54,367 bases of DNA, taken from the IMG/VR virus record IMGVR_UViG_2531839448_000005, positions 1 through 54,367 of that record, one strand, 5' to 3'. Positions 1 to 54,367 of this stretch are shown piece after piece. Below the pieces are notes generated by a model, which saw nothing but the letters and a program-made list of their open reading frames with translations, was not told the origin of the DNA and made no database searches. This stretch comes from a virus (lineage: Duplodnaviria; Heunggongvirae; Uroviricota; Caudoviricetes). How positions within the stretch are numbered: the first letter of the stretch is position 1; the number at the start of each line of letters is the position of its first letter. The position numbers were made by a program, and so were the translations under genes.

Positions 1-10777: not shown

Positions 10778-11135
10778 TGATCAGTTCCAGAGACTGCCGA
10801 AGAAGCCGCGCATGCACCGGGCCATACACGGCAATCACCTGTTCACGATCATCCTCTGAAAATACAGGTTGCAGTCCGGTATCACACAGAACATCAATGA
10901 ATAGTTCAACATCTGCCTCCAGATTTCGGCGGGCGCGCTCCGCAACGGATAACGGTGTCTCATCATCTTTTGCTTTAACGATCTCCTGCCAGCGCAACCA
11001 GGCTTCTGCAGAAGGTTCCCGTAATACAACCGTTGCCCCTTCCCATTCAGGCACATCAACAGTTTTATGGCGAAACCCCGACATCGTTGCCAGTGCCAGA
11101 TTGCGGATATTTTTAGTCATCACATCTATCCTCAT
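10638..11135 (-). CDS. G: tail assembly chaperone G (3' end as given is probably read past the true stop)
   Basis: ORF directly upstream of tape measure, overlapping T; the expected product ends near EVKK at the A-tract. Confidence 0.65.
   Translation of the reverse strand: MRIDVMTKNIRNLALATMSGFRHKTVDVPEWEGATVVLREPSAEAWLRWQEIVKAKDDETPLSVAERARRNLEADVELFIDVLCDTGLQPVFSEDDREQVIAVYGPVHARLLRQSLELISDAGEVKKSSASGDAFSDDAGAQDGAHIVRVTPGNVRIRNHDVGRI
10754..10760 (-). promoter_or_regulatory. A-tract at the G/GT frameshift position (A7 on the coding strand)
   Basis: coding strand GTT AAA AAA AGT; T frame is +1 relative to G as given; one extra A would give the slippery heptamer A AAA AAG plus an immediate G stop. 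Confidence 0.5.
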
Positions 11136-11839
11136 TAACTGACGGTAACAGTGCAGGAAGTGGAGGTCACCTTGTTAACAGGGCTTGCTGAATCAGAAAT
11201 CTCGCAGGTATACGCACCGGCATCACCTGATGCTGCTGATGCCTTACTGAATGTTGCCGCCGTCTGTCCGGAAACAGGAGAACTACCTTTCTTCCAGACA
11301 TAAGAATAAGGCGGCACACCACCGGCAGCCTCAACCACCATTTCGAGTTTCGCTCCGGCAGAAACCTGCAGCGTGCTGTTTAAATCGACCTTCACTTTCA
11401 GCGGCTCTGTCGTCAGCACAGGTTTACCTTTCAGGCGCAGGGAAAACGTTGCAGCCACAACACCATTAGTTCCTGCAGACCAGGTATGCTGACGCACCTC
11501 TGCCATAAAGGTAAATCCGTTGCCTGACGGAAAAATAACTTTAAAGCCATACGTGGTGTCATTGTCATAGGCACTGCGCAACGCGTTCTGGGCAGCATTG
11601 AGGTAAAAGTTGCCTGACATGGAAATCTCTGACGCGGCACCAAGGCCGTTAATATTTTCCTGCTCAACAGAACACAGCGTGGTGACATCAATATCCTGCT
11701 TTTGTCCTGCGGTAAACTGCACCTCTTTGATTGTACAGCTCAGGCCAAGATAGCTGGCAGAATCCAGGGTTTCTGCTGTTACCGGTGCAGACGAAATCAT
11801 AATTTTCGTCAGTTGCGAACGCTCAAAATTAGAGGACAT
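11135..11839 (-). CDS. V: major tail protein with C-terminal Ig-like domain (lambda V-like)
   Basis: start MSSNFERSQ; C-terminal Ig-like region with PPYSYVWKKG; position upstream of G. Confidence 0.7.
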   Translation of the reverse strand: MSSNFERSQLTKIMISSAPVTAETLDSASYLGLSCTIKEVQFTAGQKQDIDVTTLCSVEQENINGLGAASEISMSGNFYLNAAQNALRSAYDNDTTYGFKVIFPSGNGFTFMAEVRQHTWSAGTNGVVAATFSLRLKGKPVLTTEPLKVKVDLNSTLQVSAGAKLEMVVEAAGGVPPYSYVWKKGSSPVSGQTAATFSKASAASGDAGAYTCEISDSASPVNKVTSTSCTVTVS

Positions 11840-11898
11840 ACTCGTCTCCTGAAAATAAAAAACCCGCCAGCGGCGGGTGGGTAAAATCATTAACGACC

Positions 11899-12243
11899 TC
11901 AGGCTATTACCTGAAATTCAAGCGTGGCTCTGCTCAGACGGGAATCAGGATCATAACCCTGAGTTTTAGAAATAACGGAGGGTGCAAGTTGCCTTACCGC
12001 ATCAAGCGCCTGCTCACGGATATCATCTGCGTCATCAGGTACTGTTGCCCAGACATCGATCTGCACGGTAATTCTGGATTCAGCCTGACCATCAAGCACA
12101 TCAGACGCAGTGTCAGACACCACAGAAAATACCAGCCATGGCGGAGATACCGCAGGCTTTCCCTCCGTCAGCGGGACCACATAAGGATAAACCTGTCCTC
12201 CGGCCAGTTGAGACAGCAGGGAATACAGTGTGGTCTCTCTCAT
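11899..12243 (-). CDS. tail terminator or completion protein (DUF3168-like)
   Basis: 114 aa ORF in the head-tail joining block. Confidence 0.5.
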   Translation of the reverse strand: MRETTLYSLLSQLAGGQVYPYVVPLTEGKPAVSPPWLVFSVVSDTASDVLDGQAESRITVQIDVWATVPDDADDIREQALDAVRQLAPSVISKTQGYDPDSRLSRATLEFQVIA

Positions 12244-12689
12244 TTACTTAAGACCTCATCAATAGCCTGATTCATTCGCTGTATGGCAATCTGTGCTGCC
12301 AGTTCCTCTGTCGTATCGAAAGCCGGGCGAATGAACGGATGCGCGGGCATGTTTATCGTTCCCAGCTCCACAAAGCGCCAGTAAAACGCATTTCGGGGAT
12401 CACTGGCTTTCATGCTGTTATCACTGTTTCCGGTTCGCAGGTTCCGTCCACGAATGTGGACACCCGAGATAATTTCCCCCCGACGCTTTGAACGCTGAGT
12501 GAGAACAACCACATTTTTCTTCAGTTTCCCGGTTCGCTCCGGCGCACGTTCAACAACTGCATCCCGCATAACTTCAGCACCGGCACGGGTGGCATCGCGC
12601 AGTACCTTATTGTTTTCTGCCCTGCTGAGCGTCTCCAGATCCCGTGCAATATCCGCCAGACCTGAAAAATCAAGACTGAAATCCATCAC
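12240..12689 (-). CDS. head-tail joining protein (HK97 gp10-like)
   Basis: 149 aa ORF, conserved position. Confidence 0.5.
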   Translation of the reverse strand: MMDFSLDFSGLADIARDLETLSRAENNKVLRDATRAGAEVMRDAVVERAPERTGKLKKNVVVLTQRSKRRGEIISGVHIRGRNLRTGNSDNSMKASDPRNAFYWRFVELGTINMPAHPFIRPAFDTTEELAAQIAIQRMNQAIDEVLSK

Positions 12690-13024
12690 ACATTCCCCTT
12701 CTGAGAACAGAGTATCTCAAGCCGTGTGGCACGAGCATCCGGTATCGGCGGACCGTCTATACTCAGAATCGCGCCTTTGAATGCACCAGTCAGCACTTTC
12801 AGACATGAAGTTGCTGTTACATCTCGCCGGAATCTCATCCAGACCCTCACTGTAGCCTGAGCAGTTTCTGCGCCTCCGGATATTCTCTCCCTGCCACTGA
12901 TCCCCTTAACTTCTGCCCATATGGTTGCCCCCTCCGTCATTGTTTCCACAGGGTGCCCTGACGGAGACCGAACGGTGGTGGCATTCAGAATAACCACACG
13001 ATCACGTAATCTTCCTGCCTGCAT
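12686..13024 (-). CDS. head closure / head-tail adaptor protein
   Basis: 112 aa ORF, conserved position after the connector. Confidence 0.5.
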   Translation of the reverse strand: MQAGRLRDRVVILNATTVRSPSGHPVETMTEGATIWAEVKGISGRERISGGAETAQATVRVWMRFRRDVTATSCLKVLTGAFKGAILSIDGPPIPDARATRLEILCSQKGNV

Positions 13025-13032
13025 GAATCCTC

Positions 13033-13338
13033 CTATGTTCCGGGATGAAATCGATACATCCGCAGTCCGGTATAGAAAAAATCAGGCACTGCATCCTGCA
13101 TTTCCCTGTTCTCGTACCAGTAGCCAACCAGTTGCATAAGACGCAGTTTTATCAGAGGTGTTATTACAAGCCCGGTCGTATCCTGCTCAGAAACAGTTTC
13201 ATCGTAAAGCGTCCGGTTTAAAAACTTTTCAGCCTCTTCCCTGGCAGCAGCCAGATACATCATAAGAAGAGAATTCTCCTGTTCATTGTCATCATCAATC
13301 CGGCACTGAACACGAAGCTCTTCCAGAGTGGGCATCAT
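13033..13338 (-). CDS. head-tail connector protein (gp6-like)
   Basis: 101 aa ORF downstream of the major capsid gene with motif YLAAAREEAEKFL. Confidence 0.5.
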   Translation of the reverse strand: MMPTLEELRVQCRIDDDNEQENSLLMMYLAAAREEAEKFLNRTLYDETVSEQDTTGLVITPLIKLRLMQLVGYWYENREMQDAVPDFFYTGLRMYRFHPGT

Positions 13339-13349
13339 TTGGGCAACCT

Positions 13350-13538
13350 CTATGAATGCTGTTTTTTAGACTTATCAGCCCCCCGCGCAACAGGTGTTCT
13401 CTTATCAGAGACAATCCCAGCTGCAGTGGCAATTTCGCGTACCCGTTCGGGTAATTCTTTATCTTCATACTCACCGGCCCGAATAATCTCAACACGCATA
13501 CCGTCCGGTGACCATTTCAGATCTTGTTTCAGGATCAT
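13350..13538 (-). CDS. hypothetical small protein
   Basis: 62 aa ORF between capsid and connector genes. Confidence 0.3.
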   Translation of the reverse strand: MILKQDLKWSPDGMRVEIIRAGEYEDKELPERVREIATAAGIVSDKRTPVARGADKSKKQHS

Positions 13539-13589
13539 GATTCTTTCACCTGTCAGAACAGGGGGCGCACTTCTGCGCCCCCTGAATGA

Positions 13590-14795
13590 TTACGCCGCTG
13601 CAATCTTCAGCAGTTTGATGGCCTGCGAATCGACCAGCATGCCGCCGGTGCGCTTGGTGGTATAAAAACCGACAAACGGTTTATTGGTGTACGGGTCACG
13701 CAGAATGCGGGTACCGATACGGTCAACGATGGTGTAACCCCGTTTGAAGTTACCAAATGCAATGGCTTTCGCATCAGCGGCAATATCCGGCATCTGTTCG
13801 TTTTCAGCGATAGCGTAACCCGCCAGAGAGGACGGCTGCCCCAGCTCCAGCCCCGGACGCCACAGATAGTTACCCTCACTGTCTTTCAGCAGACGGATGG
13901 CAAACAGACTGTTGTTGTTCATCATGAACTTCGCGCCAGTGCGGTGTGCCTTACGCAGCGTGTAAATCAGTTTGATAATGGCATCTGCGGTCACCGCCGT
14001 CGCTTCGCCGGATACAATATGCTGAAGTTTGCCGAACGCCCGGACCTTGTCTGTTTCATCCGTGGACTCATACGCCAGGAACCCTTTCGGCTTCTTGGTA
14101 CCATCGCCGGTGGTAAAGGCAATTTCTTCCTGTTCGGCAAATTCGGTTGCCAGCTCGCTGTTGATCCATGCTTCCACGTTGAAAAAGGCATCATCCAGCA
14201 TTTTCTGGGTGGCCTGCGGGTTACCGTAGATTTCCCCCATGAAAGGTTCAATCAGGCCCAGTTTTGAGGTGGCAGTCTGGGAGCGCGCGTCAGTCTCGCC
14301 AACCCATCCGGAAGCCGTGCCGCCCAGATTCACCAGTTTTTTGTAGTCGGAACCACCAACGCTGATCACCGTGGCTTCCTGGCGCATCACCACTTCATCT
14401 TTCAGCAGGGTGAGAATGTTGCGATCCAGTGCTTCCGGCACGGCATAGCCGCCGTCTTCATCGGTGCCCACCTGTAATGCCTTGCGCTCCAGATCGCGCA
14501 GACCATCTTCACGGCCTTTACGCAGGAAGCCCACAAACGCTTCTTTATGCTCGGTGGCCAGTTTATTTTGCGCACCACCTGCCGGACGTTTCAGCTCAAG
14601 CAGCTCTTTTTCAAGATCGCTTTTGAGGTTTTCCAGCTCGCTGAGTTTCCCGTTCAGGGTTTCCACCTGCCCGGCAAGTTTGCCTTTTTCCTGCTCAATC
14701 GCATCCACGCGCTTGTCGTTCTTTGCTTTGAAGTCGTCAAACTTCTGCTGCAGCTCCTGCGCGACCTGTTCGACATCTTTAATATCAACCGCCAT
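13590..14795 (-). CDS. major capsid protein, HK97 family
   Basis: 401 aa; N-terminal coiled-coil delta domain; motifs TGDGTKKPKGFLAY and DSQAIK. Confidence 0.85.
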   Translation of the reverse strand: MAVDIKDVEQVAQELQQKFDDFKAKNDKRVDAIEQEKGKLAGQVETLNGKLSELENLKSDLEKELLELKRPAGGAQNKLATEHKEAFVGFLRKGREDGLRDLERKALQVGTDEDGGYAVPEALDRNILTLLKDEVVMRQEATVISVGGSDYKKLVNLGGTASGWVGETDARSQTATSKLGLIEPFMGEIYGNPQATQKMLDDAFFNVEAWINSELATEFAEQEEIAFTTGDGTKKPKGFLAYESTDETDKVRAFGKLQHIVSGEATAVTADAIIKLIYTLRKAHRTGAKFMMNNNSLFAIRLLKDSEGNYLWRPGLELGQPSSLAGYAIAENEQMPDIAADAKAIAFGNFKRGYTIVDRIGTRILRDPYTNKPFVGFYTTKRTGGMLVDSQAIKLLKIAAA

Positions 14796-14809
14796 CGTAT
14801 TTCTCCTGA

Positions 14810-15496
14810 TTAGAAGTTTAGATTTTTCAGTGCATTCAGTGCAGAGCCCACATCCTCAGCGTCGCGCAGGGACAGTGCGCCATAGCCCCCGGCCATGAAT
14901 GCTTTGGCCTGGGTACGGGAGAGTCCGACATCACGCAGGACTCTTTCGATTTTTTTCTGTTCGGGGATTTCCCCGCGGGCCAGTGCGTTCTTGACGTCGC
15001 TGATCCGCGCCTCGTCGTTAGACGGGAACGTCACCAGGCTGACTTCCCAGAGGTCGATTTCTTTCAGCAGAAAGGCTTCTTTGCTCCGGTCGTATTCCCA
15101 GTCTTTCAGGACGTACCCAATAGAAAGGCCGGTTAACGAACCGGCCTTCATGTGTGCATGTGCGCGTTTTGCGAGGGGATCATCATCAATAAGCAACCGT
15201 CCCCTGACGTAAAGCCCGACATCGTCTTCCTTCATTTCGGTGTAAACACCGATGGGTTCATCCATGCGGTGCTGCCAGAGCAGCGCAGGTAACGCTTTTC
15301 TGTCACTCCACGCCCGCAGTGAAGCAGCAAATGCCCCGGACATCACCACATCATCGTGGCTGTCCTTTACACCAAAGACGGAGCCATACCCTTCAAACTC
15401 ACCGGAGTCACTGACAGATTTCAGACTCAGCGGTACATCAAGACGTTGTTTCGTCTGCATTGGCGTTATCCTTCTGCTTACCGGCTTTACTGCCAT
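14810..15496 (-). CDS. prohead protease (HK97 family)
   Basis: 228 aa ORF between portal and capsid genes. Confidence 0.7.
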   Translation of the reverse strand: MAVKPVSRRITPMQTKQRLDVPLSLKSVSDSGEFEGYGSVFGVKDSHDDVVMSGAFAASLRAWSDRKALPALLWQHRMDEPIGVYTEMKEDDVGLYVRGRLLIDDDPLAKRAHAHMKAGSLTGLSIGYVLKDWEYDRSKEAFLLKEIDLWEVSLVTFPSNDEARISDVKNALARGEIPEQKKIERVLRDVGLSRTQAKAFMAGGYGALSLRDAEDVGSALNALKNLNF

Positions 15497-16679
15497 CGGA
15501 TGGTTTCGTGGTCATGTTCATCGGTGTGAGATAGACATCCCCACCGGGACGCGGATTCATATCTTCCAGGTCGCGGCAGTCATTGGGAGAGTAAATTCCC
15601 CAGTTGATCCCGGTGGCGTAGGCTTCAAAACGGGACTTCATATCCCCGCGCAGTAACGCCCCGGCGTTAAATTTGGCGTAATAAACGCCCTGCTTACTTT
15701 TTCGTACCAGTCCGGTGTTGATCCGCTGTTCGATGCGGGTCAGATACGGCACCAGTGAATAGTTGATAAATCCCAGCCCCAGCTCTTCGATATTGTTGAA
15801 GGTGGCGCGATCGGTGTTCTGCACCATGTGCAACGGCACCCGGAACAGACGACAGATTTCTTCAAGCTGAAACTTGCGGGTTTCCAGGAACTGGCTGTCC
15901 TCGGCGTTCAGCGCCATCGACTTCCAGTCCAGCCCCATCTCAAGGATCATCGGGCGGTGAGCATTGCCAAGCCCGGTGTGACGCTCCTCAAAATCTTTCT
16001 TCAGGCGCTCATAAGCCTGATCCGACAGCGTCTGTTCTGTACGCAACACACCGGACGTCACCGCACCATTGCTGAACAGTCTGGCCCCGTGCTCTTCGGT
16101 CGCTGCTGCCAGCGATATTGCCTCGCGGGCATAGGCGATGGGATTCAGTCCCACCAGACCGTCCAGCGTCAGCGTGCGCACATGCCAGATATCTTCCTGG
16201 CTCAGTACATCCGTGGAACCGTCCGGGAATGTGACCTGATAGACCGGCTCCCAGCGACTGTTAAGCTTCGGTACCACACAACCGGGATCGACGGGCAGCA
16301 GTTCAGCCACTTCGCCAAATGCTTTCACTTTGTAGGCGTAAAAGTTTCCCCTCAGGCACAGACAGGTGACCACCAGCTCCCAGAACTCCTGCGGCGTCAT
16401 ATAGCCATTGGGATGCGTGGAGATCAGCTTATGCAGACGTTCGCCGGTGGCTCTCTGTTTCAGGCTGCCGTTCAGGTGATACAGATTGCAGGGCAACATC
16501 CCGACCGACTCTGCTAGCACTCTGACGCAGGAAAAAACCGCCGTCAGTCGCATGGCCCGCTGACTGCTGATCTGCTTTCCGGTATAGGTGTCGTAAGACA
16601 ACCCGATGGCATCCGCCAGCTCTGCTGGCGTGGTCACCGGCGCGTCACTTTTTCGTTGAAATAATCCCGAAAAGAACAC
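15438..16679 (-). CDS. portal protein (HK97 family)
   Basis: 413 aa ORF downstream of terL. Confidence 0.8.
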   Translation of the reverse strand: MFFSGLFQRKSDAPVTTPAELADAIGLSYDTYTGKQISSQRAMRLTAVFSCVRVLAESVGMLPCNLYHLNGSLKQRATGERLHKLISTHPNGYMTPQEFWELVVTCLCLRGNFYAYKVKAFGEVAELLPVDPGCVVPKLNSRWEPVYQVTFPDGSTDVLSQEDIWHVRTLTLDGLVGLNPIAYAREAISLAAATEEHGARLFSNGAVTSGVLRTEQTLSDQAYERLKKDFEERHTGLGNAHRPMILEMGLDWKSMALNAEDSQFLETRKFQLEEICRLFRVPLHMVQNTDRATFNNIEELGLGFINYSLVPYLTRIEQRINTGLVRKSKQGVYYAKFNAGALLRGDMKSRFEAYATGINWGIYSPNDCRDLEDMNPRPGGDVYLTPMNMTTKPSDGSKAGKQKDNANADETTS

Positions 16680-16861
16680 TATTTACCTCCGCCGACAGAC
16701 GGCTGTGTACGGTCGAGATATCGCGCCACCAGCCACGACCAGAACAGGCACAGCACCCCGGCAACAACAAAACCCGCCGGGGGATAAATCAGCCAGGCAC
16801 CATACGCCAGCAAAAGCGCACCCAGCACGCCCACCAGTGGCGCGAGAATTATCAGAAACAT
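16679..16861 (-). CDS. small membrane protein
   Basis: 60 aa hydrophobic ORF between the terL fragment and portal. Confidence 0.3.
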
Positions 16862-16872
16862 AATGACCTCGG

Positions 16873-17609
16873 TTAAAGCGAACGGATGCCCACGCTGACC
16901 AGATGTTCAGACAGATCCAGCTCCGGTTCACCACCATTGACCAGCATCCGGCTCATTGCTGTAAACATCGCAACAGGGCCGTCGATTTTGGCTTCCAGCG
17001 TGGATTTATTCGGGAAGATATTGTCGTTTTTGTCCGGTTTTACCGTAACGTTAGACATCATCCAGTTCATGACCGGATGATTGCTGTGATGGAAACGCCC
17101 GGCATAGACCAGTGATTCCGTTTCCTTCATGGCCTCTGACAGATTGCGAACCGTCTGCGGAACCTCCACCAGCGGTATCCCTTCTTCAGCCAGTGCCAGG
17201 CTGAACTGCATCGCGCTCCACGGGTCAAATCCCAGTTCCCTGAGGTTTTCACCACCAATCCATTCCAGTAAGTCACTTTTTATCTGAGCATGATCGATAA
17301 CATCACCATCCGTCAGAATCAGCTTATCCATCTCCGCCCACTTCCGGTAAAGTTCTGCCTGCTGCCGCGAGCATCGTTCCAGCCGTCCTTCCGGAAGCCA
17401 GAATTTAAAATCGGCATGAACATGCCCGTTATCCGTTCGCCAGAGTTTTGCCGCCGCACAGATATCAATCTTATGAGCAAGGTCAACGCCGACCCACATG
17501 GGATACGTTTTCAGCTCATGTCGTGGGGCAATGTATTCGCACTTCTCCCACTTAATCATGTCCATCCAGGCAGACTCTGCTGTTACCCACACATTCATGT
17601 GTTTGGTAA
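16873..17609 (-). pseudogene. terL: terminase large subunit, C-terminal (nuclease) fragment of the resident prophage; separated from its 5' part by the 15 kb insertion
   Basis: ORF begins MNVWVTAESAW and aligns to the C-terminal third of the intact island terL (shared WxxSNV and KPNK motifs); in-frame stop lies immediately upstream inside the island. Confidence 0.85.
17603..17609. repeat. left junction core TTGGTAA (direct repeat with 32655-32661)
   Basis: identical 7 bp at both insertion junctions; flanks join to an in-frame terL. Confidence 0.6.
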
Positions 17610-17683
17610 GAATATTTCAAGTTTTTTAAAATCACCTGTATATCAATCATTTAACATGAAAAACAGTCTTTATAAATCATCGA

Positions 17684-17704
17684 GCAATACACAGCGCAAT
17701 ACAC
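17684..17704. repeat. tandem GCAATACAC arm-type repeat (copy 1)
   Basis: GCAATACACAGCGCAATACAC; near-identical copy at 32504-32524 just upstream of int. Confidence 0.5.
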
Positions 17705-17891
17705 GTATCTGTATTGTTTTAATGCTGATACACACCGTTTTTTGATACAGTGATTCGACCTACCATCGCGAAGCATTTTTATTTCTTGTGTGTAACAATC
17801 TGACGAGGTGAGCACTCAAAGAGATAAGAGGCAGTAGAAATTTCGATCCCCCCCCTGAATGCAATTTTTCGTATATATATATACAAAACAG

Positions 17892-18046
17892 TGCGGGTTA
17901 TGCGGGTTAGCGGGTTATCTTCGCGTGCTAAGTATTTTTTACTCTTTAATATCAATACGTTAAAAACAACGTATCTAAATATCAGCCAGAATGTAACCCG
18001 CAAGACATTCAAAATAACCCGCAAACACCACTCAAATAACCCGCAA
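17892..18046. repeat. iteron cluster A: 3 direct plus 3 inverted copies of GCGGGTTA(T) flanking an AT-rich spacer
   Basis: TGCGGGTTAT, GCGGGTTAG, CGGGTTATC at 17892-17919; TAACCCGCAA at 17994, 18014, 18036. Confidence 0.6.
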
Positions 18047-18125
18047 AAACATCCCTGAAAGTGGGTGCCGATAATACTGAAAATTTATTCCATTAAATGA
18101 GCATTGTCCTCTCTCATCCATTCCG

Positions 18126-19787
18126 TTACACACCATCAAACGTCGCAAGCCGCTCTTTGTGGCTGTCGCTCATATCGAATGCAAATTCCTCATGCTCTGC
18201 CTGGAATGTGCCAAACGCCATCAGCGCCGCAACGCTCGGGTCTATCTTGTTGGATGATTTTTTCTTGTTCGGCTTGATATTGGCGTTCGCGTCACTCTGC
18301 ATCACAACATTACTCATTGACCAGGCCAGCACCGGATCACCACGATGCACAATCACCTTCCGGTTAACAAAAACTTCGAACGATTTCGCCGCCGGACTGA
18401 AACGAAGGTACGTTTGCGGGAACGGCTCCACCTCAAATCCCGCCCCCTGTAGCTGTGTTCTCAGGTGAGTGGCGTTCCATGTATCGAAGCCCACCAGCCT
18501 GATACTGAAATTCTCTGCATCCACCATGATGTCATCACGGATACGGTCATAATCAATGCAGTCACCCGGTGTTGTGCGTATCCAGCCCGCCTTTACCCAC
18601 TGGCGATAAATGGCGCGGTTTTTATTGGCGGGGTTCTGTAACTGAAATTCCGGCAGATAGTGACGGGAAACCAGCATAATCTTTTTACCGACCGGAAAGG
18701 CATAGCACACGCTGGAAATATCGCTGGTTGATGATAAGTCCAGCCCCACGTAGCACTCCTGCCCGTATAAATCCGCCTCCGCGAACGTTCCGGCGCACTC
18801 CGCCCATGCACCGTTACCCATCCACGGCGTAGCCCCCTGACACCAGATATTGAATCGCTTGGTGAGCATTTCCACCCACTGCGACGGAATACCCCGCGCT
18901 TTCTGGATGGTTGAGGCCAGTTTTTCACGATCGACGGAAACATCGATATTGGGATTCGCCTTTATCCACATCGCCGGATCGTCAACCTCGCTTTCATCAT
19001 CCAGCTCGTAAATCAGTACGAACATGGATTCGTTCACCTCTTCACCATCCAGTATCTGGCAGCAATAGTCGTAGTGTTGTTTACAGGCTGAAACAACGTT
19101 GCTCCCCGATGTGGTGATGGCAAATAATAACCCCTCCGGACGCGCCCCCATTCCCAGTTCAAGCGCGGAATAAACCCCGTTGTCAGGGTGCAGGTGATAT
19201 TCATCTACAATGGCAAGACTCGGGTTTGTACCTTCAATGGTTGCCGCTTTTGCTGCCAGTGGCTTTAACAGGCTGTTGGTTTTCGGGTGTATCACCTTGT
19301 GTGCCTGAATATTTACCCGCTTTCGTAACGGTCGGGATAAAAGGCACATCTGACGCGCATCATCAAACACGATCCGCGCCTGATCACGACTCACGGCGGC
19401 GGTGTAAATATCCTGCTGCCCGTTTTCCATAACCAGAAACCAGTTAGCCAGGATAGCGGCGACCGTGGATTTGGCATTTTTTCGCGGTACTTCAATGAAT
19501 GCGCTGGTGTATTTGCGCCGTCCGGTGGCCTTAACCTTAAAGCCCAGGATGCACGCAAAGGCGAACTGCTGCCACGGCTCCAGCTCAATGGGGCTACCGC
19601 GCATTGCGCCTTTTACGTGCGGACACACCCTGGAAAAGGCAATAAACCGCTCCACGACCTCCGGATCGAACGTGTAAAGGGGGTTTTCAAGGTCAGAAAA
19701 ATACCGTTTAACGGCCTGTTTCAGTCGTTTACAGGCCGTAATTTTGCCGTTTTTTACGCCTTCTGCGTACTCATGCCAGGCGGTCAA
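18126..19787 (-). CDS. terL: terminase large subunit (island-encoded, intact)
   Basis: 553 aa; ATPase and nuclease regions homologous to the split resident terL. Confidence 0.85.
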   Translation of the reverse strand: MTAWHEYAEGVKNGKITACKRLKQAVKRYFSDLENPLYTFDPEVVERFIAFSRVCPHVKGAMRGSPIELEPWQQFAFACILGFKVKATGRRKYTSAFIEVPRKNAKSTVAAILANWFLVMENGQQDIYTAAVSRDQARIVFDDARQMCLLSRPLRKRVNIQAHKVIHPKTNSLLKPLAAKAATIEGTNPSLAIVDEYHLHPDNGVYSALELGMGARPEGLLFAITTSGSNVVSACKQHYDYCCQILDGEEVNESMFVLIYELDDESEVDDPAMWIKANPNIDVSVDREKLASTIQKARGIPSQWVEMLTKRFNIWCQGATPWMGNGAWAECAGTFAEADLYGQECYVGLDLSSTSDISSVCYAFPVGKKIMLVSRHYLPEFQLQNPANKNRAIYRQWVKAGWIRTTPGDCIDYDRIRDDIMVDAENFSIRLVGFDTWNATHLRTQLQGAGFEVEPFPQTYLRFSPAAKSFEVFVNRKVIVHRGDPVLAWSMSNVVMQSDANANIKPNKKKSSNKIDPSVAALMAFGTFQAEHEEFAFDMSDSHKERLATFDGV

Positions 19788-20127
19788 GCTCGTCCTCTTC
19801 CTCTGTTTCCGGTGGATTTCTGCGGCGACTTACCGGGTCAAAACCCAGCAAAGAAGCCATTTTGATCATTATTCTTTCAGCGTCAGCCTTTGCGCTCAGG
19901 GCGGGGTTTCTGCTCTCGCTGCCCTGACTGTTAACAATGCTGAACCCGCGCGTGGCAAGGTCTTCGACGGCTTTGCGGTATATGGAGTAGTTAACGCAAT
20001 ACAGCTCCAGATTGCTCCAGTCGGCGGGGGTAAGGTCTTCCCGTCCGGAAAGCTGGCGCGATTTTTCCTTCCACTGCCTGACCGCGATTTCATCCAGGTA
20101 AGCGGGGGCTTTTGGTGGTCTTGCCAT
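19771..20127 (-). CDS. terS: terminase small subunit (P27-like)
   Basis: start MARPPKAPAYLDE; homologous in outline to the resident terS at 33682-34164. Confidence 0.7.
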   Translation of the reverse strand: MARPPKAPAYLDEIAVRQWKEKSRQLSGREDLTPADWSNLELYCVNYSIYRKAVEDLATRGFSIVNSQGSESRNPALSAKADAERIMIKMASLLGFDPVSRRRNPPETEEEDELDRLA

Positions 20128-20246
20128 GTTCTTTTTTCGCCCAATTATTTTCAAAAAAATTCCCGTGCACAAAAATTTGAGGAGGCGGTCGGTGTCCGGC
20201 AGGGACGGTTTTGTCCTGAAAACCTCCCCCACCCCCTCTGACGGCC

Positions 20247-20423
20247 TCACCAGCGATTGCGAAAACATTCCATGACCTCGCGGTCACGGTCGGTTAATCG
20301 CTTCGCTGTGGTGCGTTCTGTGCGCCCTGTCCTGTTGGCTTTGTGCCCTGTCTCCTGTGTCTTCCATAAGTCACGCTGCCTTATCAGTCCACGTATCAGC
20401 CTGTTTTGCTCCTGTTCAGTCAT
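20247..20423 (-). CDS. hypothetical small protein
   Basis: 58-codon frame between HNH and terS; weak. Confidence 0.2.
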   Translation of the reverse strand: MTEQEQNRLIRGLIRQRDLWKTQETGHKANRTGRTERTTAKRLTDRDREVMECFRNRW

Positions 20424-20856
20424 CATCGCCATACATCCAGTCGTTACGGTGTGCCGCCCGTTCTTCCTGCTCGCGATACATACCCGCCTTACGGTTCGCT
20501 TTCGTGGCTGGATCTTCCCGTGTTGTCTTACGGTTATGGCACGTCTGGCACAATGCCTGGTGGTTCCACTCAGGCCAGAAGAGAACATCACCGCCGCCAT
20601 TGATGGGAATGATGTGATCCACCACAAGAGCTGGCGTATAAATCCCCTTAGCCAGACAACGCACGCATAACGGATTTTTGCTCAGGTACAGGGCGCGGTA
20701 TTTGTCCCACTGTCGGGAATACCCGCGCGCGCGGCGGTGTCCCCGTCTGGCATCCTCTGCACGCCATGCAGCCCGCCTGTGATCTTCGCACTTGCCGGAC
20801 TTCACGCGCTTATTACAGCCCGGCTCAGTGCATCGCCTTAATGGTTGCCACGGCAT
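20416..20856 (-). CDS. HNH endonuclease
   Basis: paired CxxC motifs plus HNH-like core DHIIPINGGG...NHQALCQTCHNRK. Confidence 0.8.
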   Translation of the reverse strand: MPWQPLRRCTEPGCNKRVKSGKCEDHRRAAWRAEDARRGHRRARGYSRQWDKYRALYLSKNPLCVRCLAKGIYTPALVVDHIIPINGGGDVLFWPEWNHQALCQTCHNRKTTREDPATKANRKAGMYREQEERAAHRNDWMYGDDD

Positions 20857-21155
20857 CAGTACACCCCTACATCACGATAAACCGACCAGAGCGCAGAAAT
20901 AGCCATAGGCAGTTCAGACTGCTCCACAGGTGAAACCGCTTCCCTGTTCTCGTACAGGAAAGCGATGTACATCAGGCAACCAACACGTATTGCCGGGGTA
21001 AATTCCAGCCCGTCTTCAAAACGTTTCCCGATATGCTTCTGGCAGGCTTCCAGCGCCGCATCGGTATACATTTTCAGAAGTTCGCCCTCACCTGAGAAGT
21101 CATCAAGGCGAAGATGTGCCCTGACTTCATCAGGTGTAATTTTTTCTTCACTCAT
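20856..21155 (-). CDS. head-tail connector protein (gp6-like)
   Basis: start MSEEKITPDEV; about 100 aa; similar in outline to the resident connector. Confidence 0.55.
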   Translation of the reverse strand: MSEEKITPDEVRAHLRLDDFSGEGELLKMYTDAALEACQKHIGKRFEDGLEFTPAIRVGCLMYIAFLYENREAVSPVEQSELPMAISALWSVYRDVGVY

Positions 21156-22362
21156 CTTTTTCACCTTTAATTTCCACCGTCTGCTTCCATGCCTGGCTGA
21201 ACTCGTCACCACCTTCACGCGGCGGCATCCCCTCACGTTCGCGGGCTTCGTTCGGATTCATGATCCCGTTCTTAATCCCTTTCTCATACGTGGCGTAACG
21301 CTCGGTTGGAGTAGCGCGCAGTAAATCGGCTGAATCAAACTCAACCAGATAACGGGTACCAGGTATGGGAGAAGCCACCAGCAAAGCGGCCTTAATTTGC
21401 TGTTCGAAGTTCGCCAGCCATGGGCGCATTGTCATGGTCAGAAACGCGCGGCTTGCCTCACTGAAATTGCTGTAGGTGCTGTTGCTGTATTCCTGAAGAA
21501 AAATCGGCGACACGTTGAACATCCGGGCGATGTCTTCAATGGAGAAGCGACGGGAGGCCAGCCATTCTGCATCCTGGTTACTCATCCCCAGTTGCTTGTA
21601 ATCCATACCCCCTTCAAGGATTGGCGTTTTTCCGGCATTTTTCGCCCCCTTGTAGCGTTCCAGGGCGTCTAATGCCTGTTTACCTTTCACGCCGTCCAGC
21701 CATTCGCCTGACGTGATAATCCCTGCCGCCATCATGCCATCTTTCATAATGCTGGCTCCGTGACGCTGTTGAGCAAGGCCAAGCCCCAGCGCCTCACGGC
21801 AAATCGTGACAGGGGAGCGCCCCAGAAAGCCATCATCCGAGGCATAGCGGAGATGCAGAACTTCTTCCTGCAAATACGTGCGCACCGTTCCTGTATAGGG
21901 TTCGGTGATGGTATAGCGGTATTTGTGTGCGCCAGTGCGTTCCGGTACAACACACCCCGGCGCATAAGGATGAAGTGATTTTGGCTGACCGTCCCGCCCC
22001 CACTCAATAACCGCATAGGCGTTACCGTTCAGCAGGCAGTGACGCATCATTGTGCGTTTAAACTGGTAAGGTGTCTGGCACGAATTAGGCTGCTCATTCA
22101 GCAGAATATCGACCGGGTGACTGTCCAGCCATTCCCGCGCCTCCCTGCCCTTGTCATTGCGTACCAGATACAGATAACACGGCATCGTGGCCACCGCCTC
22201 AGCGATGACAGAAACCGCGTTCATCACAGCAGGCAATGATTCAGCCGTCCCGGCAGAAACATATTCTCCGGATCCGGTATTCGGTACGCCGGACAGCGCC
22301 AGAAAATCATCAATGGACAGGTTACGCAGATCGCTTTTTTTACGACTAAAAGGCCACCACAT
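21148..22362 (-). CDS. portal protein
   Basis: about 405 aa from MWWPFSRKK; pattern resembles the resident portal. Confidence 0.75.
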   Translation of the reverse strand: MWWPFSRKKSDLRNLSIDDFLALSGVPNTGSGEYVSAGTAESLPAVMNAVSVIAEAVATMPCYLYLVRNDKGREAREWLDSHPVDILLNEQPNSCQTPYQFKRTMMRHCLLNGNAYAVIEWGRDGQPKSLHPYAPGCVVPERTGAHKYRYTITEPYTGTVRTYLQEEVLHLRYASDDGFLGRSPVTICREALGLGLAQQRHGASIMKDGMMAAGIITSGEWLDGVKGKQALDALERYKGAKNAGKTPILEGGMDYKQLGMSNQDAEWLASRRFSIEDIARMFNVSPIFLQEYSNSTYSNFSEASRAFLTMTMRPWLANFEQQIKAALLVASPIPGTRYLVEFDSADLLRATPTERYATYEKGIKNGIMNPNEAREREGMPPREGGDEFSQAWKQTVEIKGEKDE

Positions 22363-22363
22363 A

Positions 22364-22924
22364 TCACAACCCCGCCAGTTCAGCCCAGCGATGACGATTA
22401 TTTCCTGTCGGGCGTAATTCAGGGTGCTGTGCAAACAACGAACGGTGGGCAATCTCCACGCCGGATTCGGGATAAGCAGGCATCGACGTTATCGTGATTT
22501 CACGGAGTTCTGCGGCGGTAACAGTGCGCAGATACGGTTTTTGCGCGATATTCCACTCTTCGCATAATGCGCGAAAGCCAAAGCTCATTCCTGTAATGTC
22601 GCCACGCTCCACCAGCGTAAGCACATCTTTTCCAAGCTGGGTATCAGGCGGTGTCAGTTCAAAACGTAGCCCGGTGTTGTCCTCAGTCAGTACCAGTGTT
22701 CCGGATTTGGTGCGCCCCAGCAGTCGGGTATAGTCATGCTCATACAGGCAGCGCACATCATTACCCGCCGCCAGATAGTCAGCAAAAGCCCCCGGCGTGA
22801 ACTGTTCGCGGAATTCGTCCCAGATAATTTCTGAAAGGCTGTTCCAGCGAACGGCATACCCCACCAGCTTTTTATTGCTGGCGGTCAGTTCAGATGTGCG
22901 GATTTCAAAATCGGTGTTTTTCAT
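22364..22924 (-). CDS. prohead protease (HK97 / peptidase U35-like)
   Basis: 186 aa; GYAVRW, YEHD and GMSFGF motifs. Confidence 0.7.
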   Translation of the reverse strand: MKNTDFEIRTSELTASNKKLVGYAVRWNSLSEIIWDEFREQFTPGAFADYLAAGNDVRCLYEHDYTRLLGRTKSGTLVLTEDNTGLRFELTPPDTQLGKDVLTLVERGDITGMSFGFRALCEEWNIAQKPYLRTVTAAELREITITSMPAYPESGVEIAHRSLFAQHPELRPTGNNRHRWAELAGL

Positions 22925-22978
22925 CGGTGTACTCCATAAAGCTGAAAAAGGAGGCCGCAGCCTCCTCCTTACTCATGA

Positions 22979-24148
22979 CTAGCCAGCTTTCATTTCCAGA
23001 ATTTTGATGGCGTTTGAATCCACCACACCACCGCCCAGATATTTATCCGTGTGGACCTTGTAGAATCCGGGTTCAGTAATGTTGTCCGGTCGGGTGCGAA
23101 TCCCTGTTACATGATCAACGATGAAATAACCACGACTGAAATCGCCAACCGCTAGCGGTGCTTTTCCTGCGCCGATGTCCGGCATGGACTCCAGGCAGAA
23201 AACAGGACGACCAAGCAACATATCCGGCGCACCTTCTTTAAGGCTGTCGCGCCAGATATAATCGCCATTCTCATTTTTCAGCTTCTGTAGTGTCCCTGCC
23301 GTGCCCGAGTTCATCACCCAGACGGCATTTTTGCGGTATTTCGCTTTCAGCTTGTAGAGAATGTCGATCAGTTCGTCCGCTGTAATGGCGGTTCCACTTG
23401 CCGCTACCACTTTTTCAATGGTGCCAAAAGCGCGGGTTTTGTCACTGGTCGCCGCACGGGTGTAAGCCATGAAGCCTTTCGGCTTGCCGTTACCGTCGCC
23501 ATTAACAAAATCATCCTCTTCGGTGCTGGCGAACGTGTCGGCAATTTCGGAGGATAACCAGCCCAGAATATCCACCTCTGAAAAATCCAGGATTTCCTGC
23601 GTGGTTTTCGGGTAGGCGTAGATCGGATTCAGCTTGATGGTTACACGTTCAATTTTCGGGGTGTTGGTTTCACTACGTGCGCTGCCTTCTGTGCCTCGTC
23701 CTACAGTTGCGCCGCCAGTGGAAACCAGTTTCTGAAACTCATTTGATTTTGCGGTCTTCACGGTCGCGATCACGCGCATAACACTGTCATCCTGTAGCTG
23801 GCGCATGACTTCGCGATCAAGCTCAGGAATTACGGTATATCCGCCATCCCTGCCGCTGTCAGTGCTGGTGGACAGTGATCGCACATCTCCGGTTACGATG
23901 TAGTTACGCAATTCATCAGATGATAATTTCTGGATGCCCGTTCCTGGCTTGCTGCGTTCTTCATCAGCCACAGACTCGAGGCGGTAAATTTCTGTGTCGA
24001 GGGAATCGGCTTTTGCACGCAGTTCATCAAACTGTTTGCCCTCGTCATCGTTCAGGCTGCGGTTTTCACTGTCGGCTTTTTCCAGCAGGGATCGCATCTG
24101 GTTTTTCAGGGCGGTTTTTTGCTGGCGGAGTTCGATTAATTTCTTCAT
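22979..24148 (-). CDS. major capsid protein, HK97 family
   Basis: 389 aa; coiled-coil N-terminus; GDGNGKPKGFMAY and DSNAIK motifs parallel the resident capsid protein. Confidence 0.85.
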   Translation of the reverse strand: MKKLIELRQQKTALKNQMRSLLEKADSENRSLNDDEGKQFDELRAKADSLDTEIYRLESVADEERSKPGTGIQKLSSDELRNYIVTGDVRSLSTSTDSGRDGGYTVIPELDREVMRQLQDDSVMRVIATVKTAKSNEFQKLVSTGGATVGRGTEGSARSETNTPKIERVTIKLNPIYAYPKTTQEILDFSEVDILGWLSSEIADTFASTEEDDFVNGDGNGKPKGFMAYTRAATSDKTRAFGTIEKVVAASGTAITADELIDILYKLKAKYRKNAVWVMNSGTAGTLQKLKNENGDYIWRDSLKEGAPDMLLGRPVFCLESMPDIGAGKAPLAVGDFSRGYFIVDHVTGIRTRPDNITEPGFYKVHTDKYLGGGVVDSNAIKILEMKAG

Positions 24149-24422
24149 GAAGGTTTTCTCGTATTGGTTAAGATTCAGGACGTGAAACCAACACGGAGGG
24201 AGCGCCGCCCGACACTCTCGGCATCTCGCAGATCAACCCGGCATCGCGCAGGGGGTCAGGCGGCATTGTGGCGGCTCACGTCTGAGTGCCACACGCCAAC
24301 ATATACATAAAAATCAGTATGTAAACATCAGCCAGAATCACCGAACAACCTGGAACAACCACGAACAAATAATTTACAAAACCTGAAAAAAAGACCTGGA
24401 GAAAATCCAGGCCTTTATCGCT

Positions 24423-24671
24423 TTATTGTTTCACTGGATCCCGCATTCTGCGTCTTATTTTCCACAGATATTCGATCATCGCTTCCACCTGCTCACGATT
24501 GGTTGCGAAAATTTCCCCGGTCAGTGAGCTGCGCAGAAAATCATGATGATCCACAACAAACAACGCATCGGAAGAAAGCAGACGGCGATATTTTTTTGCT
24601 GTCGTGGTTTCCAGATCATCAAAACCATGAAACTTTTTATGTTGCTGGACTTCTTCAAATGTCACTGGCAT
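24423..24671 (-). CDS. hypothetical protein
   Basis: 82 aa ORF. Confidence 0.35.
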   Translation of the reverse strand: MPVTFEEVQQHKKFHGFDDLETTTAKKYRRLLSSDALFVVDHHDFLRSSLTGEIFATNREQVEAMIEYLWKIRRRMRDPVKQ

Positions 24672-25204
24672 GTATCCCCCTTTGCCGCCCGGCGCTGGCG
24701 CTTGTGCTTCTCATTCAGCGCCATCAGCCGCGTTTCTGCCTCCTGCTGTTCCTGTGGTGTCACTTCCCCACATGGCTGGCCTTTCAGGTCGTATCGTACC
24801 CCACCAGCAACCAGGGCGCGGTAATAGCGCGGAGACTGCGCATAAGATGCCAGCGTCGCACGTAATGCCCCCGGCCCGAATGCCAGCCCCCTGACGGCGA
24901 GATCCTGCATCAGGTCGTCGAATATCCCCACCTTAAGCGGCTTCGGTGCTTCCCTGTTGAATAAGTCAGGCCACATCTCAGTGAGGCGGTTAACGCGCCT
25001 GCGGTTTTTGCGCTGGCGTTTGGTCATATGCCGCCACGGTGTCACCCCTGTGGGCTGCCCTTTGCGGCTCTGCTGTGCGTTCTGATTGCCGGGTATCACT
25101 TTATGCGCCGATGTGGTTTTATCCCGCTCTTGCGCCGCCTGCGTCGTTTTCTGCGGCGTGCCGTAAATGCCTTTCGGTTTTCGGTTAATGGTCAGCTTTG
25201 TCAT
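24662..25204 (-). CDS. ProQ/FinO-domain RNA-binding protein
   Basis: LKVGIFDDL...ALRATLASYAQSPRYYRALVAGGVRYDLKGQPCGEVT aligns by eye to the E. coli ProQ N-terminal domain as recalled. Confidence 0.6.
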   Translation of the reverse strand: MTKLTINRKPKGIYGTPQKTTQAAQERDKTTSAHKVIPGNQNAQQSRKGQPTGVTPWRHMTKRQRKNRRRVNRLTEMWPDLFNREAPKPLKVGIFDDLMQDLAVRGLAFGPGALRATLASYAQSPRYYRALVAGGVRYDLKGQPCGEVTPQEQQEAETRLMALNEKHKRQRRAAKGDTCQ

Positions 25205-25368
25205 GCCTTCCCCTGTAATTACTCTGTTCGCTGTTGTGAATTAAAACGGTATGTTATCCCCGTACAGGTCATCGTGCTGGCCTGTCTGTTGTTTTGCCCT
25301 GTTCAGTGCGTCAGTGGCCTGCCCCTGTTGGCCTTTTTTGCCGCCCGGTCGCGCCGTTCTCGCACTGA

Positions 25369-25665
25369 TTACGCTGTCTGCGATGACCTGCCAGCCCTGC
25401 CGCGTTTCGCCGTTCTGCCCTGTCCACTGCTTACCTGCATGTTACCCGCCACGCTCACCAGTTCGCCTTTGCGGTGTTTTGCCAGTGCGTCGGCCTGTCT
25501 GCCAAACGCCAGGACGGATAACCACATCGTCGCCGTTCCGTCATCTGCCTGGCTGCATGGCAGGGGAACCGCCATACTCGCCATCGCCATTTGTGTTCCC
25601 TTGCTGGTGGTCTTTAACTGCGGGTCAGCCACCAGCCGCCCGTAAGCCGCTATCTGTGCTGTCAT
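25369..25665 (-). CDS. SSB-like OB-fold protein (tentative)
   Basis: 98 aa; pattern GRLVADPQL...WLSVLAFGRQADAL...GELVSVAGNMQV resembles an SSB core. Confidence 0.35.
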   Translation of the reverse strand: MTAQIAAYGRLVADPQLKTTSKGTQMAMASMAVPLPCSQADDGTATMWLSVLAFGRQADALAKHRKGELVSVAGNMQVSSGQGRTAKRGRAGRSSQTA

Positions 25666-25728
25666 GCTGTCTGCTCTCCGGTTTTAACGTTGATGGTTAC
25701 GCTTGTTTACACCCTTACGGTGAAATTC

Positions 25729-25854
25729 TGCGGGTTATAATCGCACTTTTGCGGGTTATAACTGCCGTTTTGCGGGTTACGTGCGGGTTATTGATTTCCT
25801 TTTTATTCATACAGTTAATGCACTTATATACATGATAACCCGCATAACCCGCAA
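25729..25854. repeat. iteron cluster B: 4 direct plus 2 inverted copies of TGCGGGTTA(T) flanking an AT-rich spacer; candidate replication origin
   Basis: copies at 25729, 25751, 25771, 25782 (direct) and 25835, 25845 (inverted); immediately 3' of the primase gene. Confidence 0.6.
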
Positions 25855-25875
25855 CTTTTCACCTCACACAGGGGG

Positions 25876-27999
25876 TTAATCTTCTGCCTCAGGCTGGAAC
25901 ATCAGCACGTAAAAAACATGCTGCTTCCCCCCAATTTTGCCGAGCGCCTTTTTCTTGTAACGGCGATCGTTACCCGCTTCCAGCATTCCGGCAGCACTCA
26001 ACGCGCGGGCAAAGTGAGACGGATTAAATCCCTGTGCTATCTCACCCTCAAATACATGCGGGAACGTGTAAAAACGGAACTCGTCATCTTCGTTTCTGAT
26101 ACTCCCCTTTCTGTATCCGGCAAGTTCTTTAATCGATAAATCACGCTCGTCGGTATTGGGCCACGGAAGGTATCTGCTGAATCCGAACGACGCTAAAAAA
26201 GCTTCTGCCTGTTCAACCATCTGTTTAAATTCCCTGTTACCCGTGCCGAACTCCTTCACCCAGGCATTAAAATTATGCTGTATGGCATCGCGGCATTCCT
26301 GCTCATCCCAGCCAGTAACATGACCTGAAAGCACAAGCGCGGCCTCCAGTATGGCAAATCGCTCCCCCACACGGTGAACCTGTTCGCCGTAGCTCTCCGG
26401 TATCAGGTTGCGCCACCGCTCACGGCATGTCCTTACCGTGTCCTTTGCCTCCTGCTGGTGTTCTGCCAGCCATTTAACCCACTCACGACCCGCCGCCCCG
26501 TGATTTTCTGTCCAGGCATCCTTTAACGCGTCTGCGTGCGCCTTTCCGGTGCTGTATTCGTGAAATTGCGTGGCTTTTTCCATCGGAACGTTAAGCAGGC
26601 GGACAAGCTGCCCCGCTTTGACTTTTATCCCCTCCGTTTTGAGGAATGTCTCAACGTCCATTTCTCCGGTGCTGATTGCCACCGTGCGCCAGTGTTTGAT
26701 CTCCCTGTTGCCGCCGTCCTTCGCCCCCTGTAATTTCCCCGAACCGTTAAACAGCGTATAGGCTGACGTGGACACCTCCCGCGCGTTTCCGGCCTGGCCT
26801 ATTTCATCCAGGGGTAAAAGCCCGTCATTGTGTGCCTCTGCTTCGTTGGCGATACCTAACGCTGTGCCGTACCAGGTCAGCCGCTGCGCGTCCGGCTCTC
26901 CCCATAAACTTGATGCGATGTTCTGTGTGGTGGTTTTCCCTGCCGATGACTGTTCGAAAAGATGTACCCCGAAGCCGTCAGCGCCCACCAGCCCGATTAA
27001 TGGTGCGGATAACGATACCGCCACACCCAGCATCATGGACGGATTACCACCAGCCAGCCGCGCAACGGTATCGCGCCAGCCCTCCGCCGTTCCTGCCACG
27101 GAATAGCCATTAACAGCAGCCGTTTTTCCGGTAAACAGGACTGGCTTTTCGCAATCACCAATGACCGAACCGTCCGGCATGATGTACGCGCCAAAATGCC
27201 AGCCCGTTGTTGTGCTTAACTGCCATTCCTCATGGCTTCCGCTTAACTGCATCCAGTCAGCCAGGATAGCCCTGTATTTACCGTTGGTTGTTACGTTCAG
27301 TCCGTGGTCTTTCAGCAACCGCCAGCCGTCACGGTCGCCAATGCCACCGCACGGAACCGCCATTGTGATGACTTCATGGTTTGCTAATTTTTTCCAGCGC
27401 ATCACGCGGTAATGCTCTTTACCGATTGTCCCCGTTCCCAGTAGTTCAAGCGGGGAACATAACCACGTCTCAGGCCGGATAATTTCGCCTGACTGCTTAT
27501 CCACTTTTGGCGTTACCCAGAAAACACCATCGGCGCGACTTTCAACGCGGGGCTTTAATTCATCATCGCCCTGGATTTCTGTGATTTTTTTCTTTAAGGG
27601 CAACACCAGACTTTCCCCGCGCTCGTATTCGTCTTTGAGGCGAGGCAACTGGTCGGATAAATCCGCCGGGCTGATGTCAGTTATCCCCGCGTATTCGTAT
27701 ACGGTCTTCACGCCAGCCACAGCCAGCAACGTGACGATCTGTGTAAGGCTACGTTCAGTGATGTGCCCTGCGCGGTAAACACGCACACACTGACGGCTAT
27801 CATCAATAATTTGATAACCGGTAATATCTTTCAGGTGTTCATCTGACAGAACGACAGGCGGCACATTGTCGGCGGCAATATGCTTACCTGCCCATTCCTG
27901 CCACTCTTTCGCATGGCTCCACGCATCACTACCCGCAAAGATGATAACCTCCGTCATTTTGTCGGCTGGCTGGTGCTTTAAGTTTGGTGCGCGCTTCAT
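25876..27999 (-). CDS. primase / replication protein (P4 alpha-like, DUF927-type)
   Basis: 707 aa; central Walker-like GEPDAQ...SSAGKTT region; adjacent iterons. Confidence 0.6.
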   Translation of the reverse strand: MKRAPNLKHQPADKMTEVIIFAGSDAWSHAKEWQEWAGKHIAADNVPPVVLSDEHLKDITGYQIIDDSRQCVRVYRAGHITERSLTQIVTLLAVAGVKTVYEYAGITDISPADLSDQLPRLKDEYERGESLVLPLKKKITEIQGDDELKPRVESRADGVFWVTPKVDKQSGEIIRPETWLCSPLELLGTGTIGKEHYRVMRWKKLANHEVITMAVPCGGIGDRDGWRLLKDHGLNVTTNGKYRAILADWMQLSGSHEEWQLSTTTGWHFGAYIMPDGSVIGDCEKPVLFTGKTAAVNGYSVAGTAEGWRDTVARLAGGNPSMMLGVAVSLSAPLIGLVGADGFGVHLFEQSSAGKTTTQNIASSLWGEPDAQRLTWYGTALGIANEAEAHNDGLLPLDEIGQAGNAREVSTSAYTLFNGSGKLQGAKDGGNREIKHWRTVAISTGEMDVETFLKTEGIKVKAGQLVRLLNVPMEKATQFHEYSTGKAHADALKDAWTENHGAAGREWVKWLAEHQQEAKDTVRTCRERWRNLIPESYGEQVHRVGERFAILEAALVLSGHVTGWDEQECRDAIQHNFNAWVKEFGTGNREFKQMVEQAEAFLASFGFSRYLPWPNTDERDLSIKELAGYRKGSIRNEDDEFRFYTFPHVFEGEIAQGFNPSHFARALSAAGMLEAGNDRRYKKKALGKIGGKQHVFYVLMFQPEAED

Positions 28000-28310
28000 T
28001 TTGCCTTTCCCCGTTCACGAATAATTTCACGTACTGCCTTAATGCGTTCCATTCCTGTAACGCGCATGATTCTGTCGATGTCGCTTAATTCTGCTGGTGG
28101 TGCTTTACTTACCAAGGTGAACTCCCTGTCAAAGCGCATATGTGACGACACGCAGGGATGCGCATAACCTTCGCGGATATAGGTCACACGAAAATCATCG
28201 ACGGTTTTGATCGTTATCGTGCTGCCGTATTTATCCTGGAAAATATCGCCGGGGCGGATTTCAGGCCGAGCGGGGCCGCTGGCAGTAAAGCCAGAATTTT
28301 TCTTTTTCAT
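27996..28310 (-). CDS. hypothetical protein
   Basis: 104 aa ORF overlapping the primase start. Confidence 0.4.
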   Translation of the reverse strand: MKKKNSGFTASGPARPEIRPGDIFQDKYGSTITIKTVDDFRVTYIREGYAHPCVSSHMRFDREFTLVSKAPPAELSDIDRIMRVTGMERIKAVREIIRERGKAK

Positions 28311-28315
28311 GTTTT

Positions 28316-28564
28316 TTACTCCAGAGGCAGCTTTTTAGCGGCGAGCTCAATATCAGATGTCAGAGAAACCTGTGTATTTGCCAGGTCTAACAACAAAGAA
28401 ATAAGAATTTCTTCTCTGCTATCGGATTTATCGGTGCTAAGGCTGTTCATCCACATATTGACGACTTCCCTGATTTTTTTCGCAGAGTGCAGGGCTTCAA
28501 ATGCCAGGTCTTCAATATCATGTTTATTTCGCATAATCGCCCCCGCCATTTTCACAATCAGCAA
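28316..28564 (-). CDS. hypothetical protein
   Basis: 82 aa ORF. Confidence 0.3.
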   Translation of the reverse strand: MLIVKMAGAIMRNKHDIEDLAFEALHSAKKIREVVNMWMNSLSTDKSDSREEILISLLLDLANTQVSLTSDIELAAKKLPLE

Positions 28565-28769
28565 TCAGGATGGCTTTTGCCTCATTCAGCGCCATATCAG
28601 CACTAAATTGCATAACAGCCAGTGAGTGAGGAACGAAAGCCCCGGCATATTCTGTTTCGCTGGTGGCGTGCTTATGCGCCTTGTCTGCGATAACAGAAAT
28701 ATCAATCAGCGCGTGCATCAGCGTTTTGATGGCTTCGGCGGCTGCGTCCGGACGGGTGTTATTGCACAT
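28524..28769 (-). CDS. hypothetical protein
   Basis: 81 aa ORF. Confidence 0.3.
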   Translation of the reverse strand: MCNNTRPDAAAEAIKTLMHALIDISVIADKAHKHATSETEYAGAFVPHSLAVMQFSADMALNEAKAILIADCENGGGDYAK

Positions 28770-29073
28770 GGCGCACCTCCTGACGAATACGGGCAGCGAA
28801 TACCATCACGCAGCCAGCCGGGGATTGCTGGCGTGCTTCCTGTTCGCTAGTGGCCTCAATGGTAATCACACGCGGTTGTGCCGTGCTCAGGGCGATAAAA
28901 CGCCAGATGTATTTATTCAGGTTGTGCGAGTCCCGCCCTTGCGGGTGTGTGGTATGATTTAACATAGCTACCTCGATAATCTTGCTATCGTTGGTGGTTA
29001 GAAGCCCGGTTAGTGTTAGCGCACTGCCGGGTTTCGTCGTTTGTATTTCAATAAAACCATTGGTGTGTTTCAT
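28759..29073 (-). CDS. hypothetical protein, first gene of the island leftward operon
   Basis: manual call: ATG at 29071-29073 inside the operator motif, 105 codons; the 393 aa track ORF is a read-through artefact. Confidence 0.35.
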   Translation of the reverse strand: MKHTNGFIEIQTTKPGSALTLTGLLTTNDSKIIEVAMLNHTTHPQGRDSHNLNKYIWRFIALSTAQPRVITIEATSEQEARQQSPAGCVMVFAARIRQEVRHVQ

Positions 29074-29150
29074 GTTATTTTGGAGTGAAACACACGTCAA
29101 GCCTTTTTTGTATTTCTTTTTTGTGTATACTGAAACACACCAAATTTGAG
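29050..29150. promoter_or_regulatory. divergent promoter region with three copies of operator-like motif TGAAACACAC / GTGTGTTTCA
   Basis: copies near 29055-29068, 29083-29096 and 29138-29150 between divergent genes. Confidence 0.5.
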
Positions 29151-29161
29151 GAGTTTCAGTT

Positions 29162-29467
29162 ATGGCGACTACCAACAAAAACGCTAAATCACAATTGACC
29201 ACCGTCAGAGTCCCCCACGATGTTATGGAGGGCATGGAATCCGTAAAACTGGACGGCGAAAGCAACGCCGGATTCATAGTAACCGCCATGCGCGGTGAGA
29301 TCGCCCGCCGCCAGGCAGAAGGAAGCGGAGAAAATCCCCTGGTTTCTTCGCTCGATGCACTGGCGCAGGTGGAAAAAATTGGAGTCAAGGCTGCCGAGGA
29401 GATCGGGCAACTCGTCACCGTCGCGCGTGAAGAACTCCAGCGACGCAAGGTCAAAGAGCAGGAATAG
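29162..29467 (+). CDS. hypothetical protein, candidate island regulator
   Basis: 101 aa ORF divergent from the island operon, directly downstream of the operator triplet. Confidence 0.4.
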   Translation: MATTNKNAKSQLTTVRVPHDVMEGMESVKLDGESNAGFIVTAMRGEIARRQAEGSGENPLVSSLDALAQVEKIGVKAAEEIGQLVTVAREELQRRKVKEQE

Positions 29468-29524
29468 CCACTATCAGCGCCATAGTTTGAGGAACGCAGG
29501 CGCATTGCTTTACAGGACAGCACC

Positions 29525-29704
29525 ATGAGCGACACAGAATCAACCAAAACACCATCACCAACTCGTAAGAGACGACGCAAAAATATAGCGCATGAACATG
29601 AATCAGAAAGATTCGCACCTTGTTCGTTTGCTCTTGAGAAATTCCTTAAAGAGCACAGGAAAAAGCTCTCGTTGCAAACCTTGGAACGAACCAAATCTGA
29701 CTGA
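29525..29704 (+). CDS. small basic protein
   Basis: manual 59-codon ORF MSDTESTKTPSPTRKRRRKN; below the track length cutoff. Confidence 0.25.
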   Translation: MSDTESTKTPSPTRKRRRKNIAHEHESERFAPCSFALEKFLKEHRKKLSLQTLERTKSD

Positions 29705-29770
29705 TCACATTGCCCACCAGCCGCAAATGTGGCATTGTTGGTGATGCTTTTGTTTTCCCTTGTTCCCACT

Positions 29771-29800
29771 GGCGACCCTTTTGCGGTCGCCTTTGTTTTG
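29771..29800 (+). terminator. rho-independent terminator
   Basis: GGCGACC/GGTCGCC stem followed by TTTGTTTTG. Confidence 0.6.
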
Positions 29801-29892
29801 CCTGTTATCCGGCAATAGTGGCGCTTCGTCACCTGTCTGATATAATTCCACAGCTTATATTCATTTTTTGCGCAGTAGGTTAATTGTTCGCA

Positions 29893-29926
29893 AGGGCGCT
29901 CCGGCAACGGGGCGCTTTTTGTTTTT
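29893..29926 (+). terminator. rho-independent terminator
   Basis: GC-rich hairpin followed by TTTTTGTTTTT. Confidence 0.5.
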
Positions 29927-30084
29927 ACCCACCAGCACAATAAAAATCTTCATTTTCCATTTTTGTAAAATTTCATGCTTTCCGGACGACTGGTCATATG
30001 TCATTTTTTAGCAGAAGATTTTGCCTTGCTGGTGGGTAGCTTCCCGGTCAACACGATGTACCGTATAATCAACACCGCGTGTGG

Positions 30085-30663
30085 TTACTGAATACGCTCA
30101 CCAAAGTAAAACTCAGGCTGGTATTCACGTATCAGCCTTTTTTCTTCTTCCTCCAGCTCACGCTTTTTGCGCTTACATGCCTGTAGCTCCCTCCCCTTCT
30201 CACTGGCACTTATCTGGTATTGCTCTTTGCGGCGGGAAAAATCCTGTAATGCGCCCCACGGGATACCATAAGCCCCCGTTTTTCTGATACCCGGTATCAC
30301 ATTTCTGAATACCCAGTTACTGAAACGATGAGCAAATGTGCCAGGCGTCGTTGCTTTGCGGCTGCGGGCTATTAGTTTGTAGAAACCTGACTCGGAGATA
30401 ATGCTCATATTCTGATTTCCTCCGGGGGTGTAAGTTAAATTTACTCCCTTTTCGTCATCATCAAGCATCTGCAACGCCGTACGCGAATTGGTCAATTCCA
30501 GCGCAGCACAAACATCCTTTGCAACAAACCACGGATCGCCGTTTAGATACACCACACGAACATCCACGCCATCAAAGCGCAGAACGACCAGATCACGAAT
30601 ATCACAGAATTTTTTCACATGACGTGCGTCACCCTTGCCCGTCACGGCAATATTTTTATTCAT
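30085..30663 (-). CDS. Bro-N domain protein (antirepressor-like)
   Basis: N-terminal Bro-N-like pattern RVVYLNGDPWFVAKDVCAAL...ESGFYKLI...FSNWVFRNVIPGIRKTGAYG. Confidence 0.65.
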   Translation of the reverse strand: MNKNIAVTGKGDARHVKKFCDIRDLVVLRFDGVDVRVVYLNGDPWFVAKDVCAALELTNSRTALQMLDDDEKGVNLTYTPGGNQNMSIISESGFYKLIARSRKATTPGTFAHRFSNWVFRNVIPGIRKTGAYGIPWGALQDFSRRKEQYQISASEKGRELQACKRKKRELEEEEKRLIREYQPEFYFGERIQ

Positions 30664-30720
30664 TGCTTTTTACCTCACATACAAAAAACCCCGCATTGCG
30701 TGGTGCGGGGTTGTCGGTAA

Positions 30721-30999
30721 TTACTTATTGGCGTTTTTGTATGGGCTGTTTACTTCCTTTACTCCTGGCGGATGCATAACCCACCAGAGCACATCAGAGA
30801 GCAACCAGGAAACAGACACTTTCCCTAAATGAGCACGAGCAGGAAATGCTCCCTCCTGTTCAAGTACCCAACGTCTGCTTCTTGAAAGCCCGGTACGATT
30901 GGCACACTCATGTTCGCGTATACGGCGATCATACGGTTCGCCATGATCTTTCAGAATCTGAATGCGTTCTTCGGGTGTAGGATAAATAAATTTTTGCAT
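30721..30999 (-). CDS. AlpA-like small regulator (tentative)
   Basis: start MQKFIY; small basic protein adjacent to alpA. Confidence 0.4.
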   Translation of the reverse strand: MQKFIYPTPEERIQILKDHGEPYDRRIREHECANRTGLSRSRRWVLEQEGAFPARAHLGKVSVSWLLSDVLWWVMHPPGVKEVNSPYKNANK

Positions 31000-31062
31000 A
31001 AAAATATCACCTATAAAAAAACCCGCCAAAAGACGGGTTGATTATATCTCATTTAATTTAGC

Positions 31063-31296
31063 TCAGGGTTTCCATTCACCTTTTACCCATTCCAGCACCT
31101 CAGATAAGCGCCAGACTTTTGTTTGTGGGCCAATACATATTTTTCGTGGAAATTTTCCTTCCTTTTCAAGTAACGATCTGTGTCTCCTGCCAAGAGCGGT
31201 TAACCATGCACATTCATCCTCCTTAATCATCCTGTCGATTGTTTCATCATTTTCAAGTTCTTCACGCGTAACTATTTGAATCATTACTGTCACCAC
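31063..31296 (-). CDS. alpA: AlpA-family transcriptional regulator
   Basis: 77 aa ORF directly upstream of int; small basic winged-helix-like protein. Confidence 0.55.
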   Translation of the reverse strand: MVTVMIQIVTREELENDETIDRMIKEDECAWLTALGRRHRSLLEKEGKFPRKICIGPQTKVWRLSEVLEWVKGEWKP

Positions 31297-31329
31297 TAAT
31301 TTGCTTATTCAGATAGTCGTACCACCAGT

Positions 31330-32483
31330 TCATAGCTTCTTTTTTCTGTCCATATACTGGCTTCTGTTATAAACCCCGGCAACACCGCCTAATGTGTGCC
31401 CAAGCAACTGTTCAACCACATTATGTTCAAAACCATGATCACTTAGTTTTGTGGCAAACACTCTTCGCATATCATGCGCCGTCCATTTCTCCGAGTGTTT
31501 CATCCTTTTCCATGTCTTACCGATAGTTACGCTTGCCGTACACTGACGCATATCAAACCCAATCACATTTTCTTTGTTACCTGTTATTTTTTTAACGTAA
31601 CTAACCAGTTAAACATGCCATCAGGAATCGGTCTGATTATTTCCCTGCCATTTTTGCTATGATCAGCGGGAACGCGCCATAATTTCTTATCAAAATCCCA
31701 CTCTACCCAGGACGACAGTAATACTTCTGACAGTCGACAACCAAAAACTACCAGGAAACGTAAAATAATTCGGTTTTCATATGATAATTCGTGATTGTCA
31801 TAATCAGTATTAATACTTCGCCATAAATCTCTGATTTCATCATCTGTTAAAACCCTGCTTCTTCGCGCAGACTTTTTTCCCACATCACAGACCTCAAGAT
31901 CATCAATTTCATGACTAATCGCGTATTTTCTTACCCTACAAAATTTAAGCGCCTGTTTTGATATACGCAACAAAGCTCCGGCCTGTACAGGTGCTACTTT
32001 TTTTATTTTGTCAAAACACTTAATCCACATAGATATAGAGCAATCACTAAGTGGTACATGACCAATCACCGGATAAATATGTTTACCAAAGCACTGCCTG
32101 ATATGTTCTGCTCCCCTACGCTTATCCATTGCATAATTATCAAGCCAGTATTCAAGTGCCTCACGAACGGTAACAGGTTGCAAGGTGGCTTCCCGTTCAA
32201 TTTTTATCTGAATCCGTGGATCTCTGCCCTCCGCAAGCCAGGTTCGACACTGATCGCGCATCTCTCTCGCTGATTTGAGACTCAGATCAGGATATTTTCC
32301 AAGTGTCAGCCAGATGGGCGCGGTTCCCCTTCCCGCCAGTCTGTAAAAGAAAACAAAACTAACACATCCGTATTTACTGACCCGTACCGAAAGCCCGTTA
32401 CCATCAGCGATGGTTTCCTGCCTCTCACTCCTGCGCCCAAGCAGGGAACGAAGTTTTTTATCGCTCAGTTTGTTTAGCGCCAT
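31330..32483 (-). pseudogene. int: tyrosine integrase (P4-like), frame-broken at an A7 tract near 31580-31590
   Basis: 311 aa N-terminal ORF plus 78 aa C-terminal ORF carrying HxxR...Y catalytic region (HDMRRVFAT...GVYNRSQY); adding one A rejoins the frames. Confidence 0.8.
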
Positions 32484-32503
32484 GTGATTTATAACCCGTT
32501 TTT

Positions 32504-32524
32504 GCAATACACAGTGCAATACAC
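32504..32524. repeat. tandem GCAATACAC arm-type repeat (copy 2)
   Basis: GCAATACACAGTGCAATACAC just upstream of the int start. Confidence 0.5.
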
Positions 32525-32654
32525 AAATGATGAAAACAGCCAGAACCTTCCAGAAAAAACAAAAACGACGAACAAGAAAAAATCTTTTTCTTTCATTTGG
32601 TTACTAAAAAAATCAGGACAGGTCGCACTGTTGTTACGGCGTGATGTTACTTTC

Positions 32655-32661
32655 TTGGTAA
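32655..32661. repeat. right junction core TTGGTAA
   Basis: direct repeat of 17603-17609. Confidence 0.6.
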
Positions 32662-33682
32662 AAAAATTCACCCGCGCAGAGACCTGTTCTTTCGCTTTTT
32701 TCGCCAGGCGACGCAGATCATCCCAGCGTTTACAGATGCCCAGGCCGGGATTCGCTTTCTGCCAGACCGTTTCATCAAACGGATCATCTCCCTCATCGAG
32801 GGTGTAAATAATCGCAAAGTAGGAGTCGTCTTTTACAGCGCCCTCCACATCGCTGTTATAGCCACGCAATACCTTGATGGCGTAATCACGCTGCTCGTAA
32901 CAAATCCCTTCCTTGTTAAACCCTGCCGTGGTGATACCAAATAACAGGGACTGCAGGCGGGCACCGGTTGCCGTTTCCAGAACGTCCCACACGTCGCGGG
33001 TTTTATGTGCATGCAGCTCATCAATAATGGCGCAGTGGATGTTCAGACCATCCAGGTTGTTTGCATCCGAGGAAAGCGGTTCAAATTTTGATGCGCTCTG
33101 CTCCTGGTAAATCGCCAGCTTGTTGAAATCAAACAACCGCCCGAGTGTCGACCGGGCTTTTCTGACCATATTTTTGGCGTCTTCAAACACAATTCTGGCC
33201 TGGTCACGCGTGGTGGCGGCTGAATACACCTCAGCACCGCCTTCACCATCTGCCCCCGTCATATACAGGCCGATACCCGATGACAGAGTTGATTTTGCGT
33301 TTTTACGGGCGACTTCGTTGTACGCCGTCCGGAACCGGCGCACCATCACCGGACGTCCGCTGCCATCGCTGCGCATGACAACTTCCCCGGTCTCTTCATT
33401 CACCAGCGGAATGACAAAACCAAAAATATTAATGAGGATAAATACATGCCAGTCCATCAGTTCAATGGGCTGGCCTGCCAGCGCCCCTTTTACATGAGGC
33501 ACAAATTTGTAGAAATTCAGGATGTGCTGCGCACGGGGTTCACTGAAATAAATCCCCCGCTCTTCGCCGTACTTCAGATCATCAAGAAAACGCTGGCAGG
33601 CCAAGCGGACAAATTCGCCAGCAACAATTTCTCCTGCAACAACACGTTCGGCGTAGCGGATCCCGTCAGCCACTTTTGCCAT
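32655..33682 (-). pseudogene. terL: terminase large subunit, N-terminal (ATPase) fragment of the resident prophage
   Basis: ORF reads terL-like sequence to ...ARVNFFTKK then 53 unrelated codons inside the island; Walker-type motifs present. Confidence 0.85.
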
Positions 33683-34164
33683 CAGTCTCTCGCTTTTAAA
33701 AGCTCCGCCAGCGGATCAACATCATCCGGTCCGGCGATATTTACTTTAGCCCGGCTTGCCGGTGACATACCAAACTCTGCAAGCATTGCCCGGATCCGCT
33801 TCCAGGCATCCGCTTTCATTGCCGCCGCGGGGTGCGCCTTAATCAGTACATCACCGCTCTGCGTTTCCGTGCGGTAGGTATACCCCTCAACATCGAGTGT
33901 TTCGCAGTGATGCCGATATTCGGTGTAGGCTTCCACCAGCAACTCGAGCGCACGCGCATCAAGCTGAGAAATGATCCCTTCCGCATTCAGCTCTTCCGCC
34001 ATTCGCCTGAACCAGTACTTCCCCTGAGCCCCTAAATGCTGCGGAATTTTAGGAAGACCTTTTTCATCCTTTTTAGCGGTTTTTTTGTGGTCTTTAACGG
34101 GGCGCTTTGAGGGGTTGCCTCGAATCAAATGCAGGCGTGGCGGGGTTTTCGGAGGTCCTGACAT
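33682..34164 (-). CDS. terS: terminase small subunit (P27-like)
   Basis: 160 aa ORF directly upstream of terL. Confidence 0.7.
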   Translation of the reverse strand: MSGPPKTPPRLHLIRGNPSKRPVKDHKKTAKKDEKGLPKIPQHLGAQGKYWFRRMAEELNAEGIISQLDARALELLVEAYTEYRHHCETLDVEGYTYRTETQSGDVLIKAHPAAAMKADAWKRIRAMLAEFGMSPASRAKVNIAGPDDVDPLAELLKARD

Positions 34165-34312
34165 AATCGGTCTTACCTATCAATCGTTTGTTCACATTTC
34201 CAAAAAAAAGTTTTCGAACCTGCGGCGATGTGAGGAAGGGTCAGGCGGCGGTACTGAGCAGCCAGGGCGGCAGAGATTTGCCCCGCCCCTCCCCTACAGA
34301 TGAGAACTGTTA

Positions 34313-34663
34313 TCAATTGATGCGTTCGCGCGCTGTTTTTGCTTTATGGCAGGGCCAGCACAGACTCTGCAGGTTACTGTCTGCATCCGTGCCACCATGA
34401 GCTTTCGGAATGATGTGGTCCACAGTTCTGGCTTCAACAGCTCTCCCATTGCGCAGGCAGTTCTGACACAGATGATTATCACGCTTCAGTATGCGCGCAC
34501 GTATGGCATCCCATTTCGAGCCATAGCCACGCTGGTGGCGGCTCAGTCCGCGCTGGTGCTGCACCCAGCCTTCACCCCAATGTTTATCGCAGTAGCCCGA
34601 ACTGTCTGTTGTTGTGCCTGCGCAGCCTCGCTTACGACATGCGCGGGGGATTCGTGATGGCAT
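34313..34663 (-). CDS. HNH endonuclease
   Basis: CxxC pairs plus DHIIPKAHGG...CWPCH motif. Confidence 0.8.
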   Translation of the reverse strand: MPSRIPRACRKRGCAGTTTDSSGYCDKHWGEGWVQHQRGLSRHQRGYGSKWDAIRARILKRDNHLCQNCLRNGRAVEARTVDHIIPKAHGGTDADSNLQSLCWPCHKAKTARERIN

Positions 34664-35054
34664 GGAACTTCGTTCTCCAGCGATTAAAACGTTTCTCTCT
34701 CGGGGATAACATGTATTGCATTCAGTCCCGCCGCCACAGCGTGCTGATTATGTTCATTGACAAGCTGCATTGTTTCATCAAGCAATTCACGACAGCGATT
34801 TGCATTCGTTTCGATGCTCAGCACCAGTGAATGACCCCCACACAACCGCCCATCCAATAAAAATGGAGAGTCAGCAGAAACAATTTCCGATTTTATGGGG
34901 TCAGTTCAACGGAAGGGCTGCTGTAATGCTGTGGACAATACTCCTTTTGTCGCTTACTGGTTGAATATCCTGGTTTTTATGCGCTTTATCCATTGTTAAA
35001 ATACAACCTCAGCCCTCCAGTGTTCGGACACTGTGTGAACAATGAATAAGAGCC

Positions 35055-35294
35055 TTGGCTGACGGCTCCGCAAAAGGAATGACAATGACAAGCTTTAATA
35101 TAAATTTAAATGTAACAACAAAGGTTGAAACCATTTCTGACGTAGCTTTAGAAATTTCCCGTTTAAAAGTTACGATTGGAATATTATTGGCTAAACTACC
35201 TCCAGAACAGCGTGATTCATTCATTGCAGATCTAAAAGGCGTCGGGCTTAATGAAGAGGCCAGCTTATATAGTAATTTCAACCCAAAGATATAA
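35055..35294 (+). CDS. hypothetical protein (moron, opposite strand to the late operon)
   Basis: 79 aa ORF in an AT-rich tract with its own downstream terminator. Confidence 0.4.
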   Translation: MADGSAKGMTMTSFNINLNVTTKVETISDVALEISRLKVTIGILLAKLPPEQRDSFIADLKGVGLNEEASLYSNFNPKI

Positions 35295-35315
35295 TCTGAA
35301 TCCATCGTTTACAGG

Positions 35316-35348
35316 AGCGGGGAGGGAGCACCTCCCCCCTTTTCTTTA
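35316..35348 (+). terminator. rho-independent terminator
   Basis: GGGGAGGGAGCACCTCCCCCC hairpin followed by TTTT. Confidence 0.6.
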
Positions 35349-35532
35349 TTTGGTGTATGTAATATTTCCTTTTAAGTAAAACGCTCCCGTATTATCAAAT
35401 GCGCCCTCAGGTTTTTTATTGAGAATTTTTAATAATTTTGACTTCATAGCAATATTAAAAATCTTTGGGAAAAGAAACATATTTCCTCCTGAATAAATAT
35501 GCGAGGATGAATTGAGTTCACTTTATCTAACC

Positions 35533-35712
35533 TCACTGCATACACTGCCGGATGCCATCAATCAGTTGGCAGGCCTGAGAAGCAGCGTCAAAAAACTGGC
35601 GCGCCTTATCCAGGCTAACGCATCCCGCCAATAAAAAAGGCACCAGTATCGCTACCAGTGCCCATTTCGCCGCCGTTCGCGGCATTCTGTGTGTCCAGTG
35701 TTTTCTGCTCAT
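35533..35712 (-). CDS. lipoprotein, o-spanin-like (tentative)
   Basis: lipobox LLAGC after a hydrophobic signal; directly downstream of endolysin. Confidence 0.4.
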   Translation of the reverse strand: MSRKHWTHRMPRTAAKWALVAILVPFLLAGCVSLDKARQFFDAASQACQLIDGIRQCMQ

Positions 35713-35726
35713 AACACACCTGGTTA

Positions 35727-36110
35727 TCAGCGTTTCAACTGAAAGTGAGGCCCGTCTTTCAGTGTTTTCCAGTCCCCGCCCCATTCGATGGCAGTTCCCA
35801 GCTCTGCGGCAGCCTGCTTAAATGCCTGCGCGATTTTCTCGTACAGAGGCCAGTCCCATGACACCTGGCTGCCAATGTAGGCCACAACATCCACCGCATC
35901 ACCGGTCAGGTGGCGGCTGTTCATGGTCTGGCTTTTCCCTTCCGCGACCAGCTGTTTCTGGCGATACTTACTGCGCAGGCCTTCCGTAATACCGAAATCA
36001 ACCTCCGTCAGTTCCAGCGCACGGCGAACGACAGCAACCAGCTGTGGTTTGACGCCCTCCAGATTCTTTTCGCTGCGACGACTAAATCTGAATTTACCCG
36101 ACATACTCAC
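35727..36110 (-). CDS. endolysin, peptidase M15-type
   Basis: 127 aa; motif GLRSKYRQKQLVAEGKSQTMNSRHLTGDAVDV typical of M15 peptidoglycan peptidases. Confidence 0.7.
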   Translation of the reverse strand: MSMSGKFRFSRRSEKNLEGVKPQLVAVVRRALELTEVDFGITEGLRSKYRQKQLVAEGKSQTMNSRHLTGDAVDVVAYIGSQVSWDWPLYEKIAQAFKQAAAELGTAIEWGGDWKTLKDGPHFQLKR

Positions 36111-36382
36111 CTCAACAATGGAAAAATTCTTGCGACGTTCCCGCGTGCGCGTATTACCAGCACGCAGAACAGCAGATTAAAAAACACTTCCAGCCAGCCC
36201 GTTGCTAATGGGCGACCACACAGATAGCTGAGGGGCGCAAAGGCATACAGCAGCATCAGCAGCCAGGCCAGCCATGACATCAGCGGTTTATGTCTGGAAT
36301 CACGGCGACGATAAAAAAAGAGCGTCAGCACGATAACCGTGCATAACGCCACATTCAGCAATCCGGGAAGGTTACTTAACAT
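36107..36382 (-). CDS. small membrane protein of the lysis cassette
   Basis: two predicted transmembrane segments; between holin and endolysin. Confidence 0.4.
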   Translation of the reverse strand: MLSNLPGLLNVALCTVIVLTLFFYRRRDSRHKPLMSWLAWLLMLLYAFAPLSYLCGRPLATGWLEVFFNLLFCVLVIRARGNVARIFPLLR

Positions 36383-36764
36383 TGCCGCCTCCTCCACCCC
36401 GCAGGCGGGAGAACAGGCCGGACACCAGCGATGCAATATCCTGCTGGTGGATGAACGACAGAATCTTCACCGACACCACTGACACCAGCACTGCACACAA
36501 TGCGTCGACAGGCGCTCCGTCAAACCCTGTATGCTTTACCAGCCAGGATGCCAGAACCTCTGCGCCCAGCACACCGATAATGAACGACACCAGAAAATGC
36601 GCCGCCACACGCCAGGCTGAAAGCGCCTGCGGCATCGTTGCCACAAATAACGCCCCGGCGAACGCACCAAACACAATCCCGAAATCCGTTCCGGTAAACA
36701 ACCCGTACACCGTCGCCCCGCCGAGCGCCGCAGCCGTGCCGGAACCGGATAAGGGTTCAGACAT
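36372..36764 (-). CDS. holin
   Basis: start MSEPLSG preceded by AGGAG; multiple hydrophobic segments; first gene of the lysis cassette. Confidence 0.6.
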   Translation of the reverse strand: MSEPLSGSGTAAALGGATVYGLFTGTDFGIVFGAFAGALFVATMPQALSAWRVAAHFLVSFIIGVLGAEVLASWLVKHTGFDGAPVDALCAVLVSVVSVKILSFIHQQDIASLVSGLFSRLRGGGGGNVK

Positions 36765-36778
36765 ACTTTTTCTCCTGT

Positions 36779-36803
36779 AAATAAAAAAGGGCCACCAGCG
36801 GCC
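36779..36803 (-). terminator. terminator immediately upstream of holin (tR'-like)
   Basis: GGGCC/GGCCC stem followed by a T8 run on the minus strand. Confidence 0.5.
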
Positions 36804-37123
36804 CGTAAAAAACACCCCATCAAAGACACCCGCAGATGCCTTTTATGTGGTGTTATCTGATGTGATGTGCGCCTGACGTGGCTCGGAGAAAATGAAATAA
36901 AGCTTATCTGAAATTAAGGTTAATCCGGGGATTTAAACCATTTTTAAAGCTTAGTAATATCAAATCGTCTCCTGGAGGAGACTGATGCTTATTCTTCTTC
37001 ACGGACTTTGTCCCGCGGCGTTAATCCGACAGCCGCGCTTTTTTTGCGCTCAGTTCATTATTAGCTTTCATGGCCTTGCCACACGGGTAATATCAATGCC
37101 CGTGTATTCTTTTCTGAGTTCAG

Positions 37124-37154
37124 AATAAAAAAACCGCCCGATAGAGGCGGTTAA
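37124..37154 (-). terminator. rho-independent terminator after the tRNA cluster
   Basis: AACCGCC/GGCGGTT stem followed by T7 on the minus strand. Confidence 0.6.
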
Positions 37155-37419
37155 GGATGCATTTCCAGGTTTTGCTTAATATATGATTAATCTCAATGTC
37201 ATGGTGTTATTTACAACACCAGAATGATGCATCATCGGCCCCTGCCAGAAACATTGCAAATCTCTACCAATAATGCACCATTCCGGTGACGTAAAAAATG
37301 GCACTGGTGCTGCAAGCGATATCACTCCTTACAGTACAGGGCGAGGTAAGGAGTCAGGAAAAACGCCCCACATAAAATGTGTCAGTGCCTAACACAACCT
37401 AGTATCAATCGTCCTCTGC

Positions 37420-37494
<75 letters not shown>

Positions 37495-37497
37495 ATA

Positions 37498-37573
<76 letters not shown>

Positions 37574-37575
37574 AC

Positions 37576-37652
37576 TGGACCGCCACCGGGGACTCGAACC
37601 TCGCACACTCAACTTAAAGGGTTGACGCTCTTTCCTGATGAGCTAGTGGCGG
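37576..37652 (-). tRNA. tRNA-like, anticodon loop CCUUUAA (putative UUU/Lys, non-canonical C33)
   Basis: 77 nt; 7 bp acceptor stem, TTCGAGT T-loop, CCA end; one mismatch in the T stem. Confidence 0.45.
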
Positions 37653-37653
37653 C

Positions 37654-37729
37654 TGGTGGCCCTTGCTGGATTTGAACCAGCGACCTGGCGATTATGAGTC
37701 GCTCGCTCTCACCACTGAGCTAAAGGGCC
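37654..37729 (-). tRNA. tRNA-Ile2/Met (anticodon CAU), ileX/ileZ-like
   Basis: 76 nt cloverleaf, anticodon loop CUCAUAA, close to E. coli ileX as recalled. Confidence 0.8.
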
Positions 37730-37833
37730 GGGCGCAGGATAATAACGTTACGAAATCAATGTTGCAAGCATTCAAAAATCACCCTTATCTCCTCCACCAG
37801 CGCATTCACCATGTCTATCCGAGATAAGTGGCA

Positions 37834-37866
37834 CAAAAAACCCGCTTGTGGGCGGGTTTTGTTTGC
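37834..37866. terminator. bidirectional hairpin terminator downstream of Q
   Basis: AACCCGC/GCGGGTT stem flanked by an A-run and a T-run. Confidence 0.45.
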
Positions 37867-37923
37867 TTTTGCCATCACGTACAAAATCGGCAAAATATCA
37901 GATTTGCATGAAATATATGCCTT

Positions 37924-38619
37924 TCAATCTACTTTTGCAACACTTTGCTTTGAAAATGCCGCCTTTTGTTTTGAACGTGTTCTCATTACAAACAATAAAG
38001 CCTCACTATCAAGTCGGTGAAAAATGTGTTTCATTGCAACCCAGTGACGAGTAAATGTTTTGGACCAGTTTTTAGTTGTCACTCCCGCCAGTAATGCCAG
38101 CTCCTGGTATTCATAACCTTCCCCACCAAAAAGTTCTGCTTTTAATGCCTGCGCCGCCAGCCAGATTAATTTTTTCAGGCGTTCCTGCGTTTTCCCTGCA
38201 ATTTTTCTGGTACCGGATTGAGTATTAAATTCATTCCACGCCCACTGTGTTATCGCGATCTGATATTCCCAACAAATACTCCCGCTGTAACACCACAACA
38301 ACCAGGCTTTATGATGTTCTTCAAGAGACAGAACTGCCCGTCGCCATGATGATGTCGAAAACTCAACCTGACTTACCAGAGCAATTGATGAGCCTTTCGC
38401 CAGTGATTGTTTTCCCGGTATCGGTGGACTATCCCGCGTTATCATTCTTCCAGTCACTTCATCGCGGTACCGGATTTTTTTACGCCTGTAACGCCCTGTA
38501 TCAAACATGGCATTCTCCTGCCAGGCTTCAAGCTGACCTTTTGTTGCCCCACTCAAATCAGCGGTAGCGATAATGAGCTGCTCACGCACAAACTGTAAAT
38601 ACTGGTTATTCATGCGCAC
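37924..38619 (-). CDS. late-gene antiterminator Q-like protein
   Basis: 231 aa ORF immediately upstream of the tRNA and lysis block, downstream of RusA; family call from position and size. Confidence 0.55.
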   Translation of the reverse strand: MRMNNQYLQFVREQLIIATADLSGATKGQLEAWQENAMFDTGRYRRKKIRYRDEVTGRMITRDSPPIPGKQSLAKGSSIALVSQVEFSTSSWRRAVLSLEEHHKAWLLWCYSGSICWEYQIAITQWAWNEFNTQSGTRKIAGKTQERLKKLIWLAAQALKAELFGGEGYEYQELALLAGVTTKNWSKTFTRHWVAMKHIFHRLDSEALLFVMRTRSKQKAAFSKQSVAKVD

Positions 38620-38969
38620 TCCAGTTCTGTGATTTTTATCCCCAGCCGACCACCAGGAACAGGCAGTCCGCGCACAATATTGATTTCATCAAACTGCTCG
38701 TCGTCTATGAGAAGTCCGGCATGCGTCAGCGCATCCAGTGGTGCCTTCAGGATATTGTCCAGGTCGCGGCGGCGCTTATCCGGTGGCTCTGCAATAATTT
38801 TTATTGCCAGCCTTCCGGACAGGTTTAATTTCAACCGCTGCTGGCGAACAATTAGTGCCACATCACGGCGATAACGCTCACCGACTTTTGATACAAAATA
38901 TGTGTTGCCACGACGTCGCCAGTAAGTATTCACCGTCGGCGGATAAGGCAAAACAAACTCTATACGCAT
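38610..38969 (-). CDS. rusA: Holliday junction resolvase RusA
   Basis: 119 aa, MRIEFVLPYPPTVNTYW...DLDNILKAPLDALTHAGL typical of RusA. Confidence 0.8.
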   Translation of the reverse strand: MRIEFVLPYPPTVNTYWRRRGNTYFVSKVGERYRRDVALIVRQQRLKLNLSGRLAIKIIAEPPDKRRRDLDNILKAPLDALTHAGLLIDDEQFDEINIVRGLPVPGGRLGIKITELECA

Positions 38970-38981
38970 CAGTAACCTCTT

Positions 38982-40103
38982 TTACCCGAGCACGCCGGTT
39001 GCAAAGGCGTGATCAAGAAAACGAAAAATTAAATCAACCTGGGAACCATGCTTTTCTTCGAACGCCAGCGGATCCGCATGAAGTTCGTTGTGATGTTCCC
39101 GGCACAACGGTAGCGTGAAAATATCGTGGGCCTTTGTTCCCATCCCTCCCTGACCGTGACCAATCAGGTGATGGGGATCGTCGGCTGGCTGACCACAACA
39201 CGCACACGGCTGTGTCTTCACCCAGCGCGTATATTTCTCATTTACCCAACGGCGACGTTTAGGTCGCCTCATGAAAGATTCCGGAGACTCCGGATCAACG
39301 GTGATGCATACCACCGTCTTTTCCTGTGGTGGGTTCTGTTGCTGGTGGGCATGAGGCAACGGCGCAAGATTTTTTGTGCGCTGCTTCAGTATGCTGGTGG
39401 CGGTCTGCTCTCCCGGTACGATGTCGCTTTCGCGGTACAAGGAGCGGATTTTTTCCGCACGTACCCCCAGAGAACGACGTAATACTGCCTCCGGAAGCGC
39501 GTCCGCCACCTGATTGCAGACCGCCCACCAAGATAATTCAGCCAGCGACAATTCCCGCTCCTGCGTGCCATTCATTGCATGGCGTATGACGTCAATCATC
39601 CATGCTGACAGGTTTTGATGAGCAAGTTGCCCGAGTGATTCGGATGTCTGGTCACGCAACTGGTTGTCGCAGTGCCAGCACAACACCATCGCGCTGGTAC
39701 CGTAACGATGTATGACGATTTCACTGTGATGATAGTCACCATGAGGCCACTGGCAGGATTTGACATGACGCAACAGCCAGTCAGACAGTGCCCCAGCGCC
39801 GCCAGCAGCACGAATCACCCGCTCATCGCTGAAAAATGGCAGTAATGATTTATCCTCCGCCAGCGGCTGGCGAACGGCAGGGACGACTCCGGACGGCAGA
39901 CCGCGCATGCTTTTCGGTTCAGGCTCCACCAGCACTCGAGGGTTATGAAATACTTGCATGGATTCACGGCCCGGCCTAAGGACCACCAGCCCGAGTTCCG
40001 GTACCAGAACAGGTCGAAGTAATATCCGCACGTTACCTCCAGATCCGTTGCTGGTATGTGCGGGATGGGTGCGGTGGGCGTTCGGAATAAGGGAGCCTGA
40101 CAT
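38982..40103 (-). CDS. DUF968-family prophage protein (YdfU-like); true start probably internal
   Basis: C-terminal CACCGQPADDPHHLIGHGQGGMGTKAHD...PLCREHHNELH motif cluster. Confidence 0.55.
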   Translation of the reverse strand: MSGSLIPNAHRTHPAHTSNGSGGNVRILLRPVLVPELGLVVLRPGRESMQVFHNPRVLVEPEPKSMRGLPSGVVPAVRQPLAEDKSLLPFFSDERVIRAAGGAGALSDWLLRHVKSCQWPHGDYHHSEIVIHRYGTSAMVLCWHCDNQLRDQTSESLGQLAHQNLSAWMIDVIRHAMNGTQERELSLAELSWWAVCNQVADALPEAVLRRSLGVRAEKIRSLYRESDIVPGEQTATSILKQRTKNLAPLPHAHQQQNPPQEKTVVCITVDPESPESFMRRPKRRRWVNEKYTRWVKTQPCACCGQPADDPHHLIGHGQGGMGTKAHDIFTLPLCREHHNELHADPLAFEEKHGSQVDLIFRFLDHAFATGVLG

Positions 40104-40311
40104 AGATTATCCAGTGACGATAATCGAGGCTGAGGGCTTTCTTAATCTCGTATCCGCGTCTGCGATAGTTATGAATTAGCCATTCGGCCTGTTCTTCAGT
40201 ACATGGGTCATGCTGGAACCAGTCAGATTTGAAAGTGCGGGAACGCCGCCCGTGCCTGCTGGCAAAGACGGCAGAATCATCAGAATTGTGTAATTTGGTA
40301 TCGTGCGCCAT
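40033..40311 (-). CDS. hypothetical protein
   Basis: 92 aa ORF overlapping the DUF968 5' region; either could be the real start. Confidence 0.25.
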   Translation of the reverse strand: MAHDTKLHNSDDSAVFASRHGRRSRTFKSDWFQHDPCTEEQAEWLIHNYRRRGYEIKKALSLDYRHWIIYVRLPYSERPPHPSRTYQQRIWR

Positions 40312-40606
40312 CGGTTGTCTCTGCTGGCGCAGCAGGTGCCAGTTGTTCAGGCTGGCGTGCGAATTGTAAACCAGAATGCCAGGAAAAACAAAACCCGCCG
40401 AAGCGGGTATGCTAAAACAAACTGAAAGTAATATACCGGACTTGTAAAGGAACGATAGAATAATTATTGGATTAAACCCTGACTCAATCCAGATTTCATA
40501 GACAACAACTACGGACTAATCATCACAGTCATGTTTGATAGACTTAGTCCACATTGGGTGAGGGTTTACGGCGTTTTCACTAATAATTTATCGTCCAAGC
40601 TATACA

Positions 40607-40999
40607 CTACTGCCCTGTTTTAACGAAGTTTTTAAAGGAAACAACTGCCTGATAGGGGTTTGGTTGACAGCCAAACATATTATCGCAAAAAGGCTTGATG
40701 AAAATTCTTGAGGATCCATCTTCATTTGGCATTTTACTCACTTGATAAGCGAGGAATGGACTATTTGGAGAGGGATTATAAGTGGAAATTAGCGTGTCTG
40801 TCGCCGTTTGAATTTTCCATGAGGAATTATTAGCCAACCAGAATTGCGCTCGTTTCCAATAAAAGTCACATTGCTTTTCATCATTACATGTTAGTGGCTT
40901 CATTGCTTCTGCTTTCAACGCTGGATCGACCTTTGCTGCACACCCTCCCAACATTACTGTTGCAATCATTACACCTGCGACTAAAACAAGTTTCTTCAT
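40607..40999 (-). CDS. lipoprotein, unknown function
   Basis: signal peptide with lipobox LGGC; Cys-rich mature part. Confidence 0.5.
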   Translation of the reverse strand: MKKLVLVAGVMIATVMLGGCAAKVDPALKAEAMKPLTCNDEKQCDFYWKRAQFWLANNSSWKIQTATDTLISTYNPSPNSPFLAYQVSKMPNEDGSSRIFIKPFCDNMFGCQPNPYQAVVSFKNFVKTGQ

Positions 41000-41142
41000 C
41001 TCCCTGCCCCATCAATAAAAGTTCGGTTCTCTAATAACTAGAGTTAATCAACGGAAAAAACGCCGAAGCGGGTTAAGTGCGGGTGCGTTGAGGATGCCTG
41101 ACACATCAGAGGTGGCGAGGGATTTCTCCCCCGCCAGGTCTC

Positions 41143-41298
41143 TTACTCCTCAGGTTCGTAAGCTGTGAAGACAGCGACCTCCGTCTGGCCGGTTCGGATT
41201 CGTACCTCGCAGAGGTCTTTCCTCGTTACCAGTACCGTCACTATGACGGTTAAACAGATGACGATCAGGGCGATTAACATCGCCTTTTGCTGCTTCAT
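41143..41298 (-). CDS. hokD: Hok/Gef-family type I toxin
   Basis: MKQQKAMLIALIVICLTVIVTVLVTRKDLCEVRIRTGQTEVAVFTAYEPEE, near-identical to HokD/RelF as recalled. Confidence 0.85.
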   Translation of the reverse strand: MKQQKAMLIALIVICLTVIVTVLVTRKDLCEVRIRTGQTEVAVFTAYEPEE

Positions 41299-41558
41299 AG
41301 CCTGCTTCTCCTTGCCTTTCGGCACGTAAGAGGCTAACCTACATTTGTGAGACATAGATTGGGCCTCAGATTAATGTTAAGCGTCTTGCAGGACGCGTAA
41401 TGTTAACTGGGGCTTTTCTCTATCTGCCTTTTGGTGTTCATGCCCGAGGCAGATAGCCTCAAGCACCCGCAGCAATTCTACTTAACTCTCCTTTTCCCGC
41501 AAACCGTTTTTGCTCACCATGATAAGTCGTTATTGTAATTAATTGACATAACGATTAG

Positions 41559-42455
41559 TCAAAACTCAATTTTTTGCGCTGGTCTTGCATTTAATATCCA
41601 ACATTCTTGATGAGTGTGGTGCGCAATCAATAAATTTTGTAGTTGTGTTTTTTTGGCTTTATAATTTAACTCATTTGTCGTATCAATTATCCAATTCCCT
41701 GTCCCCGAAGAAGCCAGTGCCATGAGTTTATTACACTCTGCATGCATATTAATTATCTCACCAAACATATCTGTTTTTGTTTTTTTATTCACAAAGTTAG
41801 TAAAAATACCAGCATGCTTATAAGAATCCATTACAGTATAACGGCCATCACCATCTATATCAGAAGGTTTTGACATCCATTTAAAAACATGAAGGAGAAA
41901 AATATTGGCCGTCCAAGGAAATTCATCTCCATCAAGAAACGTTTCAGTAGTCGCTATACTCAGACTCTCAGTAAGATTAGTCGCCCCAATTAAAACAACC
42001 TCAGGCTCGCCATCCTTTCTTTTACCCGCCCCAACAAAATTGAACGTACCTGCATAACACTGTCCAAAATAAACAATAGCATTGTTTAAATTAGGTGCTC
42101 CTTTTAAAGCCTTGAGAAGTTGATGAGGAGTAATAGGATTTTTTGCATCCAGTCCTTGTGGGCAACCATGACCAGTAACAAACATTACTATGTTATTGTA
42201 GTTATTATCACGCAAGTCATTAAAGAAATCTGCTGATGCTTTTGACGCATAAGGATACTTCGAGGCTGATGAAAAAAAATCATCAAAATTCCTGTTAGGG
42301 CTGTCAATATATATTGATATGTCTCGTGGATTTATACCGGCCTTCTCAAGACATAGCACGCCAAAAACAATATCCAAAACGTGGCGCGATTCAACTTCTT
42401 CTTTAGAACAAGGCAAAAACATAACCCATTTCGTACGCTCAGACCTAAGGCTCAT
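41559..42455 (-). CDS. caspase-like (clan CD) peptidase-fold protein (tentative)
   Basis: beta-strand then GHG (IVMFVTGHG) and beta-strand then QC (IVYFGQCYAG) about 37 residues apart, resembling a His/Cys dyad; AT-rich gene. Confidence 0.35.
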   Translation of the reverse strand: MSLRSERTKWVMFLPCSKEEVESRHVLDIVFGVLCLEKAGINPRDISIYIDSPNRNFDDFFSSASKYPYASKASADFFNDLRDNNYNNIVMFVTGHGCPQGLDAKNPITPHQLLKALKGAPNLNNAIVYFGQCYAGTFNFVGAGKRKDGEPEVVLIGATNLTESLSIATTETFLDGDEFPWTANIFLLHVFKWMSKPSDIDGDGRYTVMDSYKHAGIFTNFVNKKTKTDMFGEIINMHAECNKLMALASSGTGNWIIDTTNELNYKAKKTQLQNLLIAHHTHQECWILNARPAQKIEF

Positions 42456-42495
42456 ACATATCCTTATGATTCGAATGTTTTAAGTTAAAATTTTG

Positions 42496-42789
42496 TTAAT
42501 ATTTAGGAGGCATTGCATTACTGAAAGATGGTGGCTTTGGTATATCAATAAAGTAAAAAAGCTCATCGATGCTTAAATGTTCAGTAATTTGGGTGGACGT
42601 TATTTGCCCTCTTTCATTCAAACCAAATATTTCATCGCCAGTTTTCAGAAAAAACACCACTTCAAATGTTGTGGTTACTTCATGCGCATAAGATTTGAAC
42701 AGCATCCACTGCCCGAGATTCACACACTCTTTTACTGAATCAGAAGTATCAGGTAACGCTGACGACTGTAGCCCTGTGAATTTCATCAT
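42496..42789 (-). CDS. hypothetical protein, upstream partner of the caspase-like gene
   Basis: 97 aa ORF 40 bp upstream on the same strand; AT-rich. Confidence 0.4.
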   Translation of the reverse strand: MMKFTGLQSSALPDTSDSVKECVNLGQWMLFKSYAHEVTTTFEVVFFLKTGDEIFGLNERGQITSTQITEHLSIDELFYFIDIPKPPSFSNAMPPKY

Positions 42790-42985
42790 TTATCCTTATG
42801 AATCCGCATACGACATTCTAACAACATGGTATTTTTACGAACACAAACTGTGTGGGCGAGTTACCGACCACACAGAGAAAATATAACTTTGTGCCTCCGT
42901 TTTCGTCAACCCCAGCGGCAAATCGAATACACCACCAGCGCCACCGCCATTGCAATTCCTACCGTTGTGAATGCTTCAGGCCAGG

Positions 42986-43330
42986 TCATCGCAAAACATC
43001 CTCCGCGCTTATCAGTTCGTTCCGCTTCAGGTAGTCCATCGCCTTATCCGGCAATTTACAGTCCGGCTTCACTTTCCTCAGTTGCCAGGTTAACTGCTTT
43101 ACCAGCATGGTTAACTCGTCGACCAGACGCTGATATCCCACTGGTTTGTATTCATGCAATTTACCGGCTGGCTCTGCTGCCAGCGATGCCAATGCGATTT
43201 CCAAAACAGCAATATCCATTTTATATGTGCGGATGATGTCATGGTCGATTGTGCCTGGTATGCACAGTCTCTGTGCTTCAATAGTCTCCTCTGCGTGAGT
43301 TATTAACTGCTCTCTGGTAAAAGTGGTCAT
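42986..43330 (-). CDS. hypothetical protein
   Basis: 114 aa ORF. Confidence 0.4.
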
Positions 43331-43340
43331 GTGTTACTCC

Positions 43341-43604
43341 TTAACCCGCAGTGCTTTCAACTGATGAGGGGAACAAAATCTTTTCATCAAACCCTGCATT
43401 CATATCATGAACAGCAACACACCAATCCACCGACGAACGATTATCAAGAGCCTCCATGATTTCATCCATGCGGCGTAGGTCATACAGGTAAATGTTTTTA
43501 TCGCCAATGGTGTAAAAGCCAATTTTTTTCGGTGATGGACAGCGATCAATGACGTCCTGTAATTCGTTCAACCATGCCTGTTCTTTTTTTGTCAAAGTTG
43601 CCAT
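43341..43604 (-). CDS. hypothetical protein
   Basis: start MATLTKKEQAWL. Confidence 0.4.
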   Translation of the reverse strand: MATLTKKEQAWLNELQDVIDRCPSPKKIGFYTIGDKNIYLYDLRRMDEIMEALDNRSSVDWCVAVHDMNAGFDEKILFPSSVESTAG

Positions 43605-43605
43605 A

Positions 43606-43824
43606 TCAGTTTTCCTTATACGGATTAATTTTATTGTGCAGTGTGTTGAACGGGGCCCATACAACGTCGTTATACAATTCAATAACGGGCTCAATTACTT
43701 TTCCGATTATCCAGGCCAGTAATAGCGGGGATATCGGTATCATCAACACGATAAACAGAATGAGAAACAAAAATTCTGTCGCTCTACTTTTTCGCGGATA
43801 TTCTTTTCTGAATAATGTAGGCAT
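43606..43824 (-). CDS. small membrane protein
   Basis: 72 aa with a central hydrophobic segment. Confidence 0.35.
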   Translation of the reverse strand: MPTLFRKEYPRKSRATEFLFLILFIVLMIPISPLLLAWIIGKVIEPVIELYNDVVWAPFNTLHNKINPYKEN

Positions 43825-43825
43825 A

Positions 43826-44041
43826 TCACTCTCCTTTGTTGCTCCTCAAAATTTTATGCCCTGGCGCAAAAGCACGCGTTTTGTCGGCGCTTATTCGCCA
43901 CCCATCTTTACGTGCCTCTTTTGCACAGCCAGCCCATGACGTACCGATATACTCACCAAAATCTGGCGACTTATATTTGCCATTTGTACACTGGAGGCAA
44001 TCACAATAGAGATGCATGGTGTAACTTGCAGCGATAGCCAT
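43826..44041 (-). CDS. Cys-rich small protein
   Basis: start MAIAASYTMHLYCDCLQCTNGKYK. Confidence 0.35.
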   Translation of the reverse strand: MAIAASYTMHLYCDCLQCTNGKYKSPDFGEYIGTSWAGCAKEARKDGWRISADKTRAFAPGHKILRSNKGE

Positions 44042-44042
44042 A

Positions 44043-44234
44043 TCACTCTCCTTTAGTACGCAAGTGGTTTTTCCAGCGGTTTTGCGCCGCGCTGCGCTTA
44101 TCTTTGACTCCCTCTCTGGCAATTCCAGAATATAAGTACAACACCACACGGCGATTGCTAACTCTCAACCACTGGCTGGGATGGCAACGTCTGTATACAC
44201 GGGAAATAAGCATCTTTGCTTTACGGTTTTTCAT
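44043..44234 (-). CDS. small basic protein (paralog 1)
   Basis: start MKNRKAKM; duplicated 5' region shared with the next gene. Confidence 0.35.
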   Translation of the reverse strand: MKNRKAKMLISRVYRRCHPSQWLRVSNRRVVLYLYSGIAREGVKDKRSAAQNRWKNHLRTKGE

Positions 44235-44413
44235 CGTACTGCGTACCCTTTCTTCCGCCTGTTCTGTGCCGCGGTAGGCTTTTTGCAAAAACCACAATCC
44301 ATCATCCCGTAATGTTTCATTAACCCCATCCGTCGGTTGCTGAGTCTCACCCACTGCCAGACGCCAGGAGCGTTTCTACGAACTAACAGAATCTTTGCTT
44401 TACGGTTTTTCAT
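44231..44413 (-). CDS. small basic protein (paralog 2)
   Basis: start MKNRKAKI; the sequence AATCTTTGCTTTACGGTTTTTCATCGT recurs at both gene starts. Confidence 0.35.
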   Translation of the reverse strand: MKNRKAKILLVRRNAPGVWQWVRLSNRRMGLMKHYGMMDCGFCKKPTAAQNRRKKGYAVR

Positions 44414-44537
44414 CGTTTTATTCTCCGATTAGTTCAGCCATTTTTATTACCGCCCTTTCGGGCGGCCTCCGGATGATTTGAGGGTGCAGAAATCCCTCCG
44501 GTTAAGGATTTGATTTTATTTACAGTGCTAAATTTAA

Positions 44538-44894
44538 TTATTCAGTTATGGATTTTGTCGCCCTGCGTATCCGCGCTTTCGCGTTACGCTCAATCTGAAT
44601 TAACTTTTCTATATTTTTCCGCCTTTCCTGTTCCTCCTGGCGCAATAGCTTTACATCATCTGCCAGCCTGGTTTCTCTTTTCGCCACAGAGAGCATCCAG
44701 TCAAATGGCTCCACAACTGCACCGCAGATTTTACAGCGGACCTGGCGCTCTTTTTCGTCAACCCGGACAGAGGCGTGATGGCAGTATGGTCTTTCCGATG
44801 GCTCATAAAGAAAATTAACCTGATTACGTGGGTCATCCTCTTTTACCGGAAATAAAACAATATTACTTAACTCATCTTCTGGTTTTATTTCCAT
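44538..44894 (-). CDS. hypothetical zinc-ribbon protein
   Basis: CHH...CKICG motif. Confidence 0.35.
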   Translation of the reverse strand: MEIKPEDELSNIVLFPVKEDDPRNQVNFLYEPSERPYCHHASVRVDEKERQVRCKICGAVVEPFDWMLSVAKRETRLADDVKLLRQEEQERRKNIEKLIQIERNAKARIRRATKSITE

Positions 44895-44963
44895 GCTCCT
44901 CTCCTTTGATGCGAATGCCAGCGGCAATTGAAGCCTGATAGCTAATTTCACTCACAGCACCAC

Positions 44964-45374
44964 CTACTGAAAATTCCCCTGATAAAACGACAATATGCGC
45001 TGCATAACTTCGCTCTTCCGGCACTCGCGACAGATTATGTTTAGGCGACTGTCGTAGCGACGTATTTCTCCGTCAGGTAATGACCAGATAAGGTCCGGAT
45101 CAACCACAACCGGTTTCTTCAGCTTTGCCCTCGATAATTTTTTGCGGGCATTTTGCCAGTCCTTACGAGCCTGTTCAGACGGAAATAACCCGTAACCAGA
45201 GTTGTATACATCGCCACTAGCAACCAGCTCTCTGGCAAGAACGCTCATCAGATATCTTGTCGCACCTGTTTTGACTTCCAGTTGCCGTAACGTCTCACGC
45301 CCACTCTGGCGTACGAGTTCAACAACCTGCCCTTTAATTTTTTCTCGCTCTTCTTGTGTAAAAACTTTTGCCAC
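44964..45374 (-). CDS. hypothetical protein
   Basis: 136 aa ORF downstream of the replication gene. Confidence 0.4.
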   Translation of the reverse strand: MAKVFTQEEREKIKGQVVELVRQSGRETLRQLEVKTGATRYLMSVLARELVASGDVYNSGYGLFPSEQARKDWQNARKKLSRAKLKKPVVVDPDLIWSLPDGEIRRYDSRLNIICRECRKSEVMQRILSFYQGNFQ

Positions 45375-45414
45375 AAGTCCTCCTGAAAATTACCTCATGA
45401 CCAGAAATTAACAC

Positions 45415-46497
45415 TTACCCCCTGAAGCCCGGTGGAATTTCGGTATCCGGTTCAGAAATATGATTCACACAACGCTGGTTGTTCGTGCCGCTTACCGGGA
45501 GCAGCCAGGGGTTTTCAAAATTCCGGTCCGGTCCAAAAAACGTCGTCGCTCGCTGAACAAATTCCGTTCCCGTTTTCCCGGTAGCCGCAAGGTATCTTGC
45601 GTAACGCCTCACGCCATCCAGCATGGCCTCTGGTGACACCCCCTCGCGTAATCTGGCCTTCCAAGCACTGAAAGCGGATTTCTTCGGGTTTGCCCCAGCA
45701 CGCAACGGGTATTCCCGCCAGACCTGTTCGAACACATCCGGATAATCCACTCGTCCCACAGGCTGCCCGGTGTTTTCCGGGACTACCCGATCGGCTTCCC
45801 GCTGAATGGCGGAATCGGCTTCAGGCTGCTGCAGTTGGTGTGATTGCTCCGGCCTTGCGGTCATCACCTGCTGCACAGCGCCCGAATCGGCTTTCAGCGC
45901 ATACGCTGAATCGGCTTCCGGTGTCGTGCCTGCTGGCTGACCAAGATTGACGGTCTGAACATCCCCTGCCTGGTTCGTGGCGTTTTTTACGCCATGGACC
46001 ATAGTGTTTTGATCTTCTTGATCTGTATCTGTATCTTTATCTGTATCTTTATCTGTCGTGACTCGTCGTGACATGTGCGTGACATTTCGTGACGCGCCGT
46101 GACAATCGCCATTTTGTTCCCGCTTTCTTTCCCTCTCTCGCTGCGCCCTCTTGCGCTCTGCAGGAGATTTTGCGGTTTGCGAAATATTGCCGTTGTCCTC
46201 TTTAAGCACCTGGCGTTTTTCCCATCCAGTGATTAAATCACCATCAAGTACCCGCCCCTGCATCGTCTGCAAAATTGAATCAATTACCTCTTCTGTCACG
46301 TCGAGCGCACTTGCCAAATCTTCTGTCGTGACATCAATGTGACCTCGCGTGACATTTCGTGACGCGCTCACCAGGAGGTGGATATACACTGCCATCACTG
46401 TTGCAATTGGCTGCCCTGACACCCTGGCAATTGTTCGCCACTTAGGGTCATTTGGCATGTCATGCCATAATCTGAGCCAGGCGTTAGCCATACTCAC
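45415..46497 (-). CDS. replication initiation protein (lambda O-like role) with internal iterons
   Basis: 360 aa; acidic DKDTDKDTDTD linker encoded by tandem repeats; GTGAC iterons inside the gene. Confidence 0.5.
   Translation of the reverse strand: MSMANAWLRLWHDMPNDPKWRTIARVSGQPIATVMAVYIHLLVSASRNVTRGHIDVTTEDLASALDVTEEVIDSILQTMQGRVLDGDLITGWEKRQVLKEDNGNISQTAKSPAERKRAQRERERKREQNGDCHGASRNVTHMSRRVTTDKDTDKDTDTDQEDQNTMVHGVKNATNQAGDVQTVNLGQPAGTTPEADSAYALKADSGAVQQVMTARPEQSHQLQQPEADSAIQREADRVVPENTGQPVGRVDYPDVFEQVWREYPLRAGANPKKSAFSAWKARLREGVSPEAMLDGVRRYARYLAATGKTGTEFVQRATTFFGPDRNFENPWLLPVSGTNNQRCVNHISEPDTEIPPGFRG
46010..46110. repeat. tandem ATCTGT and CGTGAC repeats (candidate prophage ori iterons)
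   Basis: 4-5 ATCTGT(ATCTTT) units then five CGTGAC units within the replication gene. Confidence 0.5.
46320..46370. repeat. second group of CGTGAC repeats
   Basis: three further GTGAC units about 250 bp from the first group. Confidence 0.45.
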
Positions 46498-46562
46498 CTC
46501 TTCTGATACCGAATCTTTTTACTCACGAGTTGCCGGAAGCGATTCGATATGGCTATTGTCAG

Positions 46563-46988
46563 TCAATGTACTGCCACAGCATTTCCTGCCGGGCCACCAC
46601 GGTTCATCTGATTGAAACCGGCGATTGCCACTGCGACAAAATCATCAGCGTCTCTCACCAATCGCTCCCGCGTCTCCACCAGCTCCCGAAAATAAGCTGA
46701 ACTGTGGCTGCGCATTCTGGCCACCAGCAAAGGTGGCATTGCCTTTTCGATCGCTGGTAACAACGCCTGAATTTTTTCAACTGCATCAGGGGTGTCTTTC
46801 TCTACCCAGCGGAAAATTTTCTGGGTATTGCGAGCCAAGGCTTCCGGATGGCTGTCGTCATACAGTTCCGGGAACGTCATTCCCAGCTCGAAATACGCTT
46901 TGGTAATTTTCGCAGCCGGTACTTTTTCGCCGTCCGGATGCGCCCAGGCATTCATCGCCATGCGGATGTGTTCATGCTTGATTTTCAT
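46563..46988 (-). CDS. YdaT-like protein (Rac-type immunity region)
   Basis: 141 aa ORF directly downstream of the cro-like gene. Confidence 0.45.
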   Translation of the reverse strand: MKIKHEHIRMAMNAWAHPDGEKVPAAKITKAYFELGMTFPELYDDSHPEALARNTQKIFRWVEKDTPDAVEKIQALLPAIEKAMPPLLVARMRSHSSAYFRELVETRERLVRDADDFVAVAIAGFNQMNRGGPAGNAVAVH

Positions 46989-47239
46989 GAATCAACTCCC
47001 ATCAGCTTTTTCGTAGTAGTTTTATTCCTGCCAATAGTTAAAATTGCATCGGCAGAAAATAATCCGTTTGATGCAAGAGCGATTTTTTCAGCGTAATTTG
47101 TTTCGCCGGTATATTCTGTGCGAGGCAATTTTCCGTTATCCATCCATTTATAGATTGCTCTTTGGCTGACACCACAAACGTCGGCCACAACAGCAACGCG
47201 AACAGTTTTGATTACATCTTCAAGTGTTTTCTGGTTCAT
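46985..47239 (-). CDS. Cro/YdaS-like HTH regulator
   Basis: start MNQKTLEDVIK; HTH VCGVSQRAIYKWM; divergent from the repressor. Confidence 0.55.
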   Translation of the reverse strand: MNQKTLEDVIKTVRVAVVADVCGVSQRAIYKWMDNGKLPRTEYTGETNYAEKIALASNGLFSADAILTIGRNKTTTKKLMGVDS

Positions 47240-47254
47240 ATCACCCTCATAATG

Positions 47255-47300
47255 TGAACTTTGAGTACATGCTATAACAGAACTGACAGTACATTCAAGA
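47255..47300. promoter_or_regulatory. divergent promoter and operator region with AGTACAT repeats
   Basis: GAGTACATG at 47262-47270 and CAGTACATT at 47286-47294 between divergent regulators. Confidence 0.4.
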
Positions 47301-47318
47301 GCGAATATCATTGAACTT

Positions 47319-47738
47319 ATGGTTCATGAAGATAAAGCGCGTAAAGAGTTCGCCAGTAGGCTTGCGCTAGCCTGTGAAAACGCTGGTTATGAACAACATG
47401 GAAGGCAGGCAGAAATTGCCCGTCGAATGAAATTAACACCAAAAGCGGTTAGCAAATGGTTTAATGGCGAAACAATTCCTCGCCGGGAGAAATTAAGGGA
47501 ATTAGCAACACTAATAGGAACAACACCAACCTATCTTTTGGGAGAGGATACAGAAGAAAGTGGACAGGTACGTTTCTATCAGGAGTTAAATCCAAGACAA
47601 AAAATCATCATTGACCTTCTGGACGAGCTCCCTGACAGTGAGACAGATGAACTTTTAAAAACTCTTGAAGAGAAAAAACAGAAGTACAATGCAATTTACG
47701 AAGAGTTAGCACGAAAGAAAAAACAAAAAGCCTCTTAA
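47319..47738 (+). CDS. prophage repressor (HTH, RacR-like)
   Basis: 139 aa; HTH ARRMKLTPKAVSKWFNGE; divergent from the cro-like gene. Confidence 0.6.
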   Translation: MVHEDKARKEFASRLALACENAGYEQHGRQAEIARRMKLTPKAVSKWFNGETIPRREKLRELATLIGTTPTYLLGEDTEESGQVRFYQELNPRQKIIIDLLDELPDSETDELLKTLEEKKQKYNAIYEELARKKKQKAS

Positions 47739-47809
47739 ACCAGCATAAATCCGGTAGCGCCTTCCTCCGGGTTTGTGCTTCACTTTATCCCATCTCATTT
47801 TTTTACACA

Positions 47810-47860
47810 CAGAATGTACTAAAAGTACTTTACAACAATGAACGCAAAGTACATTATATA
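47810..47860. promoter_or_regulatory. putative early-left promoter operators (AGTAC repeats)
   Basis: ATGTACT, AAGTACTTT and AAGTACATT within 50 bp downstream of the repressor. Confidence 0.35.
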
Positions 47861-48035
47861 CCTGCCACCCACCCCGCCCCACAGAATGCAGGGCAATACT
47901 TCGAGTTACCAGGCAGTGGTCAGGGGTTAAGTAGCCAGCCCGAGGCGTAAGAACATGACGGCAGGGTTCAACTTTAATAACTATGCAGCAGGTTTTTGTT
48001 CCGCTACCCCGGCGTTAAGGGGAAATGAGGTCAGC

Positions 48036-48191
48036 ATGGATACTATCAATCTTGGCAACAGCGAATCTCTGGTATGTGGCGTGTTCCCCAACCAGGACGG
48101 TACGTTCACCGCAATGACGTATACCAAAAGCAAAACGTTTAAAACCGAATCTGGAGCGCGTCGCTGGCTGGAAAGAAATTCAGGTGGGTGA
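48036..48191 (+). CDS. hypothetical protein
   Basis: start MDTINLGNSES. Confidence 0.3.
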   Translation: MDTINLGNSESLVCGVFPNQDGTFTAMTYTKSKTFKTESGARRWLERNSGG

Positions 48192-48192
48192 T

Positions 48193-48321
48193 ATGGATTT
48201 CGACACAATCATGGAAAAGGCTTACGAAGAATACTTCGAAGGCCTTGCCGAAGGCGAAGAAGCTCTCAGCTTCAGTGAGTTTAAACAGGCGCTTTCCAGC
48301 TCGGCAAAATCTAACGGCTGA
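48193..48321 (+). CDS. hypothetical small acidic protein
   Basis: manual 42-codon ORF MDFDTIMEKAYEEYFEG; below the track cutoff. Confidence 0.3.
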   Translation: MDFDTIMEKAYEEYFEGLAEGEEALSFSEFKQALSSSAKSNG

Positions 48322-48350
48322 TAAGCGAAGCAACACCGCGAGGAATCAGT

Positions 48351-48569
48351 ATGCAGAAACGAGAACCCGTCATCATCGCGCCAGATTATACCGATGATGA
48401 ACTTTATGAGTGGATGCGCCAGAAAATTAATGCAGCGCAGGATCTGAAATGGGCCAATGAAGCCAGGGCTAAGCAGGCTGAAAATCTGTCCGCTCTGGAG
48501 CAGGATATCACCAGGCTGGAAAAAGCAGCGGCATTAAGCATTGCCAGAATGATTACATACCCGCGTTAA
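48351..48569 (+). CDS. hypothetical protein
   Basis: 72 aa ORF. Confidence 0.4.
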   Translation: MQKREPVIIAPDYTDDELYEWMRQKINAAQDLKWANEARAKQAENLSALEQDITRLEKAAALSIARMITYPR

Positions 48570-49130
48570 TAGCTAACCAACGAAGCTAAGGTTGGTAATT
48601 AAGGAGTTCTCCACGGGTGAGGTGGAGTGCGTGCGCCGGACACGGGTGAGCATCCGGCACTGACAGTTTACTGAAAGGATATTTCCATGAAAAGTCAGAC
48701 CATAACGCGAAAGCGCACGGCGAGGTAGCTGGTTCATAGATAGCCTGTCGTTAAATTTTCGTCGGCCGTGCGCTTCCGGTTGTGGCACTCCGCGAAATGG
48801 CGCGGCGGTAAGTATGGCGGGGTTATTCCTTCCCCGTTGAGGACACCTGGTTGTCAGGTTGACCATACGCTTAAGTGACAACCCCGCTGCAACGCCCTCT
48901 GTTATCAATTTTCTGGTGACGTTTGGCGGTATCAGTTTTACTCCGTGACTGCTCTGCCGCCCTTTTTAAAGTGAATTTTGTGATGCGGTGAATGCGGCTA
49001 AGCGCACGCGGAACAGTTAAAACCAAAAACAGTGTTATGGGTGGATTCTCTGTATCCGGCGTTAATTGTTAACTGGTTAACGTCACCTGGAGGCACCAGG
49101 CACCGCATCACAAAACTCATTGTTGAGGGC
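48570..49130 (+). other. about 560 bp structured non-coding region (several hairpins, long-range inverted repeat)
   Basis: hairpins CCAACgaagctaagGTTGG and GCCGGAcacgggtgagcaTCCGGC; 9 bp GCGCACGGC/GCCGTGCGC pair; 15 bp inverted repeat TTTTGTGATGCGGTG / CACCGCATCACAAAA. Confidence 0.3.
48930..48966 (+). terminator. candidate terminator inside the non-coding region
   Basis: GGCGG...CCGCC stem followed by CTTTTT. Confidence 0.3.
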
Positions 49131-49135
49131 GCGAT

Positions 49136-49325
49136 AATGAAAACGTTATTACCAAACGTTAATACGTCTGAAGGTTGTTTTGAAATTGGTGTCACTATCA
49201 GTAATCCTGTATTTACTGAAGATGCCATTAACAAAAGAAAACACGAACGGGAGTTATTAAATAAAGTATGCATTGTTTCAATGCTGGCCCGTTTACGTCT
49301 GATGCCAAAAGGATGTGCACAATGA
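49136..49325 (+). CDS. hypothetical protein
   Basis: 62 aa ORF. Confidence 0.35.
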
Positions 49326-49513
49326 ATCCAGTATTTGCACTTATTCTGACGGTTTTTCTTGTTTCCGGAGAGCCAGTTGATATTGCAGTCAGTGTTCACA
49401 GAACAATGCAGGAATGTATGGCAGCAGCAACCGAACAGAAAATTCCAGGCAACTGTTATCCGGTCGATAAAGTTATTCACCAGGATAATAACGAAATCCC
49501 GGCAGGTCTTTAA
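49322..49513 (+). CDS. small secreted or membrane protein
   Basis: start MNPVFALILTVFLVSG, signal-like N-terminus. Confidence 0.35.
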   Translation: MNPVFALILTVFLVSGEPVDIAVSVHRTMQECMAAATEQKIPGNCYPVDKVIHQDNNEIPAGL

Positions 49514-49606
49514 AACAGCACCGTAATAAATATCCAGTTTCATTCTTATATGTCAGCAATGGCAGAGATTTGTTCACCCTTAAATCTGTGATGAGGTTTA
49601 CCAATA

Positions 49607-52048
49607 ATGAGCACTGATAAAGAAGAATTTGCACTATATTGCGAAGCAAAAAATGACAAAGTAAGAAAACGCCTAGGAATTAAAGGTGGTTTTTACTGGA
49701 CTACAGCAAAAAAATTATCTGTTGCAATCTCCCGCTGCATTACCGCAATGGATGACAACGATTATGATGAAGACGACTTTAAAAAACCCGTCCGCGTCAA
49801 TTTGCCCGTTGTTGACGACCTTCCGCCAGAAGGCGTGTTTGATACTGAATTCTGCAACCGCTATGAAAAAGGCGGGAAAGATGGCATCACAATGACATTT
49901 ATCGGCCCTTCCCCCTCTGTTCAGGACAAACCAGCCAGCACTGACAATACCAACATCAACGGCGAAGACATGGCTGAGATTGAGGAGAGCATGCTTCTGC
50001 CTGTCTCCGGTCAGGAACTGCCCATTCGTTGGCTTGCTCAACACGGCAGCGAAAAACCAGTAACGCACGTTTCACGCGACGAACTCCAGGCATTACACAT
50101 TGCACGGGCTGAAGAACTACCGGCTGTTACTGCCCTGGCTATTTCGCATAAAACCAGTCTGCTCGACTCGCTGGAGATTCGCGACCTCCACAAACTGGTT
50201 CGTGACACTGACAAAGTTTTCCCTAATCCTGGTAATTCAGACCTGGGACTAATAACTGCTTTTTTCGAAGCATACCTGGACGCTGACTACACTGATCGGG
50301 GTCTGCTGACAAAAGAGTGGATGAAAGGAAATCGTGTTTCACGCATCACCCGCACGGCTTCCGGTGCTAATGCTGGCGGTGGGAACAAAACCGATCGCAA
50401 TCCGAATTTAGTACACACCCTCGACACACTGGATGTGGAGATTGCAGCAGCCACACTTCCGATGGATTTTAATATTTATGAAATTCCGGGCAGCGTTTAT
50501 CGTCGCGCAAAAGAAGTAGTCCTGAACAAAGAAAGTCCGTTCAAAGAATGGTCCGCAGCACTTCGTGCAACCCCGGGTATTCTGGACTATTCCCGCGCCG
50601 CTATTTTTGCACTTATCCGAAGCGCACACCCTGAATTTTATCACTACCCGGGACGCCTTCAGGGGTATATCAACGCCTATTTGACGGAAACTGATCACGA
50701 GAACCCCAGCAAGGAAACTCTCACAGCTGCCCGGCATACGCCGGAAAAAGATATCCTGGAAGAAATTAACCGCGAGGTGGTTACTGAGCGTGAAACAGAA
50801 GAAGAAAAACCACAACCATCTGACGCAATGGCAGGTGAACAGGCAACAACTGAAACAATGGAACCGGATACAACTGAACATGGCCAAAACGCGCAGTCGC
50901 TGGATGCTCAGTCGCAGGTGAGTTCCGCTAACCAAGTAAAAGTCACCGCTGACGAAGTAAACAAAATTATGCAGGCAGCCAATATCAGCCAGCCTGACGC
51001 CGATAAGTTACTTGCTGTATCGCGTGGTGAATTTGTTGAGGGGATTAGCGACCCGAATGATCCGAAATGGATTAAGGGGATCCAGACCCGCGATTCTGTG
51101 AACCAGAACCAGCAAGAAACGGAACAGAACGACCAGAAAGCGGAACAAAACAGCCCAAATACGCAACAAAACGAGCCAGAAACGAAACAACCTGAACCAG
51201 TAGTGCAACAGGAACCGGAAAAGATCTGCACCGCCTGCGGTCAGAGCGGTGGCGGCAACTGCCCTGATTGTGGTGCGGTGATGGGTGACGCAACATACCA
51301 GGAAATATTCGATGGAGAGAATCAGCCTGAAGTTCAGGAAAATGATCCGGAGGAAATGGAAGGCACTGCGCATCAGCACAAGGAGAACCCTGGCGGCAAT
51401 CAGCATCACGCCAGCGATAATAAAACTGGCGAGGCGACAGATCCCTTAATTAAGGTGAATGGTCATCATAAGCTCACATCCACCAGCAGAGCGGGGATTC
51501 ATCTGATGATCGACCTTGAAACCATGGGAAAAAATCCCGATGCCCCGATTATCTCAATAGGCGCAATATTTTTCGATCCACAAACCGGAGATATGGGACC
51601 GGAATTTAGCAAGACCATCGATCTGGATACTGCTGGCGGAGTCATTGATCGTGACGTCATTAAATGGTGGCTAAAGCAATCACGTGAAGCGCAGTCTGCC
51701 ATTATGACCGATGAAATCCCGTTAGATGATGCACTACTGCAATTGCGGGAATTTATCGACGAAAACTCCGGTGAATTTTTTGTTCAGGTCTGGGGTAATG
51801 GGGCCAACTTCGACAACGTGATTTTACGCCGTTCATACGAACGACAGGGTATCCCCTGCCCGTGGCGCTACTGCAACGATCGCGATGTACGCACAATCGT
51901 TGAGCTGGGGAAAGCCATAGACTTCGATGCCAGAACTGCTATCCCATTCGAAGGTGAGCGCCATAATGCACTTGATGACGCTCGTTACCAGGCAAAATAC
52001 GTTTCAGCTATCTGGCAAAAACTGATCCCGAGTCAGGCTGATTTTTAA
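49607..52048 (+). CDS. RecE-like protein: exonuclease VIII N-terminal region fused to a DEDDh-type 3'-5' exonuclease domain
   Basis: N-terminal 600 aa align by eye to Rac RecE (MLLPVSGQELPIRWLAQHGSEKPVTHVSRD, CTACGQSGGGNCPDCGAVMGD); C-terminus has IDLETMG and HNALDDARYQ motifs. Confidence 0.6.
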   Translation: MSTDKEEFALYCEAKNDKVRKRLGIKGGFYWTTAKKLSVAISRCITAMDDNDYDEDDFKKPVRVNLPVVDDLPPEGVFDTEFCNRYEKGGKDGITMTFIGPSPSVQDKPASTDNTNINGEDMAEIEESMLLPVSGQELPIRWLAQHGSEKPVTHVSRDELQALHIARAEELPAVTALAISHKTSLLDSLEIRDLHKLVRDTDKVFPNPGNSDLGLITAFFEAYLDADYTDRGLLTKEWMKGNRVSRITRTASGANAGGGNKTDRNPNLVHTLDTLDVEIAAATLPMDFNIYEIPGSVYRRAKEVVLNKESPFKEWSAALRATPGILDYSRAAIFALIRSAHPEFYHYPGRLQGYINAYLTETDHENPSKETLTAARHTPEKDILEEINREVVTERETEEEKPQPSDAMAGEQATTETMEPDTTEHGQNAQSLDAQSQVSSANQVKVTADEVNKIMQAANISQPDADKLLAVSRGEFVEGISDPNDPKWIKGIQTRDSVNQNQQETEQNDQKAEQNSPNTQQNEPETKQPEPVVQQEPEKICTACGQSGGGNCPDCGAVMGDATYQEIFDGENQPEVQENDPEEMEGTAHQHKENPGGNQHHASDNKTGEATDPLIKVNGHHKLTSTSRAGIHLMIDLETMGKNPDAPIISIGAIFFDPQTGDMGPEFSKTIDLDTAGGVIDRDVIKWWLKQSREAQSAIMTDEIPLDDALLQLREFIDENSGEFFVQVWGNGANFDNVILRRSYERQGIPCPWRYCNDRDVRTIVELGKAIDFDARTAIPFEGERHNALDDARYQAKYVSAIWQKLIPSQADF

Positions 52049-52106
52049 TGTTCAACCCTAATTGCCGCTAACCGTATATAGTTAGCGGCGGTTATGAGAT
52101 ATAGCT

Positions 52107-52310
52107 ATGAGCAGCTTATTTTTAACCGAAGATGAATTGCTAATATTAACGGGCTGCAAATATGCAAGCCACCAGCGAAAATGGTTAATGGAAAACGGGC
52201 TTCCGTTCTATACCAATCGTAGTGGCAAACCGATTGTCAGCCGGGATCTATTTACCTGCAATAAAACTTTACCACCACGCGAGGTAGAGCCGAATTTTGG
52301 TGCGATCTGA
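52107..52310 (+). CDS. xis: excisionase-like protein
   Basis: 67 aa ORF immediately upstream of int. Confidence 0.5.
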   Translation: MSSLFLTEDELLILTGCKYASHQRKWLMENGLPFYTNRSGKPIVSRDLFTCNKTLPPREVEPNFGAI

Positions 52311-53334
52311 TGGGAAGACGAAGGAAAAATCCTGAACACGAAAAATTACCTCCAAATGTATACCCAAATAAATATAGTTATGTATGGAAACCAACATCCA
52401 GAGAATCTGTCACACTAACCGCCATCAAGGATGGTTTAGCTGCTTTATGGAAAAAGTATGAGGAAACTGTAAATAATCGCGATCGTGCAATGACATTCGG
52501 TCGCTTGTGGGAAAAATTCCTCGCCAGCGCCTATTACAGTGACCTTAGTCCAAGAACACAAAAAGATTATCTGCAACATCAAAAAAAGTTGCTTGCCGTA
52601 TTCGGTAAGGTACCAGCGGATTCCATAAAACCAGAACACATCCGTCGATACATGGACAAAAGAGGGGAGCAGAGTAAAACGCAAGCCAACCATGAAAAAA
52701 GCAGTATGTCCCGTGTTTACAGTTGGGGGTATGAGCGAGGGTACGTGAAGGCTAACCCATGTGCAGGTGTAAGTAAATTCAAGGCCAAAAACCGCGAACG
52801 ATATGTAACCGACAAAGAATACCAGGCAGTATTAAGCGTTGCACCTCTTCCTGTTTTTATCGCAATGGAAATTGCCTATCTGTGTGCAGCGAGGGTTTCC
52901 GATGTGTTATCGCTGAAATGGGAACAGATTGGAAACGACGGGATATTCATCCAGCAAGGGAAAACCGGAAAAAACAGATAAAAGCATGGAGTCCACGATT
53001 ACAGGCAGCGATCGAAAAAGCAAAACAGTTACCAAAATCTGCCTATGTGATCAGCAATCAATACGGCAACCGATATATGTACAAAGGCTTTAACGAAATG
53101 TGGGTAGATGCAAGAAATCGTGCTGGAAAAATTTCAGGTATTTTAACCGACTTCACCTTTCATGATCTGAAGGCGAAAGGAATTTCAGACTATGAAGGAA
53201 GCAGCCGGGATAAGCAACTTTTCTCTGGTCACAAAACCGAAGGGCAAGTGCTAATCTATGACAGGAAGGTTAAAGTTTCACCAACACTTGATGTCCCGTT
53301 ACCTGAAAATATTCCAAGAAAATATTCCAAGTAA
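52310..53334 (+). pseudogene. int: prophage tyrosine integrase, frame-broken near 52960-52980 at an A6 tract
   Basis: 223 aa ORF ends after ...QQGKTGK; 150 aa ORF continues the integrase in the -1 frame; one added A rejoins them; adjacent to tRNA-Ser. Confidence 0.8.
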
Positions 53335-53386
53335 TTCCAAGTGTGATTTTTGTCACTGACTTAATGATGTGTAAGTGATTGAATTT

Positions 53387-53476
53387 TGGCGGAGAGAGGG
53401 GGATTTGAACCCCCGGTGGAGTTGCCCCCACTCCGGTTTTCGAGACCGGTCCGTTCAGCCGCTCCGGCATCTCTCC
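53387..53476 (-). tRNA. serU: tRNA-Ser (anticodon CGA)
   Basis: 90 nt with long variable arm, anticodon loop CUCGAAA, CCA encoded. Confidence 0.85.
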
Positions 53477-53569
53477 GTTCAGATGGTTGCCATGATGCCA
53501 GGAAATTTGGCATTTTAACAGTCCCTGTCCGTGCAATTTTGTTCAAGTGACGAGTTTGCGAGCAAAACG

Positions 53570-54367
53570 ATGATTAAGTGGCCCTGGAAAGTACAAGAAT
53601 CAGCACATCAAACTGCCCTTCCCTGGCAGGAAGCACTATCGATCCCCCTTTTAACGGGTCTGACGGAACAGGAACAAAGCAAATTAGTCACTCTTGCCGA
53701 ACGTTTTTTACAGCAAAAGCGGCTTGTTCCTTTACAGGGCTTTGAACTGGATTCATTAAGAAGCTGCCGGATAGCACTTCTATTTTGCCTACCCGTTCTG
53801 GAGTTAGGACTGGAATGGCTGGATGGTTTTCATGAAGTCTTAATTTATCCTGCGCCATTTGTGGTCGATGATGAATGGGAAGACGATATCGGTCTGGTGC
53901 ATAACCAACGTATTGTTCAGTCAGGTCAGAGCTGGCAGCAAGGGCCTATCGTTTTGAACTGGTTGGATATACAAGATTCTTTTGATGCATCTGGTTTTAA
54001 CCTGATTATTCATGAAGTCGCTCATAAGCTGGACACCCGTAACGGCGATCGCGCCAGCGGAGTTCCCTTTATTTCGTTGCGTGAGGTTGCTGGCTGGGAA
54101 CACGATCTTCATGCTGCAATGAACAACATTCAGGAAGAAATCGAATTAGTTGGTGAGAATGCAGCGAGCATTGATGCTTATGCTGCCAGTGATCCTGCTG
54201 AATGTTTTGCCGTACTTTCTGAATATTTCTTTAGCGCCCCAGAACTTTTTGCTCCTCGTTTCCCTTCATTGTGGCAACGTTTCTGTCAATTTTATCAACA
54301 AGATCCTTTGCAGAGACTGCATCACGCTAATGATACAGACTCGTTTTCGGCGACGAATGTTCATTAA
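53570..54367 (+). CDS. mtfA: MtfA (Mlc titration factor A)
   Basis: [21 protein letters not shown]...HEVAHKLD zinc-peptidase motif; matches E. coli MtfA as recalled. Confidence 0.9.

Follow-up and report, generated by a model that had tools for sequence, protein, structure and literature searches.

The island integrase gene in the stretch of DNA analyzed here (the window, bases 1 to 54367 of draft contig AFEB01000037.1, assembly GCA_000225245.2; 54,367 nucleotides) does not run in one frame, which raises the question of whether the bacterium carries an integrase pseudogene or whether the break is a homopolymer miscall. A sequence-only reading of the locus had offered the same two options. They proved to be the right pair, and the evidence leans towards a miscall for this assembly.

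A single unbroken integrase reading frame is absent from the window, where two 1-nt deletions (31587-31593 and 31340-31345, referred to as sites 1 and 2) interrupt the gene (Table 1). The N-terminal open reading frame (ORF) stops inside TTAAAAAAATAA (31584-31595, minus strand). Comparison with intact orthologues, a check that had been proposed with the sequence-only reading, places exactly one A fewer in the window at site 1, where the A8 form reads TTA AAA AAA ATA ACA GGT (LKKITG). With A8, the integrase frame enters the ORF carrying HDMRR...LLGH...GVY, so the ORFs and the alignment confirm the earlier claim that the N-terminal ORF ends in ...TLKK-TAA and that one more A joins it to the C-terminal part with the Tyr. 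After site 1, this frame reads on ...ITGNKENVIGFDMRQC... through HDMRR, LLGH, and GVYNR. Site 2 lies 247 nt downstream of site 1, and in the orthologue alignment the deletion there swaps the conserved integrase tail KKEAMNWWYDYL for KKKL followed by a stop. The single lesion first described thus stands at site 1, while the A7-to-A6 change at site 2 of the same gene had been overlooked.

The N-terminal ORF encodes the Arm-DNA-bind_3 domain as well as the first half of the catalytic domain, in which the Arg of GCRLSE and the Lys of HSKNGRE lie. In Pfam searches, the PF00589 match of the window integrase is split, the N-terminal ORF matching profile positions 2-80 and the C-terminal ORF positions 112-170. 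In an intact orthologue, residues 6-92 match PF13356 (E = 1e-17) and residues 211-377 match PF00589 (E = 1.4e-18). The motifs GCRLSE, HSKNGRE, HDMRR, LLGH, and GVYNR are all readable in the window frames and are conserved in Xenorhabdus orthologues; from knowledge of the family, we take them to supply the R...K...HxxR...H...Y residues. By both its profile match and its catalytic residues, the window integrase is a tyrosine recombinase.

Table 1. Coordinates of the split integrase gene, the island around it, and the interrupted genes of the helper prophage.
Feature	Position	Strand	Remarks
N-terminal integrase ORF, 299 aa	31584-32483	minus	ATG start; ends ...LVTLKK-TAA
Stop-to-stop form of the N-terminal integrase ORF	31584-32519	minus	ORF listing
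Site 1, A7 tract (T7 on plus strand)	31587-31593	minus	A8 in every intact orthologue; loss of one A shifts the integrase out of frame
Premature TAA stop made by the site-1 frameshift	31584-31586	minus	ORF end
Site 2, A6 tract, A7 in relatives	31340-31345	minus	Second 1-nt deletion; cuts off the conserved C-terminal tail
Rest of the integrase gene: HDMRR, LLGH, catalytic Tyr in GVYNR, tail AMNWWYDYL	31262-31583	minus	Spread over two further frames
Helper-embedded, capsid-forming PICI, ~15 kb	17610-32654	minus	Near-identical annotated copies, Pfam tags, empty site in ETEC1747
att core TTACCAA, integrase end, inside prophage terL	32655-32661	minus	TTGGTAA on plus strand; matches the published att identity
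att core TTACCAA, far island end	17603-17609	minus	TTGGTAA on plus strand
Doubled TGTATTGC arm-type motif of HE-PICI attP, upstream of int	32504-32523	minus	0 expected by chance
Second doubled TGTATTGC motif, near the other island end	17684-17703	minus	0 expected by chance
Helper prophage terL, N-terminal fragment	32655-33682	minus	Interrupted by the island
Helper prophage terL, C-terminal (nuclease) fragment	16873-17609	minus	Interrupted by the island
A6 tract breaking the helper prophage integrase	52968-52973	plus	A7 in ETEC1747, ETEC4085, and CV839-06

The island is a phage-inducible chromosomal island (PICI). Its gene order, read from the annotation of near-identical copies in 36 complete Escherichia coli genomes, is int, two AlpA-type HTH genes, Bro-N, Icd-like, DUF4222, DUF927 primase, SSB (frameshifted), and ProQ, followed by major capsid protein, protease, portal, connector, HNH, TerS, and TerL. 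In all 36 of these genomes, the island lies between N- and C-terminal fragments of a prophage terL. ETEC1747 has the same prophage by tRNA-Ser and mtfA, free of the island and with an intact terL of 1758 nt. Window positions 10949-17616 align to it with 2 mismatches and 0 gaps and positions 32655-54367 with 5 mismatches and 6 gaps, and the two alignments share a short overlap block with the core TTGGTAA (17603 and 32655). The doubled TGTATTGC copies are co-oriented and lie ~78-88 nt and 135-144 nt from the att cores, close to the distances of 81 and 132 given in the published study of helper-embedded PICIs (HE-PICIs), where this doubled motif is diagnostic (PMC10111431). In its supplement, the E. 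coli 042 and UMNF18 copies are placed at site A_Terminase_1_246 with att identity ttaccaa, and the integrase gene region of the window is 99.6-99.8% identical in DNA to these copies (99.6% for 042). With its terL site co-oriented with int, its att block, its flanking doubled motifs, and an integrase that belongs to the clade by DNA identity, the island is a known HE-PICI of site group A:Terminase_1:246 (Tommasini, Mageeney & Williams 2023, NAR Genom Bioinform; PMC10111431). The earlier description of an "island" that would be locked in place by integrase inactivation therefore undersold the context, as the element is a helper-embedded PICI inside prophage terL.

The helper prophage is lambdoid and sits at tRNA-Ser/mtfA; by identity with ETEC1747, it carries four tRNA genes (Gly, Thr, Lys, and Ile) at ~37419-37728, between the Q antiterminator and the lysis genes. 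In the island, the SSB gene has a 1-nt deletion at ~25405-25429 (CACTG-CTTACC versus CACTGGCTTACC). This deletion is common to GPT24-02, where the gene is annotated as frameshifted, and to contig L050, which indicates that the SSB lesion is real and inherited. Near 32583, E. coli 042 (L002) has an extra homopolymer base upstream of int (T7 versus T6 in the int orientation, A7 versus A6 on the window plus strand). This base probably explains both the 445-aa integrase called in RefSeq and the remark "reannotate term_int fusion" in the supplement of the HE-PICI paper (PMC10111431).

Tract lengths in other assemblies bear directly on the two integrase deletions. In 36 of 36 complete E. coli genomes with the integrase gene, the match spans 1263 nt, compared to 1261 nt for the window query, and every one of these that we examined has A8 at site 1 and A7 at site 2, as does every copy that we examined in clean assemblies. 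The window integrase haplotype is the same as that of GPT24-02 (A8/A7) except for the two deletions, which are limited to the haplotype of this assembly. We found the truncated integrase protein on 10 to 15 contigs, compared to more than 1,200 for intact variants; three of the latter, among the 40 of 350 cluster members that we examined, are on 335, 660, and 282 contigs. The protein spanning the occupied terL junction is indexed in 946 blocks. Natural A7 off-alleles of the HE-PICI integrase are thus rare, at roughly 1-2%. Independent assemblies of the same strain that span the island integrase were absent from the search, in which the closest lineage contigs (L021, L023, and L026) cover only 49.3-54.4 kb, and a scan of genome contigs gave only two distant relatives.

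The two shortened runs differ in how they are distributed. At site 1, A7 is present in six assemblies that match one another at 100% identity for as much as 12.4 kb and in which it is the sole homopolymer indel relative to their relatives, and it occurs on further haplotypes in L011 and L014. Since A7 is found in these clean, identical assemblies and in L011 and L014, the A8 run at site 1 appears to be a genuine mutational hot spot, and tract length there varies among close haplotypes. In total, A7 is seen on five haplotypes, a count that includes the window itself, one error-prone assembly, and Logan runs that state no platform. At site 2, the truncated product was found only in this assembly among the indexed contigs, and the A6 allele was seen only in this assembly and in homopolymer-compressed ones. 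These compressed, long-read-like assemblies repeat the integrase lesions, with A7/A6 in L006, A8/A6 in L037, and A7/A7 together with two more shortened A-runs in L036.

The integrase deletions are part of a wider excess of private indels in this contig. Compared to near-identical complete genomes, the window has ~13 private indels versus ~16 SNPs, and most of the indels are shortened A/T runs. The closest island, that of GPT24-02, differs by 4 SNPs over ~14.5 kb and by five 1-nt deletions in the window, all in A/T runs (17659, 17776, 17962, 31340, and 31587); the three outside the integrase cluster within 300 bp. At these five sites, four relatives with different SNP backgrounds (L003, L004, L048, and L050) agree with one another against the window. 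Of the three A/T runs with a length of 8 in relatives, two are shorter in the window, as are several of 6 to 7. Compared to the near-identical, island-free prophage of ETEC1747 (39.7 kb), it has 12 SNPs and 9 indel events, and at the four of these sites that L003 covers (34202, 36806, 37126, and 40383), L003 and ETEC1747 agree against the window. Two complete genomes showed no homopolymer indels between them over the same 12.5 kb. SNP counts from pairs of complete genomes are only partly useful for calibration, as most of their SNPs lie in recombined patches. We also considered a mismatch-repair mutator as the source of the indel excess and rejected it, since the 10 transitions to 7 transversions in the SNP spectrum of the window carry no mutator signature.

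Some private changes in the contig lie outside A/T runs. The tail-tip gene gpJ is split at 3434-3471 into ORFs of 451 and 670 aa by two 1-nt insertions and a mismatch in a GC-rich patch (GCCTGGCCCGCCGGGTGG versus GCCTGCCCCCGGCTGG in ETEC1747); among all indexed contigs, this pair of insertions, which counts among the indel events versus ETEC1747, was found only in this assembly. At position 628, ~30 nt into a prophage tail-fibre gene, there is a private 1-nt deletion (CACCG-CTTTC versus CACCGTCTTTC).

The accession prefix AFEB comes directly after the batch AFDQ-AFEA, which was sequenced with 454 Titanium FLX and assembled with Celera (PMC3491183). This adjacency suggests that AFEB01 was also a 454 assembly; we found no mention of the AFEB accession or the assembly identifier in the literature, and the platform is taken from the neighboring batch alone.

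Taken together, these data make it likely that the integrase frame break is a homopolymer miscall in an old draft assembly. We prefer a miscall because both A-runs of the integrase and three further A/T runs of the island are short in the window alone, while its nearest relative is only 4 SNPs away. Since A7 is naturally rare (~1-2%) and this assembly shortens several A/T runs, a miscall is several-fold likelier than a real allele. The break exists in the deposited sequence and would most likely be absent from the bacterium, with the integrase A8 run under-called as A7 and the downstream A7 run under-called as A6 during sequencing or assembly. 454 sequencing is prone to errors in homopolymer length, and its chemistry would be the probable source of the indel excess. 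The real gene would then encode an intact 407-aa tyrosine integrase, which hundreds of other E. coli assemblies carry. As in published HE-PICIs, this integrase would be expected to function in vivo by recombining the TTACCAA cores at 32655-32661 and 17603-17609, and excision of the 15-kb satellite would be expected to rejoin the helper prophage terL.

The sequence-only reading had cited two other sites, the G/GT run and the prophage integrase, as showing the same one-base-short pattern. This is true of the sequence, but it does not support miscalling, because the alleles are shared with clean assemblies. Many independent assemblies share the A6 tract of the prophage integrase. The haplotypes that carry it have 96-100% identity with the window, many of them only 96-98%, and the A6 product appears in 43 indexed blocks of the collection; it is a real, widespread, polymorphic allele. 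With A7, the prophage integrase ORF opens to 341 aa, yet PGAP flags the ETEC1747 copy as frameshifted. The G/GT slippery run, which lies on the minus strand at 10754-10760 where tail chaperone gene G ends, is A7 in the window and also in ETEC1747 and ETEC4085, where PGAP labels G a pseudogene, and is A8 (A_AAA_AAG-TAG) in GPT24-02. An A7 run has one A fewer than the canonical -1 arrangement requires and puts the T frame at +1. The G/GT A7 is likewise a real shared allele. We therefore rejected both sites as examples of miscalling, as both of their states are common to clean independent assemblies.

These same sites weigh on the side of a genuine pseudogene, which we regard as unlikely for this strain but as the strongest of the alternatives. 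Here, slippage from A8 to A7 would have occurred in this strain as in other lineages, and the downstream A7 run would have decayed afterwards. The 299-aa protein would keep the arm-binding domain and lack HxxR, His, and Tyr, so that excision would not occur, the island would be fixed, and the helper terL would stay split. That two other one-base-short window sites turned out to be real shared alleles favors such a history, and because the helper integrase has a real frameshift and G/GT and SSB have shared lesions, the composite element may already be decaying. Site-1 A7 is also found on at least three clean haplotypes, among them that of the six identical assemblies, which have no other homopolymer anomaly. 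In addition, across A/T runs of at least 6 nt in the whole window, private changes affect 3 of 73 coding runs and 7 of 34 intergenic runs (Fisher P = 0.011), and all three of the coding changes sit in the two integrase genes. Sparing of other coding sequence looks more like selection on real mutations than like random error and is unexplained by a pure error model; AT-richness was considered as its cause and set aside, as the trend towards lower local GC at changed runs is weak (P = 0.08).

Against a pseudogene, the truncated allele is rare and occurs in 0 of the 36 complete genomes, and the window integrase haplotype is otherwise identical to that of an A8/A7 genome. Two slippages in one gene and three more within 300 bp, versus 4 SNPs, are far above natural indel-to-SNP ratios, and a mutator spectrum that might account for them is absent. 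Finally, the site-2 allele is limited to this assembly and to homopolymer-compressed ones.

It is also improbable that the window copy is one natural off-allele of an A8 run that, as a natural hot spot, repeatedly switches the integrase off. Were this so, the satellite would be frozen in the helper terL and helper DNA packaging would be permanently disabled, and -1 slippage at A_AAA_AAA-TAA could possibly keep up a trickle of excision. Least probable of all, and very doubtful, is that the A7 allele yields some full-length integrase by -1 ribosomal frameshifting or transcriptional slippage, or that A8/A7 acts as an on/off switch for excision. Both lesions do sit on in-phase -1 slippery heptamers (TT[A AAA AAA] TAA at site 1 and AG[A AAA AAG] at site 2), a -1 shift at each gives back exactly the intact protein sequence, tract length differs between close integrase haplotypes, and the E. 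coli Lys-tRNA slips on A_AAA_AAA and A_AAA_AAG heptamers at a low percentage without stimulators. However, the heptamers are in phase at both sites because one A has been removed from runs starting at codon position 3, and the in-frame A8 integrase is the overwhelming norm, with 36 of 36 complete genomes in frame. The Xenorhabdus orthologues, at 66% identity, lack the A-runs (they read LLLHKSTK and YIEQKRSAL). We detected no stimulatory structure downstream of site 1 or site 2 (z = +1.35 and +0.16, respectively, versus shuffles), and no Shine-Dalgarno-like element was visible upstream of the integrase heptamers. A programmed frameshift was rejected because the arrangement is not conserved, downstream structure is lacking, and the runs are missing in the Xenorhabdus orthologues.

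The finding is an ordinary one, and the island context has already been described. If the frame break is an artefact, it serves only as a caution that homopolymer frameshifts in older 454 drafts or nanopore-only assemblies can fake pseudogenes in mobile-element integrases, and such false pseudogenes would mislead surveys of "locked" islands. If it is real, its effect would exceed that in an ordinary island, since the satellite sits inside prophage terL and a dead integrase would both immobilize the satellite and leave the helper terminase gene in two parts. It would still add just one more case of decay to a known family of mobile elements.

Compared to known systems, the changes in the window resemble 454 or nanopore homopolymer miscalls in that they are single-base, lie nearly all in A/T runs of 5 to 8, are mostly shortenings, are private to one assembly, and are repeated by homopolymer-compressed assemblies. 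They are unlike such miscalls in being under-represented in coding sequence, and the platform itself is only deduced. The integrase sites share with dnaX- and IS3-type -1 sites (A_AAA_AAG and A_AAA_AAA) the same heptamer, in phase and with a stop directly after it, but the frameshifted form in the window is not conserved and lacks a stimulatory structure, and its orthologues are in frame.

The window island can also be compared with the HE-PICIs of site group A:Terminase_1:246 (PMC10111431). As in that group, it lies inside and co-oriented with the large-terminase gene of a prophage, has TTACCAA att sequences with doubled TGTATTGC near both ends, and runs in zones from int-AlpA through Bro-N and replication to captured late genes. 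In the supplement, the E. coli 042 copy is entered as Eco33.15.A_Terminase_1_246, and this assembly was not found among the entries in its accessible part. The window differs from the group in that its deposited integrase has two 1-nt A-run deletions. The island also resembles the capsid-forming PICI (cf-PICI) family, as summarized in de Sousa et al. 2023 (PMC10085698), in having its own major capsid protein, prohead protease, portal, head-tail connector, HNH, TerS, and TerL and in being ~15 kb long with no tail or lysis genes, as judged from the RefSeq annotation of near-identical copies and from Pfam tags. It is unlike that family in its integration site, which is a late gene of a prophage instead of a chromosomal attB. 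Other E. coli assemblies (L041-L047 and L049) have this capsid and packaging module, including a 389-aa capsid protein of identical sequence, at chromosomal rcnR-thiM in cf-PICIs that carry a different, 406-aa integrase. This sharing of a late module between elements with different integrases suggests that the integration module has been exchanged between helper-embedded and chromosomal satellites.

Follow-up and report, generated by a model that had tools for sequence, protein, structure and literature searches.

Assignment of a 15-kb island in the large terminase gene of a lambdoid Escherichia coli prophage to the helper-embedded PICIs

Helper-embedded phage-inducible chromosomal islands (helper-embedded PICIs, HE-PICIs) are satellites of one integrase clade, the members of which are located in, and co-oriented with, the late genes of prophages; 14 sites in nine genes are on record (PMC10111431). 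The founding member, Eco567.11capE, resides in the capsid gene E of prophage 50icd of E. coli NRG857c (PMC10111431). Its excision and the order of replication were measured by qPCR and deep sequencing; the induction data come from an element at the capsid-E site, from which no virions were recovered (PMC10111431). The supplementary table of the same study (Tommasini, Mageeney & Williams 2023, NAR Genom Bioinform 5:lqad036) contains 15-kb E. coli elements designated 'A_Terminase_1_246', the helpers of which are located at potB (e.g., 'Eco1645.57.potB') and the att identity of which is 'ttaccaa' (PMC10111431). A doubled motif, tgTGTATTGCantgTGTATTGCa, is unique to the attP of HE-PICIs, where two copies in the same orientation occur, one 81+/-2 bp upstream and the other 132+/-2 bp downstream of the centre, and P4-like immunity RNAs of the C4/isrK type were reported in the Bro zones of some of these elements (PMC10111431). 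A second body of work concerns the capsid-forming PICIs (cfPICIs; de Sousa et al. 2023, PMC10085698), for which the published model also accepts elements with 9-10 components, as types B and C (PMC10085698).

Here we present the analysis of a stretch of 54,367 nucleotides (hereafter the window; positions 1 to 54,367 of the IMG/VR virus record IMGVR_UViG_2531839448_000005) and of the island within it, which almost certainly belongs to the HE-PICIs of site group A:Terminase_1:246, as published. Its integrase is of the P4-type tyrosine class, and a core, TTACCAA, is common to attP and the helper terL. Class, target site, 7-bp core and helper locus were already published in 2023 (PMC10111431), and the feature is therefore a known one. 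The interrupted gene is the terL of an HK97-like lambdoid prophage situated between tRNA-Ser/mtfA and potB, and its intact allele occurs in near-identical prophages. The genes int, alpA and primase are co-oriented with the interrupted late gene, all being on the minus strand, and a replacement end for the target gene is absent, i.e., terL is truly disrupted. At the island terminus a tyrosine integrase, its frame broken in this copy, is followed by AlpA, and site and att are those of the published subclade. Agreement with A:Terminase_1:246 extends to the species, the size of about 15 kb, the target gene and codon, the string 'ttaccaa', the attL and attR flanks, the helper locus (potB / tRNA-Ser-mtfA), the co-orientation with the late operon, the doubled arm motif and the order of the four zones (integration, Bro, replication, late) (PMC10111431). 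No structural differences were found; this copy carries two homopolymer frameshifts in int, which are probably artefacts. The positions of the features are summarized in Table 1.

Table 1. Positions of the satellite features and of the interrupted helper gene in the window
Feature	Position	Strand	Remarks
Satellite body	17610..32654	-	helper-embedded PICI with capsid-forming gene set
att core, integrase side (attL as oriented by Tommasini et al.)	32655..32661	-	TTACCAA on the minus strand
att core, satellite-terL side (attR)	17603..17609	-	
Doubled arm motif TGTATTGCnnnnTGTATTGC, copy upstream of the core in attP	17684..17703	-	reads GCAATACAcagcGCAATACA in the window; near edge 78 bp from core centre
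Doubled arm motif, attP copy downstream of the core and immediately ahead of the integrase gene	32504..32523	-	reads GCAATACAcagtGCAATACA in the window; near edge 135 bp from core centre
Satellite tyrosine integrase	31262..32483	-	Arm-DNA-bind_3 + Phage_integrase; coordinates set by hand from alignment
AlpA-family excisionase/regulator 1	31063..31296	-	PF05930, E = 1.9e-9
AlpA-family regulator 2	30721..31029	-	PF05930, E = 7.2e-10
Bro-N domain protein (Bro zone)	30085..30663	-	PF02498, E = 7e-20
DUF927 primase/replicase (replication zone)	25876..27999	-	
Satellite major capsid protein, HK97 fold family	22979..24148	-	PF05065, E = 3.6e-71
Satellite prohead protease	22364..22924	-	
Satellite portal protein	21148..22452	-	ORF as listed; homolog annotated at 1215 nt
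Head-tail adaptor/connector (Ad1)	20856..21236	-	phrog_40, E = 1e-28
HNH endonuclease (packaging accessory)	20416..20856	-	
Satellite small terminase, P27 family	19771..20268	-	ORF as listed; homolog annotated at 357 nt
Satellite's own large terminase, 553 aa	18126..19787	-	
Helper terL 5' fragment	32655..33682	-	residues 1-343; ATPase domain and first ~60 positions of the nuclease domain
Helper terL 3' fragment	16873..17609	-	remainder of the nuclease domain, with the stop codon

A preliminary description of this DNA had reported copies of TTGGTAA (plus strand) at 17603-17609 and 32655-32661 as the cores of the two junctions, and both were located at these positions. The heptamer as such is unremarkable, with 10 copies in the window against 6.5 +/- 2.9 expected, a number that was reached in 18 of 100 shuffles; because its frequency is close to chance, the argument rests on the position of the breakpoints and not on repeat statistics. 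Counting one copy of the core, the inserted DNA comprises 15,052 bp (17610-32661). If position 17609 is joined to 32662, the minus strand reads GTG AAT TTT TTT ACC AAA CAC ATG AAT GTG TGG (VNFFTKHMNVW), precisely as had been claimed, and terL rejoined with island and one core removed becomes an uninterrupted ORF of 585 aa (...ARVNFFTKHMNVWVTAES...) of complete architecture according to Pfam (TerL_ATPase and TerL_nuclease), in which the core spans codons F341-T342-K343. The proposed parallel between ARVNFFTKHMNVW of the helper and QWVEMLTKRFNIW of the island's own TerL was confirmed by BLASTP, where FFTKHMNVW aligns with MLTKRFNIW in a gap-free stretch.

Alignment to intact terL genes and a search for the empty site in other strains, two of the checks proposed in the preliminary description, both gave positive results. 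Regarding the former, at least 21 complete E. coli genomes contain a gene, annotated 'terminase large subunit', that is 100% identical to the 600 nt centred on the join; at least 80% of this 600-nt reconstructed site is covered in 905 of 5,426 complete E. coli genomes. Regarding the latter, the empty site was found, e.g., in the near-identical prophage of strain CV839-06 at the same chromosomal locus. The island-free window yields one HSP with that prophage across the join, with zero differences over window positions 16998-35240, and the intact CV839-06 terL (585 aa) differs from the restored terL in 1 residue.

In the integrated state terL is not restored, as previously noted. Its 5' part reads 54 unrelated sense codons and then a stop, so that the earlier figure of 53 codons is correct if the hybrid codon is left aside (one hybrid AA|g plus 53 island codons); the frame continues as KVTSRR...KNGL* in island DNA, and the ORF extends to 32489. 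The 3' part lacks the N-terminus and is annotated in homologous loci as 'terminase TerL endonuclease subunit, missing N-terminus'. An in-frame ATG at 17598 (minus strand; M345 of TerL), 5 nt past the core, opens the 3' fragment and would give an ORF of 241 aa spanning the larger part of the nuclease domain; inspection by eye revealed no obvious ribosome-binding site for this ORF.

The published identity 'ttaccaa' is the reverse complement of TTGGTAA, and the surroundings of the two cores (gtgaatttttTTACCAAgaaagtaacatcacgccgtaacaacagtgcgacctgtcctg... and cttgaaatattcTTACCAAacacatgaatgtgtgggt...) match the published attL and attR, respectively, of the A_Terminase_1_246 elements (PMC10111431). 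The predicted satellite attB, i.e., the restored terL, reads ...AATTTTTTTACCAAACACATG..., and the predicted attP reads ...GAAATATTCTTACCAAGAAAGTAAC.... The published doubled arm motif TGTATTGC is present on either side of the core in the window, in co-oriented copies. Their distances from the core centre sum to the published span (78 + 135 = 213 = 81 + 132), each differing by 3 bp, which is a matter of how the centre of the 7-bp block is defined. Two copies are also present in the homologous locus of E. coli GPT24-02, and the empty-site prophage lacks the motif. Because Pfam now splits Terminase_1 into TerL_ATPase (178 positions) and TerL_nuclease, in which T342 is found near position 61, only an approximate conversion is possible; on this basis the placement of T342 is consistent with a position of about 246 in the old Terminase_1 profile.

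Of the 5,426 complete E. coli genomes, 34 contain the left junction, 36 the right one and 32 the entire composite segment of 16.9 kb, with identities of 95.5-99.7%. Sources of the carrier strains are pigs, cattle, poultry, humans, sprouts and river water; among these strains is the reference strain E. coli 042 (NC_017626), which has an intact copy of the element. The terL allele is occupied in about 4% of the genomes carrying it. The closest relative is the island of E. coli GPT24-02, which is 99.7% identical, resides in the same helper adjoining potB and encodes an intact integrase of 407 aa. Strain ETEC4085 (NZ_CP122634.1) harbors an empty attB, 100% identical to the reconstructed site (2075943-2076542), in an mtfA/potB prophage and an occupied terL (3082711-3098680) in a second prophage; a resident satellite thus does not fill all available sites.

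All recognisable genes of the island are on the minus strand, which is the strand of the interrupted terL and of the helper late operon. Starting from the 32.6-kb end, the order is integrase, two AlpA, Bro-N, small Icd-like, DUF4222 and unannotated genes, the DUF927 primase, an SSB remnant and a ProQ/FinO-like protein, followed by capsid, protease, portal, adaptor, HNH, TerS and TerL. Domain and profile matches identified 10 of the 11 core components of the cfPICI model. That model expects two head-tail joining genes, an adaptor and a connector; the single one recognised is the phrog_40 adaptor Ad1. Tail, lysis and holin genes were found neither among the island ORFs nor in the annotation of the 99.7% identical GPT24-02 island, and no P4-like immunity RNA (C4/isrK) was matched in the island by Rfam at gathering thresholds. 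The SSB gene is truncated (25369-25665, minus strand) and is annotated as 'frameshifted' in the GPT24-02 island; in this sub-lineage the gene may be a true pseudogene, an intact copy (426 nt) being present in the relative inserted at the chromosomal yifB site (NZ_CP024223.1, 2340313-2355517). At the position equivalent to the att core the satellite terL reads TCACCAA with unrelated flanks, and hence offers no matching target. Amino acid identity between helper and satellite is 32% for TerL and 20-40% for the remaining head and packaging proteins.

Eco567.11capE resembles the island described here in being embedded in and co-oriented with a helper late gene, in an integrase of 50% identity (gap-free over 398 aa when the intact ortholog of the satellite integrase is used) followed by AlpA, in the arm motif and in the lack of a replacement sequence. 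It differs in target (capsid gene E), in its identity block of 10 bp and in its size of 11 kb (PMC10111431). Furthermore, 11capE has a capsid gene and a decoration gene only, lacks terS and terL and is presumed to use the cos machinery of its helper, whereas the present island has a complete head and packaging module. With the cfPICI model (PMC10085698) it shares int, AlpA, primase, capsid, protease, portal, adaptor, HNH, terS and terL, a size of about 14-15 kb and the lack of tail and holin genes. Classical cfPICIs, however, are found in chromosomal genes apart from the helper, whereas in the present case the integration module is directed at the terL of the helper itself. A replication and late backbone of about 95% nucleotide identity occurs in the Mg-chelatase gene yifB beside ilvL in NZ_CP024223.1 (the element at the coordinates given above), where it is combined with a different integrase and one HTH regulator. 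Since the same backbone thus exists as an ordinary chromosomal island with another integrase, the helper-embedded habit comes with the integration module, and the yifB relative illustrates a swap of that module between chromosomal and helper-embedded forms. The sporulation 'skin' element likewise interrupts a gene for which it brings no replacement end, the gene being made whole again when the element excises precisely (a concept cited in PMC10111431). In the present case, however, the interrupted gene is itself part of a different mobile element, and presumably the satellite, not the cell, benefits from the regulation.

The helper prophage ends at tRNA-Ser(cga) (53387-53476, minus strand) beside mtfA (53531-54367, plus strand); the published name of the helper site, 'potB', stems from the other prophage end, which abuts potB in related genomes. 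Four tRNA genes (Gly-tcc, Thr-tgt, Lys-ttt and Met/Ile2-cat; 37420-37729, minus strand) are clustered between the Q antiterminator and the lysis genes, at which position GPT24-02 has a different set (Arg, Ile). A hok/sok toxin-antitoxin locus (41293-41468, minus strand; Rfam sok, 120 bits) was observed in the early region, and a DicF small RNA (48911-48962, plus strand) adjoins dicB/ydfC homologs in a Qin-like module. The Rfam matches in the window comprise sok, DicF and tRNAs only, all of them in the helper.

The satellite integrase ORF is split into 311 aa and 78 aa by two 1-nt deletions in A-runs. These (A8 to A7 and A7 to A6) are the sole differences from the intact GPT24-02 integrase over window positions 31290-32494, a comparison that includes the entire gene except its final 28 nt, and a full-length open frame results if both bases are put back by hand. 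The helper integrase likewise carries a 1-nt deletion, at 52974, so that three homopolymer losses break integrase genes, two in the satellite and one in the helper. Compared with two near-identical references, losses occur at 10419, 10754, 11862, 17659, 17776, 17962, 31340, 31587, 36812, 37133, 40388 and 52974, with 1-base gains at 13561 and 41654 as the exceptions to the pattern (a tally that leaves out the divergent mosaic blocks of the tail region). The dozen or so losses are of single bases (one of 2 bases) in A/T runs of 6 to 9, and several are intergenic. The tail-tip gene J of the helper (1392-4789, minus strand) is split into ORFs of 670 aa and 451 aa by two extra bases near 3462-3466, where the window has GCCTGGCCCGCCGGG vs GCCTG-CCC-CCGGC in both references; the surrounding region (2290-13500) is otherwise mosaic and divergent, and the split is either a real frameshift or an error.

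Because losses in homopolymers run through the whole window and also affect intergenic DNA, the frameshifts in the integrase genes are probably sequencing errors; systematic under-calling of homopolymers by the sequencing platform is in our judgement a quite likely cause. A reading that would accept the frameshifts at face value is that the island is a genuine HE-PICI and at the same time a dead remnant, both integrases being true pseudogenes, the satellite locked in place and the helper terL permanently inactive. We regard this as rather unlikely, with some arguments in its favor: the satellite integrase is split by exactly the two deletions that alignment to the intact ortholog reveals, the helper int is frameshifted and J is split as well, and many HE-PICI helpers look truncated (PMC10111431). 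Against it, losses in A/T runs that include intergenic ones are the signature of a sequencing platform and not of decay free of selection, and the compared integrase region is 100% identical to the intact gene apart from the two deletions. True pseudogenisation of the satellite integrase is accordingly judged less likely than sequencing error. Were the frameshifts real, neither satellite nor helper could excise by itself; with the frame of its integrase broken as it stands, the ability of this copy to excise is uncertain.

Two other origins were considered for the junctions themselves. That they arose from a transposon-like insertion, TTGGTAA being a 7-bp target-site duplication and not an attP/attB core, is very improbable: transposition also yields a short direct repeat flanking the insertion, but no transposase was found in the ORF list, the annotation of homologs or the domain scans, a tyrosine integrase and AlpA are encoded at the island end, and one site is used in every genome, with arm-type motifs at fixed distances. 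Furthermore, in an off-target insertion of this group the island end keeps TTACCAA although the target shares only GAA (PMC10111431), from which it follows that the core belongs to attP and is not a duplication of the target site. The chance of an assembly join, or of homologous exchange between helper and island terL, which two terL homologs within 15 kb might have prompted by misleading the assembler or by recombining, is negligible, since identical junctions in 32-36 independently assembled complete genomes exclude a chimera and indicate a fixed, reused site, the breakpoints lie in the non-coding island ends outside the island's terL, and low TerL identity together with terL DNAs that clearly differ around the site leaves homologous exchange no obvious substrate. 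The precise site-specific insertion put forward in the preliminary description is thus well founded, on the restored allele, the recurrence, the integrase with AlpA, the arm motif and the published site; what that description missed are the known satellite class and the broken frame of the island integrase.

As read from the DNA, the insertion reflects site-specific recombination at the 7-bp core, a disruption that brings no replacement end and exact restorability. Integration splits the helper terL after the ATPase domain, and since no replacement 3' end is supplied, the helper is without a complete terminase for as long as the satellite remains integrated; if the satellite excised precisely, a perfect terL would result. 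According to the published model and the 11capE experiments, the composite of helper and satellite would excise after induction and replicate as one unit. By analogy, late transcription of the helper would run into the satellite int-alpA genes; nothing resembling a terminator was found in the DNA separating the 5' fragment of the helper terL from the satellite int, and promoter-like matches at the junctions were at background level. The satellite would then leave late, with the consequence that terL is restored and packaging of the helper delayed. Having its own terminase, capsid and portal, the satellite should package itself in small capsids of its own and need only the tails of the helper. 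A further suggestion, which is speculation and which we consider unlikely, is that the satellite does more than passively interrupt terL and that the 397-aa TerL stub (ATPase domain plus foreign tail) competes for the helper TerS or portal as a dominant-negative inhibitor of packaging; if it did, the satellite would win the packaging race even after excising.

For annotation, the locus illustrates that a prophage terL that looks 'broken', with another terL at a distance of 15 kb, should not be equated with prophage decay or misassembly. The practical value of the analysis for this sequence lies in a correct label and in a warning of homopolymer errors. Biologically, the arrangement is one of nested parasitism, in which a packaging gene of the helper serves as the landing pad of the satellite. 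The terL site guarantees an adjacent helper, co-replication and, probably, co-transcription, and the packaging of helper DNA would be held hostage until the satellite leaves.

Follow-up and report, generated by a model that had tools for sequence, protein, structure and literature searches.

A small open reading frame that runs against the late genes of a phiP27-like E. coli prophage raises the question of what it encodes, how it came to lie there and when it would be expressed. The window (the whole stretch of DNA analysed, 54,367 nucleotides) carries this prophage with its late genes all on the − strand. Read from right to left, they are arranged as Q and four tRNA genes, two holins, an endolysin, a lipoprotein, the region of the small gene, HNH, TerS and TerL. 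An initial annotation had interpreted the small gene as an opposite-strand moron of 79 residues, plausibly serving lysogenic conversion or anti-defence.

The antisense gene and its inserted segment

The open reading frame is present on the + strand (35055–35294, 79 residues counted from a TTG codon) and is antisense to every neighbouring gene, as annotated. Its 5′ end needs revision. The TTG at 35055 lies within the loop of a conserved leader hairpin (see below), and a Shine-Dalgarno sequence, AAGGA (35074–35078, +), is located 6 nt before an ATG at 35085, a spacing of 7–9 nt being seen in homologous cassettes. Judged from the sequence, the start codon is most likely ATG 35085 rather than TTG 35055, which gives a coding sequence of 69 residues (35085–35294, +; RefSeq WP_000200355.1). 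An ATG at 35079 (71 residues) is the start in database cluster P0001. The RefSeq annotation of strain ETEC1731 also places a 69-residue hypothetical protein at this locus, antisense to the late genes. An overlapping 98-residue frame on the − strand (35009–35305) has no family match or relatives in profile searches.

The gene sits between the lysis and packaging genes, the position that had been likened to that of lambda bor. On one side are an M15 endolysin (35727–36110, −) and a small lipoprotein-like gene (35533–35712, −) with a lipobox, LAGC, and a match to phrog_7528; on the other are an HNH endonuclease (34313–34663, −) and a P27-family TerS (33682–34164, −). The lipoprotein-like gene, 3′ of the endolysin, may be a spanin-type lysis component, and its coding sequence contains a terminator-like hairpin with a T-run on the same strand (35663–35638).

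A blastn comparison of window positions 34200–36110 with a sister phiP27-like prophage (L361) delimits the extra DNA. Window 34200–34675 corresponds to L361 301–776 and window 35536–36110 to L361 813–1387. The lipoprotein gene and HNH are separated by 36 bp in the sister prophage, compared to 860 bp in the window, and this 860-bp segment (34676–35535), which includes the small gene, has no counterpart there. In phiP27 itself, other genes occupy the site. The segment is compositionally distinct, with a GC content of 0.31–0.44 across the tract 34850–35530 versus 0.52–0.59 in the flanks. The coding sequence has a GC content of 0.338, compared to 0.537 and 0.534 for its flanks, in agreement with the AT-rich tract noted initially.

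Two further parts of the insert lie outside the gene. A 57-residue frame (34684–34857, −) matches only the C-terminal half of phrog_4827 (E 1.7e-14, profile positions 43–95 of 96) and appears, from this partial match, to be a truncated late-strand gene brought in with the insert but outside the moron unit. It was also considered as a homologue of phiP27 L33, which was rejected as the two have no homology. Between the gene's terminator and the lipoprotein gene is an AT-rich spacer (35349–35535, GC ∼0.31–0.40) in which no convincing gene was found; a 44-residue frame on its − strand (35346–35480) matches phrog_36389 weakly (E 0.062).

More than 1200 complete E. coli genomes match parts of 34200–36110, for the most part its flanking late genes, and the moron element is found in 18 of 5426. 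Positions 34700–35720 are 99–100% identical across 17 complete E. coli genomes from unrelated sources (ETEC1731, for example). Porcine ETEC and other animal isolates are among the host strains that carry the element.

Elsewhere in the window, the terL gene is split into an N-terminal part (32489–33682, −) and a C-terminal nuclease part (16873–17598, −). The ∼15-kb element between them encodes an integrase (31584–32519), Bro-N, a DUF927 primase-helicase (25876–27999), ProQ/FinO (24662–25204), an HK97-type capsid protein (22979–24148), a portal (21148–22452) and its own TerL (18126–19787), and looks like a capsid-forming PICI-type satellite inside the terminase gene of a helper-type prophage. 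ETEC1731 has the same prophage with terL intact. The four tRNA genes (37420–37729, −) occupy the Q-to-holin interval and are Gly-UCC, Thr-UGU, Lys-UUU and Met/Ile-CAU; phiP27 has tRNAs and stx2e at this position. A tRNA-Ser (CGA) gene close to the right end of the window (53387–53476, −) may be the prophage attachment site.

The encoded protein and its homologues

The match of the protein to phrog_6806 spans its entire length (E 2.6e-31). When 1.8 billion representative proteins were searched, its relatives fell into 8 clusters at 50% identity, and a profile search recovered 49 clusters at 90% identity, with lengths of 66–76 residues apart from a few longer gene calls. Identity falls to ∼32% among these homologues, whose named sources are all Enterobacterales, including the insect-associated Photorhabdus and Xenorhabdus, and whose named entries are all “hypothetical”. 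A motif with invariant residues, E-I-x-x-L-K-x-x-I-G...K-L-P...R, is conserved in the family. The initial annotation would have given up its reading in the absence of both transcription in lysogens and conservation elsewhere; conservation is found here in many genera. Additionally, comparison of the profile of the window protein with gp23 of phage HK022 (hhalign probability 96.7%, E 4.5e-10, 61 columns) identifies the two as distant homologues at the level of sequence.

These results bear on whether the frame could have arisen by chance or be what is left of a decaying gene in AT-rich junk DNA. Its surroundings do look degraded, with the truncated phrog_4827 gene adjoining and the geneless AT-rich spacer, and the element is rare in E. 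coli. That reading is largely refuted by the full-length match to a phage family with full-length homologues in many genera, by near-identity in the 17 genomes of unrelated source, and by a leader, Shine-Dalgarno sequence and terminator that are all intact. We regard it as barely credible: the sequence evidence argues that the small opposite-strand gene is a real coding gene.

An AlphaFold2 model based on a 49-sequence alignment (pLDDT 89.4) shows three helices (residues 19–38, 42–54 and 58–67) preceded by an extended arm at the N terminus, and the 69-residue product is predicted to be a soluble, cytoplasmic three-helix protein. As noted initially for the signal peptide, the sequence has no N-terminal hydrophobic segment; a lipobox and a transmembrane segment are likewise absent. 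The lambda gene bor, which the prophage expresses, is antisense to the late genes and lies between the lysis genes and cos/Nu1; it encodes an outer-membrane lipoprotein. The window gene shares its orientation and its site, and its hosts include porcine ETEC and other animal isolates, as might be expected of a bor-like lysogenic-conversion factor at the cell surface or of other virulence cargo. Such a role is nevertheless very improbable for a protein without signal peptide, lipobox, transmembrane segment or Pfam Bor match, which is predicted to form a soluble helical bundle and whose family extends across Enterobacterales to the insect-associated genera.

No match to the protein was found in Pfam or NCBIfam, no defence profile of PADLOC-DB matched it at E <= 1, and no PDB or fold match pointed to a function. 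The profile and structure searches proposed at the outset thus returned a family, phrog_6806, and the homology to HK022 gp23, but no match informative about function. Several apparent leads were discarded. PDB sequence matches to L-SIGN neck repeats, protein A and LRR proteins are artefactual and stem from short motifs that recur. An “LPPEQR” motif suggested region 4 of sigma-70 (Sigma70_r4_2, SigM), but the matches are sub-threshold (8 of 49 family members for Sigma70_r4_2, best E 0.016) and no sigma structure or sequence match followed; PDB sequence and fold searches with the protein returned neither sigma nor ribbon-helix-helix chains. A ribbon-helix-helix reading of the N-terminal strand was also rejected, as its polar face is variable and often acidic.

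The genomic contexts of the family, drawn from SW-37 and further homologue loci, are uniform in one respect: wherever a locus was examined, the homologue stands alone and is antisense to late genes. The sites themselves vary, being located before a P27-type TerS/HNH, before a lambda-type Nu1 or DUF1441 TerS, between tail genes L and M or beside the tape-measure gene. No neighbouring gene is conserved across these contexts. The unit is therefore autonomous, and it is unlikely to be half of a two-gene system, for instance one of toxin and antitoxin.

The promoter-leader module and its cargos

A putative promoter region was read from the sequence upstream of the gene (34953–35002, +). It comprises a conserved upstream box, CTTACTGGTTGAATATC (34953–34969, +), an extended −10 TG (34994–34995, +) and a putative sigma-70-type −10 hexamer, TAAAAT (34997–35002, +), with transcription predicted to start at ∼35009. 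The promoter search that the initial annotation had called for gave a divided result: a consensus promoter scanner made no call at the putative promoter because its −35 element is poor, and the promoter-like TGtTAAAAT (34994–35002) is recognizable by inspection. In 148 unique related cassettes, a TAnnnT hexamer (variants TAAGGT, TATGGT, TATGTT, TAATGT and TAAAGT) is conserved 6–7 nt 5′ of TCAGCC, and the upstream box is kept as ACTGTTTGAATATCAGG. This box, of the form CTG-N9-CAG, resembles what we take to be a LexA box, but with a spacing one base short. In most cassettes, although not in the window, it also fits what is presumably the IHF consensus, WATCARNNNNTTR.

At the other end of the unit is an intrinsic terminator (35313–35348, +), consisting of a stem (35319–35337) with six G-C pairs followed by CCTTTTCTTT. 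Its fold energy of −18.6 kcal/mol bears out the strong terminator described initially. It works in one direction only, because no T-run follows on the − strand. Of the 85 cassettes with full context, 62 have an intrinsic terminator on the − strand just 5′ of the reverse-moron promoter; the window is not among them. The position of this upstream terminator is conserved and its sequence varies; in HK97 (L160 2477–2499) it is labelled “putative terminator”.

Between promoter and gene is a structured 5′ leader of ∼76 nt (35009–35084, +), aligned with those of HK97 and HK022 among others (alignments A3 and A4). It begins with UCAGCC (35009–35014, +), followed by a hairpin, P2, with GGA in its loop (35018–35033, +), and a second hairpin, P3 (arms 35050–35054 and 35064–35068, loop 35055–35063, +). 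The P3 loop contains GGCUGA (35057–35062, +), the complement of the 5′ UCAGCC, with which it may form a third pairing, P1. Cassettes share the order of elements: the ACTGTTTGAATATCAGG box, TAnnnT, TCAGCC, P2, P3 with its GGCTGA loop, and the Shine-Dalgarno sequence AAGGA. The leader is conserved more strongly than the coding sequence. Over 45 pairwise comparisons, mean nucleotide identity is 70% for the leader, 62% for the promoter region, 61.5% for the coding sequence and ∼50% for the flanks, the last being the level of unrelated sequence. Long nucleotide blocks are common to the upstream regions of homologues whose proteins are just 30–55% identical.

The alignments provide evidence for base pairing. 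In a 41-sequence alignment, 96.6% of cells in P2 are paired and four of its eight pairs show double changes, with covariants that include CAGUG/CACUG, CAGCG/CGCUG and CCAUG/CAUGG. The outer pair of P3 varies among AU, GU, UA and GC, and alternative P3 stems occur (GAGCC/GGCUC in the window instead of CAGAGG/CCUCUG, and CCGAGG/CCUCGG in HK97). Frequent U.G pairs are sensible only for RNA of the + strand. The P1 pairing does not vary among the sequences, and no compensatory change was seen for it even without a constraint on the pairing; it is therefore kept as hypothetical. Folding relative to shuffled sequence gives modest support, with z-scores of −1.19 for the window leader (slightly better than shuffled) and −2.7 for that of locus L004.

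A covariance model finds a single copy in the window (35009–35086, 53 bits; the window sequence is in the training set) and further matches in genomes of Enterobacter, Pantoea, Dryocola, Xenorhabdus and Photorhabdus. It finds no copy in phiP27 or phi80. Nothing in Rfam reached threshold in window 34600–35600 or at the leader in 10 related loci, and our literature search, which was thin on subscription journals, found no published description of the shared leader. Two functional readings of leader motifs were rejected. CsrA sites, suggested by GGA in both hairpin loops (P2 and P3) and within the Shine-Dalgarno sequence, are inconsistent across members, and HK97 and the window are without some of them. 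The P3 loop reads AUGGCUGAUUACCUCUGA in ∼90% of leaders, creating a five-codon mini-ORF, MADYL*, but its AUG becomes ACG, AAG or AUA in some members and there is no usable Shine-Dalgarno spacing. In some cassettes, such as that of L014 and that of the window (as TTG), the mini-ORF codon is in frame with the main ORF.

The leader is not confined to one protein family. A pattern derived from it matches at least 120 viral contigs, and an ORF with a Shine-Dalgarno sequence lies directly behind it, at a conserved distance, in ∼115 of the 121 matches listed. Among these listed matches, the ORFs (“cargos”) form at least 20 clusters separable by BLAST, of 64–268 residues. Profile comparison between 20 cargo clusters revealed no links, and each cluster representative tested maps to a different PHROG, none of which has an assigned function. 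Proteins behind the leader include DUF1883 and a NucC-like PD-DExK nuclease (PADLOC E 2.7e-26). Conversely, some homologues of the window protein (L010, L023–L034) have other leaders, without a covariance-model match. Since family members occur behind different leaders, protein and leader are not obligately coupled and assort independently. In a subgroup of 68-residue proteins ending in “...FVVE” (among L023–L034, L010 and L029), the upstream region retains only the AUGGCUGAUCA block.

Orientation is constant with respect to late genes. Among the matches listed, 326 of 369 neighbouring long ORFs are on the opposite strand, and the identified late-gene neighbours of the ∼115 listed cassettes are all antisense. 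The commonest sites in this set are gpM/gpL (26), next to HNH as in the window (20), TMP/J (10) and gpI/gpJ (9). For the 85 cassettes with full context, mean cargo GC is 0.40 versus 0.51–0.54 in the flanks, and composition differs in 82 of them. The hosts are temperate phages of E. coli, Salmonella, Enterobacter, Cronobacter, Pantoea, Xenorhabdus and Photorhabdus; outside Enterobacterales, a DNA-pattern scan of genome contigs was dominated by chance matches. Some prophages contain two leader-bearing cassettes (L113, 314–373 and 4438–4498; L208, 1431–1490 and 2419–2479), and Photorhabdus temperata has two leader copies ∼1 kb apart.

Could the RNA rather than the protein be the product? The transcript might regulate the phage itself, controlling read-through from lysis to packaging genes, or act as an antisense or sponge RNA like STnc6030, with the ORF secondary. 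A leader conserved above the coding sequence with a covarying helix, unrelated ORFs behind that common leader, and the − strand terminator that accompanies 62 of 85 cassettes would all suit such a role, for which prophage antisense RNAs that exclude superinfecting phages are a precedent (PMC7067206). We nevertheless consider it decidedly unlikely. A Shine-Dalgarno sequence and start codon stand at a conserved distance in ∼115 of 121 listed matches, the amino-acid sequence is conserved with invariant residues down to ∼32% identity, and the predicted transcript in the window is antisense to its own insert alone and to no conserved late gene.

We propose, at slightly less than even odds, that the promoter and the ∼76-nt leader (UCAGCC, P2, P3/GGCUGA and Shine-Dalgarno sequence) constitute an undescribed cis-regulatory RNA and expression platform. 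This 5′ module would have been recombined onto unrelated small cargos, always antisense in the late operons of Enterobacterales lambdoid prophages, and would give them a common control, on in the lysogen, off in the lytic cycle and possibly factor-responsive, with the window gene as one cargo. The leader probably sets mRNA stability or translation, and may provide homology for cargo exchange.

On its own, the gene is just another uncharacterised prophage moron, and it is the shared module that gives it value. A partly covarying promoter-leader module on many unrelated cargos is the result most worth following. The leader offers a sequence handle for the systematic finding of prophage cargo genes, many of them probably involved in phage-phage or phage-host conflict, and a defined RNA element with testable helices for moron regulation and cargo exchange. 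The cargo set defines concrete small proteins that can be screened for a phenotype in exclusion or defence.

Proposed expression logic and relation to known reverse morons

The anatomy of the unit, its insertion, its homology to gene 23, the sharing of the module by at least 20 cargo families and the antisense orientation are observed features. The extra DNA relative to the sister prophage, the foreign GC content, the terminator and the kinship with the gene-23 units of HK97 and HK022 uphold the original identification as an opposite-strand moron, and the unit is very probably a reverse moron of the gene-23 type. As a whole, we favor a self-contained antisense unit in a phiP27-like late operon that would be expressed in the lysogen and silenced by late transcription, to which we assign a probability of about 60%.

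The proposed mechanism is as follows. In the lysogen, the moron would be transcribed from its putative own promoter. Q-antiterminated late transcription would cross the unit in reverse, and polymerase collision together with sense/antisense pairing would switch the moron off. The small protein would thus act in the lysogenic state only and, while virions are being made, could harm late functions of the phage or simply serve no purpose. This lysogen-on/lytic-off logic, drawn by analogy with phi80 taiEcA and the noncontiguous operons of S. aureus phages, is probable. As for function, the product would most likely inhibit another protein by binding to it, as a superinfection exclusion or anti-phage factor; we offer a defence or exclusion role as a tentative guess.

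Anti-defence, one of the two roles suggested in the initial annotation, would place expression in the infection phase. On that view, the unit is an accessory with a constitutive promoter, on at DNA entry or at induction, and the antisense site merely insulates it from late control. The small, fast-evolving, cytoplasmic helical product is typical of phage inhibitors, the terminator and promoter-like element of its own are as expected, and very diverse cargo families are what an arms race would give. Anti-defence genes usually sit in early operons, and late neighbours that are antisense throughout would shut the gene off at the peak of late transcription. Additionally, the NucC-like nuclease found behind the leader belongs with effectors and not with inhibitors. 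The invariable antisense placement is easier to reconcile with a gene expressed in the lysogen than with an anti-defence gene of the infection phase, which we consider unlikely.

Several characterized systems resemble the lysogen-expressed unit proposed here. One is the noncontiguous TaiEcA/AtiEcA operon of phi80, in which a prophage gene is also antisense in the late operon between lysis and packaging genes. Lysogens of phi80 express taiEcA from within the Q operon, on the opposing strand, and Q expression lowers its level (PMC11364771); S. aureus phage noncontiguous operons behave similarly (PMC11087260). The phi80 proteins have no sequence similarity to the window protein, and phi80 lacks the leader. 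Kinship was rejected on an hhalign probability of 0.15% against AtiEcA and on E values above 0.2 when the cargo set was searched by BLAST with Tai and Ati. No counter-defence gene adjoining the moron was identified in the window.

Another similar case, the HK97 gp15 moron, is a small late-region product that is expressed from the prophage and excludes other phages (PMC3594210). Its location is the inner membrane, and its sequence is unrelated to that of the predicted soluble protein of the window. STnc6030 of Salmonella prophage BTP1 is a lysogen-expressed RNA, antisense to late genes, that mediates superinfection exclusion (PMC7067206). It is non-coding and overlaps real late genes, whereas the window unit codes for a conserved protein and overlaps none.

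Sequence kinship links the unit to gene 23 of HK97 and HK022. The promoter and leader of locus L004 match HK97 14995–15105 and HK022 13978–14100 in blastn, directly 5′ of gene 23, which is labelled in GenBank as “reverse moron product” in HK97 and as “srb protein; moron gene product” in HK022. Nothing published on “srb” or on the function of HK97 or HK022 gp23 was found in our literature search, with its thin coverage of subscription journals. In these phages, gp23 overlaps the late-strand forward moron gp22 tail to tail (in HK97, L160 2769–3131, −, and 2631–2891, +); the two genes converge, and their transcripts would be antisense to each other.

The window unit and HK97/HK022 gene 23 are both antisense single-gene units in a late operon with a homologous promoter and leader, and these classic reverse morons belong among the module-bearing cassettes. 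They differ in location, as gene 23 lies between tail genes I and J and the window unit between the lysis cassette and HNH/terS. They also differ in boundaries, since terminators flank the gene-23 unit in the HK97 annotation, whereas the window lacks the upstream − strand terminator. With respect to cargo, HK022 gp23 is the homologue of the window protein and HK97 gp23 belongs to an unrelated family. Juhala et al. (2000; cited in PMC3594210) reportedly annotated HK97 and HK022 and gave the first definition of morons. As gene 23 of these phages carries a homologous module, the window element belongs to a kind that was recognised when morons were first defined.

Follow-up and report, generated by a model that had tools for sequence, protein, structure and literature searches.

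The hok locus and its predicted transcript

The window, by which we mean the whole stretch of 54,367 nucleotides that was analysed, carries on its minus strand a reading frame for a Hok toxin of 51 amino acids (41143..41298), which starts with an ATG at 41298 and is preceded by the SD sequence AAGGAG at 41313..41308. The encoded peptide matches the Pfam family HOK_GEF (PF01848) with an E-value of 2.1e-23 and a score of 82 bits, as compared to a cutoff of 22. It is identical to K-12 HokD at 50 of 51 positions, the sole change being A22V, and an identical stretch of DNA carries the RefSeq annotation hokD. For comparison we used 64 distinct relatives, 62 of which are IMG/VR loci and two phage records (L084 and L086); A22V was found in one of the 64. 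A longer reading frame on the same strand, mok (41143..41355), is present in the list of open reading frames, codes for 70 amino acids and is in frame with hok. Its start signals, an SD sequence GAGG at 41367..41364 and an ATG at 41355..41353, were assigned by alignment to an R1-type locus, in which the mok ATG falls in the same place. In the K-12 annotation, mokC is likewise an in-frame N-terminal extension of hokC. Among the 64 relatives, mok occurs as the 70-amino acid in-frame form in 54 (the window included), as a 19-amino acid form that ends at the hok start in eight and as a 68-amino acid out-of-frame form in two. The TAC codon for Tyr47 of Hok and the G that follows it (UACG; 41157..41160, minus strand) are invariant in all 64 sequences, and it has been described that A-to-I editing by TadA changes the codon from tyrosine to cysteine in hokC, hokD and hokE (preprint 10.1101/2025.08.07.668861).

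The best sigma-70-like site on the minus strand of 41040-41560, identified in a relaxed scan with 8 of 12 matching positions, is our candidate for the hok promoter (41475..41502). It consists of the -35 element TTGCGG at 41502..41497, a 16-nt spacer and the -10 element TAGAAT at 41480..41475; a consensus promoter/terminator scanner applied to 40950-41650 returned no site above threshold, the hok promoter included. The -10 element and the +1 position are aligned with TATGAT and GGCGCTTGAGG of the R1-type locus, and the hok mRNA would thus start at approximately 41468. TAGAAT is retained in nearly all relatives and the hok -35 region is variable. The left border of the hok/sok module that is common to different prophages lies at one of three points in the promoter region (~41511, ~41487 or ~41481, within 41480..41512), and the -35 element is therefore often replaced while the -10 element is kept.

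From this start, a full-length hok mRNA of 414 nt is predicted (41055..41468, minus strand). Its regulatory elements are named according to published definitions (PMC9841398) and their positions were carried over by alignment to the R1-type locus of an IncFII plasmid, with which the hok -10 and +1, tac, the 5' hairpin, ucb, the mok SD and ATG, dcb and the hok SD and ATG are all in register. The transcript begins with the translational activator element tac (41457..41468, GGGUGCUUGAGG), which is aligned to GGCGCUUGAGGC of R1 and invariant in the 64 relatives, and continues with a 5' hairpin (41420..41455) formed by the arms CUAUCUGCC (41455..41447) and GGCAGAUAG (41428..41420). The anti-SD element ucb (41407..41413, GCCCCAG) follows, which pairs with the mok SD region CUGAGGC in the full-length molecule and with tac in the truncated one. 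The mok-SD/dcb target hairpin (41330..41367, GAGGC...GCCUC, with dcb at 41334..41330) is seen in the 3'-truncated fold and in the Rfam structure, and its loop, CUCACAA, contains a YUNR motif. Downstream of the hok reading frame lie a 3' stem-loop (41114..41135, GGCGGGGGAGAAAUCCCUCGCC), the counterpart of GGAGGCGGGCGCAGGCCCGCC in R1 and the structure expected at the 3' end of the processed mRNA, and the fold-back inhibitory element fbi (41079..41093, CCUCAACGCACCCGC), which pairs with tac. All of these elements are on the minus strand, and no variation was seen among the relatives in tac, fbi, ucb or the SD motifs. The role of the 3' stem-loop has been described for R1 (PMC9841398).

The leader of this transcript is matched by the Rfam family RF01794, 'sok', at 41468..41293 on the hok strand and over the full length of the model (120.1 bits as compared to a gathering score of 59, E-value 5e-28). 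This is the single significant Rfam match in 39500-43500 and the only match to this family anywhere in the 54-kb window. The 5' hairpin corresponds to the first stem of the RF01794 structure. We also considered the matched segment as the Sok RNA itself and rejected this, as it is the hok strand that is matched and the match stops at the hok AUG; for the same reasons, RF01794, although named 'sok antitoxin', models the hok mRNA leader in its open form and not Sok.

The 3' end of the transcription unit is damaged. The hok terminator (41055..41073, minus strand, ACCCGCUUCGGCGUUUUUU) is degenerate and retains a stem of 3 bp; the window sequence, ending in GGCGUUUUUU, folds with -3.1 kcal/mol, as compared to -13.8 kcal/mol for the consensus ACCCGCUUCGGCGGGUUUU of nearly all relatives. 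The stem was cut to 3 bp because a 665-bp AT-rich cassette (40396..41073, minus strand) was inserted within it. The cassette is flanked by 13-bp direct repeats, CGCCGAAGCGGGT, at 40396-40408 and 41061-41073 and carries a gene for a lipoprotein of 130 amino acids (40999..40607), which matches the unnamed family phrog_16082 and for which searches of Pfam, PADLOC and NCBIfam gave no match. The same cassette-in-terminator arrangement is found in three further loci (L001, L038 and L080). An intact copy of a hok-type terminator is located at the far end of the cassette (~40412..40388), approximately 665 nt downstream, and many hok transcripts probably read through to this next terminator at ~40390. 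With a terminator stem of only 3 bp, the 3' end that the R1 activation scheme needs may not form here.

Folding of the hok mRNA and the Sok candidate

The full-length hok mRNA is predicted to fold with a minimum free energy of -168.4 kcal/mol (z = -7.6 relative to shuffled sequences) and with its 5' and 3' ends paired. In this closed form, nucleotides 1-12 are paired with nucleotides 376-388 (tac with fbi, 41468-41457 with 41093-41081) and ucb is paired with the mok SD. When the molecule is truncated in silico at nucleotides 358-369, the minimum free energy structure switches to the tac/ucb pairing and the mok-SD/dcb hairpin, and the same closed-to-open refolding has been described for R1 (PMC9841398). 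In the DNA, a perfect long-range inverted repeat of 9 nt joins 41078-41086 on the fbi side with 41463-41471 on the tac side.

Over the 64 relatives, 95.4% of the pair cells contain standard pairs. The tac-fbi helix (helix 1) has 12 pairs and is paired in 100%; the 5' hairpin (helix 2) is paired in 97.8%, with a compensatory exchange of A-U for G-C in four sequences; and the 3' stem-loop (helix 15) is present in the full-length as well as in the truncated folds, with G-U, A-U and G-C types at one of its pairs. Ten pairs have changed on both sides, as compared to 2.1 such pairs in shuffled controls (0 of 500 reached ten) and one to three in slid controls. Since the relatives share 96% mean identity and were picked by Hok similarity, and since the window itself supplied the structure, this covariation signal is modest and is taken as supportive, not as proof.

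On the opposite strand, a candidate for the Sok promoter is located at 41312..41340 (plus strand), with the -35 element TTGCCT at 41312..41317, a spacer of 17 nt and the -10 element TAACCT at 41335..41340. It aligns without gaps with the stretch TTGCGC-17-TATCCT of the R1-type locus, which we take to be the Sok promoter of R1. In R1, the dcb sequence is the site of a Sok promoter mutation (PMC9841398). By consensus alone, the candidate does not stand out from chance sites, with 7 of 12 matches, a -10 element that matches at three of six positions and seven other plus-strand sites of at least 7/12 in the 520-bp stretch; we therefore base the assignment on the alignment with R1 and on its hexamers being conserved or improved (TTGACC, TAATCT) in relatives. 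The predicted Sok antisense RNA of ~75 nt (41347..41421, plus strand; ends according to the R1 alignment) would consist of a single-stranded 5' tail (41347-41360), a long hairpin (41361-41413) and a U-rich tail (41414-41421). Its predicted fold has -32.5 kcal/mol and a z-score of -5.1, and by construction it is complementary to the whole of the mok SD and start codon.

The Pfam HOK_GEF match, the RF01794 match, the RefSeq annotation hokD and the column-for-column alignment with the R1-type locus support the assignment of this locus to the hok/sok-type type I toxin loci, and a near-identical Hok peptide together with homologous DNA of the coding sequence and 3' UTR (98% identity over 258 bp with K-12) argues for the hokD lineage. 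This agrees with the original prediction, which had been made from the letters of the window and had described such a locus with a Hok peptide that is essentially HokD/RelF. The span given there, 41143-41520, covers the reading frame and the leader and omits the 3' UTR (41142..41055) with the 3' stem-loop, fbi and the terminator; the strand is the minus strand. The original prediction had also pointed to an inverted repeat upstream of hok, CTATCTGCC/GGCAGATAG, as the one expected for the mRNA fold-back and the sok region. This repeat exists (41420-41428 and 41447-41455, within a 21-nt imperfect repeat, 41409-41429/41447-41467) and forms the conserved helix 2, the inner stem of the 5' hairpin beside tac. 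It is neither the fold-back nor Sok; the real fold-back is the tac-fbi helix, which reaches beyond the span noted, and Sok is predicted at ~41347-41421 on the plus strand. The absence of a Sok promoter and of antisense complementarity had been named as the observation that would speak against a hok/sok locus: complementarity was found, and a candidate promoter was found by positional homology with R1, though it does not stand out from chance sites when judged by consensus.

Relatives of the locus and its genomic context

The stretch 41040-41600 (561 bp) was used as a query against 5,426 complete E. coli genomes and matched in 4,728 of them, at a median of two and up to ten places per genome; the hok/sok locus in the window is therefore an already known kind of element, which is widespread and annotated as hokD. 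At least 80% of the query, leader included, is covered in 2,362 of the 5,426 genomes, where the gene is annotated hokD throughout, and also in 74 phage records and 258 plasmids. The module occurs in 110 phage records, which include Rac, VT2-Sakai and other Stx phages, PPompW and P1-like phages, and is annotated in some of them as mok/hok, 'MokW' or 'gef'. Strain CV839-06 is the sole genome with a 100% match to the 561-bp stretch, and the module that is common to the other genomes spans 41055..41512.

Every defined element of the hok/sok (parB) locus of plasmid R1 has a positional counterpart in the window, in the same order and with nearly the same spacing, and the closed-to-open refolding is the same, here as a prediction from sequence and folding. 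The window differs from R1 in that its Hok belongs to a different branch of the family, its predicted Sok hairpin exceeds that of R1 by ~20 nt, mok and hok share one frame, the fbi-tac helix has 12 bp with one bulge and the locus resides in a prophage and not on a plasmid. The hok/mok loci of phages (Rac, MN652886, 'mok'/'hok'; VT2-Sakai and Stx phages, 'MokW'; PPompW, 'gef') share 88-97% DNA identity with the window across the entire module. In lambdoid and P1-like phages, these loci lie in the same prophage region, adjoining rem and Q-side genes, and have intact terminators; their Sok-tail/target-loop patch differs from that of the window, and, unlike in the window, mok is the 68-amino acid out-of-frame form in the Rac and P1-like copies. 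The hokC/mokC (gef) genes of K-12 represent a different locus and lineage, and the K-12 hokC copy was reportedly found by Pedersen and Gerdes in 1999 to be inactivated by an insertion element.

The closest comparison is hokD (relF) of the K-12 Qin prophage, whose DNA is 98% identical to the window over 41055..41312, that is, over the hok SD, the coding sequence, the 3' stem-loop, fbi and the terminator. Upstream of the 15 nt before the hok ATG, there is no similarity; relE ends at this point. K-12 hokD thus has no promoter, tac, ucb, mok start or Sok gene, whereas the window has the full leader; in K-12, relBE took the place of the leader from 41313 onwards, so that 41055..41312 is all that is left. 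In K-12, relF/hokD is co-transcribed with relBE as the last gene of the relBEF operon (PMC3598666). Downstream, K-12 and the window share a ydfU-like DUF968 gene and a reading frame of 92 amino acids with 84% identity. The K-12 order relB-relE-hokD-rem is not present in the window, where an AT-rich pair of genes occupies the relBE slot and the lipoprotein cassette the rem slot; this is a difference of context and not of the hok gene. The original prediction had placed relBE upstream of hokD in K-12, which is borne out by a K-12-type genome with relE and relB directly upstream, and had suggested that the AT-rich pair takes their position. The pair does lie upstream of hok; it begins beyond a complete leader, whereas relBE of K-12 replaced the leader.

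The AT-rich pair consists of genes for proteins of 298 (41559..42455, minus strand) and 97 amino acids (42496..42789, minus strand), the latter preceding the former, and has a G+C content of 33-40% as compared to ~50% for hok. The 298-amino acid protein had no match in Pfam, PADLOC, NCBIfam or PHROGs, and the 97-amino acid protein had none in Pfam, PADLOC or NCBIfam and only one in PHROGs, to the unnamed phrog_30138. There are 220 homologues of the larger protein across Proteobacteria, some of them flagged Peptidase_C13 or 'caspase family', and its predicted model (pLDDT 91.7) resembles legumain, a GPI transamidase subunit and caspases (best E-value 3e-8, TM 0.48). The protein is confidently predicted from this model to have a legumain/caspase-like (clan CD) fold; His96 and Cys133 are invariant in 32 of its homologues. 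A homologue of the small partner gene precedes the homologue of the large one in Burkholderia islands, where an integrase and a resolvase lie alongside, and in a lambdoid prophage of Enterobacter. In none of the 80 other hokD-type phage loci is the pair located upstream of hok. We read the two genes as a conserved mobile module in the slot that is held by relBE in K-12. Between the window and strain CV839-06 (L001, 6520..7415), the 298-amino acid gene differs by a 1-nt indel (897 versus 896 nt), and the RefSeq product in that strain is shorter, with 275 amino acids. A palindrome of 14 + 14 nt, TCGTTATTGTAATT/AATTGACATAACGA, lies at 41527-41554 between the stop codon of this gene and the hok promoter and might act as an operator or, for the upstream pair, as an AT-rich terminator. 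Further away, the window contains a gene for the DicF antisense RNA (48911..48962, plus strand, 76.7 bits), four clustered tRNA genes that lie between the Q region and the lysis region (37423..37729, minus strand) and one further tRNA gene near the window end (53390..53476, minus strand); DicF and the tRNA genes mark the element as a Qin/Rac-like lambdoid prophage.

Among the relatives, nucleotide diversity peaks at mRNA nucleotides 107-131 (41362..41338), reaching 0.33 at nucleotides 111-120 as compared to 0.056 overall; the diversities of the hok coding sequence and the leader are not comparable with one another, because the relatives were chosen by Hok similarity. This 25-nt patch corresponds to the 5' tail of Sok and to the loop and upper stem of the target hairpin and exists in 18 variants among 64 sequences; the target hairpin is retained in all 19 full-segment variants, with -9.6 to -15.5 kcal/mol. 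One might tentatively speculate that the variability reflects a diversified Sok-hok recognition, by which copies in co-resident prophages avoid cross-neutralisation, although we consider other causes to be likelier. Such a diversification would resemble the incompatibility groups of antisense-controlled plasmids, and we found no discussion of it in a recent Hok survey, which deferred Sok and the mRNA elements to future work. Among the 80 IMG/VR loci, only two genomes have two copies, whose Sok-tail variants differ in one case (L044/L061) and are the same in the other (L030/L053), and these are too few for a conclusion.

Predicted control of the toxin and alternative readings

We propose, with a probability of roughly 0.88, that a lambda-like E. 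coli prophage here carries the hok/sok toxin module in complete form and that RNA controls the toxin by an R1-type mechanism. The individual steps follow the R1 paradigm and were reproduced here by sequence comparison and folding only. According to this scheme, the weak promoter would give rise to the hok mRNA of ~414 nt, in which the tac element at the 5' end pairs with fbi at the 3' end. In this closed form, the ribosome-binding site of mok would be masked by ucb, and both ribosomes and Sok would be blocked. Slow trimming from the 3' end would then take off fbi, upon which the leader is expected to refold, with tac and ucb pairing and the mok SD entering the dcb hairpin. The refolded mRNA could be translated for mok and the coupled hok, and could also be bound by Sok, the short, unstable antisense RNA of ~75 nt from the opposite strand, which would pair with the mok start region and direct the mRNA to RNase III. 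If Sok synthesis stops, either by loss of the element or by a block of transcription, the pool of stable mRNA would yield Hok, the 51-amino acid membrane toxin.

A different reading, to which we give perhaps one chance in five, is that the locus is structurally complete but functionally silent, a relic inherited with the prophage in which the damaged terminator prevents formation of the normal 3' end and processing. The terminator stem reduced to 3 bp by the cassette insertion fits with this reading, as do the Sok -10 element TAACCT with its three of six matches and the A22V substitution of this Hok copy, which is shared so rarely. In addition, the chromosomal hokA, hokB and hokC loci, which were tested earlier, are reported not to bring about post-segregational killing (preprint 10.1101/2025.08.07.668861). 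Against a relic stand the intact hok reading frame, the invariant tac, fbi, ucb and SD motifs and the regulatory pairings, all of which are intact, as in hundreds of prophage, phage and plasmid copies. Furthermore, fbi is still present in the read-through transcript, and the closed form can therefore still fold.

It is far less probable that hok expression comes mainly from the upstream operon, with hok as the last gene behind the 97- and 298-amino acid genes, and that Sok and the fold-back play a minor role. These genes are oriented in the same direction as hok, a consensus scan found no terminator-like site between 41559 and the hok promoter and K-12 relF is indeed co-transcribed with relBE (PMC3598666). 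Unlike the K-12 gene, however, the copy in the window still has a promoter of its own together with tac, ucb, the mok start and the candidate Sok gene, and the palindrome at 41527-41554 could separate both units. This leader is also found behind many unrelated upstream sequences, which indicates that it works as an autonomous module. That the reading frame and the inverted repeat are chance features, for which only the short length of the frame could be cited, is already refuted by Pfam, Rfam and BLAST matches with E-values from 1e-23 down to 0.

The complete, R1-type module is thus the reading that we prefer, and in this form the window shows the hokD/relF gene of K-12 as it was before relBE replaced its control region. 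The cassette inside the hok terminator may change the maturation of the toxin mRNA, and the hok locus is probably of less interest than the AT-rich pair that lies upstream of it. As for the hok/sok family, the locus represents one more module that occupies the variable slot in the nin region of lambdoid prophages; there, it may contribute to retention of the prophage or to exclusion of other phages.

What the first reader, a model, noticed from the sequence alone, without database searches (positions are those of the whole stretch)
41559..42789. AT-rich two-gene islet: small protein plus candidate caspase-like protease, in the slot where Qin-type prophages carry relBE
A 97 aa ORF sits 40 bp upstream of a 298 aa ORF on the same strand, both with clearly lower GC than their surroundings. 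The larger protein has a hydrophobic strand then GHG and, about 37 residues later, a strand then QC(Y)AG, the arrangement of a clan CD (caspase-like) His/Cys dyad. It lies directly upstream of hok in a typical prophage cargo position. This is a candidate anti-phage or abortive-infection module that I cannot assign to a named system.
Basis: inference. Interest (0 to 1): 0.75.

Follow-up and report, generated by a model that had tools for sequence, protein, structure and literature searches.

The report
Legumain-like protease with small partner
A 1.4 kb AT-rich cassette in an E. coli prophage encodes a caspase/legumain-type cysteine protease and a small partner protein that always accompanies it; the pair is unnamed, occurs across bacterial phyla in prophage cargo slots and beside known defence systems, and is a good candidate for a new protease-based anti-phage or addiction module.

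The parts
41512..42909 (-). The whole mobile cassette (1,398 bp, GC 0.368): promoter-like site, small partner gene, and peptidase gene.
   Evidence: It is absent from the otherwise collinear site in E. coli cq9, where the flanks abut within 2 bp. It is present in only 13 of 5,426 complete E. coli genomes. Its GC ranks 2nd lowest of 1,060 windows.
42880..42909 (-). Sigma-70 promoter-like site (TTGACG-18-TATATT, 10 of 12 matches) exactly at the upstream edge of the cassette.
   Evidence: The number of such sites in the region is no higher than in shuffled sequence, so this is only suggestive.
42496..42789 (-). Small partner protein (97 aa as listed; probably 96 aa starting at 42786). It has a beta-rich core and a flexible C-terminal tail.
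42517..42534 (-). Codons for the invariant tail motif P86-x-S88-L/F-S-N91 of the partner. This is the candidate site that engages the protease active site (P1 = Asn91).
   Evidence: Asn is present in 122 of 122 full-length homologs. Column entropy is 0 bits at the Asn and 2.6-3.3 bits straight after it. The tail after the Asn is 3-13 aa, never shorter than 3. The tail has low pLDDT in the model of the partner alone.
42456..42495 (-). 40 bp spacer carrying the peptidase Shine-Dalgarno sequence (CATAAGGATA, the same context as before the small gene). No terminator-like site, so the genes are probably co-transcribed.
41559..42455 (-). 298 aa cytoplasmic clan CD cysteine peptidase, closest to legumain/C13, with a C-terminal helical hairpin and a terminal beta-strand.
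42168..42170 (-). Codon of the catalytic His96, in invariant G-H-G after strand 88-93.
42057..42059 (-). Codon of the catalytic Cys133, in invariant G-Q-C-x-A-G after strand 125-130.
41826..41861 (-). Invariant D199-x-D-G-D-G-x-x-T-x-x-D210 loop between helix 185-195 and helix 208-249. It has helix-loop-helix geometry like an EF-hand/DxDxDG site and may bind Ca2+ or another divalent cation.
   Evidence: The invariant residues come, the flanking helices, and retention in distant phyla. Metal binding is inferred from the motif only.
41143..41355 (-). Context, not part of the cassette: the hokD/mok type I toxin locus immediately downstream.
   Evidence: The hok flank is retained in empty-site genomes.

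Best explanation
The islet is a self-contained, horizontally mobile two-gene operon. The downstream gene encodes a cytoplasmic clan CD cysteine peptidase with an intact His96/Cys133 dyad, most similar to legumain (family C13). The upstream gene encodes an obligate partner of about 95 aa. I propose that the partner docks on the peptidase through its beta-rich core and places its flexible, invariant PxSLSN tail in the active site, with Asn91 at P1, as a pseudosubstrate or substrate. This would keep the peptidase latent. A trigger such as phage infection, loss of the partner, or a cation signal sensed by the invariant DxDGDG loop would release the peptidase to cleave cellular or phage proteins. 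The outcome would be growth arrest or abortive infection that protects the prophage and the lysogen population. Status of each step: the fold, the catalytic residues, the obligate pairing, the mobility and the tail conservation pattern are shown. The tail entering the active site, the toxicity, the trigger and the defence role are inferred.

For: Obligate pairing. The partner lies -9 to 65 bp upstream in every intact locus where the partner model detects it. In the deepest-branching loci (Cyanobacteria, Bdellovibrio, Myxococcales, Alphaproteobacteria) an upstream ORF of about 85-115 aa with the same N-terminal signature is seen by eye. Consecutive locus tags pair the two genes in several genomes.

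Tail. Asn is present in 122 of 122 partners. Entropy rises from 0 to about 3 bits immediately after the Asn. The tail is 3-13 aa, and it is disordered in the model of the partner alone.

No signal peptide is evident in either protein (sequence).

Conflict context. The cassette fills the relBE slot upstream of hokD. Copies lie in lambdoid prophages, inside a Yersinia myovirus tail cluster, next to a Pseudomonas prophage integrase, in a Delftia prophage and in a Burkholderia integrase/resolvase island. Copies abut SIR2-HerA, GajA, Type I HsdR and Drt8. The cassette is rare and patchy, in 13 of 5,426 E. coli genomes, with three diverged alleles in the same slot.

Possible cost. Two independent IS1 insertions disrupt only the peptidase gene.
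Against: No phenotype can be tested here. PADLOC 2.0 has no model for either protein. Only about 4 of 29 loci carry a high-confidence known defence gene within 6 kb, many copies sit among housekeeping genes, and no background rate was computed. The peptidase is absent from all 50,697 phage records and 72,556 plasmids. The S1 pocket is only partly legumain-like, because E187 is replaced by invariant G131, so Asn specificity is unproven and invariant Asp82 is an alternative P1. The PxSLSN tail is ambiguous or missing in the deepest branches, for example Melainabacteria and Alphaproteobacteria. No model of the complex could be made. IS1 prefers AT-rich DNA, so the two disruptions are weak evidence.
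Confidence: 0.5

Rival explanations
1. Pro-effector model, with the same logic as bacterial gasdermin systems. The small protein is the effector, kept inert by its short C-terminal tail. The peptidase is the activator: it cleaves after Asn91 (or Asp82) on a trigger, releasing an active core of about 90 aa.
For: The substrate-like gene lies upstream of the protease gene, as in bacterial gasdermin operons (my knowledge of Johnson et al. 2022, not checked here). Conservation stops exactly at the Asn, the tail varies from 3 to 13 aa, and it is never shorter than 3 aa, as expected for a scissile bond that needs P' residues. The partner's core is conserved more widely than its tail.
Confidence: 0.17
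2. A pure addiction or stabilisation module of the type II toxin-antitoxin kind. A labile small partner neutralises a stable protease toxin, maintaining the prophage or island, with no specific anti-phage role.
For: The architecture is a small gene upstream and a larger gene downstream, tightly spaced. It occupies the same slot as relBE and sits beside hokD. It travels on integrative elements. The peptidase gene is disrupted while the small gene stays intact in 2 of 13 E. coli copies.
Against: The partner has no recognisable DNA-binding or antitoxin fold. The module is absent from all 72,556 plasmids, where addiction modules are usually plentiful. Several copies lie next to genuine defence systems. 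Many toxin-antitoxin systems also act in defence, so this rival overlaps with the best explanation.
Confidence: 0.15
3. Transpeptidase/tagging model. Like peptide asparaginyl ligases and GPI8, the enzyme forms an acyl-enzyme at the partner's Asn91 and transfers the partner onto an amine of a target protein or lipid.
Against: No acceptor can be identified. The partner's fold is not ubiquitin-like. The residues that distinguish ligases from hydrolases could not be mapped. This is the least parsimonious reading.
Confidence: 0.06
4. A lysogenic-conversion or phage-benefit function unrelated to conflict. For example, a protease that processes a host or phage protein during the prophage life cycle, or an inactive pseudo-protease scaffold.
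For: The module is carried as a moron in several prophages, once inside a tail gene cluster. No defence model matches either protein.
Against: The same pair occurs outside prophages, among housekeeping genes and in defence islands, in many phyla. It is absent from all sequenced phage genomes. The dyad and its surrounding motifs are invariant, which argues against a pseudo-enzyme. There are no signal peptides, so a secreted virulence factor is unlikely.
Confidence: 0.1

Closest known systems
Legumain / asparaginyl endopeptidases, peptide asparaginyl ligases and GPI8 (MEROPS family C13, clan CD)
   Different: The protein scores below Pfam's C13 threshold, 12.8 against 22.8 bits. Legumain's S1 residue E187 is an invariant Gly here, and the triad residue N42 is Glu/Asp. 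The protein is cytoplasmic, with no signal peptide and no LSAM prodomain. Instead it has a C-terminal helical hairpin, an HQECWILN strand and a DxDGDG loop. It depends on a separately encoded partner.
Type IV Thoeris (TIR protein plus caspase-like protease; Rousset et al., bioRxiv 10.1101/2024.10.24.620036)
   Same: It is a two-gene bacterial immune system whose effector is a clan CD caspase-like protease. That protease is held inactive until infection and then degrades cellular proteins (abstract).
   Different: The partner there is a TIR enzyme that makes N7-cADPR, and the protease is arginine-specific. Here the partner is a 95 aa protein of unknown fold with no TIR domain. PADLOC models do not match either protein.
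Bacterial gasdermin-protease operons
   Same: A substrate gene lies upstream of a caspase-like or other protease gene. Activation removes a short C-terminal inhibitory peptide (my knowledge, not checked here). The partner here shows a comparable pattern of conserved core plus short tail.
   Different: The partner is about 93 aa rather than about 250 aa, and it has no gasdermin fold. The tail that would be removed is only 3-13 aa.
relBE (type II toxin-antitoxin) in the Qin prophage of E. coli K-12
   Same: It occupies the identical genomic slot and orientation immediately upstream of hokD. It also has a small upstream gene and a downstream effector gene.
   Different: There is no sequence or fold relationship. 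RelE is a ribosome-dependent mRNA interferase and RelB is a DNA-binding antitoxin. Here the effector is a cysteine peptidase, and the partner has no recognisable DNA-binding fold.
Cystatin E/M and the prolegumain activation peptide (protein inhibitors that place an Asn-containing loop in the legumain active site)
   Same: The concept is the same: a protein ligand presents a conserved Asn to a C13-type active site as a substrate-like inhibitor (my knowledge). This matches the inferred role of the PxSLSN tail.
   Different: The partner does not have a cystatin fold. The interaction itself is not demonstrated.

Membership tests
Clan CD cysteine peptidases (caspase-hemoglobinase fold) | Alpha/beta/alpha sandwich fold shared with caspases, legumain, metacaspases, gingipains and separase. 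| tested here: met
Clan CD cysteine peptidases (caspase-hemoglobinase fold) | Catalytic His, then Cys, each just after a hydrophobic beta-strand (H-G and A/Q-C motifs), conserved across the family. | tested here: met
   G95-H96-G97 follows strand 88-93, and G131-Q132-C133 follows strand 125-130. Both are invariant in 40 homologs and retained in all 31 species loci.
Clan CD cysteine peptidases (caspase-hemoglobinase fold) | Peptide-bond hydrolysis that depends on the Cys. | not testable with these tools
   This needs purified protein or C133A genetics.
MEROPS C13 / Pfam PF01650 (legumain, GPI8) | Score above Pfam's gathering threshold for Peptidase_C13. | tested here: not met
   The score is 12.8 bits against a cutoff of 22.8, E 0.088, over residues 82-138 only. 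A few homologs carry faint precomputed PF01650 hits.
MEROPS C13 / Pfam PF01650 (legumain, GPI8) | N-terminal strand followed by the conserved (N)-x-R-H-x-x-D motif that contributes to the S1 pocket and the triad. | tested here: met
   R24-H25-x-x-D28 are invariant and align to legumain R44-H45-x-x-D48. The position of triad residue N42 is Glu/Asp here. H25 becomes Phe in some distant members.
MEROPS C13 / Pfam PF01650 (legumain, GPI8) | Acidic S1 residues (legumain E187 and D231) that read the Asn carboxamide; Asn-specific cleavage. | tested here: inconclusive
   The E187 position is an invariant Gly131. Specificity cannot be tested here.
Known anti-phage defence systems (PADLOC-DB 2.0) | Match to a model of a known or candidate defence protein. 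| tested here: not met
   There were no hits at E <= 1 for either protein. NCBIfam also has none.
Anti-phage defence system (generic criteria) | Carried on mobile elements or in cargo hotspots, and co-located with known defence systems. | tested here: inconclusive
   The module occupies prophage cargo slots in at least 5 unrelated prophages or islands. It abuts SIR2-HerA, GajA, Type I HsdR and Drt8 in about 4 of 29 loci. Other loci are housekeeping. No background rate was computed.
Anti-phage defence system (generic criteria) | Protection against phage when expressed in a naive host. | not testable with these tools
   This needs a cloning and plaque assay.
Type II toxin-antitoxin system | Bicistronic operon with a small upstream antitoxin and a downstream toxin. 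| tested here: met
   There is a 40 bp gap, a shared Shine-Dalgarno context and no terminator. The architecture is conserved across phyla.
Type II toxin-antitoxin system | Antitoxin with a DNA-binding domain (HTH, RHH, AbrB and similar) and an intrinsically labile region. | tested here: not met
   There are no Pfam or NCBIfam hits and no structural match. A flexible tail is present, but no DNA-binding fold is recognisable.
Type II toxin-antitoxin system | Toxicity of the downstream protein, neutralised by the upstream one. | not testable with these tools
   There is only an indirect hint: two independent IS1 insertions in the peptidase gene with the small gene intact.
Type IV Thoeris | TIR-domain signalling partner encoded with the caspase-like protease. 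| tested here: not met
   The partner has no TIR domain or any other Pfam or PADLOC hit. No TIR gene is conserved in the neighbourhoods.
Bacterial gasdermin system | Partner with a gasdermin fold (about 250 aa) cleaved by the adjacent protease. | tested here: not met

The most novel reading that the evidence does not exclude
The enzyme is not a degradative protease but an Asn-directed transpeptidase, acting like peptide asparaginyl ligases and GPI8. It would cut the partner after the invariant Asn91 and covalently attach the partner's core of about 90 aa to a target amine, for example on a phage protein. That would be an E1/E2-free protein-tagging system working in bacterial conflict.
Probability: 0.06. 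Interest if true: 0.9.

Novelty: new variant of a known kind. Interest (0 to 1): 0.62.

Why it matters
Caspase-family proteases have recently been recognised as effectors of bacterial immunity, in gasdermin systems, type IV Thoeris and CHAT/Craspase. All of those are coupled to large sensors or nucleotide signals. This would be a minimal system of about 1.2 kb with two proteins, built on the legumain (C13) branch of clan CD. That branch is otherwise known almost entirely from eukaryotic lysosomal and vacuolar enzymes, peptide ligases and GPI transamidase.

If the partner's invariant Asn tail does gate the active site, the pair offers a compact model for how clan CD proteases are kept latent in trans. 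It could also be a source of a new Asn-directed protease or ligase tool.

The hypothesis is easy to test. The cassette is small, it is native to E. coli, and clear point mutants are available: H96A, C133A, N91A and D82A. It would also add an entry to the list of cargo that replaces relBE upstream of hokD in lambdoid prophages.

Tried and rejected
PADLOC, NCBIfam and PHROGs scans gave no functional assignment for either protein.

Protein-level searches of 50,697 phage records and 72,556 plasmids found no copy of the peptidase. Nucleotide search of the phage collection matched only the hok flank.

The hhalign comparison with human legumain aligned only the N-terminal 42 columns, so the S1-pocket residues after the catalytic Cys could not be mapped.

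Literature searches by keyword and by RefSeq accession, plus the main text and supplements of DefensePredictor and a 2026 domain-centric E. coli screen, found no description of this pair.

Several ideas were considered and rejected:
- Secreted virulence protease: neither protein has a signal peptide.
- Pseudo-protease: the dyad is invariant.
- Chance ORFs in AT-rich DNA: dN/dS is about 0.1 and homologs span several phyla.

A fused-chain or multimer structure prediction was considered but not run.

Full report
OBSERVATION. The 97 aa ORF is at 42496..42789(-) and the 298 aa ORF is at 41559..42455(-), separated by 40 bp, with the hok/mok ORF 203 bp further downstream at 41143..41355(-). Homologs all begin 'MK', and the Shine-Dalgarno spacing favours the second ATG, so the small protein is probably 96 aa starting at 42786. 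GC is 0.369 and 0.378 for the two genes, against 0.503 for the window. The cassette ranks 2nd lowest of 1,060 windows of equal size. Both ORFs are real genes: dN/dS against a 75%-identical E. coli allele is 0.09 for the peptidase and 0.12 for the partner.

A DISCRETE, RARE CASSETTE IN THE relBE SLOT. Megablast against 5,426 complete E. coli genomes finds the flanks in thousands of genomes but the islet in only 13. In E. coli cq9 the two flanks abut within 2 bp, which sets the cassette at about window 41512..42909, or 1,398 bp. The surrounding element is a lambdoid prophage integrated at tRNA-Ser/mtfA. Three diverged alleles (at least 99%, about 93% and about 75% nucleotide identity) occupy the same slot in different strains. 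Both genes share the Shine-Dalgarno context CATAAGGATA, and no terminator-like site separates them or precedes hok. A promoter-like site (TTGACG-18-TATATT) lies exactly at the upstream edge of the cassette, although the count of such sites is no higher than in shuffled sequence.

A SMALL, SHARPLY BOUNDED FAMILY. An exhaustive HMMER scan of 1.84 billion cluster representatives finds 271 clusters at E <= 1e-3 and 236 at E <= 1e-10. Apart from some truncated fragments, the listed matches are about 250-355 aa single-domain proteins with no fusions. Members occur in Entero-, Pseudomonas-, Burkholderia-, Xanthomonas- and Vibrio-type Proteobacteria. A scan of species-representative genomes adds Spirochaetes, Clostridia, Melainabacteria, Cyanobacteria, Bdellovibrio, Myxococcales, Bacteroidota and Alphaproteobacteria. 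All of them retain GHG, GQC(Y/F)AG, DxDGDG and the C-terminal QExW motif.

THE TAIL MOTIF. All 122 full-length partner homologs carry the Asn at position 91, and 121 match the strict motif hyd-(Y/F)-(F/Y)-x-D82-x3-P86-x-S88-x-x-N91. Among those 121, 114 read exactly S-L-S-N. Column entropy is 0 bits at the Asn and 2.6-3.3 bits at the next positions. The tail after the Asn is 3-13 residues and never shorter than 3, and position +3 is mostly hydrophobic. A motif that is invariant, disordered when the protein is modelled alone, and ends in Asn, next to an enzyme whose nearest relatives are asparaginyl endopeptidases and ligases, most simply suggests a tail that occupies the active site. This is an inference. 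No model of the complex was possible, the S1 pocket is not fully legumain-like, invariant Asp82 is an alternative P1, and the motif fades in the deepest branches.

CONTEXT. The module rides on unrelated mobile elements, in different cargo positions:
- lambdoid prophages in E. coli and Enterobacter;
- the middle of a myovirus tail/baseplate cluster in Yersinia;
- the integrase-proximal edge of a Pseudomonas prophage;
- a Delftia prophage;
- a Burkholderia integrase/resolvase island.

PADLOC scans covered 217 of the 311 neighbouring ORFs (within 6 kb) collected from 29 loci. They find SIR2-HerA abutting the module in Pseudomonas (E 1e-181 and 1e-278), GajA in Luteibacter (2.8e-197), Type I HsdR in Sorangium (3.8e-245), a Drt8 reverse transcriptase (4.5e-129), and also methyltransferases, a PrimPol and integrases. 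Other copies lie among sugar-transport or central-metabolism genes. The peptidase is absent from all sequenced phages and plasmids searched. In 2 of the 13 E. coli copies, independent IS1 insertions split the peptidase gene and leave the small gene intact. This hints that the peptidase is costly, with the caveat that IS1 prefers AT-rich targets.

INTERPRETATION. Four things are shown: a catalytically intact clan CD peptidase of a new C13-like family, an obligate partner encoded in trans, horizontal mobility, and the tail conservation pattern. I infer a conflict module, either anti-phage/abortive infection or addiction, in which the partner gates the peptidase through its Asn tail. The DxDGDG loop is a possible cation-sensing element. 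The rivals are a gasdermin-style pro-effector, a pure toxin-antitoxin addiction module, an Asn-directed tagging enzyme, and a phage-benefit function. They differ mainly in which protein is the effector, and simple genetics and mass spectrometry can separate them.

NOVELTY. Neither protein matches PADLOC 2.0, NCBIfam 20.0 or a Pfam family above threshold. PHROGs lists the partner as function unknown. Keyword, accession and supplement searches found no description of the pair. The nearest characterised system, type IV Thoeris, couples a caspase-like protease to a TIR signalling enzyme and differs in partner, trigger and specificity. The PADLOC release dates from 2023 and the paper library is incomplete, so a very recent naming cannot be excluded. 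I rate the module a new variant of a known kind: a protease-effector conflict system.

Noticed in passing
window 17617..32654 (junctions at about 17603-17616 and 32655-32668): Compared with E. coli 14EC029, the window carries a roughly 15 kb insertion inside the lambdoid prophage's terminase large-subunit gene, with a 14 bp overlap or duplication at the junctions. The insert encodes an integrase (31584..32519), a DUF927 primase-like protein (25876..27999), its own capsid (22979..24148) and portal (21148..22452), and a 553 aa ORF (18126..19787) that I did not scan and only guess is terminase-like. It looks like a capsid-forming satellite (PICI-like) or a small prophage that has disrupted the helper prophage's TerL.
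   Followed up: partly
L050 (E. coli STEC409) about 1000-1790; L051 (E. coli 0-4) about 1150-1980: Two independent IS1 insertions (IS1A and IS1B, at different sites and in opposite orientations) interrupt the peptidase gene while the small partner gene stays intact.
   Followed up: partly
window 40607..40999 (-): An AT-rich (GC about 0.40) 130 aa ORF with a lipoprotein-type signal and lipobox (MKKLVLVAGVMIATVMLGGC) and no Pfam hit. It lies between hokD and DUF968, in the position of rem in K-12 Qin, and is probably another moron.
   Followed up: partly
window 37420..37729 (-): A cluster of four prophage tRNA genes (Gly-TCC, Thr-TGT, Lys-TTT and a CAT-anticodon tRNA). ARAGORN calls the last one Met, while RefSeq annotates it as Ile in the reference strain. 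The cluster lies between Q and the lysis genes.
   Followed up: no
P0125 (E. coli, 126 aa) and P0139 (56 aa): These are chimeric or truncated remnants of the partner gene in other E. coli strains. P0125 fuses a DUF7167-type N-terminus to partner residues from about 30 to the end. This suggests recombination or deletion events at the cassette border in lambdoid nin regions.
   Followed up: no
L030 (Caballeronia fortuita) 9926..10815: A degraded copy of the module. The peptidase is 5'-truncated and frameshifted near its C-terminus, and the partner gene is missing.
   Followed up: no
window 41531..41556: An AT-rich inverted repeat (CGTTAT-N14-ATAACG) lies just after the peptidase stop codon and just inside the downstream cassette junction, with no T-run following it. 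Its role is unknown; it could be a weak terminator or a recombination site (sequence).
   Followed up: no

Follow-up and report, generated by a model that had tools for sequence, protein, structure and literature searches.

A minus-strand open reading frame (positions 45415-46497) in the window, the whole 54,367-nt stretch of prophage DNA analyzed here, contains several sets of short repeats, and the question it raises is whether these serve as DNA, as the peptide they encode, or not at all. An earlier note had seen in them the lambda-style arrangement of an origin embedded in its initiator gene. We put a probability of about 0.8 on the region being the vegetative replication origin of a lambdoid-type prophage, located inside the coding sequence of its own initiator, a core reading that was supported by every computational test run. 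The replication initiator is 360 aa long when read from GTG 46497; its true start is likely ATG 46491, giving 358 aa and matching the RefSeq annotation. It matched phrog_3729 ("replication initiation protein") over its full length (E = 3e-256), belongs to a family that NCBI names "phage replisome organizer", and is encoded after repressor, Cro-like and YdaT/CII-like genes. All repeats are located inside this ORF, as had been noted, but the accompanying description of the ORF as O-like holds by position and analogy only: a Pfam scan returned no family at E <= 0.01, an hhalign comparison of the N-terminal profile with lambda O was negative (probability 0.05%, E = 0.82), and O was not among the BFVD Foldseek matches.

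Two arrays of the hexamer GTCACG (CGTGAC on the plus strand) were resolved. Array B (46057-46103, minus strand; residues 132-147), the proposed origin-proximal iterons, consists of five units spaced by 10/11/10/10 bp, with CGTGAC starting at 46057, 46067, 46078, 46088 and 46098. Array A (46327-46363, minus strand; residues 45-57) consists of four units with 10-11-bp phasing, the third of which is degenerate (GTCACA); exact CGTGAC copies start at 46327, 46348 and 46358, and the degenerate TGTGAC at 46338 keeps the 10-bp register. The arrays are ~260 bp apart, and between them lies a single inverted GTCACG unit (46295-46300, plus strand; codons 66-68) at a distance of 26 bp from array A's last unit; it was detected through inverted-repeat pairs I4 and I7. 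The earlier count of at least eight CGTGAC units was thus borne out, but these form two arrays and an inverted unit instead of the one run described. Shuffled sequences gave an expectation of 23.6 CGTGAC per window, or 0.13 per 307 bp, whereas 9 of the 29 exact copies in the window fall within 307 bp (Poisson P(>=9) ~3e-14). The whole-window total is itself unremarkable, as 29 copies were reached in 18 of 100 shuffles, so the signal is one of clustering. The specific core covers 6 bp of each 10-11-bp unit, which was counted against the origin reading; classical iterons are longer, at 17-22 bp.

Both arrays keep their position across 51 diverse relatives, including Gamma- and Betaproteobacterial ones, and the same layout was found in Pseudomonas and Aeromonas phages as well as in at least 23 genomes with >=65% N-terminal identity. 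Spacing between units across the family was 10 bp (n = 89) or 11 bp (n = 25), and the inverted unit was seen at +197 in many relatives. Some relatives lack array A or both arrays despite having the same N-terminal domain (L109, L112, L118, L122, L126 and L128), so in-gene arrays are not obligatory for this domain. Could such repeats be without function at the DNA level, serving as repeats of the peptide or being neutral duplications that the linker tolerates, with the neighboring hexamer tract being no more than a low-complexity acidic spacer? Arrays A and B are alike enough for an old duplication, and in 40 of 51 relatives the hexamer tract translates as (D-K/T)n. A linker of acidic or charged residues could be of use in its own right; that of DnaT, which is acidic, docks on PriB (PMC13377028). 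Against this, GTCACG occurs in all three reading frames at helical-repeat spacing (frames 0/1/2: 30/27/31 in array B, which is almost equal, and 48/24/18 in array A) and is therefore a DNA signal and not a peptide repeat. The motif is also kept down to ~50% protein identity even though the encoded peptides differ, and the hexamer tract retains its motif in alternative frames in seven lineages. Helically phased direct repeats that are conserved as DNA irrespective of frame are the hallmark by which the arrays were classed as iteron-type. The suggestion that the repeats encode an acidic linker applies to the hexamers (TDKDTDKDTDTD) and fails for the peptides of array B (CHGASRNVTHMSRRVTT) and array A (ASRNVTRGHIDVTT). 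Together with the co-variation described below, the frame analysis largely refutes a purely peptide-level or neutral explanation, which we regard as extremely unlikely.

In diverged lineages both arrays switch together, with GTAACG or CGAACG occupying the two positions instead, and the array-B motif was found at least twice in array A of the same genome at 39 of 50 loci, compared with 12% in cross-group comparisons. An E. coli O157 relative (L137) with an unrelated N-terminal domain is particularly informative for the identity of the protein that would bind these sites. Its gene contains three and three copies of AAGGGGCTT followed by a (GAACAG)n tract, while its YdaT-like and DUF977 neighbors are 91% and 93% identical to those of the window. 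The same N-terminal domain as in the window and its GTCACG arrays occur together with a primase-helicase, a DnaC-like protein, a P-like protein, or none of these. In these sequence comparisons the repeat motif follows the N-terminal domain of the initiator and not the neighboring genes. These observations bear on the explanation that a protein other than the initiator binds the repeats, be it the YdaT/CII-like activator, DUF977, a host factor, the repressor or Cro; they could then form, for instance, an activator-dependent promoter within the gene. Lambda CII does recognize direct repeats with a 10-bp period, and a weak promoter-like match is located over array B (46079-46106, plus strand). 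However, binding by the products of neighboring genes was rejected on the ground that L137 has entirely different repeats yet near-identical YdaT-like and DUF977 proteins; moreover, a Pseudomonas phage retains GTCACG arrays beside different neighbor genes, motifs differ among prophages of one host, which argues against a host factor, and the promoter and terminator scan gave counts equal to the shuffled expectation (2 promoter-like matches versus 2.1 expected). We therefore consider binding by another protein very unlikely.

Directly adjoining array B is an AT-rich tract (46010-46056, minus strand) that is purine-rich on the gene strand and composed of six ACAGAT/AAAGAT hexamers with GATC-containing flanks. 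On the plus strand these are ATCTGT/ATCTTT (ATCTKT) units, of which four to five had been reported earlier and six are present; Tandem Repeats Finder placed the hexamer array at 46021-46056 with a period of 6 and 6.0 copies. The tract has a GC content of 0.32, encodes TDKDTDKDTDTDQED, and contains the least stable 40-mer of the initiator ORF (z = 3.6), and we propose it as the DNA unwinding element. Family-wide, the tract averages 0.74 AT and 0.84 purine, compared with a gene GC content of 0.54. Directly beyond it is an inverted repeat (45971-46001) with a 13-pair imperfect stem and a perfect core (TGGCGT-5 nt-ACGCCA) that folds as DNA at -8.7 kcal/mol (z = -2.8), and the family as a whole shows an excess of inverted repeats after the tract (44% versus 13%, P = 1e-7). 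This element sits just outside the interval of 46010-46370 to which the earlier note had confined the repeats. No DnaA boxes (<=1 mismatch) were found in or near the initiator gene, and no Rfam RNA family in the repeat region.

The origin function of the lambda arrangement, in which iterons, an AT tract and an inverted repeat lie within O, is established (PMC7466680, PMC3349717). In the sequence of lambda O, the annotated iterons (+348..+432) precede an AT tract rich in purines and, beyond it, a 12+4+12 inverted repeat; array B (+394..440), the tract and the inverted repeat of the window occur mid-gene at a nearly identical relative position and in the same order along transcription, with the tract likewise purine-rich on the coding strand. 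Unit number is variable in both cases, with four iterons in lambda, six in Stx phages (PMC7466680) and two to five array-B units here, and in both the N-terminal domain and origin form a single mosaic module. The lambda repeats are bound by the N-terminal part of the initiator, as is predicted here. Differences were also evident. Unit length is 10-11 bp here, including a non-palindromic 6-bp core, compared to 18-19 bp in lambda; lambda has no counterpart of the second array and inverted unit that lie inside the region encoding the DNA-binding domain; and this prophage lacks a P-type loader gene after its initiator. Overall, three-frame use, conserved positions, a motif that tracks the N-terminal domain, and lambda's order of elements uphold the original proposal of a lambda-style origin inside the initiator gene.

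The placement of array A raises the alternative that the arrays are initiator sites used mainly for autoregulation or copy control, by a transcriptional roadblock within the initiator's gene or by handcuffing, and not for origin melting, with the true origin elsewhere. Protein bound to array A and the inverted unit, both within the 5' third of the gene, would obstruct its transcription; lambda needs no two separated arrays, and some relatives retain array B alone or neither array. On the other hand, array B invariably adjoins an AT-rich tract with strand asymmetry, often with an inverted repeat as well, a combination that is the signature of an origin rather than an operator; the geometry matches that of the functional lambda origin, and no other GTCACG array is present in the 54-kb window. 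As the two roles are not mutually exclusive, sites used for regulation could coexist with an origin, and we judge regulation with an origin elsewhere to be unlikely.

The N-terminal domain of the initiator (46222-46497, minus strand; residues 1-92) is winged-helix-like and presumed to be origin-binding, based on AlphaFold2, Foldseek and a sub-threshold PF09681 match. The model has high pLDDT and consists of helices 2-16, 18-27, 31-47, 58-65 and 69-79 and a hairpin (80-90), whereas the array-A-encoded loop (residues 45-57) varies more than the rest of the domain, is prone to insertions and has low pLDDT. PF09681, the N-terminal domain of SPP1 G38P-type phage replisome organizers, aligned over profile positions 1-104 of 121 (E = 0.036, 14.5 bits, cut-off 23.3), and 9 of 27 family members match it at E <= 1. 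Foldseek matches of the domain were to phage replication and replisome-organizer proteins, including in BFVD a "replisome organizer" (E = 2.7e-3, target-normalized TM-score 0.55) and a phage DnaD (E = 8e-3), and phrog_4880 and phrog_5968 ("replisome organizer") matched the initiator with E = 4e-7 and 1e-4. Identity as a MarR/CRP winged helix was not adopted, the resemblances found by Foldseek against the PDB being weak (E > 1). Between the N-terminal domain and array B, the AlphaFold2 model includes a basic helix (ERKRAQRERERKREQ; 46114-46164, minus strand; residues 112-128) with a conserved R/K pattern. Array B and the AT tract encode a linker modeled as disordered, which begins at array B. 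The C-terminal helical domain (45493-45750, minus strand; residues 250-335) has confidently modeled helices and matches phrog_1701/26426/270. It is presumed to contact host or partner proteins, and it is a separate mosaic module that also occurs in initiators with an unrelated N-terminal domain.

A second known system for comparison is Bacillus phage SPP1, whose oriL is located inside gene 38 and whose origin-binding protein G38P binds direct repeats in its own gene beside an AT-rich unwinding element (PMC6316719). The family of the initiator bears the "replisome organizer" name, and the initiator has fold-level replisome organizer/DnaD matches and a PF09681 match that is nearly full-length but sub-threshold; a direct hhalign profile comparison with G38P was negative. 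Unlike this prophage, SPP1 encodes both a loader (gp39) and a helicase (gp40), and its second origin is 13 kb away, whereas the two arrays here are 260 bp apart in one gene.

A different relationship was found at the C-terminal tail (ISEPDTEIPPGFRG; 45418-45459, minus strand), which is nearly identical to that of E. coli DnaT (primosomal protein I), the likeness covering the last 13-14 residues. The SEPDxxIPPGFRG tail motif was detected by the NCBIfam DnaT model (residues 337-360 versus positions 156-179, E = 0.0015) and by phmmer against PDB entries 6aep/2ru8/9zbt (E = 0.0014); against 6aep, the final 13 residues agree at 11 positions (SEPDTEIPPGFRG versus SEPDNHIPPGFRG). The likeness does not extend further: the DnaT N-terminal domain is absent from the window protein, PF17948 (the three-helix-bundle DNA-binding domain at the DnaT C-terminus) gave no hit, and hhalign against PF17948-type relatives returned a probability of 0.08%. 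An apparent profile match to the DnaT C-terminal domain was discarded as an artefact of mixing two C-terminal types in one alignment, since a clean window-type profile and the single sequence matched the terminal tail alone. By contrast, a true DnaT DNA-binding domain is present in sister initiators that share the N-terminal domain and arrays (PF17948; E = 1e-17 in L138).

The repeats were also suggested earlier to be a plausible site for slippage, and comparison of repeat number across relatives showed that it is not invariant. In the hexamer tract, near-identical alleles have four to nine units, all length polymorphism among them is in this tract, and it is the only one of the repeat sets to vary among close relatives. 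Since the tract is a tandem repeat with a perfect 6/12-bp period and encodes disordered linker, units can be gained or lost in frame by slippage. Array B varies in unit number solely over deeper divergence (two to five units); apparent four-unit alleles in close relatives were examined as unit loss and proved to be point substitutions. Mosaic breakpoints map to 46010-46034, within the hexamer tract, which is also the mosaic junction and would serve as a recombination joint between a module comprising the DNA-binding domain plus origin and a partner-recruiting module.

We infer the following order of initiator binding, looping, melting and helicase recruitment. After derepression, the gene would be transcribed from an early rightward-type promoter and the initiator made, whose winged-helix-like N-terminal domain is predicted to bind the GTCACG units. 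Since these are one helical turn apart, the monomers at array B would all occupy the same side of the DNA. The inverted unit and array A, ~230-260 bp upstream, are probably bound too, so that a nucleoprotein complex with wrapped or looped DNA would form. Torsional stress may then open the hexamer tract next to array B, which is 47 bp long, AT-rich and strand-asymmetric and is the least stable duplex of the gene; the inverted repeat marks its far boundary. The C-terminal domain and DnaT-like tail would recruit host helicase machinery, which would have to be brought in because this prophage is without its own helicase or loader gene. The absence of such a gene after the initiator was counted against the origin reading as a gap at the helicase-loading step, and relatives with the same C-terminal half do have a helicase or loader gene. 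Also counted against it were the frameshifted integrase and tape-measure genes of the RefSeq twin prophage, which indicate that this prophage copy may be inactive. No plasmid among the 72,556 searched for mini-replicons had the module as its sole replicon, and the matches were to records of 150 kb-4.9 Mb with prophage-like DNA.

A more elaborate version, which we offer tentatively and consider doubtful, is that of a bipartite, partly self-encoding origin. Array A would encode a loop of the same DNA-binding domain that reads it, bridging of A and B by the initiator would wrap ~260 bp of its own gene, and in this loader-less prophage the DnaT-identical tail would connect the melted origin directly to a host DnaT/PriA-type primosome or DnaB-DnaC, with the sisters achieving the same through their true DnaT ssDNA-binding domain. 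Iteron gain or loss would then insert or delete loop residues (compare the insertions in L085, L105, L117 and L124). If true, the replication-restart pathway of helicase loading would here be entered in an origin-specific way.

No description of the origin of this family was found in the literature on replisome organizers and iterons, origins within coding sequence, non-lambdoid Stx replication regions, or phages Tritos and Evi; the Eru papers, which concern these Stx regions, treat neither origins nor iterons. The principle of an origin inside an initiator gene is textbook knowledge, and the element is of an ordinary kind in an uncharacterized family; the prophage family is very common in E. 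coli, the full-length gene being present in 1647 of 5426 complete E. coli genomes (~30%) and some match in 47%. Relatives are spread through prophages and phages of Gamma- and Betaproteobacteria, where the gene is usually annotated as "hypothetical protein" or "replisome organizer" and the origin is unmarked, and recognizing it would allow precise origin annotation. It would also explain why a single tract of 36-54 bp holds both the mosaic junction and all length polymorphism of the gene. Natural variants in specificity (GTCACG, GTAACG, CGAACG and AAGGGGCTT) are a ready set for studies of initiator-iteron co-evolution, and the loader-less layout combined with a DnaT-type tail provides a lead on how such prophages may recruit the host helicase.

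All repeats lie within a single ORF of 1083 nt (45415-46497, minus strand), the replication initiator gene. The CGTGAC units (GTCACG on the gene strand), which the earlier note had described as one group, form two separate arrays: array B, with plus-strand copies at 46057, 46067, 46078, 46088 and 46098 (spacing of 10, 11, 10 and 10 bp), and array A, with plus-strand copies at 46327, 46348 and 46358 and a degenerate TGTGAC at 46338 that holds the 10-bp register. A single inverted copy is found at 46295-46300. The total of 29 CGTGAC copies in the 54-kb window is unremarkable (23.6 +/- 5.2 in shuffles); it is their clustering that stands out, as nine belong to the arrays and inverted unit, where 0.13 copies are expected per 307 bp (Poisson P(>=9) = 3e-14). 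The ATCTGT/ATCTTT hexamers, previously counted as four to five, were resolved by Tandem Repeats Finder as six units at 46021-46056 (ACAGAT AAAGAT ... on the gene strand; TDKDTDKDTDTD). Both repeats noticed earlier are thus real, with their description corrected in three ways, the third being that the acidic stretch is encoded by the hexamers only and not by the CGTGAC units. The distal edge of the AT-rich tract that contains the hexamers carries a pair of GATC (Dam) sites at a 9-bp distance (46011-46014 and 46020-46023), which could bear on control by SeqA or methylation; GATC is present within the tract of many enterobacterial relatives and absent from the Pseudomonas relative.

The tract directly follows array B and is AT-rich, with a high purine content on the gene strand. 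Across 51 loci, it averaged 0.74 AT and 0.84 purine, compared to a mean gene GC of 0.54, and its AGATA motif was read as D-K in 40 loci and in other frames in 7. In the window, GC drops to 0.32 and the tract forms the least stable 40-bp duplex of the ORF (nearest-neighbour -43.7 versus a mean of -57.2 kcal/mol, z = 3.6). Immediately past the tract comes an inverted repeat (45971-46001) with a folding energy of -8.7 kcal/mol as single-stranded DNA (z = -2.8). Family-wide, perfect stems of at least 6 bp occurred within 100 nt past the tract in 44% of loci versus 13% of control windows drawn from the same genes (Mann-Whitney P = 1e-7), and GC-rich stems in 27% versus 6% (Fisher P = 6e-5). The same order of elements, at almost the same position in the gene, is found in lambda, where gene O contains four annotated iterons (+348..+432), then a purine-rich AT tract and finally a 12+4+12 inverted repeat. 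The lambda arrangement is a functional origin (PMC7466680, PMC3349717), and in SPP1 the direct repeats within gene 38 are bound by gp38 and adjoined by an AT-rich unwinding element (PMC6316719). The arrays, AT tract and inverted repeat in lambda order support the earlier proposal of a lambda-style origin inside the initiator gene, and a replication origin of the lambda/SPP1 kind is the best-supported reading of the repeats. That they serve solely as autoregulatory sites of the initiator is unlikely.

Neutral or peptide-level repetition is likewise an unlikely explanation, as GTCACG is spread over all three reading frames. In the window it is read as C-H-G, A-S-R and V-T, and across the family frames 0/1/2 were used 30/27/31 times in array B and 48/24/18 times in array A, with units spaced by 10 bp (n = 89) or 11 bp (n = 25). 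Such frame usage marks the repeat as a DNA signal, since a repeat acting at the peptide level would be confined to a single frame.

Conservation was assessed using 80 near-identical loci (IMG/VR), 52 diverse loci from Gamma- and Betaproteobacterial genomes, and Pseudomonas and Aeromonas phages. All relatives with at least 65% N-terminal identity retain GTCACG arrays at both positions, roughly +134..165 and +394..435 relative to the start codon, with two to five units in array B. In more diverged lineages, another hexamer occupies both positions, namely GTAACG (loci L105, L108, L113, L115 and L124) or CGAACG/GAACGC (L110, L111, L114, L116, L119, L120, L121, L125, L129 and L131). When the periodic 5-mer of array B was derived de novo, it recurred at least twice in array A of the same genome for 39 of 50 loci, compared to 12% in cross-group comparisons. 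Exceptions were L118 (array B alone), L109, L112, L122, L126 and L128 (arrays weak or absent), and L123 and L133 (other repeats). In the latter two (a Serratia MAG and Pantoea sp.), the N-terminal domain is retained but joined to another downstream region, CTACGTAG-type repeats replace array B, and both array A and the purine tract are absent.

An E. coli O157:H7 relative (L137) has only the C-terminal half in common with the window initiator, its N-terminal domain being unrelated (BLASTP E = 0.7). The layout is unchanged, with three copies of AAGGGGCTT within the N-terminal coding region, another three later in the gene, and a (GAACAG)n tract after that. Since the neighbouring YdaT-like and DUF977 products match their counterparts in the window at 91% and 93% identity, the repeats track the N-terminal domain of the initiator and neither neighbouring genes nor host. 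The same observation makes it unlikely that another protein binds the repeats, as they differ between these loci. The L137 gene (2499-3590, strain 86-24) and that of phage PhiR5_2 (L139, 2501-3583) share this two-array layout of AAGGGGCTT units and a (GAACAG)n tract encoding QEQEQE; in PhiR5_2 the second array is inverted in orientation.

The tract had also been suggested as a site of slippage, and hexamer number indeed varies from 4 to 9 among near-identical alleles. In 81 full-length near-identical alleles, length was fixed before (450 nt) and after (594 nt) the tract, and ORFs of 356, 358, 360, 362 and 366 aa corresponded to 4, 5, 6, 7 and 9 hexamers. Five hexamers were most common, and the window carries the rarer six. 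Apparent four-unit alleles of array B were explained by point substitutions, not a unit change. A second, independent sampling spread over complete E. coli genomes agreed (195 bp dominant; also 185, 189, 201 and 207 bp), with only 12 records at >=99% identity. Partial matches end at window positions 46010-46034, and therefore the tract is a recombination junction too, at which a module of N-terminal domain, arrays and tract is joined to differing C-terminal modules.

In an AlphaFold2 model of the initiator, residues 5-92 form a confidently predicted N-terminal helical domain that includes a helix-turn-helix and a hairpin; a basic helix (112-128) and an extended disordered linker (129-248) come next, ahead of another confidently predicted helical domain at the C-terminus (250-335). 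The loop encoded by array A (residues 45-57) is of low confidence and is the most variable segment of the N-terminal domain alignment, with lineage-specific insertions resembling extra units; codons 66-68 correspond to the inverted unit, and array B plus hexamers encode the start of the linker (residues 132-160). Further along the linker, AATCGGCTTC occurs four times (45790-45921; GAAGCCGATT on the gene strand, read E-A-D-S), within a pair of 36-nt direct repeats 96 bp apart; in the translation all copies are in one reading frame, and therefore probably reflect peptide-level duplication. In the origin reading, the N-terminal domain would read the iterons within its own gene, the adjoining tract would melt, flanked by the inverted repeat, and a helicase would be recruited, with the second array possibly contributing to a looped or wrapped complex.

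The initiator matched no Pfam family in a Pfam scan; a PF09681 match was below threshold, yet covered nearly the full profile length. The protein belongs over its full length to phrog_3729 ('replication initiation protein', E = 3e-256), and its relatives go by the name 'phage replisome organizer' at NCBI. Profile comparisons were negative for homology to lambda O and to SPP1 G38P. Foldseek returned nothing significant against the PDB; against predicted viral structures it matched phage replication proteins (E = 5e-7), a 'replisome organizer' (E = 3e-3) and phage DnaD (E = 8e-3), with lambda O not among the matches.

Homology of the C-terminal domain to DnaT (E = 3e-8) came from a profile mixing two C-terminal types and failed a clean test. 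A window-type profile and the single sequence match DnaT at the terminal peptide only (SEPDTEIPPGFRG versus SEPDNHIPPGFRG, E = 0.0014), and hhalign of the window C-terminus against PF17948-type relatives was negative; therefore, only the tail is claimed as DnaT-like. These last 13-14 residues (SEPDTEIPPGFRG, 45418-45459) are near-identical to the E. coli DnaT C-terminus, and the last 63 nt of the gene share ~89-92% DNA identity with the 3' ends of otherwise different initiators (HannyBb, mEp460) annotated 'phage O protein family' or 'replication initiation O-like'. One possibility is that the tail serves as a portable peptide for docking to the host. A true DnaT DNA-binding domain is present in sister initiators that share the N-terminal domain. 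In DnaT itself, the C-terminal domain assembles into filaments on ssDNA where the helicase is loaded (PMC13377028).

The host element is a lambdoid-type prophage integrated beside a tRNA-Ser gene (53390-53476, minus strand). This tRNA gene adjoins the integrase at the prophage end and is a likely attachment site. A DicA/CI-like repressor (47319-47738, plus strand), a Cro-like HTH gene and a YdaT/CII-like gene precede the initiator. The prophage also carries Qin-like features, namely Rfam matches to sok antitoxin RNA (41293-41468, minus strand; beside hokD in the RefSeq twin) and DicF sRNA (48911-48962, plus strand; upstream of dicB), and a four-tRNA cluster upstream of the lysis genes (37423-37729, minus strand; Gly, Thr, Lys and Ile in the twin). 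An identical copy of the prophage is present in E. coli CV839-06 (the twin, NZ_CP025753.1); there, the annotation marks the integrase and the tail tape-measure gene as frameshifted (locus L136, 1-36 and 26896-27946), and therefore this copy may be decaying. DUF977 directly follows the initiator (44964-45415 and downstream), as in the sequenced phage Tritos, which has the same layout, and neither a helicase nor a helicase-loader gene follows. Relatives with a common C-terminal half have a DnaC/IstB-like gene downstream, and one with a common N-terminal half has a P-like gene. In L137 (525-2492) and L139 (511-2494), a DnaC/IstB-like ATPase and a DUF1627 gene intervene before DUF977. The window layout represents either a deletion or a loader-less variant.

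The initiator gene had a match in 2535 of 5426 complete E. coli genomes, full-length in 1647. No publication on this origin was found in the literature, and no plasmid relying on it among those searched. Overall, the element is of an ordinary kind, an origin within its own initiator gene, in an initiator family that is very widespread and uncharacterised. Two unusual details merit experiment: the second array inside the coding region of the DNA-binding domain, and the DnaT-type tail in a loader-less prophage.

Follow-up and report, generated by a model that had tools for sequence, protein, structure and literature searches.

Structured RNA domains of the dicF spacer in a Qin-like lambdoid prophage of Escherichia coli and their relation to DicF processing

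The dicF locus and its operon

We analyzed a window of 54,367 nucleotides, the whole stretch covered by the viral record IMGVR_UViG_2531839448_000005, with emphasis on the untranslated region at positions 48570-49130. The window is 100% identical to E. coli CV839-06 over 1.1 kb around this region's small RNA gene, and the spacer is 98% identical, with no internal gaps, to its equivalent in K-12 MG1655. There, it is annotated as "small regulatory RNA DicF" (b1574), with ydfC and dicB as flanking genes, in the cryptic prophage Qin. Of 5426 complete E. coli genomes, 4756 contain matches, as a rule several per genome. According to RefSeq annotation and Pfam matches, ydfC and dicB flank the region, and the operon to which it belongs is controlled by dicA/dicC and is part of a lambdoid prophage (Table 1). 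The element in the window also carries a Q antiterminator, a tRNA cluster, hokD/sok, lysis genes, and an 813-aa exonuclease. Its integrase is frameshifted (a pseudogene) and lies at tRNA-Ser(CGA) beside mtfA, with integrase and tRNA-Ser at 52.3-53.5 kb.

The K-12 promoter of this operon, dicBp, is described as PL-like and DicA-repressed, and as the sole transcription start with no internal promoter (PMC10448788). Since dicBp is PL-like, the label "early-left operon" that the first-pass annotation had given to the region is apt. Transcription of the operon would run from left to right in window coordinates, starting at a DicA-repressed PL-like promoter upstream of ydfA.

Table 1. Genes, RNA features, and open reading frames (ORFs) at the dicF locus, in window coordinates
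Feature	Position	Strand	Evidence or remark
HTH gene divergent from the dicA-like gene, at the dicC position	46985-47239	-	
dicA-like repressor gene	47319-47738	+	HTH_3, 37.9 bits; dicA position of K-12
ydfA/DUF1391	48036-48191	+	Pfam, 96.6 bits
ydfB	48193-48321	+	upstream of ydfC
ydfC, last CDS before the non-coding stretch	48351-48569	+	RefSeq "protein YdfC" in CV839-06 and K-12
ydfC-proximal 3' untranslated segment, four small hairpins	48570-48699	+	fold z = -2.3
111-aa TTG ORF	48573-48908	-	ORF list
Stem A, 86-nt hairpin, 23 predicted pairs, putative upstream RNase III site	48700-48785	+	MFE -36.7 kcal/mol, z = -3.4
36-aa GTG ORF	48768-48878	+	ORF list
Pre-DicF body	48787-48899	+	85-100% identical in 128/128 loci
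Hairpin UGUUAUCA / UGGUGACG, arms 48900-48907 / 48914-48921	48900-48921	+	single-sequence folds and RNAalifold consensus
DicF sRNA, 53 nt	48910-48962	+	Rfam RF00039; identical to K-12 dicF b1574
Stem-B domain, 18-pair closing helix and four smaller predicted helices	48972-49119	+	MFE -58.6 kcal/mol, z = -5.3
dicB in-frame upstream extension	from 49032	+	ORF list
dicB Shine-Dalgarno sequence, GAGGG	49125-49129	+	
dicB CDS	49137-49325	+	Pfam DicB PF05358, 135.4 bits, full length
ydfD/DUF1482, after dicB	49322-49513	+	Pfam, 87.9 bits

An Rfam scan of the whole window, one of the checks proposed by the first-pass annotation, finds DicF (RF00039) on the + strand at 48911-48962. The hit covers model positions 1-52 of 52 and scores 76.7 bits (E = 3e-15), where the gathering score is 48. 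All 53 of its 53 positions are identical to K-12 DicF, and we placed the 5' end according to the K-12 dicF annotation. The architecture matches that of the Rfam family, with a single-stranded 5' seed, a terminator hairpin with an internal loop (48925-48961), and a U-tract (48963-48967). Specifically, the MFE fold of 48905-48970 contains the same terminator hairpin followed by UUUUU, with the terminator stem at 48925-48931 / 48955-48961, the inner stem at 48933-48937 / 48947-48951, and U5 at 48963-48967. The terminator-like hairpin noted earlier near 48930-48965 is this intrinsic terminator of DicF. A simple promoter/terminator scan of the region, in which nothing exceeded shuffle expectation, missed it because its apical part is larger than the 8-nt loop limit. 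Among the roles that the first-pass annotation had offered for the region, that of a prophage small RNA is the correct one, dicF being present by both the Rfam match and the K-12 annotation.

In K-12, mature DicF depends on Hfq and represses ftsZ, manX, xylR, and pykA by base-pairing (PMC10448788, PMC5069750, PMC9438474). Because the sRNA sequence is identical, DicF of the window probably acts as it does in K-12, in which case it would block division and alter sugar metabolism through the ftsZ, manX, xylR, and pykA mRNAs.

Folding and conservation of the spacer

The first-pass annotation had reported several strong hairpins, and folding confirms them. As RNA, 48570-49137 (568 nt) folds to -223.1 kcal/mol, compared with -187.4 +/- 8.0 kcal/mol for dinucleotide shuffles (z = -4.49), and 0 of 100 shuffles fold as well. 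Taken singly, two long domains are significant as well, at z = -3.4 (48700-48786) and z = -5.3 (48972-49119). Both are built on inverted repeats that had been noticed before. The 9-bp perfect pair, GCGCACGGC (48713-48721) and GCCGTGCGC (48765-48773), is the core of a 14-nt inverted repeat (48708-48721 / 48765-48778, 93%, 43 nt between arms) and of the 86-nt hairpin that we call stem A. The 15-bp perfect inverted repeat, TTTTGTGATGCGGTG (48976-48990) and CACCGCATCACAAAA (49101-49115), extends to 19 nt at 95% (48972-48990 / 49101-49119), encloses 110 nt, and closes the 148-nt stem-B domain. By arithmetic, chance would produce a perfect inverted match of 15 nt over a span of a few hundred bases only about 1e-4 times. 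A third inverted repeat lies at 48817-48831 / 48873-48887.

Two further complementarities were seen within the spacer. The DicF seed at 48915-48923 is a perfect 9-nt complement of 49079-49087; both segments are invariant, and about 1.5 such matches are expected by chance in 900 nt. In the MFE fold, CGCCCUC (48894-48900) pairs with GAGGGCG (49125-49131), a possible anti-Shine-Dalgarno pairing that we treated as chance; K-12 has GAGGACG at this place.

To compare the spacer with its homologues, we scanned IMG/VR and GTDB genomes with the DicF core, which yielded 128 usable dicF loci. The IMG/VR loci are limited to near-identical DicF cores by an exact 22-mer, and a scan of genome contigs with a degenerate core contributed only 8 loci, so that the diversity in the sample comes from IMG/VR. 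Every one of the 128 loci has stem A, the precursor body, and DicF, with 75-100% identity, and only a few, which end at a contig edge, lack the stem-B domain. ydfC is found in 49/128 loci. Often, dicB has diverged or given way to other sequence; one locus has isrK and a C4 RNA after the spacer instead. The first part of the spacer, 48570-48699, which contains a 10-nt direct repeat (CACGGGTGAG, at 48612 and 48641), reaches an aligned length of 80% or more in just 66/128 loci and therefore falls outside the universally shared dicF module. The conserved unit is a module of about 425 nt (48700-49124), as judged from these alignments, with mosaic ydfC and dicB flanks.

Within this module, the two long stems differ in the kind of comparative support that they receive. 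The covariation analysis across homologous prophages that the first-pass annotation had called for gave a positive answer for stem B but almost no signal for stem A. In 44 distinct homologues, pairing in the stem-B closing helix reaches 99.6%; six positions have G-U wobbles, a single CG->UG->UA series is seen, and the covariation score of the whole domain exceeds those of all 500 shuffles. In 35 distinct homologues of stem A, 89.6% of cells are paired, most changes are C->U opposite G, and indels are found in the apical loop, which is hypervariable. These 35 homologues have practically no two-sided covariation, with one pair only, which shuffles equal. Therefore, the support for stem A, whose 23 pairs include a near-continuous run of 13 with one single-base bulge, consists of conservation and wobble tolerance.

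The interior of the stem-B domain has a 5' half that is hypervariable with indels and a 3' half that is invariant in 44 variants and carries operator-like GTTAA(C) repeats at 49063-49083. Domains of the stem-B type are also found elsewhere without dicF.

The minority variants also indicate which molecule is under constraint. They are mostly G-U in stem A and almost exclusively G-U in stem B, not A-C; for stem B, the 55-sequence alignment contains 44 G-U cells and one A-C cell, and the 44-sequence alignment has the same pattern. Therefore, the constrained molecule is the + strand RNA.

Between the two stems, the pre-DicF body consists of a near-invariant stretch (48793-48816), a variable hairpin (about 48817-48848), and a conserved hairpin (48849-48857 / 48876-48884). 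Some loci have a different hairpin in place of the variable one, with compensatory UA->CG and CG->UA changes in 3 sequences each. The hairpin at 48900-48921 has a 6-nt AU-rich loop (48908-48913) that holds the mature DicF 5' end (U48909|U48910), and its variation is wobble-compatible only (UG->UA in 8/55). As modeled, this hairpin may sequester the DicF seed in the precursor.

DicF processing and alternative readings

In K-12, the 190-nt pre-DicF is RNase III-dependent, with a cut given as "813/814", the 5' end of the 53-nt DicF is RNase E-dependent, and terminated and read-through transcripts both occur (PMC10448788). The 3' end of DicF arises by termination or, in a 72-nt form, through RNase III (PMC5069750, PMC9438474). 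To place these products, we transferred K-12 coordinates to the window through the gap-free alignment. For the numbering of PMC10448788, we took the annotated DicF 3' end as the end of the 190-nt product, which puts +1 near K-12 1648432; this mapping was adopted because the 1,608-nt transcript then ends 54 nt past ydfD. A 1,146-nt figure from the same paper, on which we did not rely, would end in the stem-B 3' arm under this mapping.

By arithmetic, 190 nt counted back from the DicF 3' end lead to 48773, in the 3' arm of stem A, and 72 nt counted from 48910 end at 48981, in the 5' arm of stem B. The partner of 48981 on the stem-B 3' arm is at about 49110, 27 nt before the dicB AUG. Stems A and B offer about two turns of double-stranded RNA, as is suited to RNase III, and their positions agree with the 190-nt and 72-nt products. 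In addition, a transcriptome-wide comparison of the wild type with an RNase III mutant lists a site at K-12 1649470 as "intergenic dicF-dicB, known" (PMC5371410, Table S1). This site, which is based on only 26 reads, corresponds to about 48998 in the window, inside the stem-B domain and 8 nt past its 5' arm rather than in the arm. The hairpins of the spacer coincide with the DicF terminator and with the positions that we infer for the published RNase III and RNase E sites (PMC10448788, PMC5069750, PMC9438474).

By analogy with K-12, from which RNase III-dependent cleavage, RNase E processing, and Hfq binding in this strain are carried over, processing would proceed as follows. RNase III would cut stem A, probably at 48772/48773, to give a pre-DicF of about 190 nt, and RNase E would cut in the AU-rich loop, at U48909|U48910, to produce the mature 5' end. 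The 3' end could form by two routes. In the first, transcription would end by intrinsic termination at the hairpin and U-tract (48925-48967). In the second, which concerns read-through transcripts, RNase III would cut the 18-bp helix of stem B, with probable cuts near 48981 and 49110, to give the 72-nt DicF and to free a dicB-ydfD message with a presumed leader of about 27 nt.

We are highly confident in reading the region as the untranslated ydfC-dicF-dicB spacer in the dicBF operon of a Qin-like lambdoid E. coli prophage, and in DicF processing as the explanation of its structures. The parts of this reading differ in their basis. The identity of the locus, its context, its structures, and the conservation pattern are our own observations. 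The nucleases and product sizes are taken, by analogy, from published work on K-12, whose locus is 98% identical, and the exact cut positions in the window would follow by arithmetic from product sizes that later papers cite. For both RNase III helices, the comparative result modestly supports the processing model in the literature.

Alternatively, the stem-B domain (about 48981-49110) could be a second regulatory RNA of the STnc100/PasD kind, which RNase III would excise from read-through transcripts by cuts in both arms of the closing helix. Besides DicF, no Rfam family matches the region above threshold; STnc100 (RF02076) matches below threshold, at 38.8 bits against a gathering score of 47, but with E = 1e-6 the match is non-random, and nine other dicF loci match at 31-40 bits. 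The STnc100 consensus structure aligns with the predicted closing helix and 3' hairpins: the closing helix is the same, and the shared 3' hairpin keeps its pairing through a G-C to U-A change. For an element that precedes tciA, the score is 43 bits in P7 and 33 bits in P1. The domain also occurs in places that lack dicF, and the invariance of the 3' half of the interior would suit a functional RNA. However, model positions 1-20 and 155-206, which we take to include the family terminator, have no counterpart here, and the hypervariable 5' half with its indels is what is expected of a spacer. STnc100 and PasD, its reported relative, are described as Hfq-associated prophage sRNAs (bioRxiv 10.64898/2026.05.13.724894), but we found no stable RNA from the dicF-dicB spacer described in the papers that we consulted. 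On balance, we regard this reading as unlikely.

A second possibility concerns the decision between terminated DicF and read-through into dicB. The segment 48794-48823, a near-invariant stretch that includes GGCGCGGCGG at 48799-48808, can pair with the 3' half of DicF (48940-48967), an arrangement incompatible with the terminator hairpin, and might thereby act as a terminator/anti-terminator switch. The RNAalifold consensus of 55 sequences prefers this long-range helix over the terminator, and the duplex (-31.1 kcal/mol) ranks 4th of 9056 + strand windows, as the second-best locus. When 48700-48970 is folded, the long-range helix is the MFE structure (-98.8 kcal/mol, compared with -97.3 kcal/mol when the terminator is forced) and accounts for about 85% of the ensemble. 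When the folded segment is 48570-48970 or 48570-49137, however, the terminator holds 88-98% of the ensemble, so that the winner depends on the boundaries chosen, and the energy gap of about 1.5 kcal/mol is within model error. Both segments are almost invariant and hence allow no covariation test, and local hairpins may capture the upstream segment first during transcription. The terminated and read-through transcripts of K-12 (PMC10448788) are outputs that a switch would produce. The first-pass annotation had also considered an antitermination RNA. In the nut/put sense this is not supported: a search of 48570-49130 found no boxA-like motif, with window-wide counts at chance, and no nut-like motif or Rfam antitermination family was matched. 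We consider the switch quite improbable.

The two ideas can be combined. The stem-B domain would then be a diverged STnc100/PasD member released as an RNA of about 130 nt, and the long-range pairing would disable the terminator, so that the module would have three outputs. If this were true, the module would decide between terminated DicF, the 72-nt DicF with a second RNA, and a translatable dicB mRNA. We find this combination unlikely.

It is very unlikely that the inverted repeats work at the DNA level, whether in recombination, as an attachment site, or as a palindrome bound by a protein. The perfect 15-bp repeat could form a DNA cruciform, folding of the - strand (z = -6.1) is on a par with that of the + strand, and the GTTAA(C) repeats resemble operators. 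Nevertheless, the variation in the stem-B arms bears the + strand RNA signature described above, and the same G-U pairs would correspond to A-C mismatches on the opposite strand or in a DNA duplex, which speaks against the recombination site that the first-pass annotation had listed as an option. Moreover, the repeats lie inside the operon, far from the prophage ends (integrase and tRNA-Ser at 52.3-53.5 kb), and known RNase III processing accounts for both stems.

Finally, the region contains little that could encode protein, as the first-pass annotation had stated for the transcribed strand. On the + strand, 48570-49130 holds only the 36-aa GTG ORF and the upstream extension of dicB, and a Pfam search of the 111-aa ORF on the - strand gave no match. 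Homologous loci have frequent 1-nt indels within 48787-48905, and therefore conserved coding is excluded on both strands. A hidden small-protein gene in the 36-aa or the 111-aa ORF is thus very improbable: both ORFs are mechanically present, but indels and the hairpin replacement fall inside both of them, a 13-codon ORF at 48688 has its ATG changed to CTG in K-12, and RefSeq has no CDS here in CV839-06 or K-12.

Comparison with known systems

Characterisation of the dicBF system goes back to 1989-1990, with renewed study in 2016-2023, and DicF has a role in virulence regulation in EHEC. The features found here are real and already known, namely, dicF, its terminator, and the processing hairpins, and the results leave the knowledge of DicF unchanged. 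Their value lies partly in annotation. DicF inhibits cell division and regulates metabolism, yet in the RefSeq annotation of CV839-06, the genome that matches best, dicF is unannotated and the 567-bp gap between ydfC and dicB is empty. Consequently, scans for structured non-coding DNA will keep rediscovering dicF. Beyond the unannotated gap, what remains is the comparative support for the helices and, as hypotheses, the relation to STnc100 and the terminator-competing pairing. In broader terms, the module of about 425 nt (RNase III hairpin, pre-DicF body, DicF, and RNase III domain) travels intact through mosaic prophages.

The closest known system is the dicBF operon of K-12 Qin, which has the same order of genes (dicC-like, dicA-like, ydfA, ydfB, ydfC, dicF, dicB, and ydfD) and the same spacer lengths (340 nt from ydfC to dicF and 174 nt from dicF to dicB in both). 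In contrast to Qin, the element in the window is a fuller prophage with a longer dicA-ydfA gap. Its stem A has one extra C-G pair, and its stem B is perfect, whereas that of K-12 has two G-U wobbles.

More distantly, the locus recalls the PL operon of lambda (N leader; sib retroregulator), where a long helix in a PL-type early-left transcript is processed by RNase III. The likeness consists of a long helix, imperfect or perfect, in such a transcript, and one of these helices sits immediately before a ribosome-binding site. Here, the translation or stability of dicB may be affected.

The stem-B domain itself can be compared with STnc100 (RF02076), to which it aligns at model positions 21-154 of 206 only, with the 5' leader and positions 155-206 absent. 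The closing helix is GcaUGGUG / CACCAugC in STnc100 and GAUGCGGUG / CACCGCAUC in the window, and the two share a GGUGAAU motif and a CCNGG-AGGCA-CCNGG hairpin. They differ in location: the window domain is part of an early operon and is closely followed by a CDS, but the reported sites of STnc100 and PasD are close to Q, stx, and lysis genes.

A related arrangement occurs in P1 and P7. The P1 record has a misc_feature "dicF-like region" at 68791-68892, whose likeness to the window is by annotation name, and a copy of the stem-B-type domain lies about 1.2 kb downstream of the dicF-like region. The P1 copy shares a 28-nt exact match with the window, and the P7 copy has 79% coverage and 81.5% identity. 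In contrast to the contiguous module of the window, the two pieces in P1/P7 are split by tRNA genes and two opposite-strand genes, and they precede tciA-C and ban, not dicB. Through these comparisons, the spacer domain is linked to STnc100-like elements of P1/P7 and Stx-type phages.

A predicted alternative pairing for the DicF terminator

In the 100%-identical genome NZ_CP025753.1, RefSeq (PGAP) places zero features between ydfC and dicB (3962917-3963483, equivalent to window 48570-49136); dicF is annotated in K-12 but unannotated in this genome. Within the interval, we predict a long-range helix of ~25 pairs between 48794-48823 and 48940-48967, with a duplex energy of -31 kcal/mol. If formed, this helix would sequester the 3' arm of the DicF terminator together with its U-tract. 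The energy gap between the long-range helix conformer and the DicF terminator conformer is ~1.5 kcal/mol, and RNAalifold, applied to 55 sequences, picks the long-range helix. Covariation is uninformative on this pairing because both arms are nearly invariant.

Limits of the dicF module and neighboring elements

On the ydfC side, the spacer carries a perfect 10-nt direct repeat, CACGGGTGAG, at 48612-48621 and 48641-48650 (spaced 29 nt apart). This segment, like ydfC itself, is absent from many dicF loci and stands outside the shared dicF module. On the downstream side, one IMG/VR contig (L047) has the dicF module and its STnc100-like domain followed by isrK and a C4 antisense RNA, which take the place of dicB. 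Therefore, the dicF module joins varied downstream cargo.

Elsewhere in the prophage, a sok antitoxin RNA adjoins a gene annotated as hokD in the matching genome, and the two constitute a type I toxin-antitoxin module. A four-tRNA cluster adjoins the Q antiterminator gene; its CAT-anticodon member is called Met by ARAGORN and Ile by RefSeq. In addition, a tRNA-Ser(CGA) gene beside a frameshifted integrase and mtfA shows where the prophage ends and where it integrated.

Features located in the window and in related sequences (L131 and L132 carry related copies of the spacer domain)
Feature	Location	Strand	Score or remark
Spacer-domain copy	window 48972-49119		
Spacer-domain copy	L131:1501-1620		
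Spacer-domain copy	L132:1501-1616		
dicF module and STnc100-like domain, then isrK + C4 antisense RNA	L047:1796-2260	-	isrK 67 bits, C4 80.6 bits
sok antitoxin RNA	41293-41468	-	Rfam, 120 bits
tRNA cluster, 4 genes	37420-37729	-	Gly-TCC, Thr-TGT, Lys-TTT, CAT-anticodon tRNA
tRNA-Ser(CGA)	53387-53476	-	beside frameshifted integrase and mtfA

The domain between dicF and dicB

In a set of 44 variants, the interior of the spacer domain divides into two parts: the 5' half (49020-49055) carries insertions and is hypervariable, and the 3' half (49056-49100, GGCGTTAATTGTTAACTGGTTAACGTCACCTGGAGGCACCAGG) is almost invariant and contains three GTTAA(C/T) repeats. Ahead of its annotated ATG, dicB has 35 further open codons in frame, starting from a GTG at 49032 (49032-49325, +), and this extension crosses the 3' arm of stem B, the helix that closes the domain. 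The open frame recalls a published title, according to which DicB is reportedly translated from an in-phase internal start.

Copies of the spacer domain score 31-43 bits against Rfam STnc100, vs a gathering score of 47, and the domain appears to be a sub-threshold relative of that family. It is found again upstream of tciA, within the ban operons of P1, P7, and D6, and the P1 record has an annotated "dicF-like region" 1.2 kb upstream of P1's own copy.
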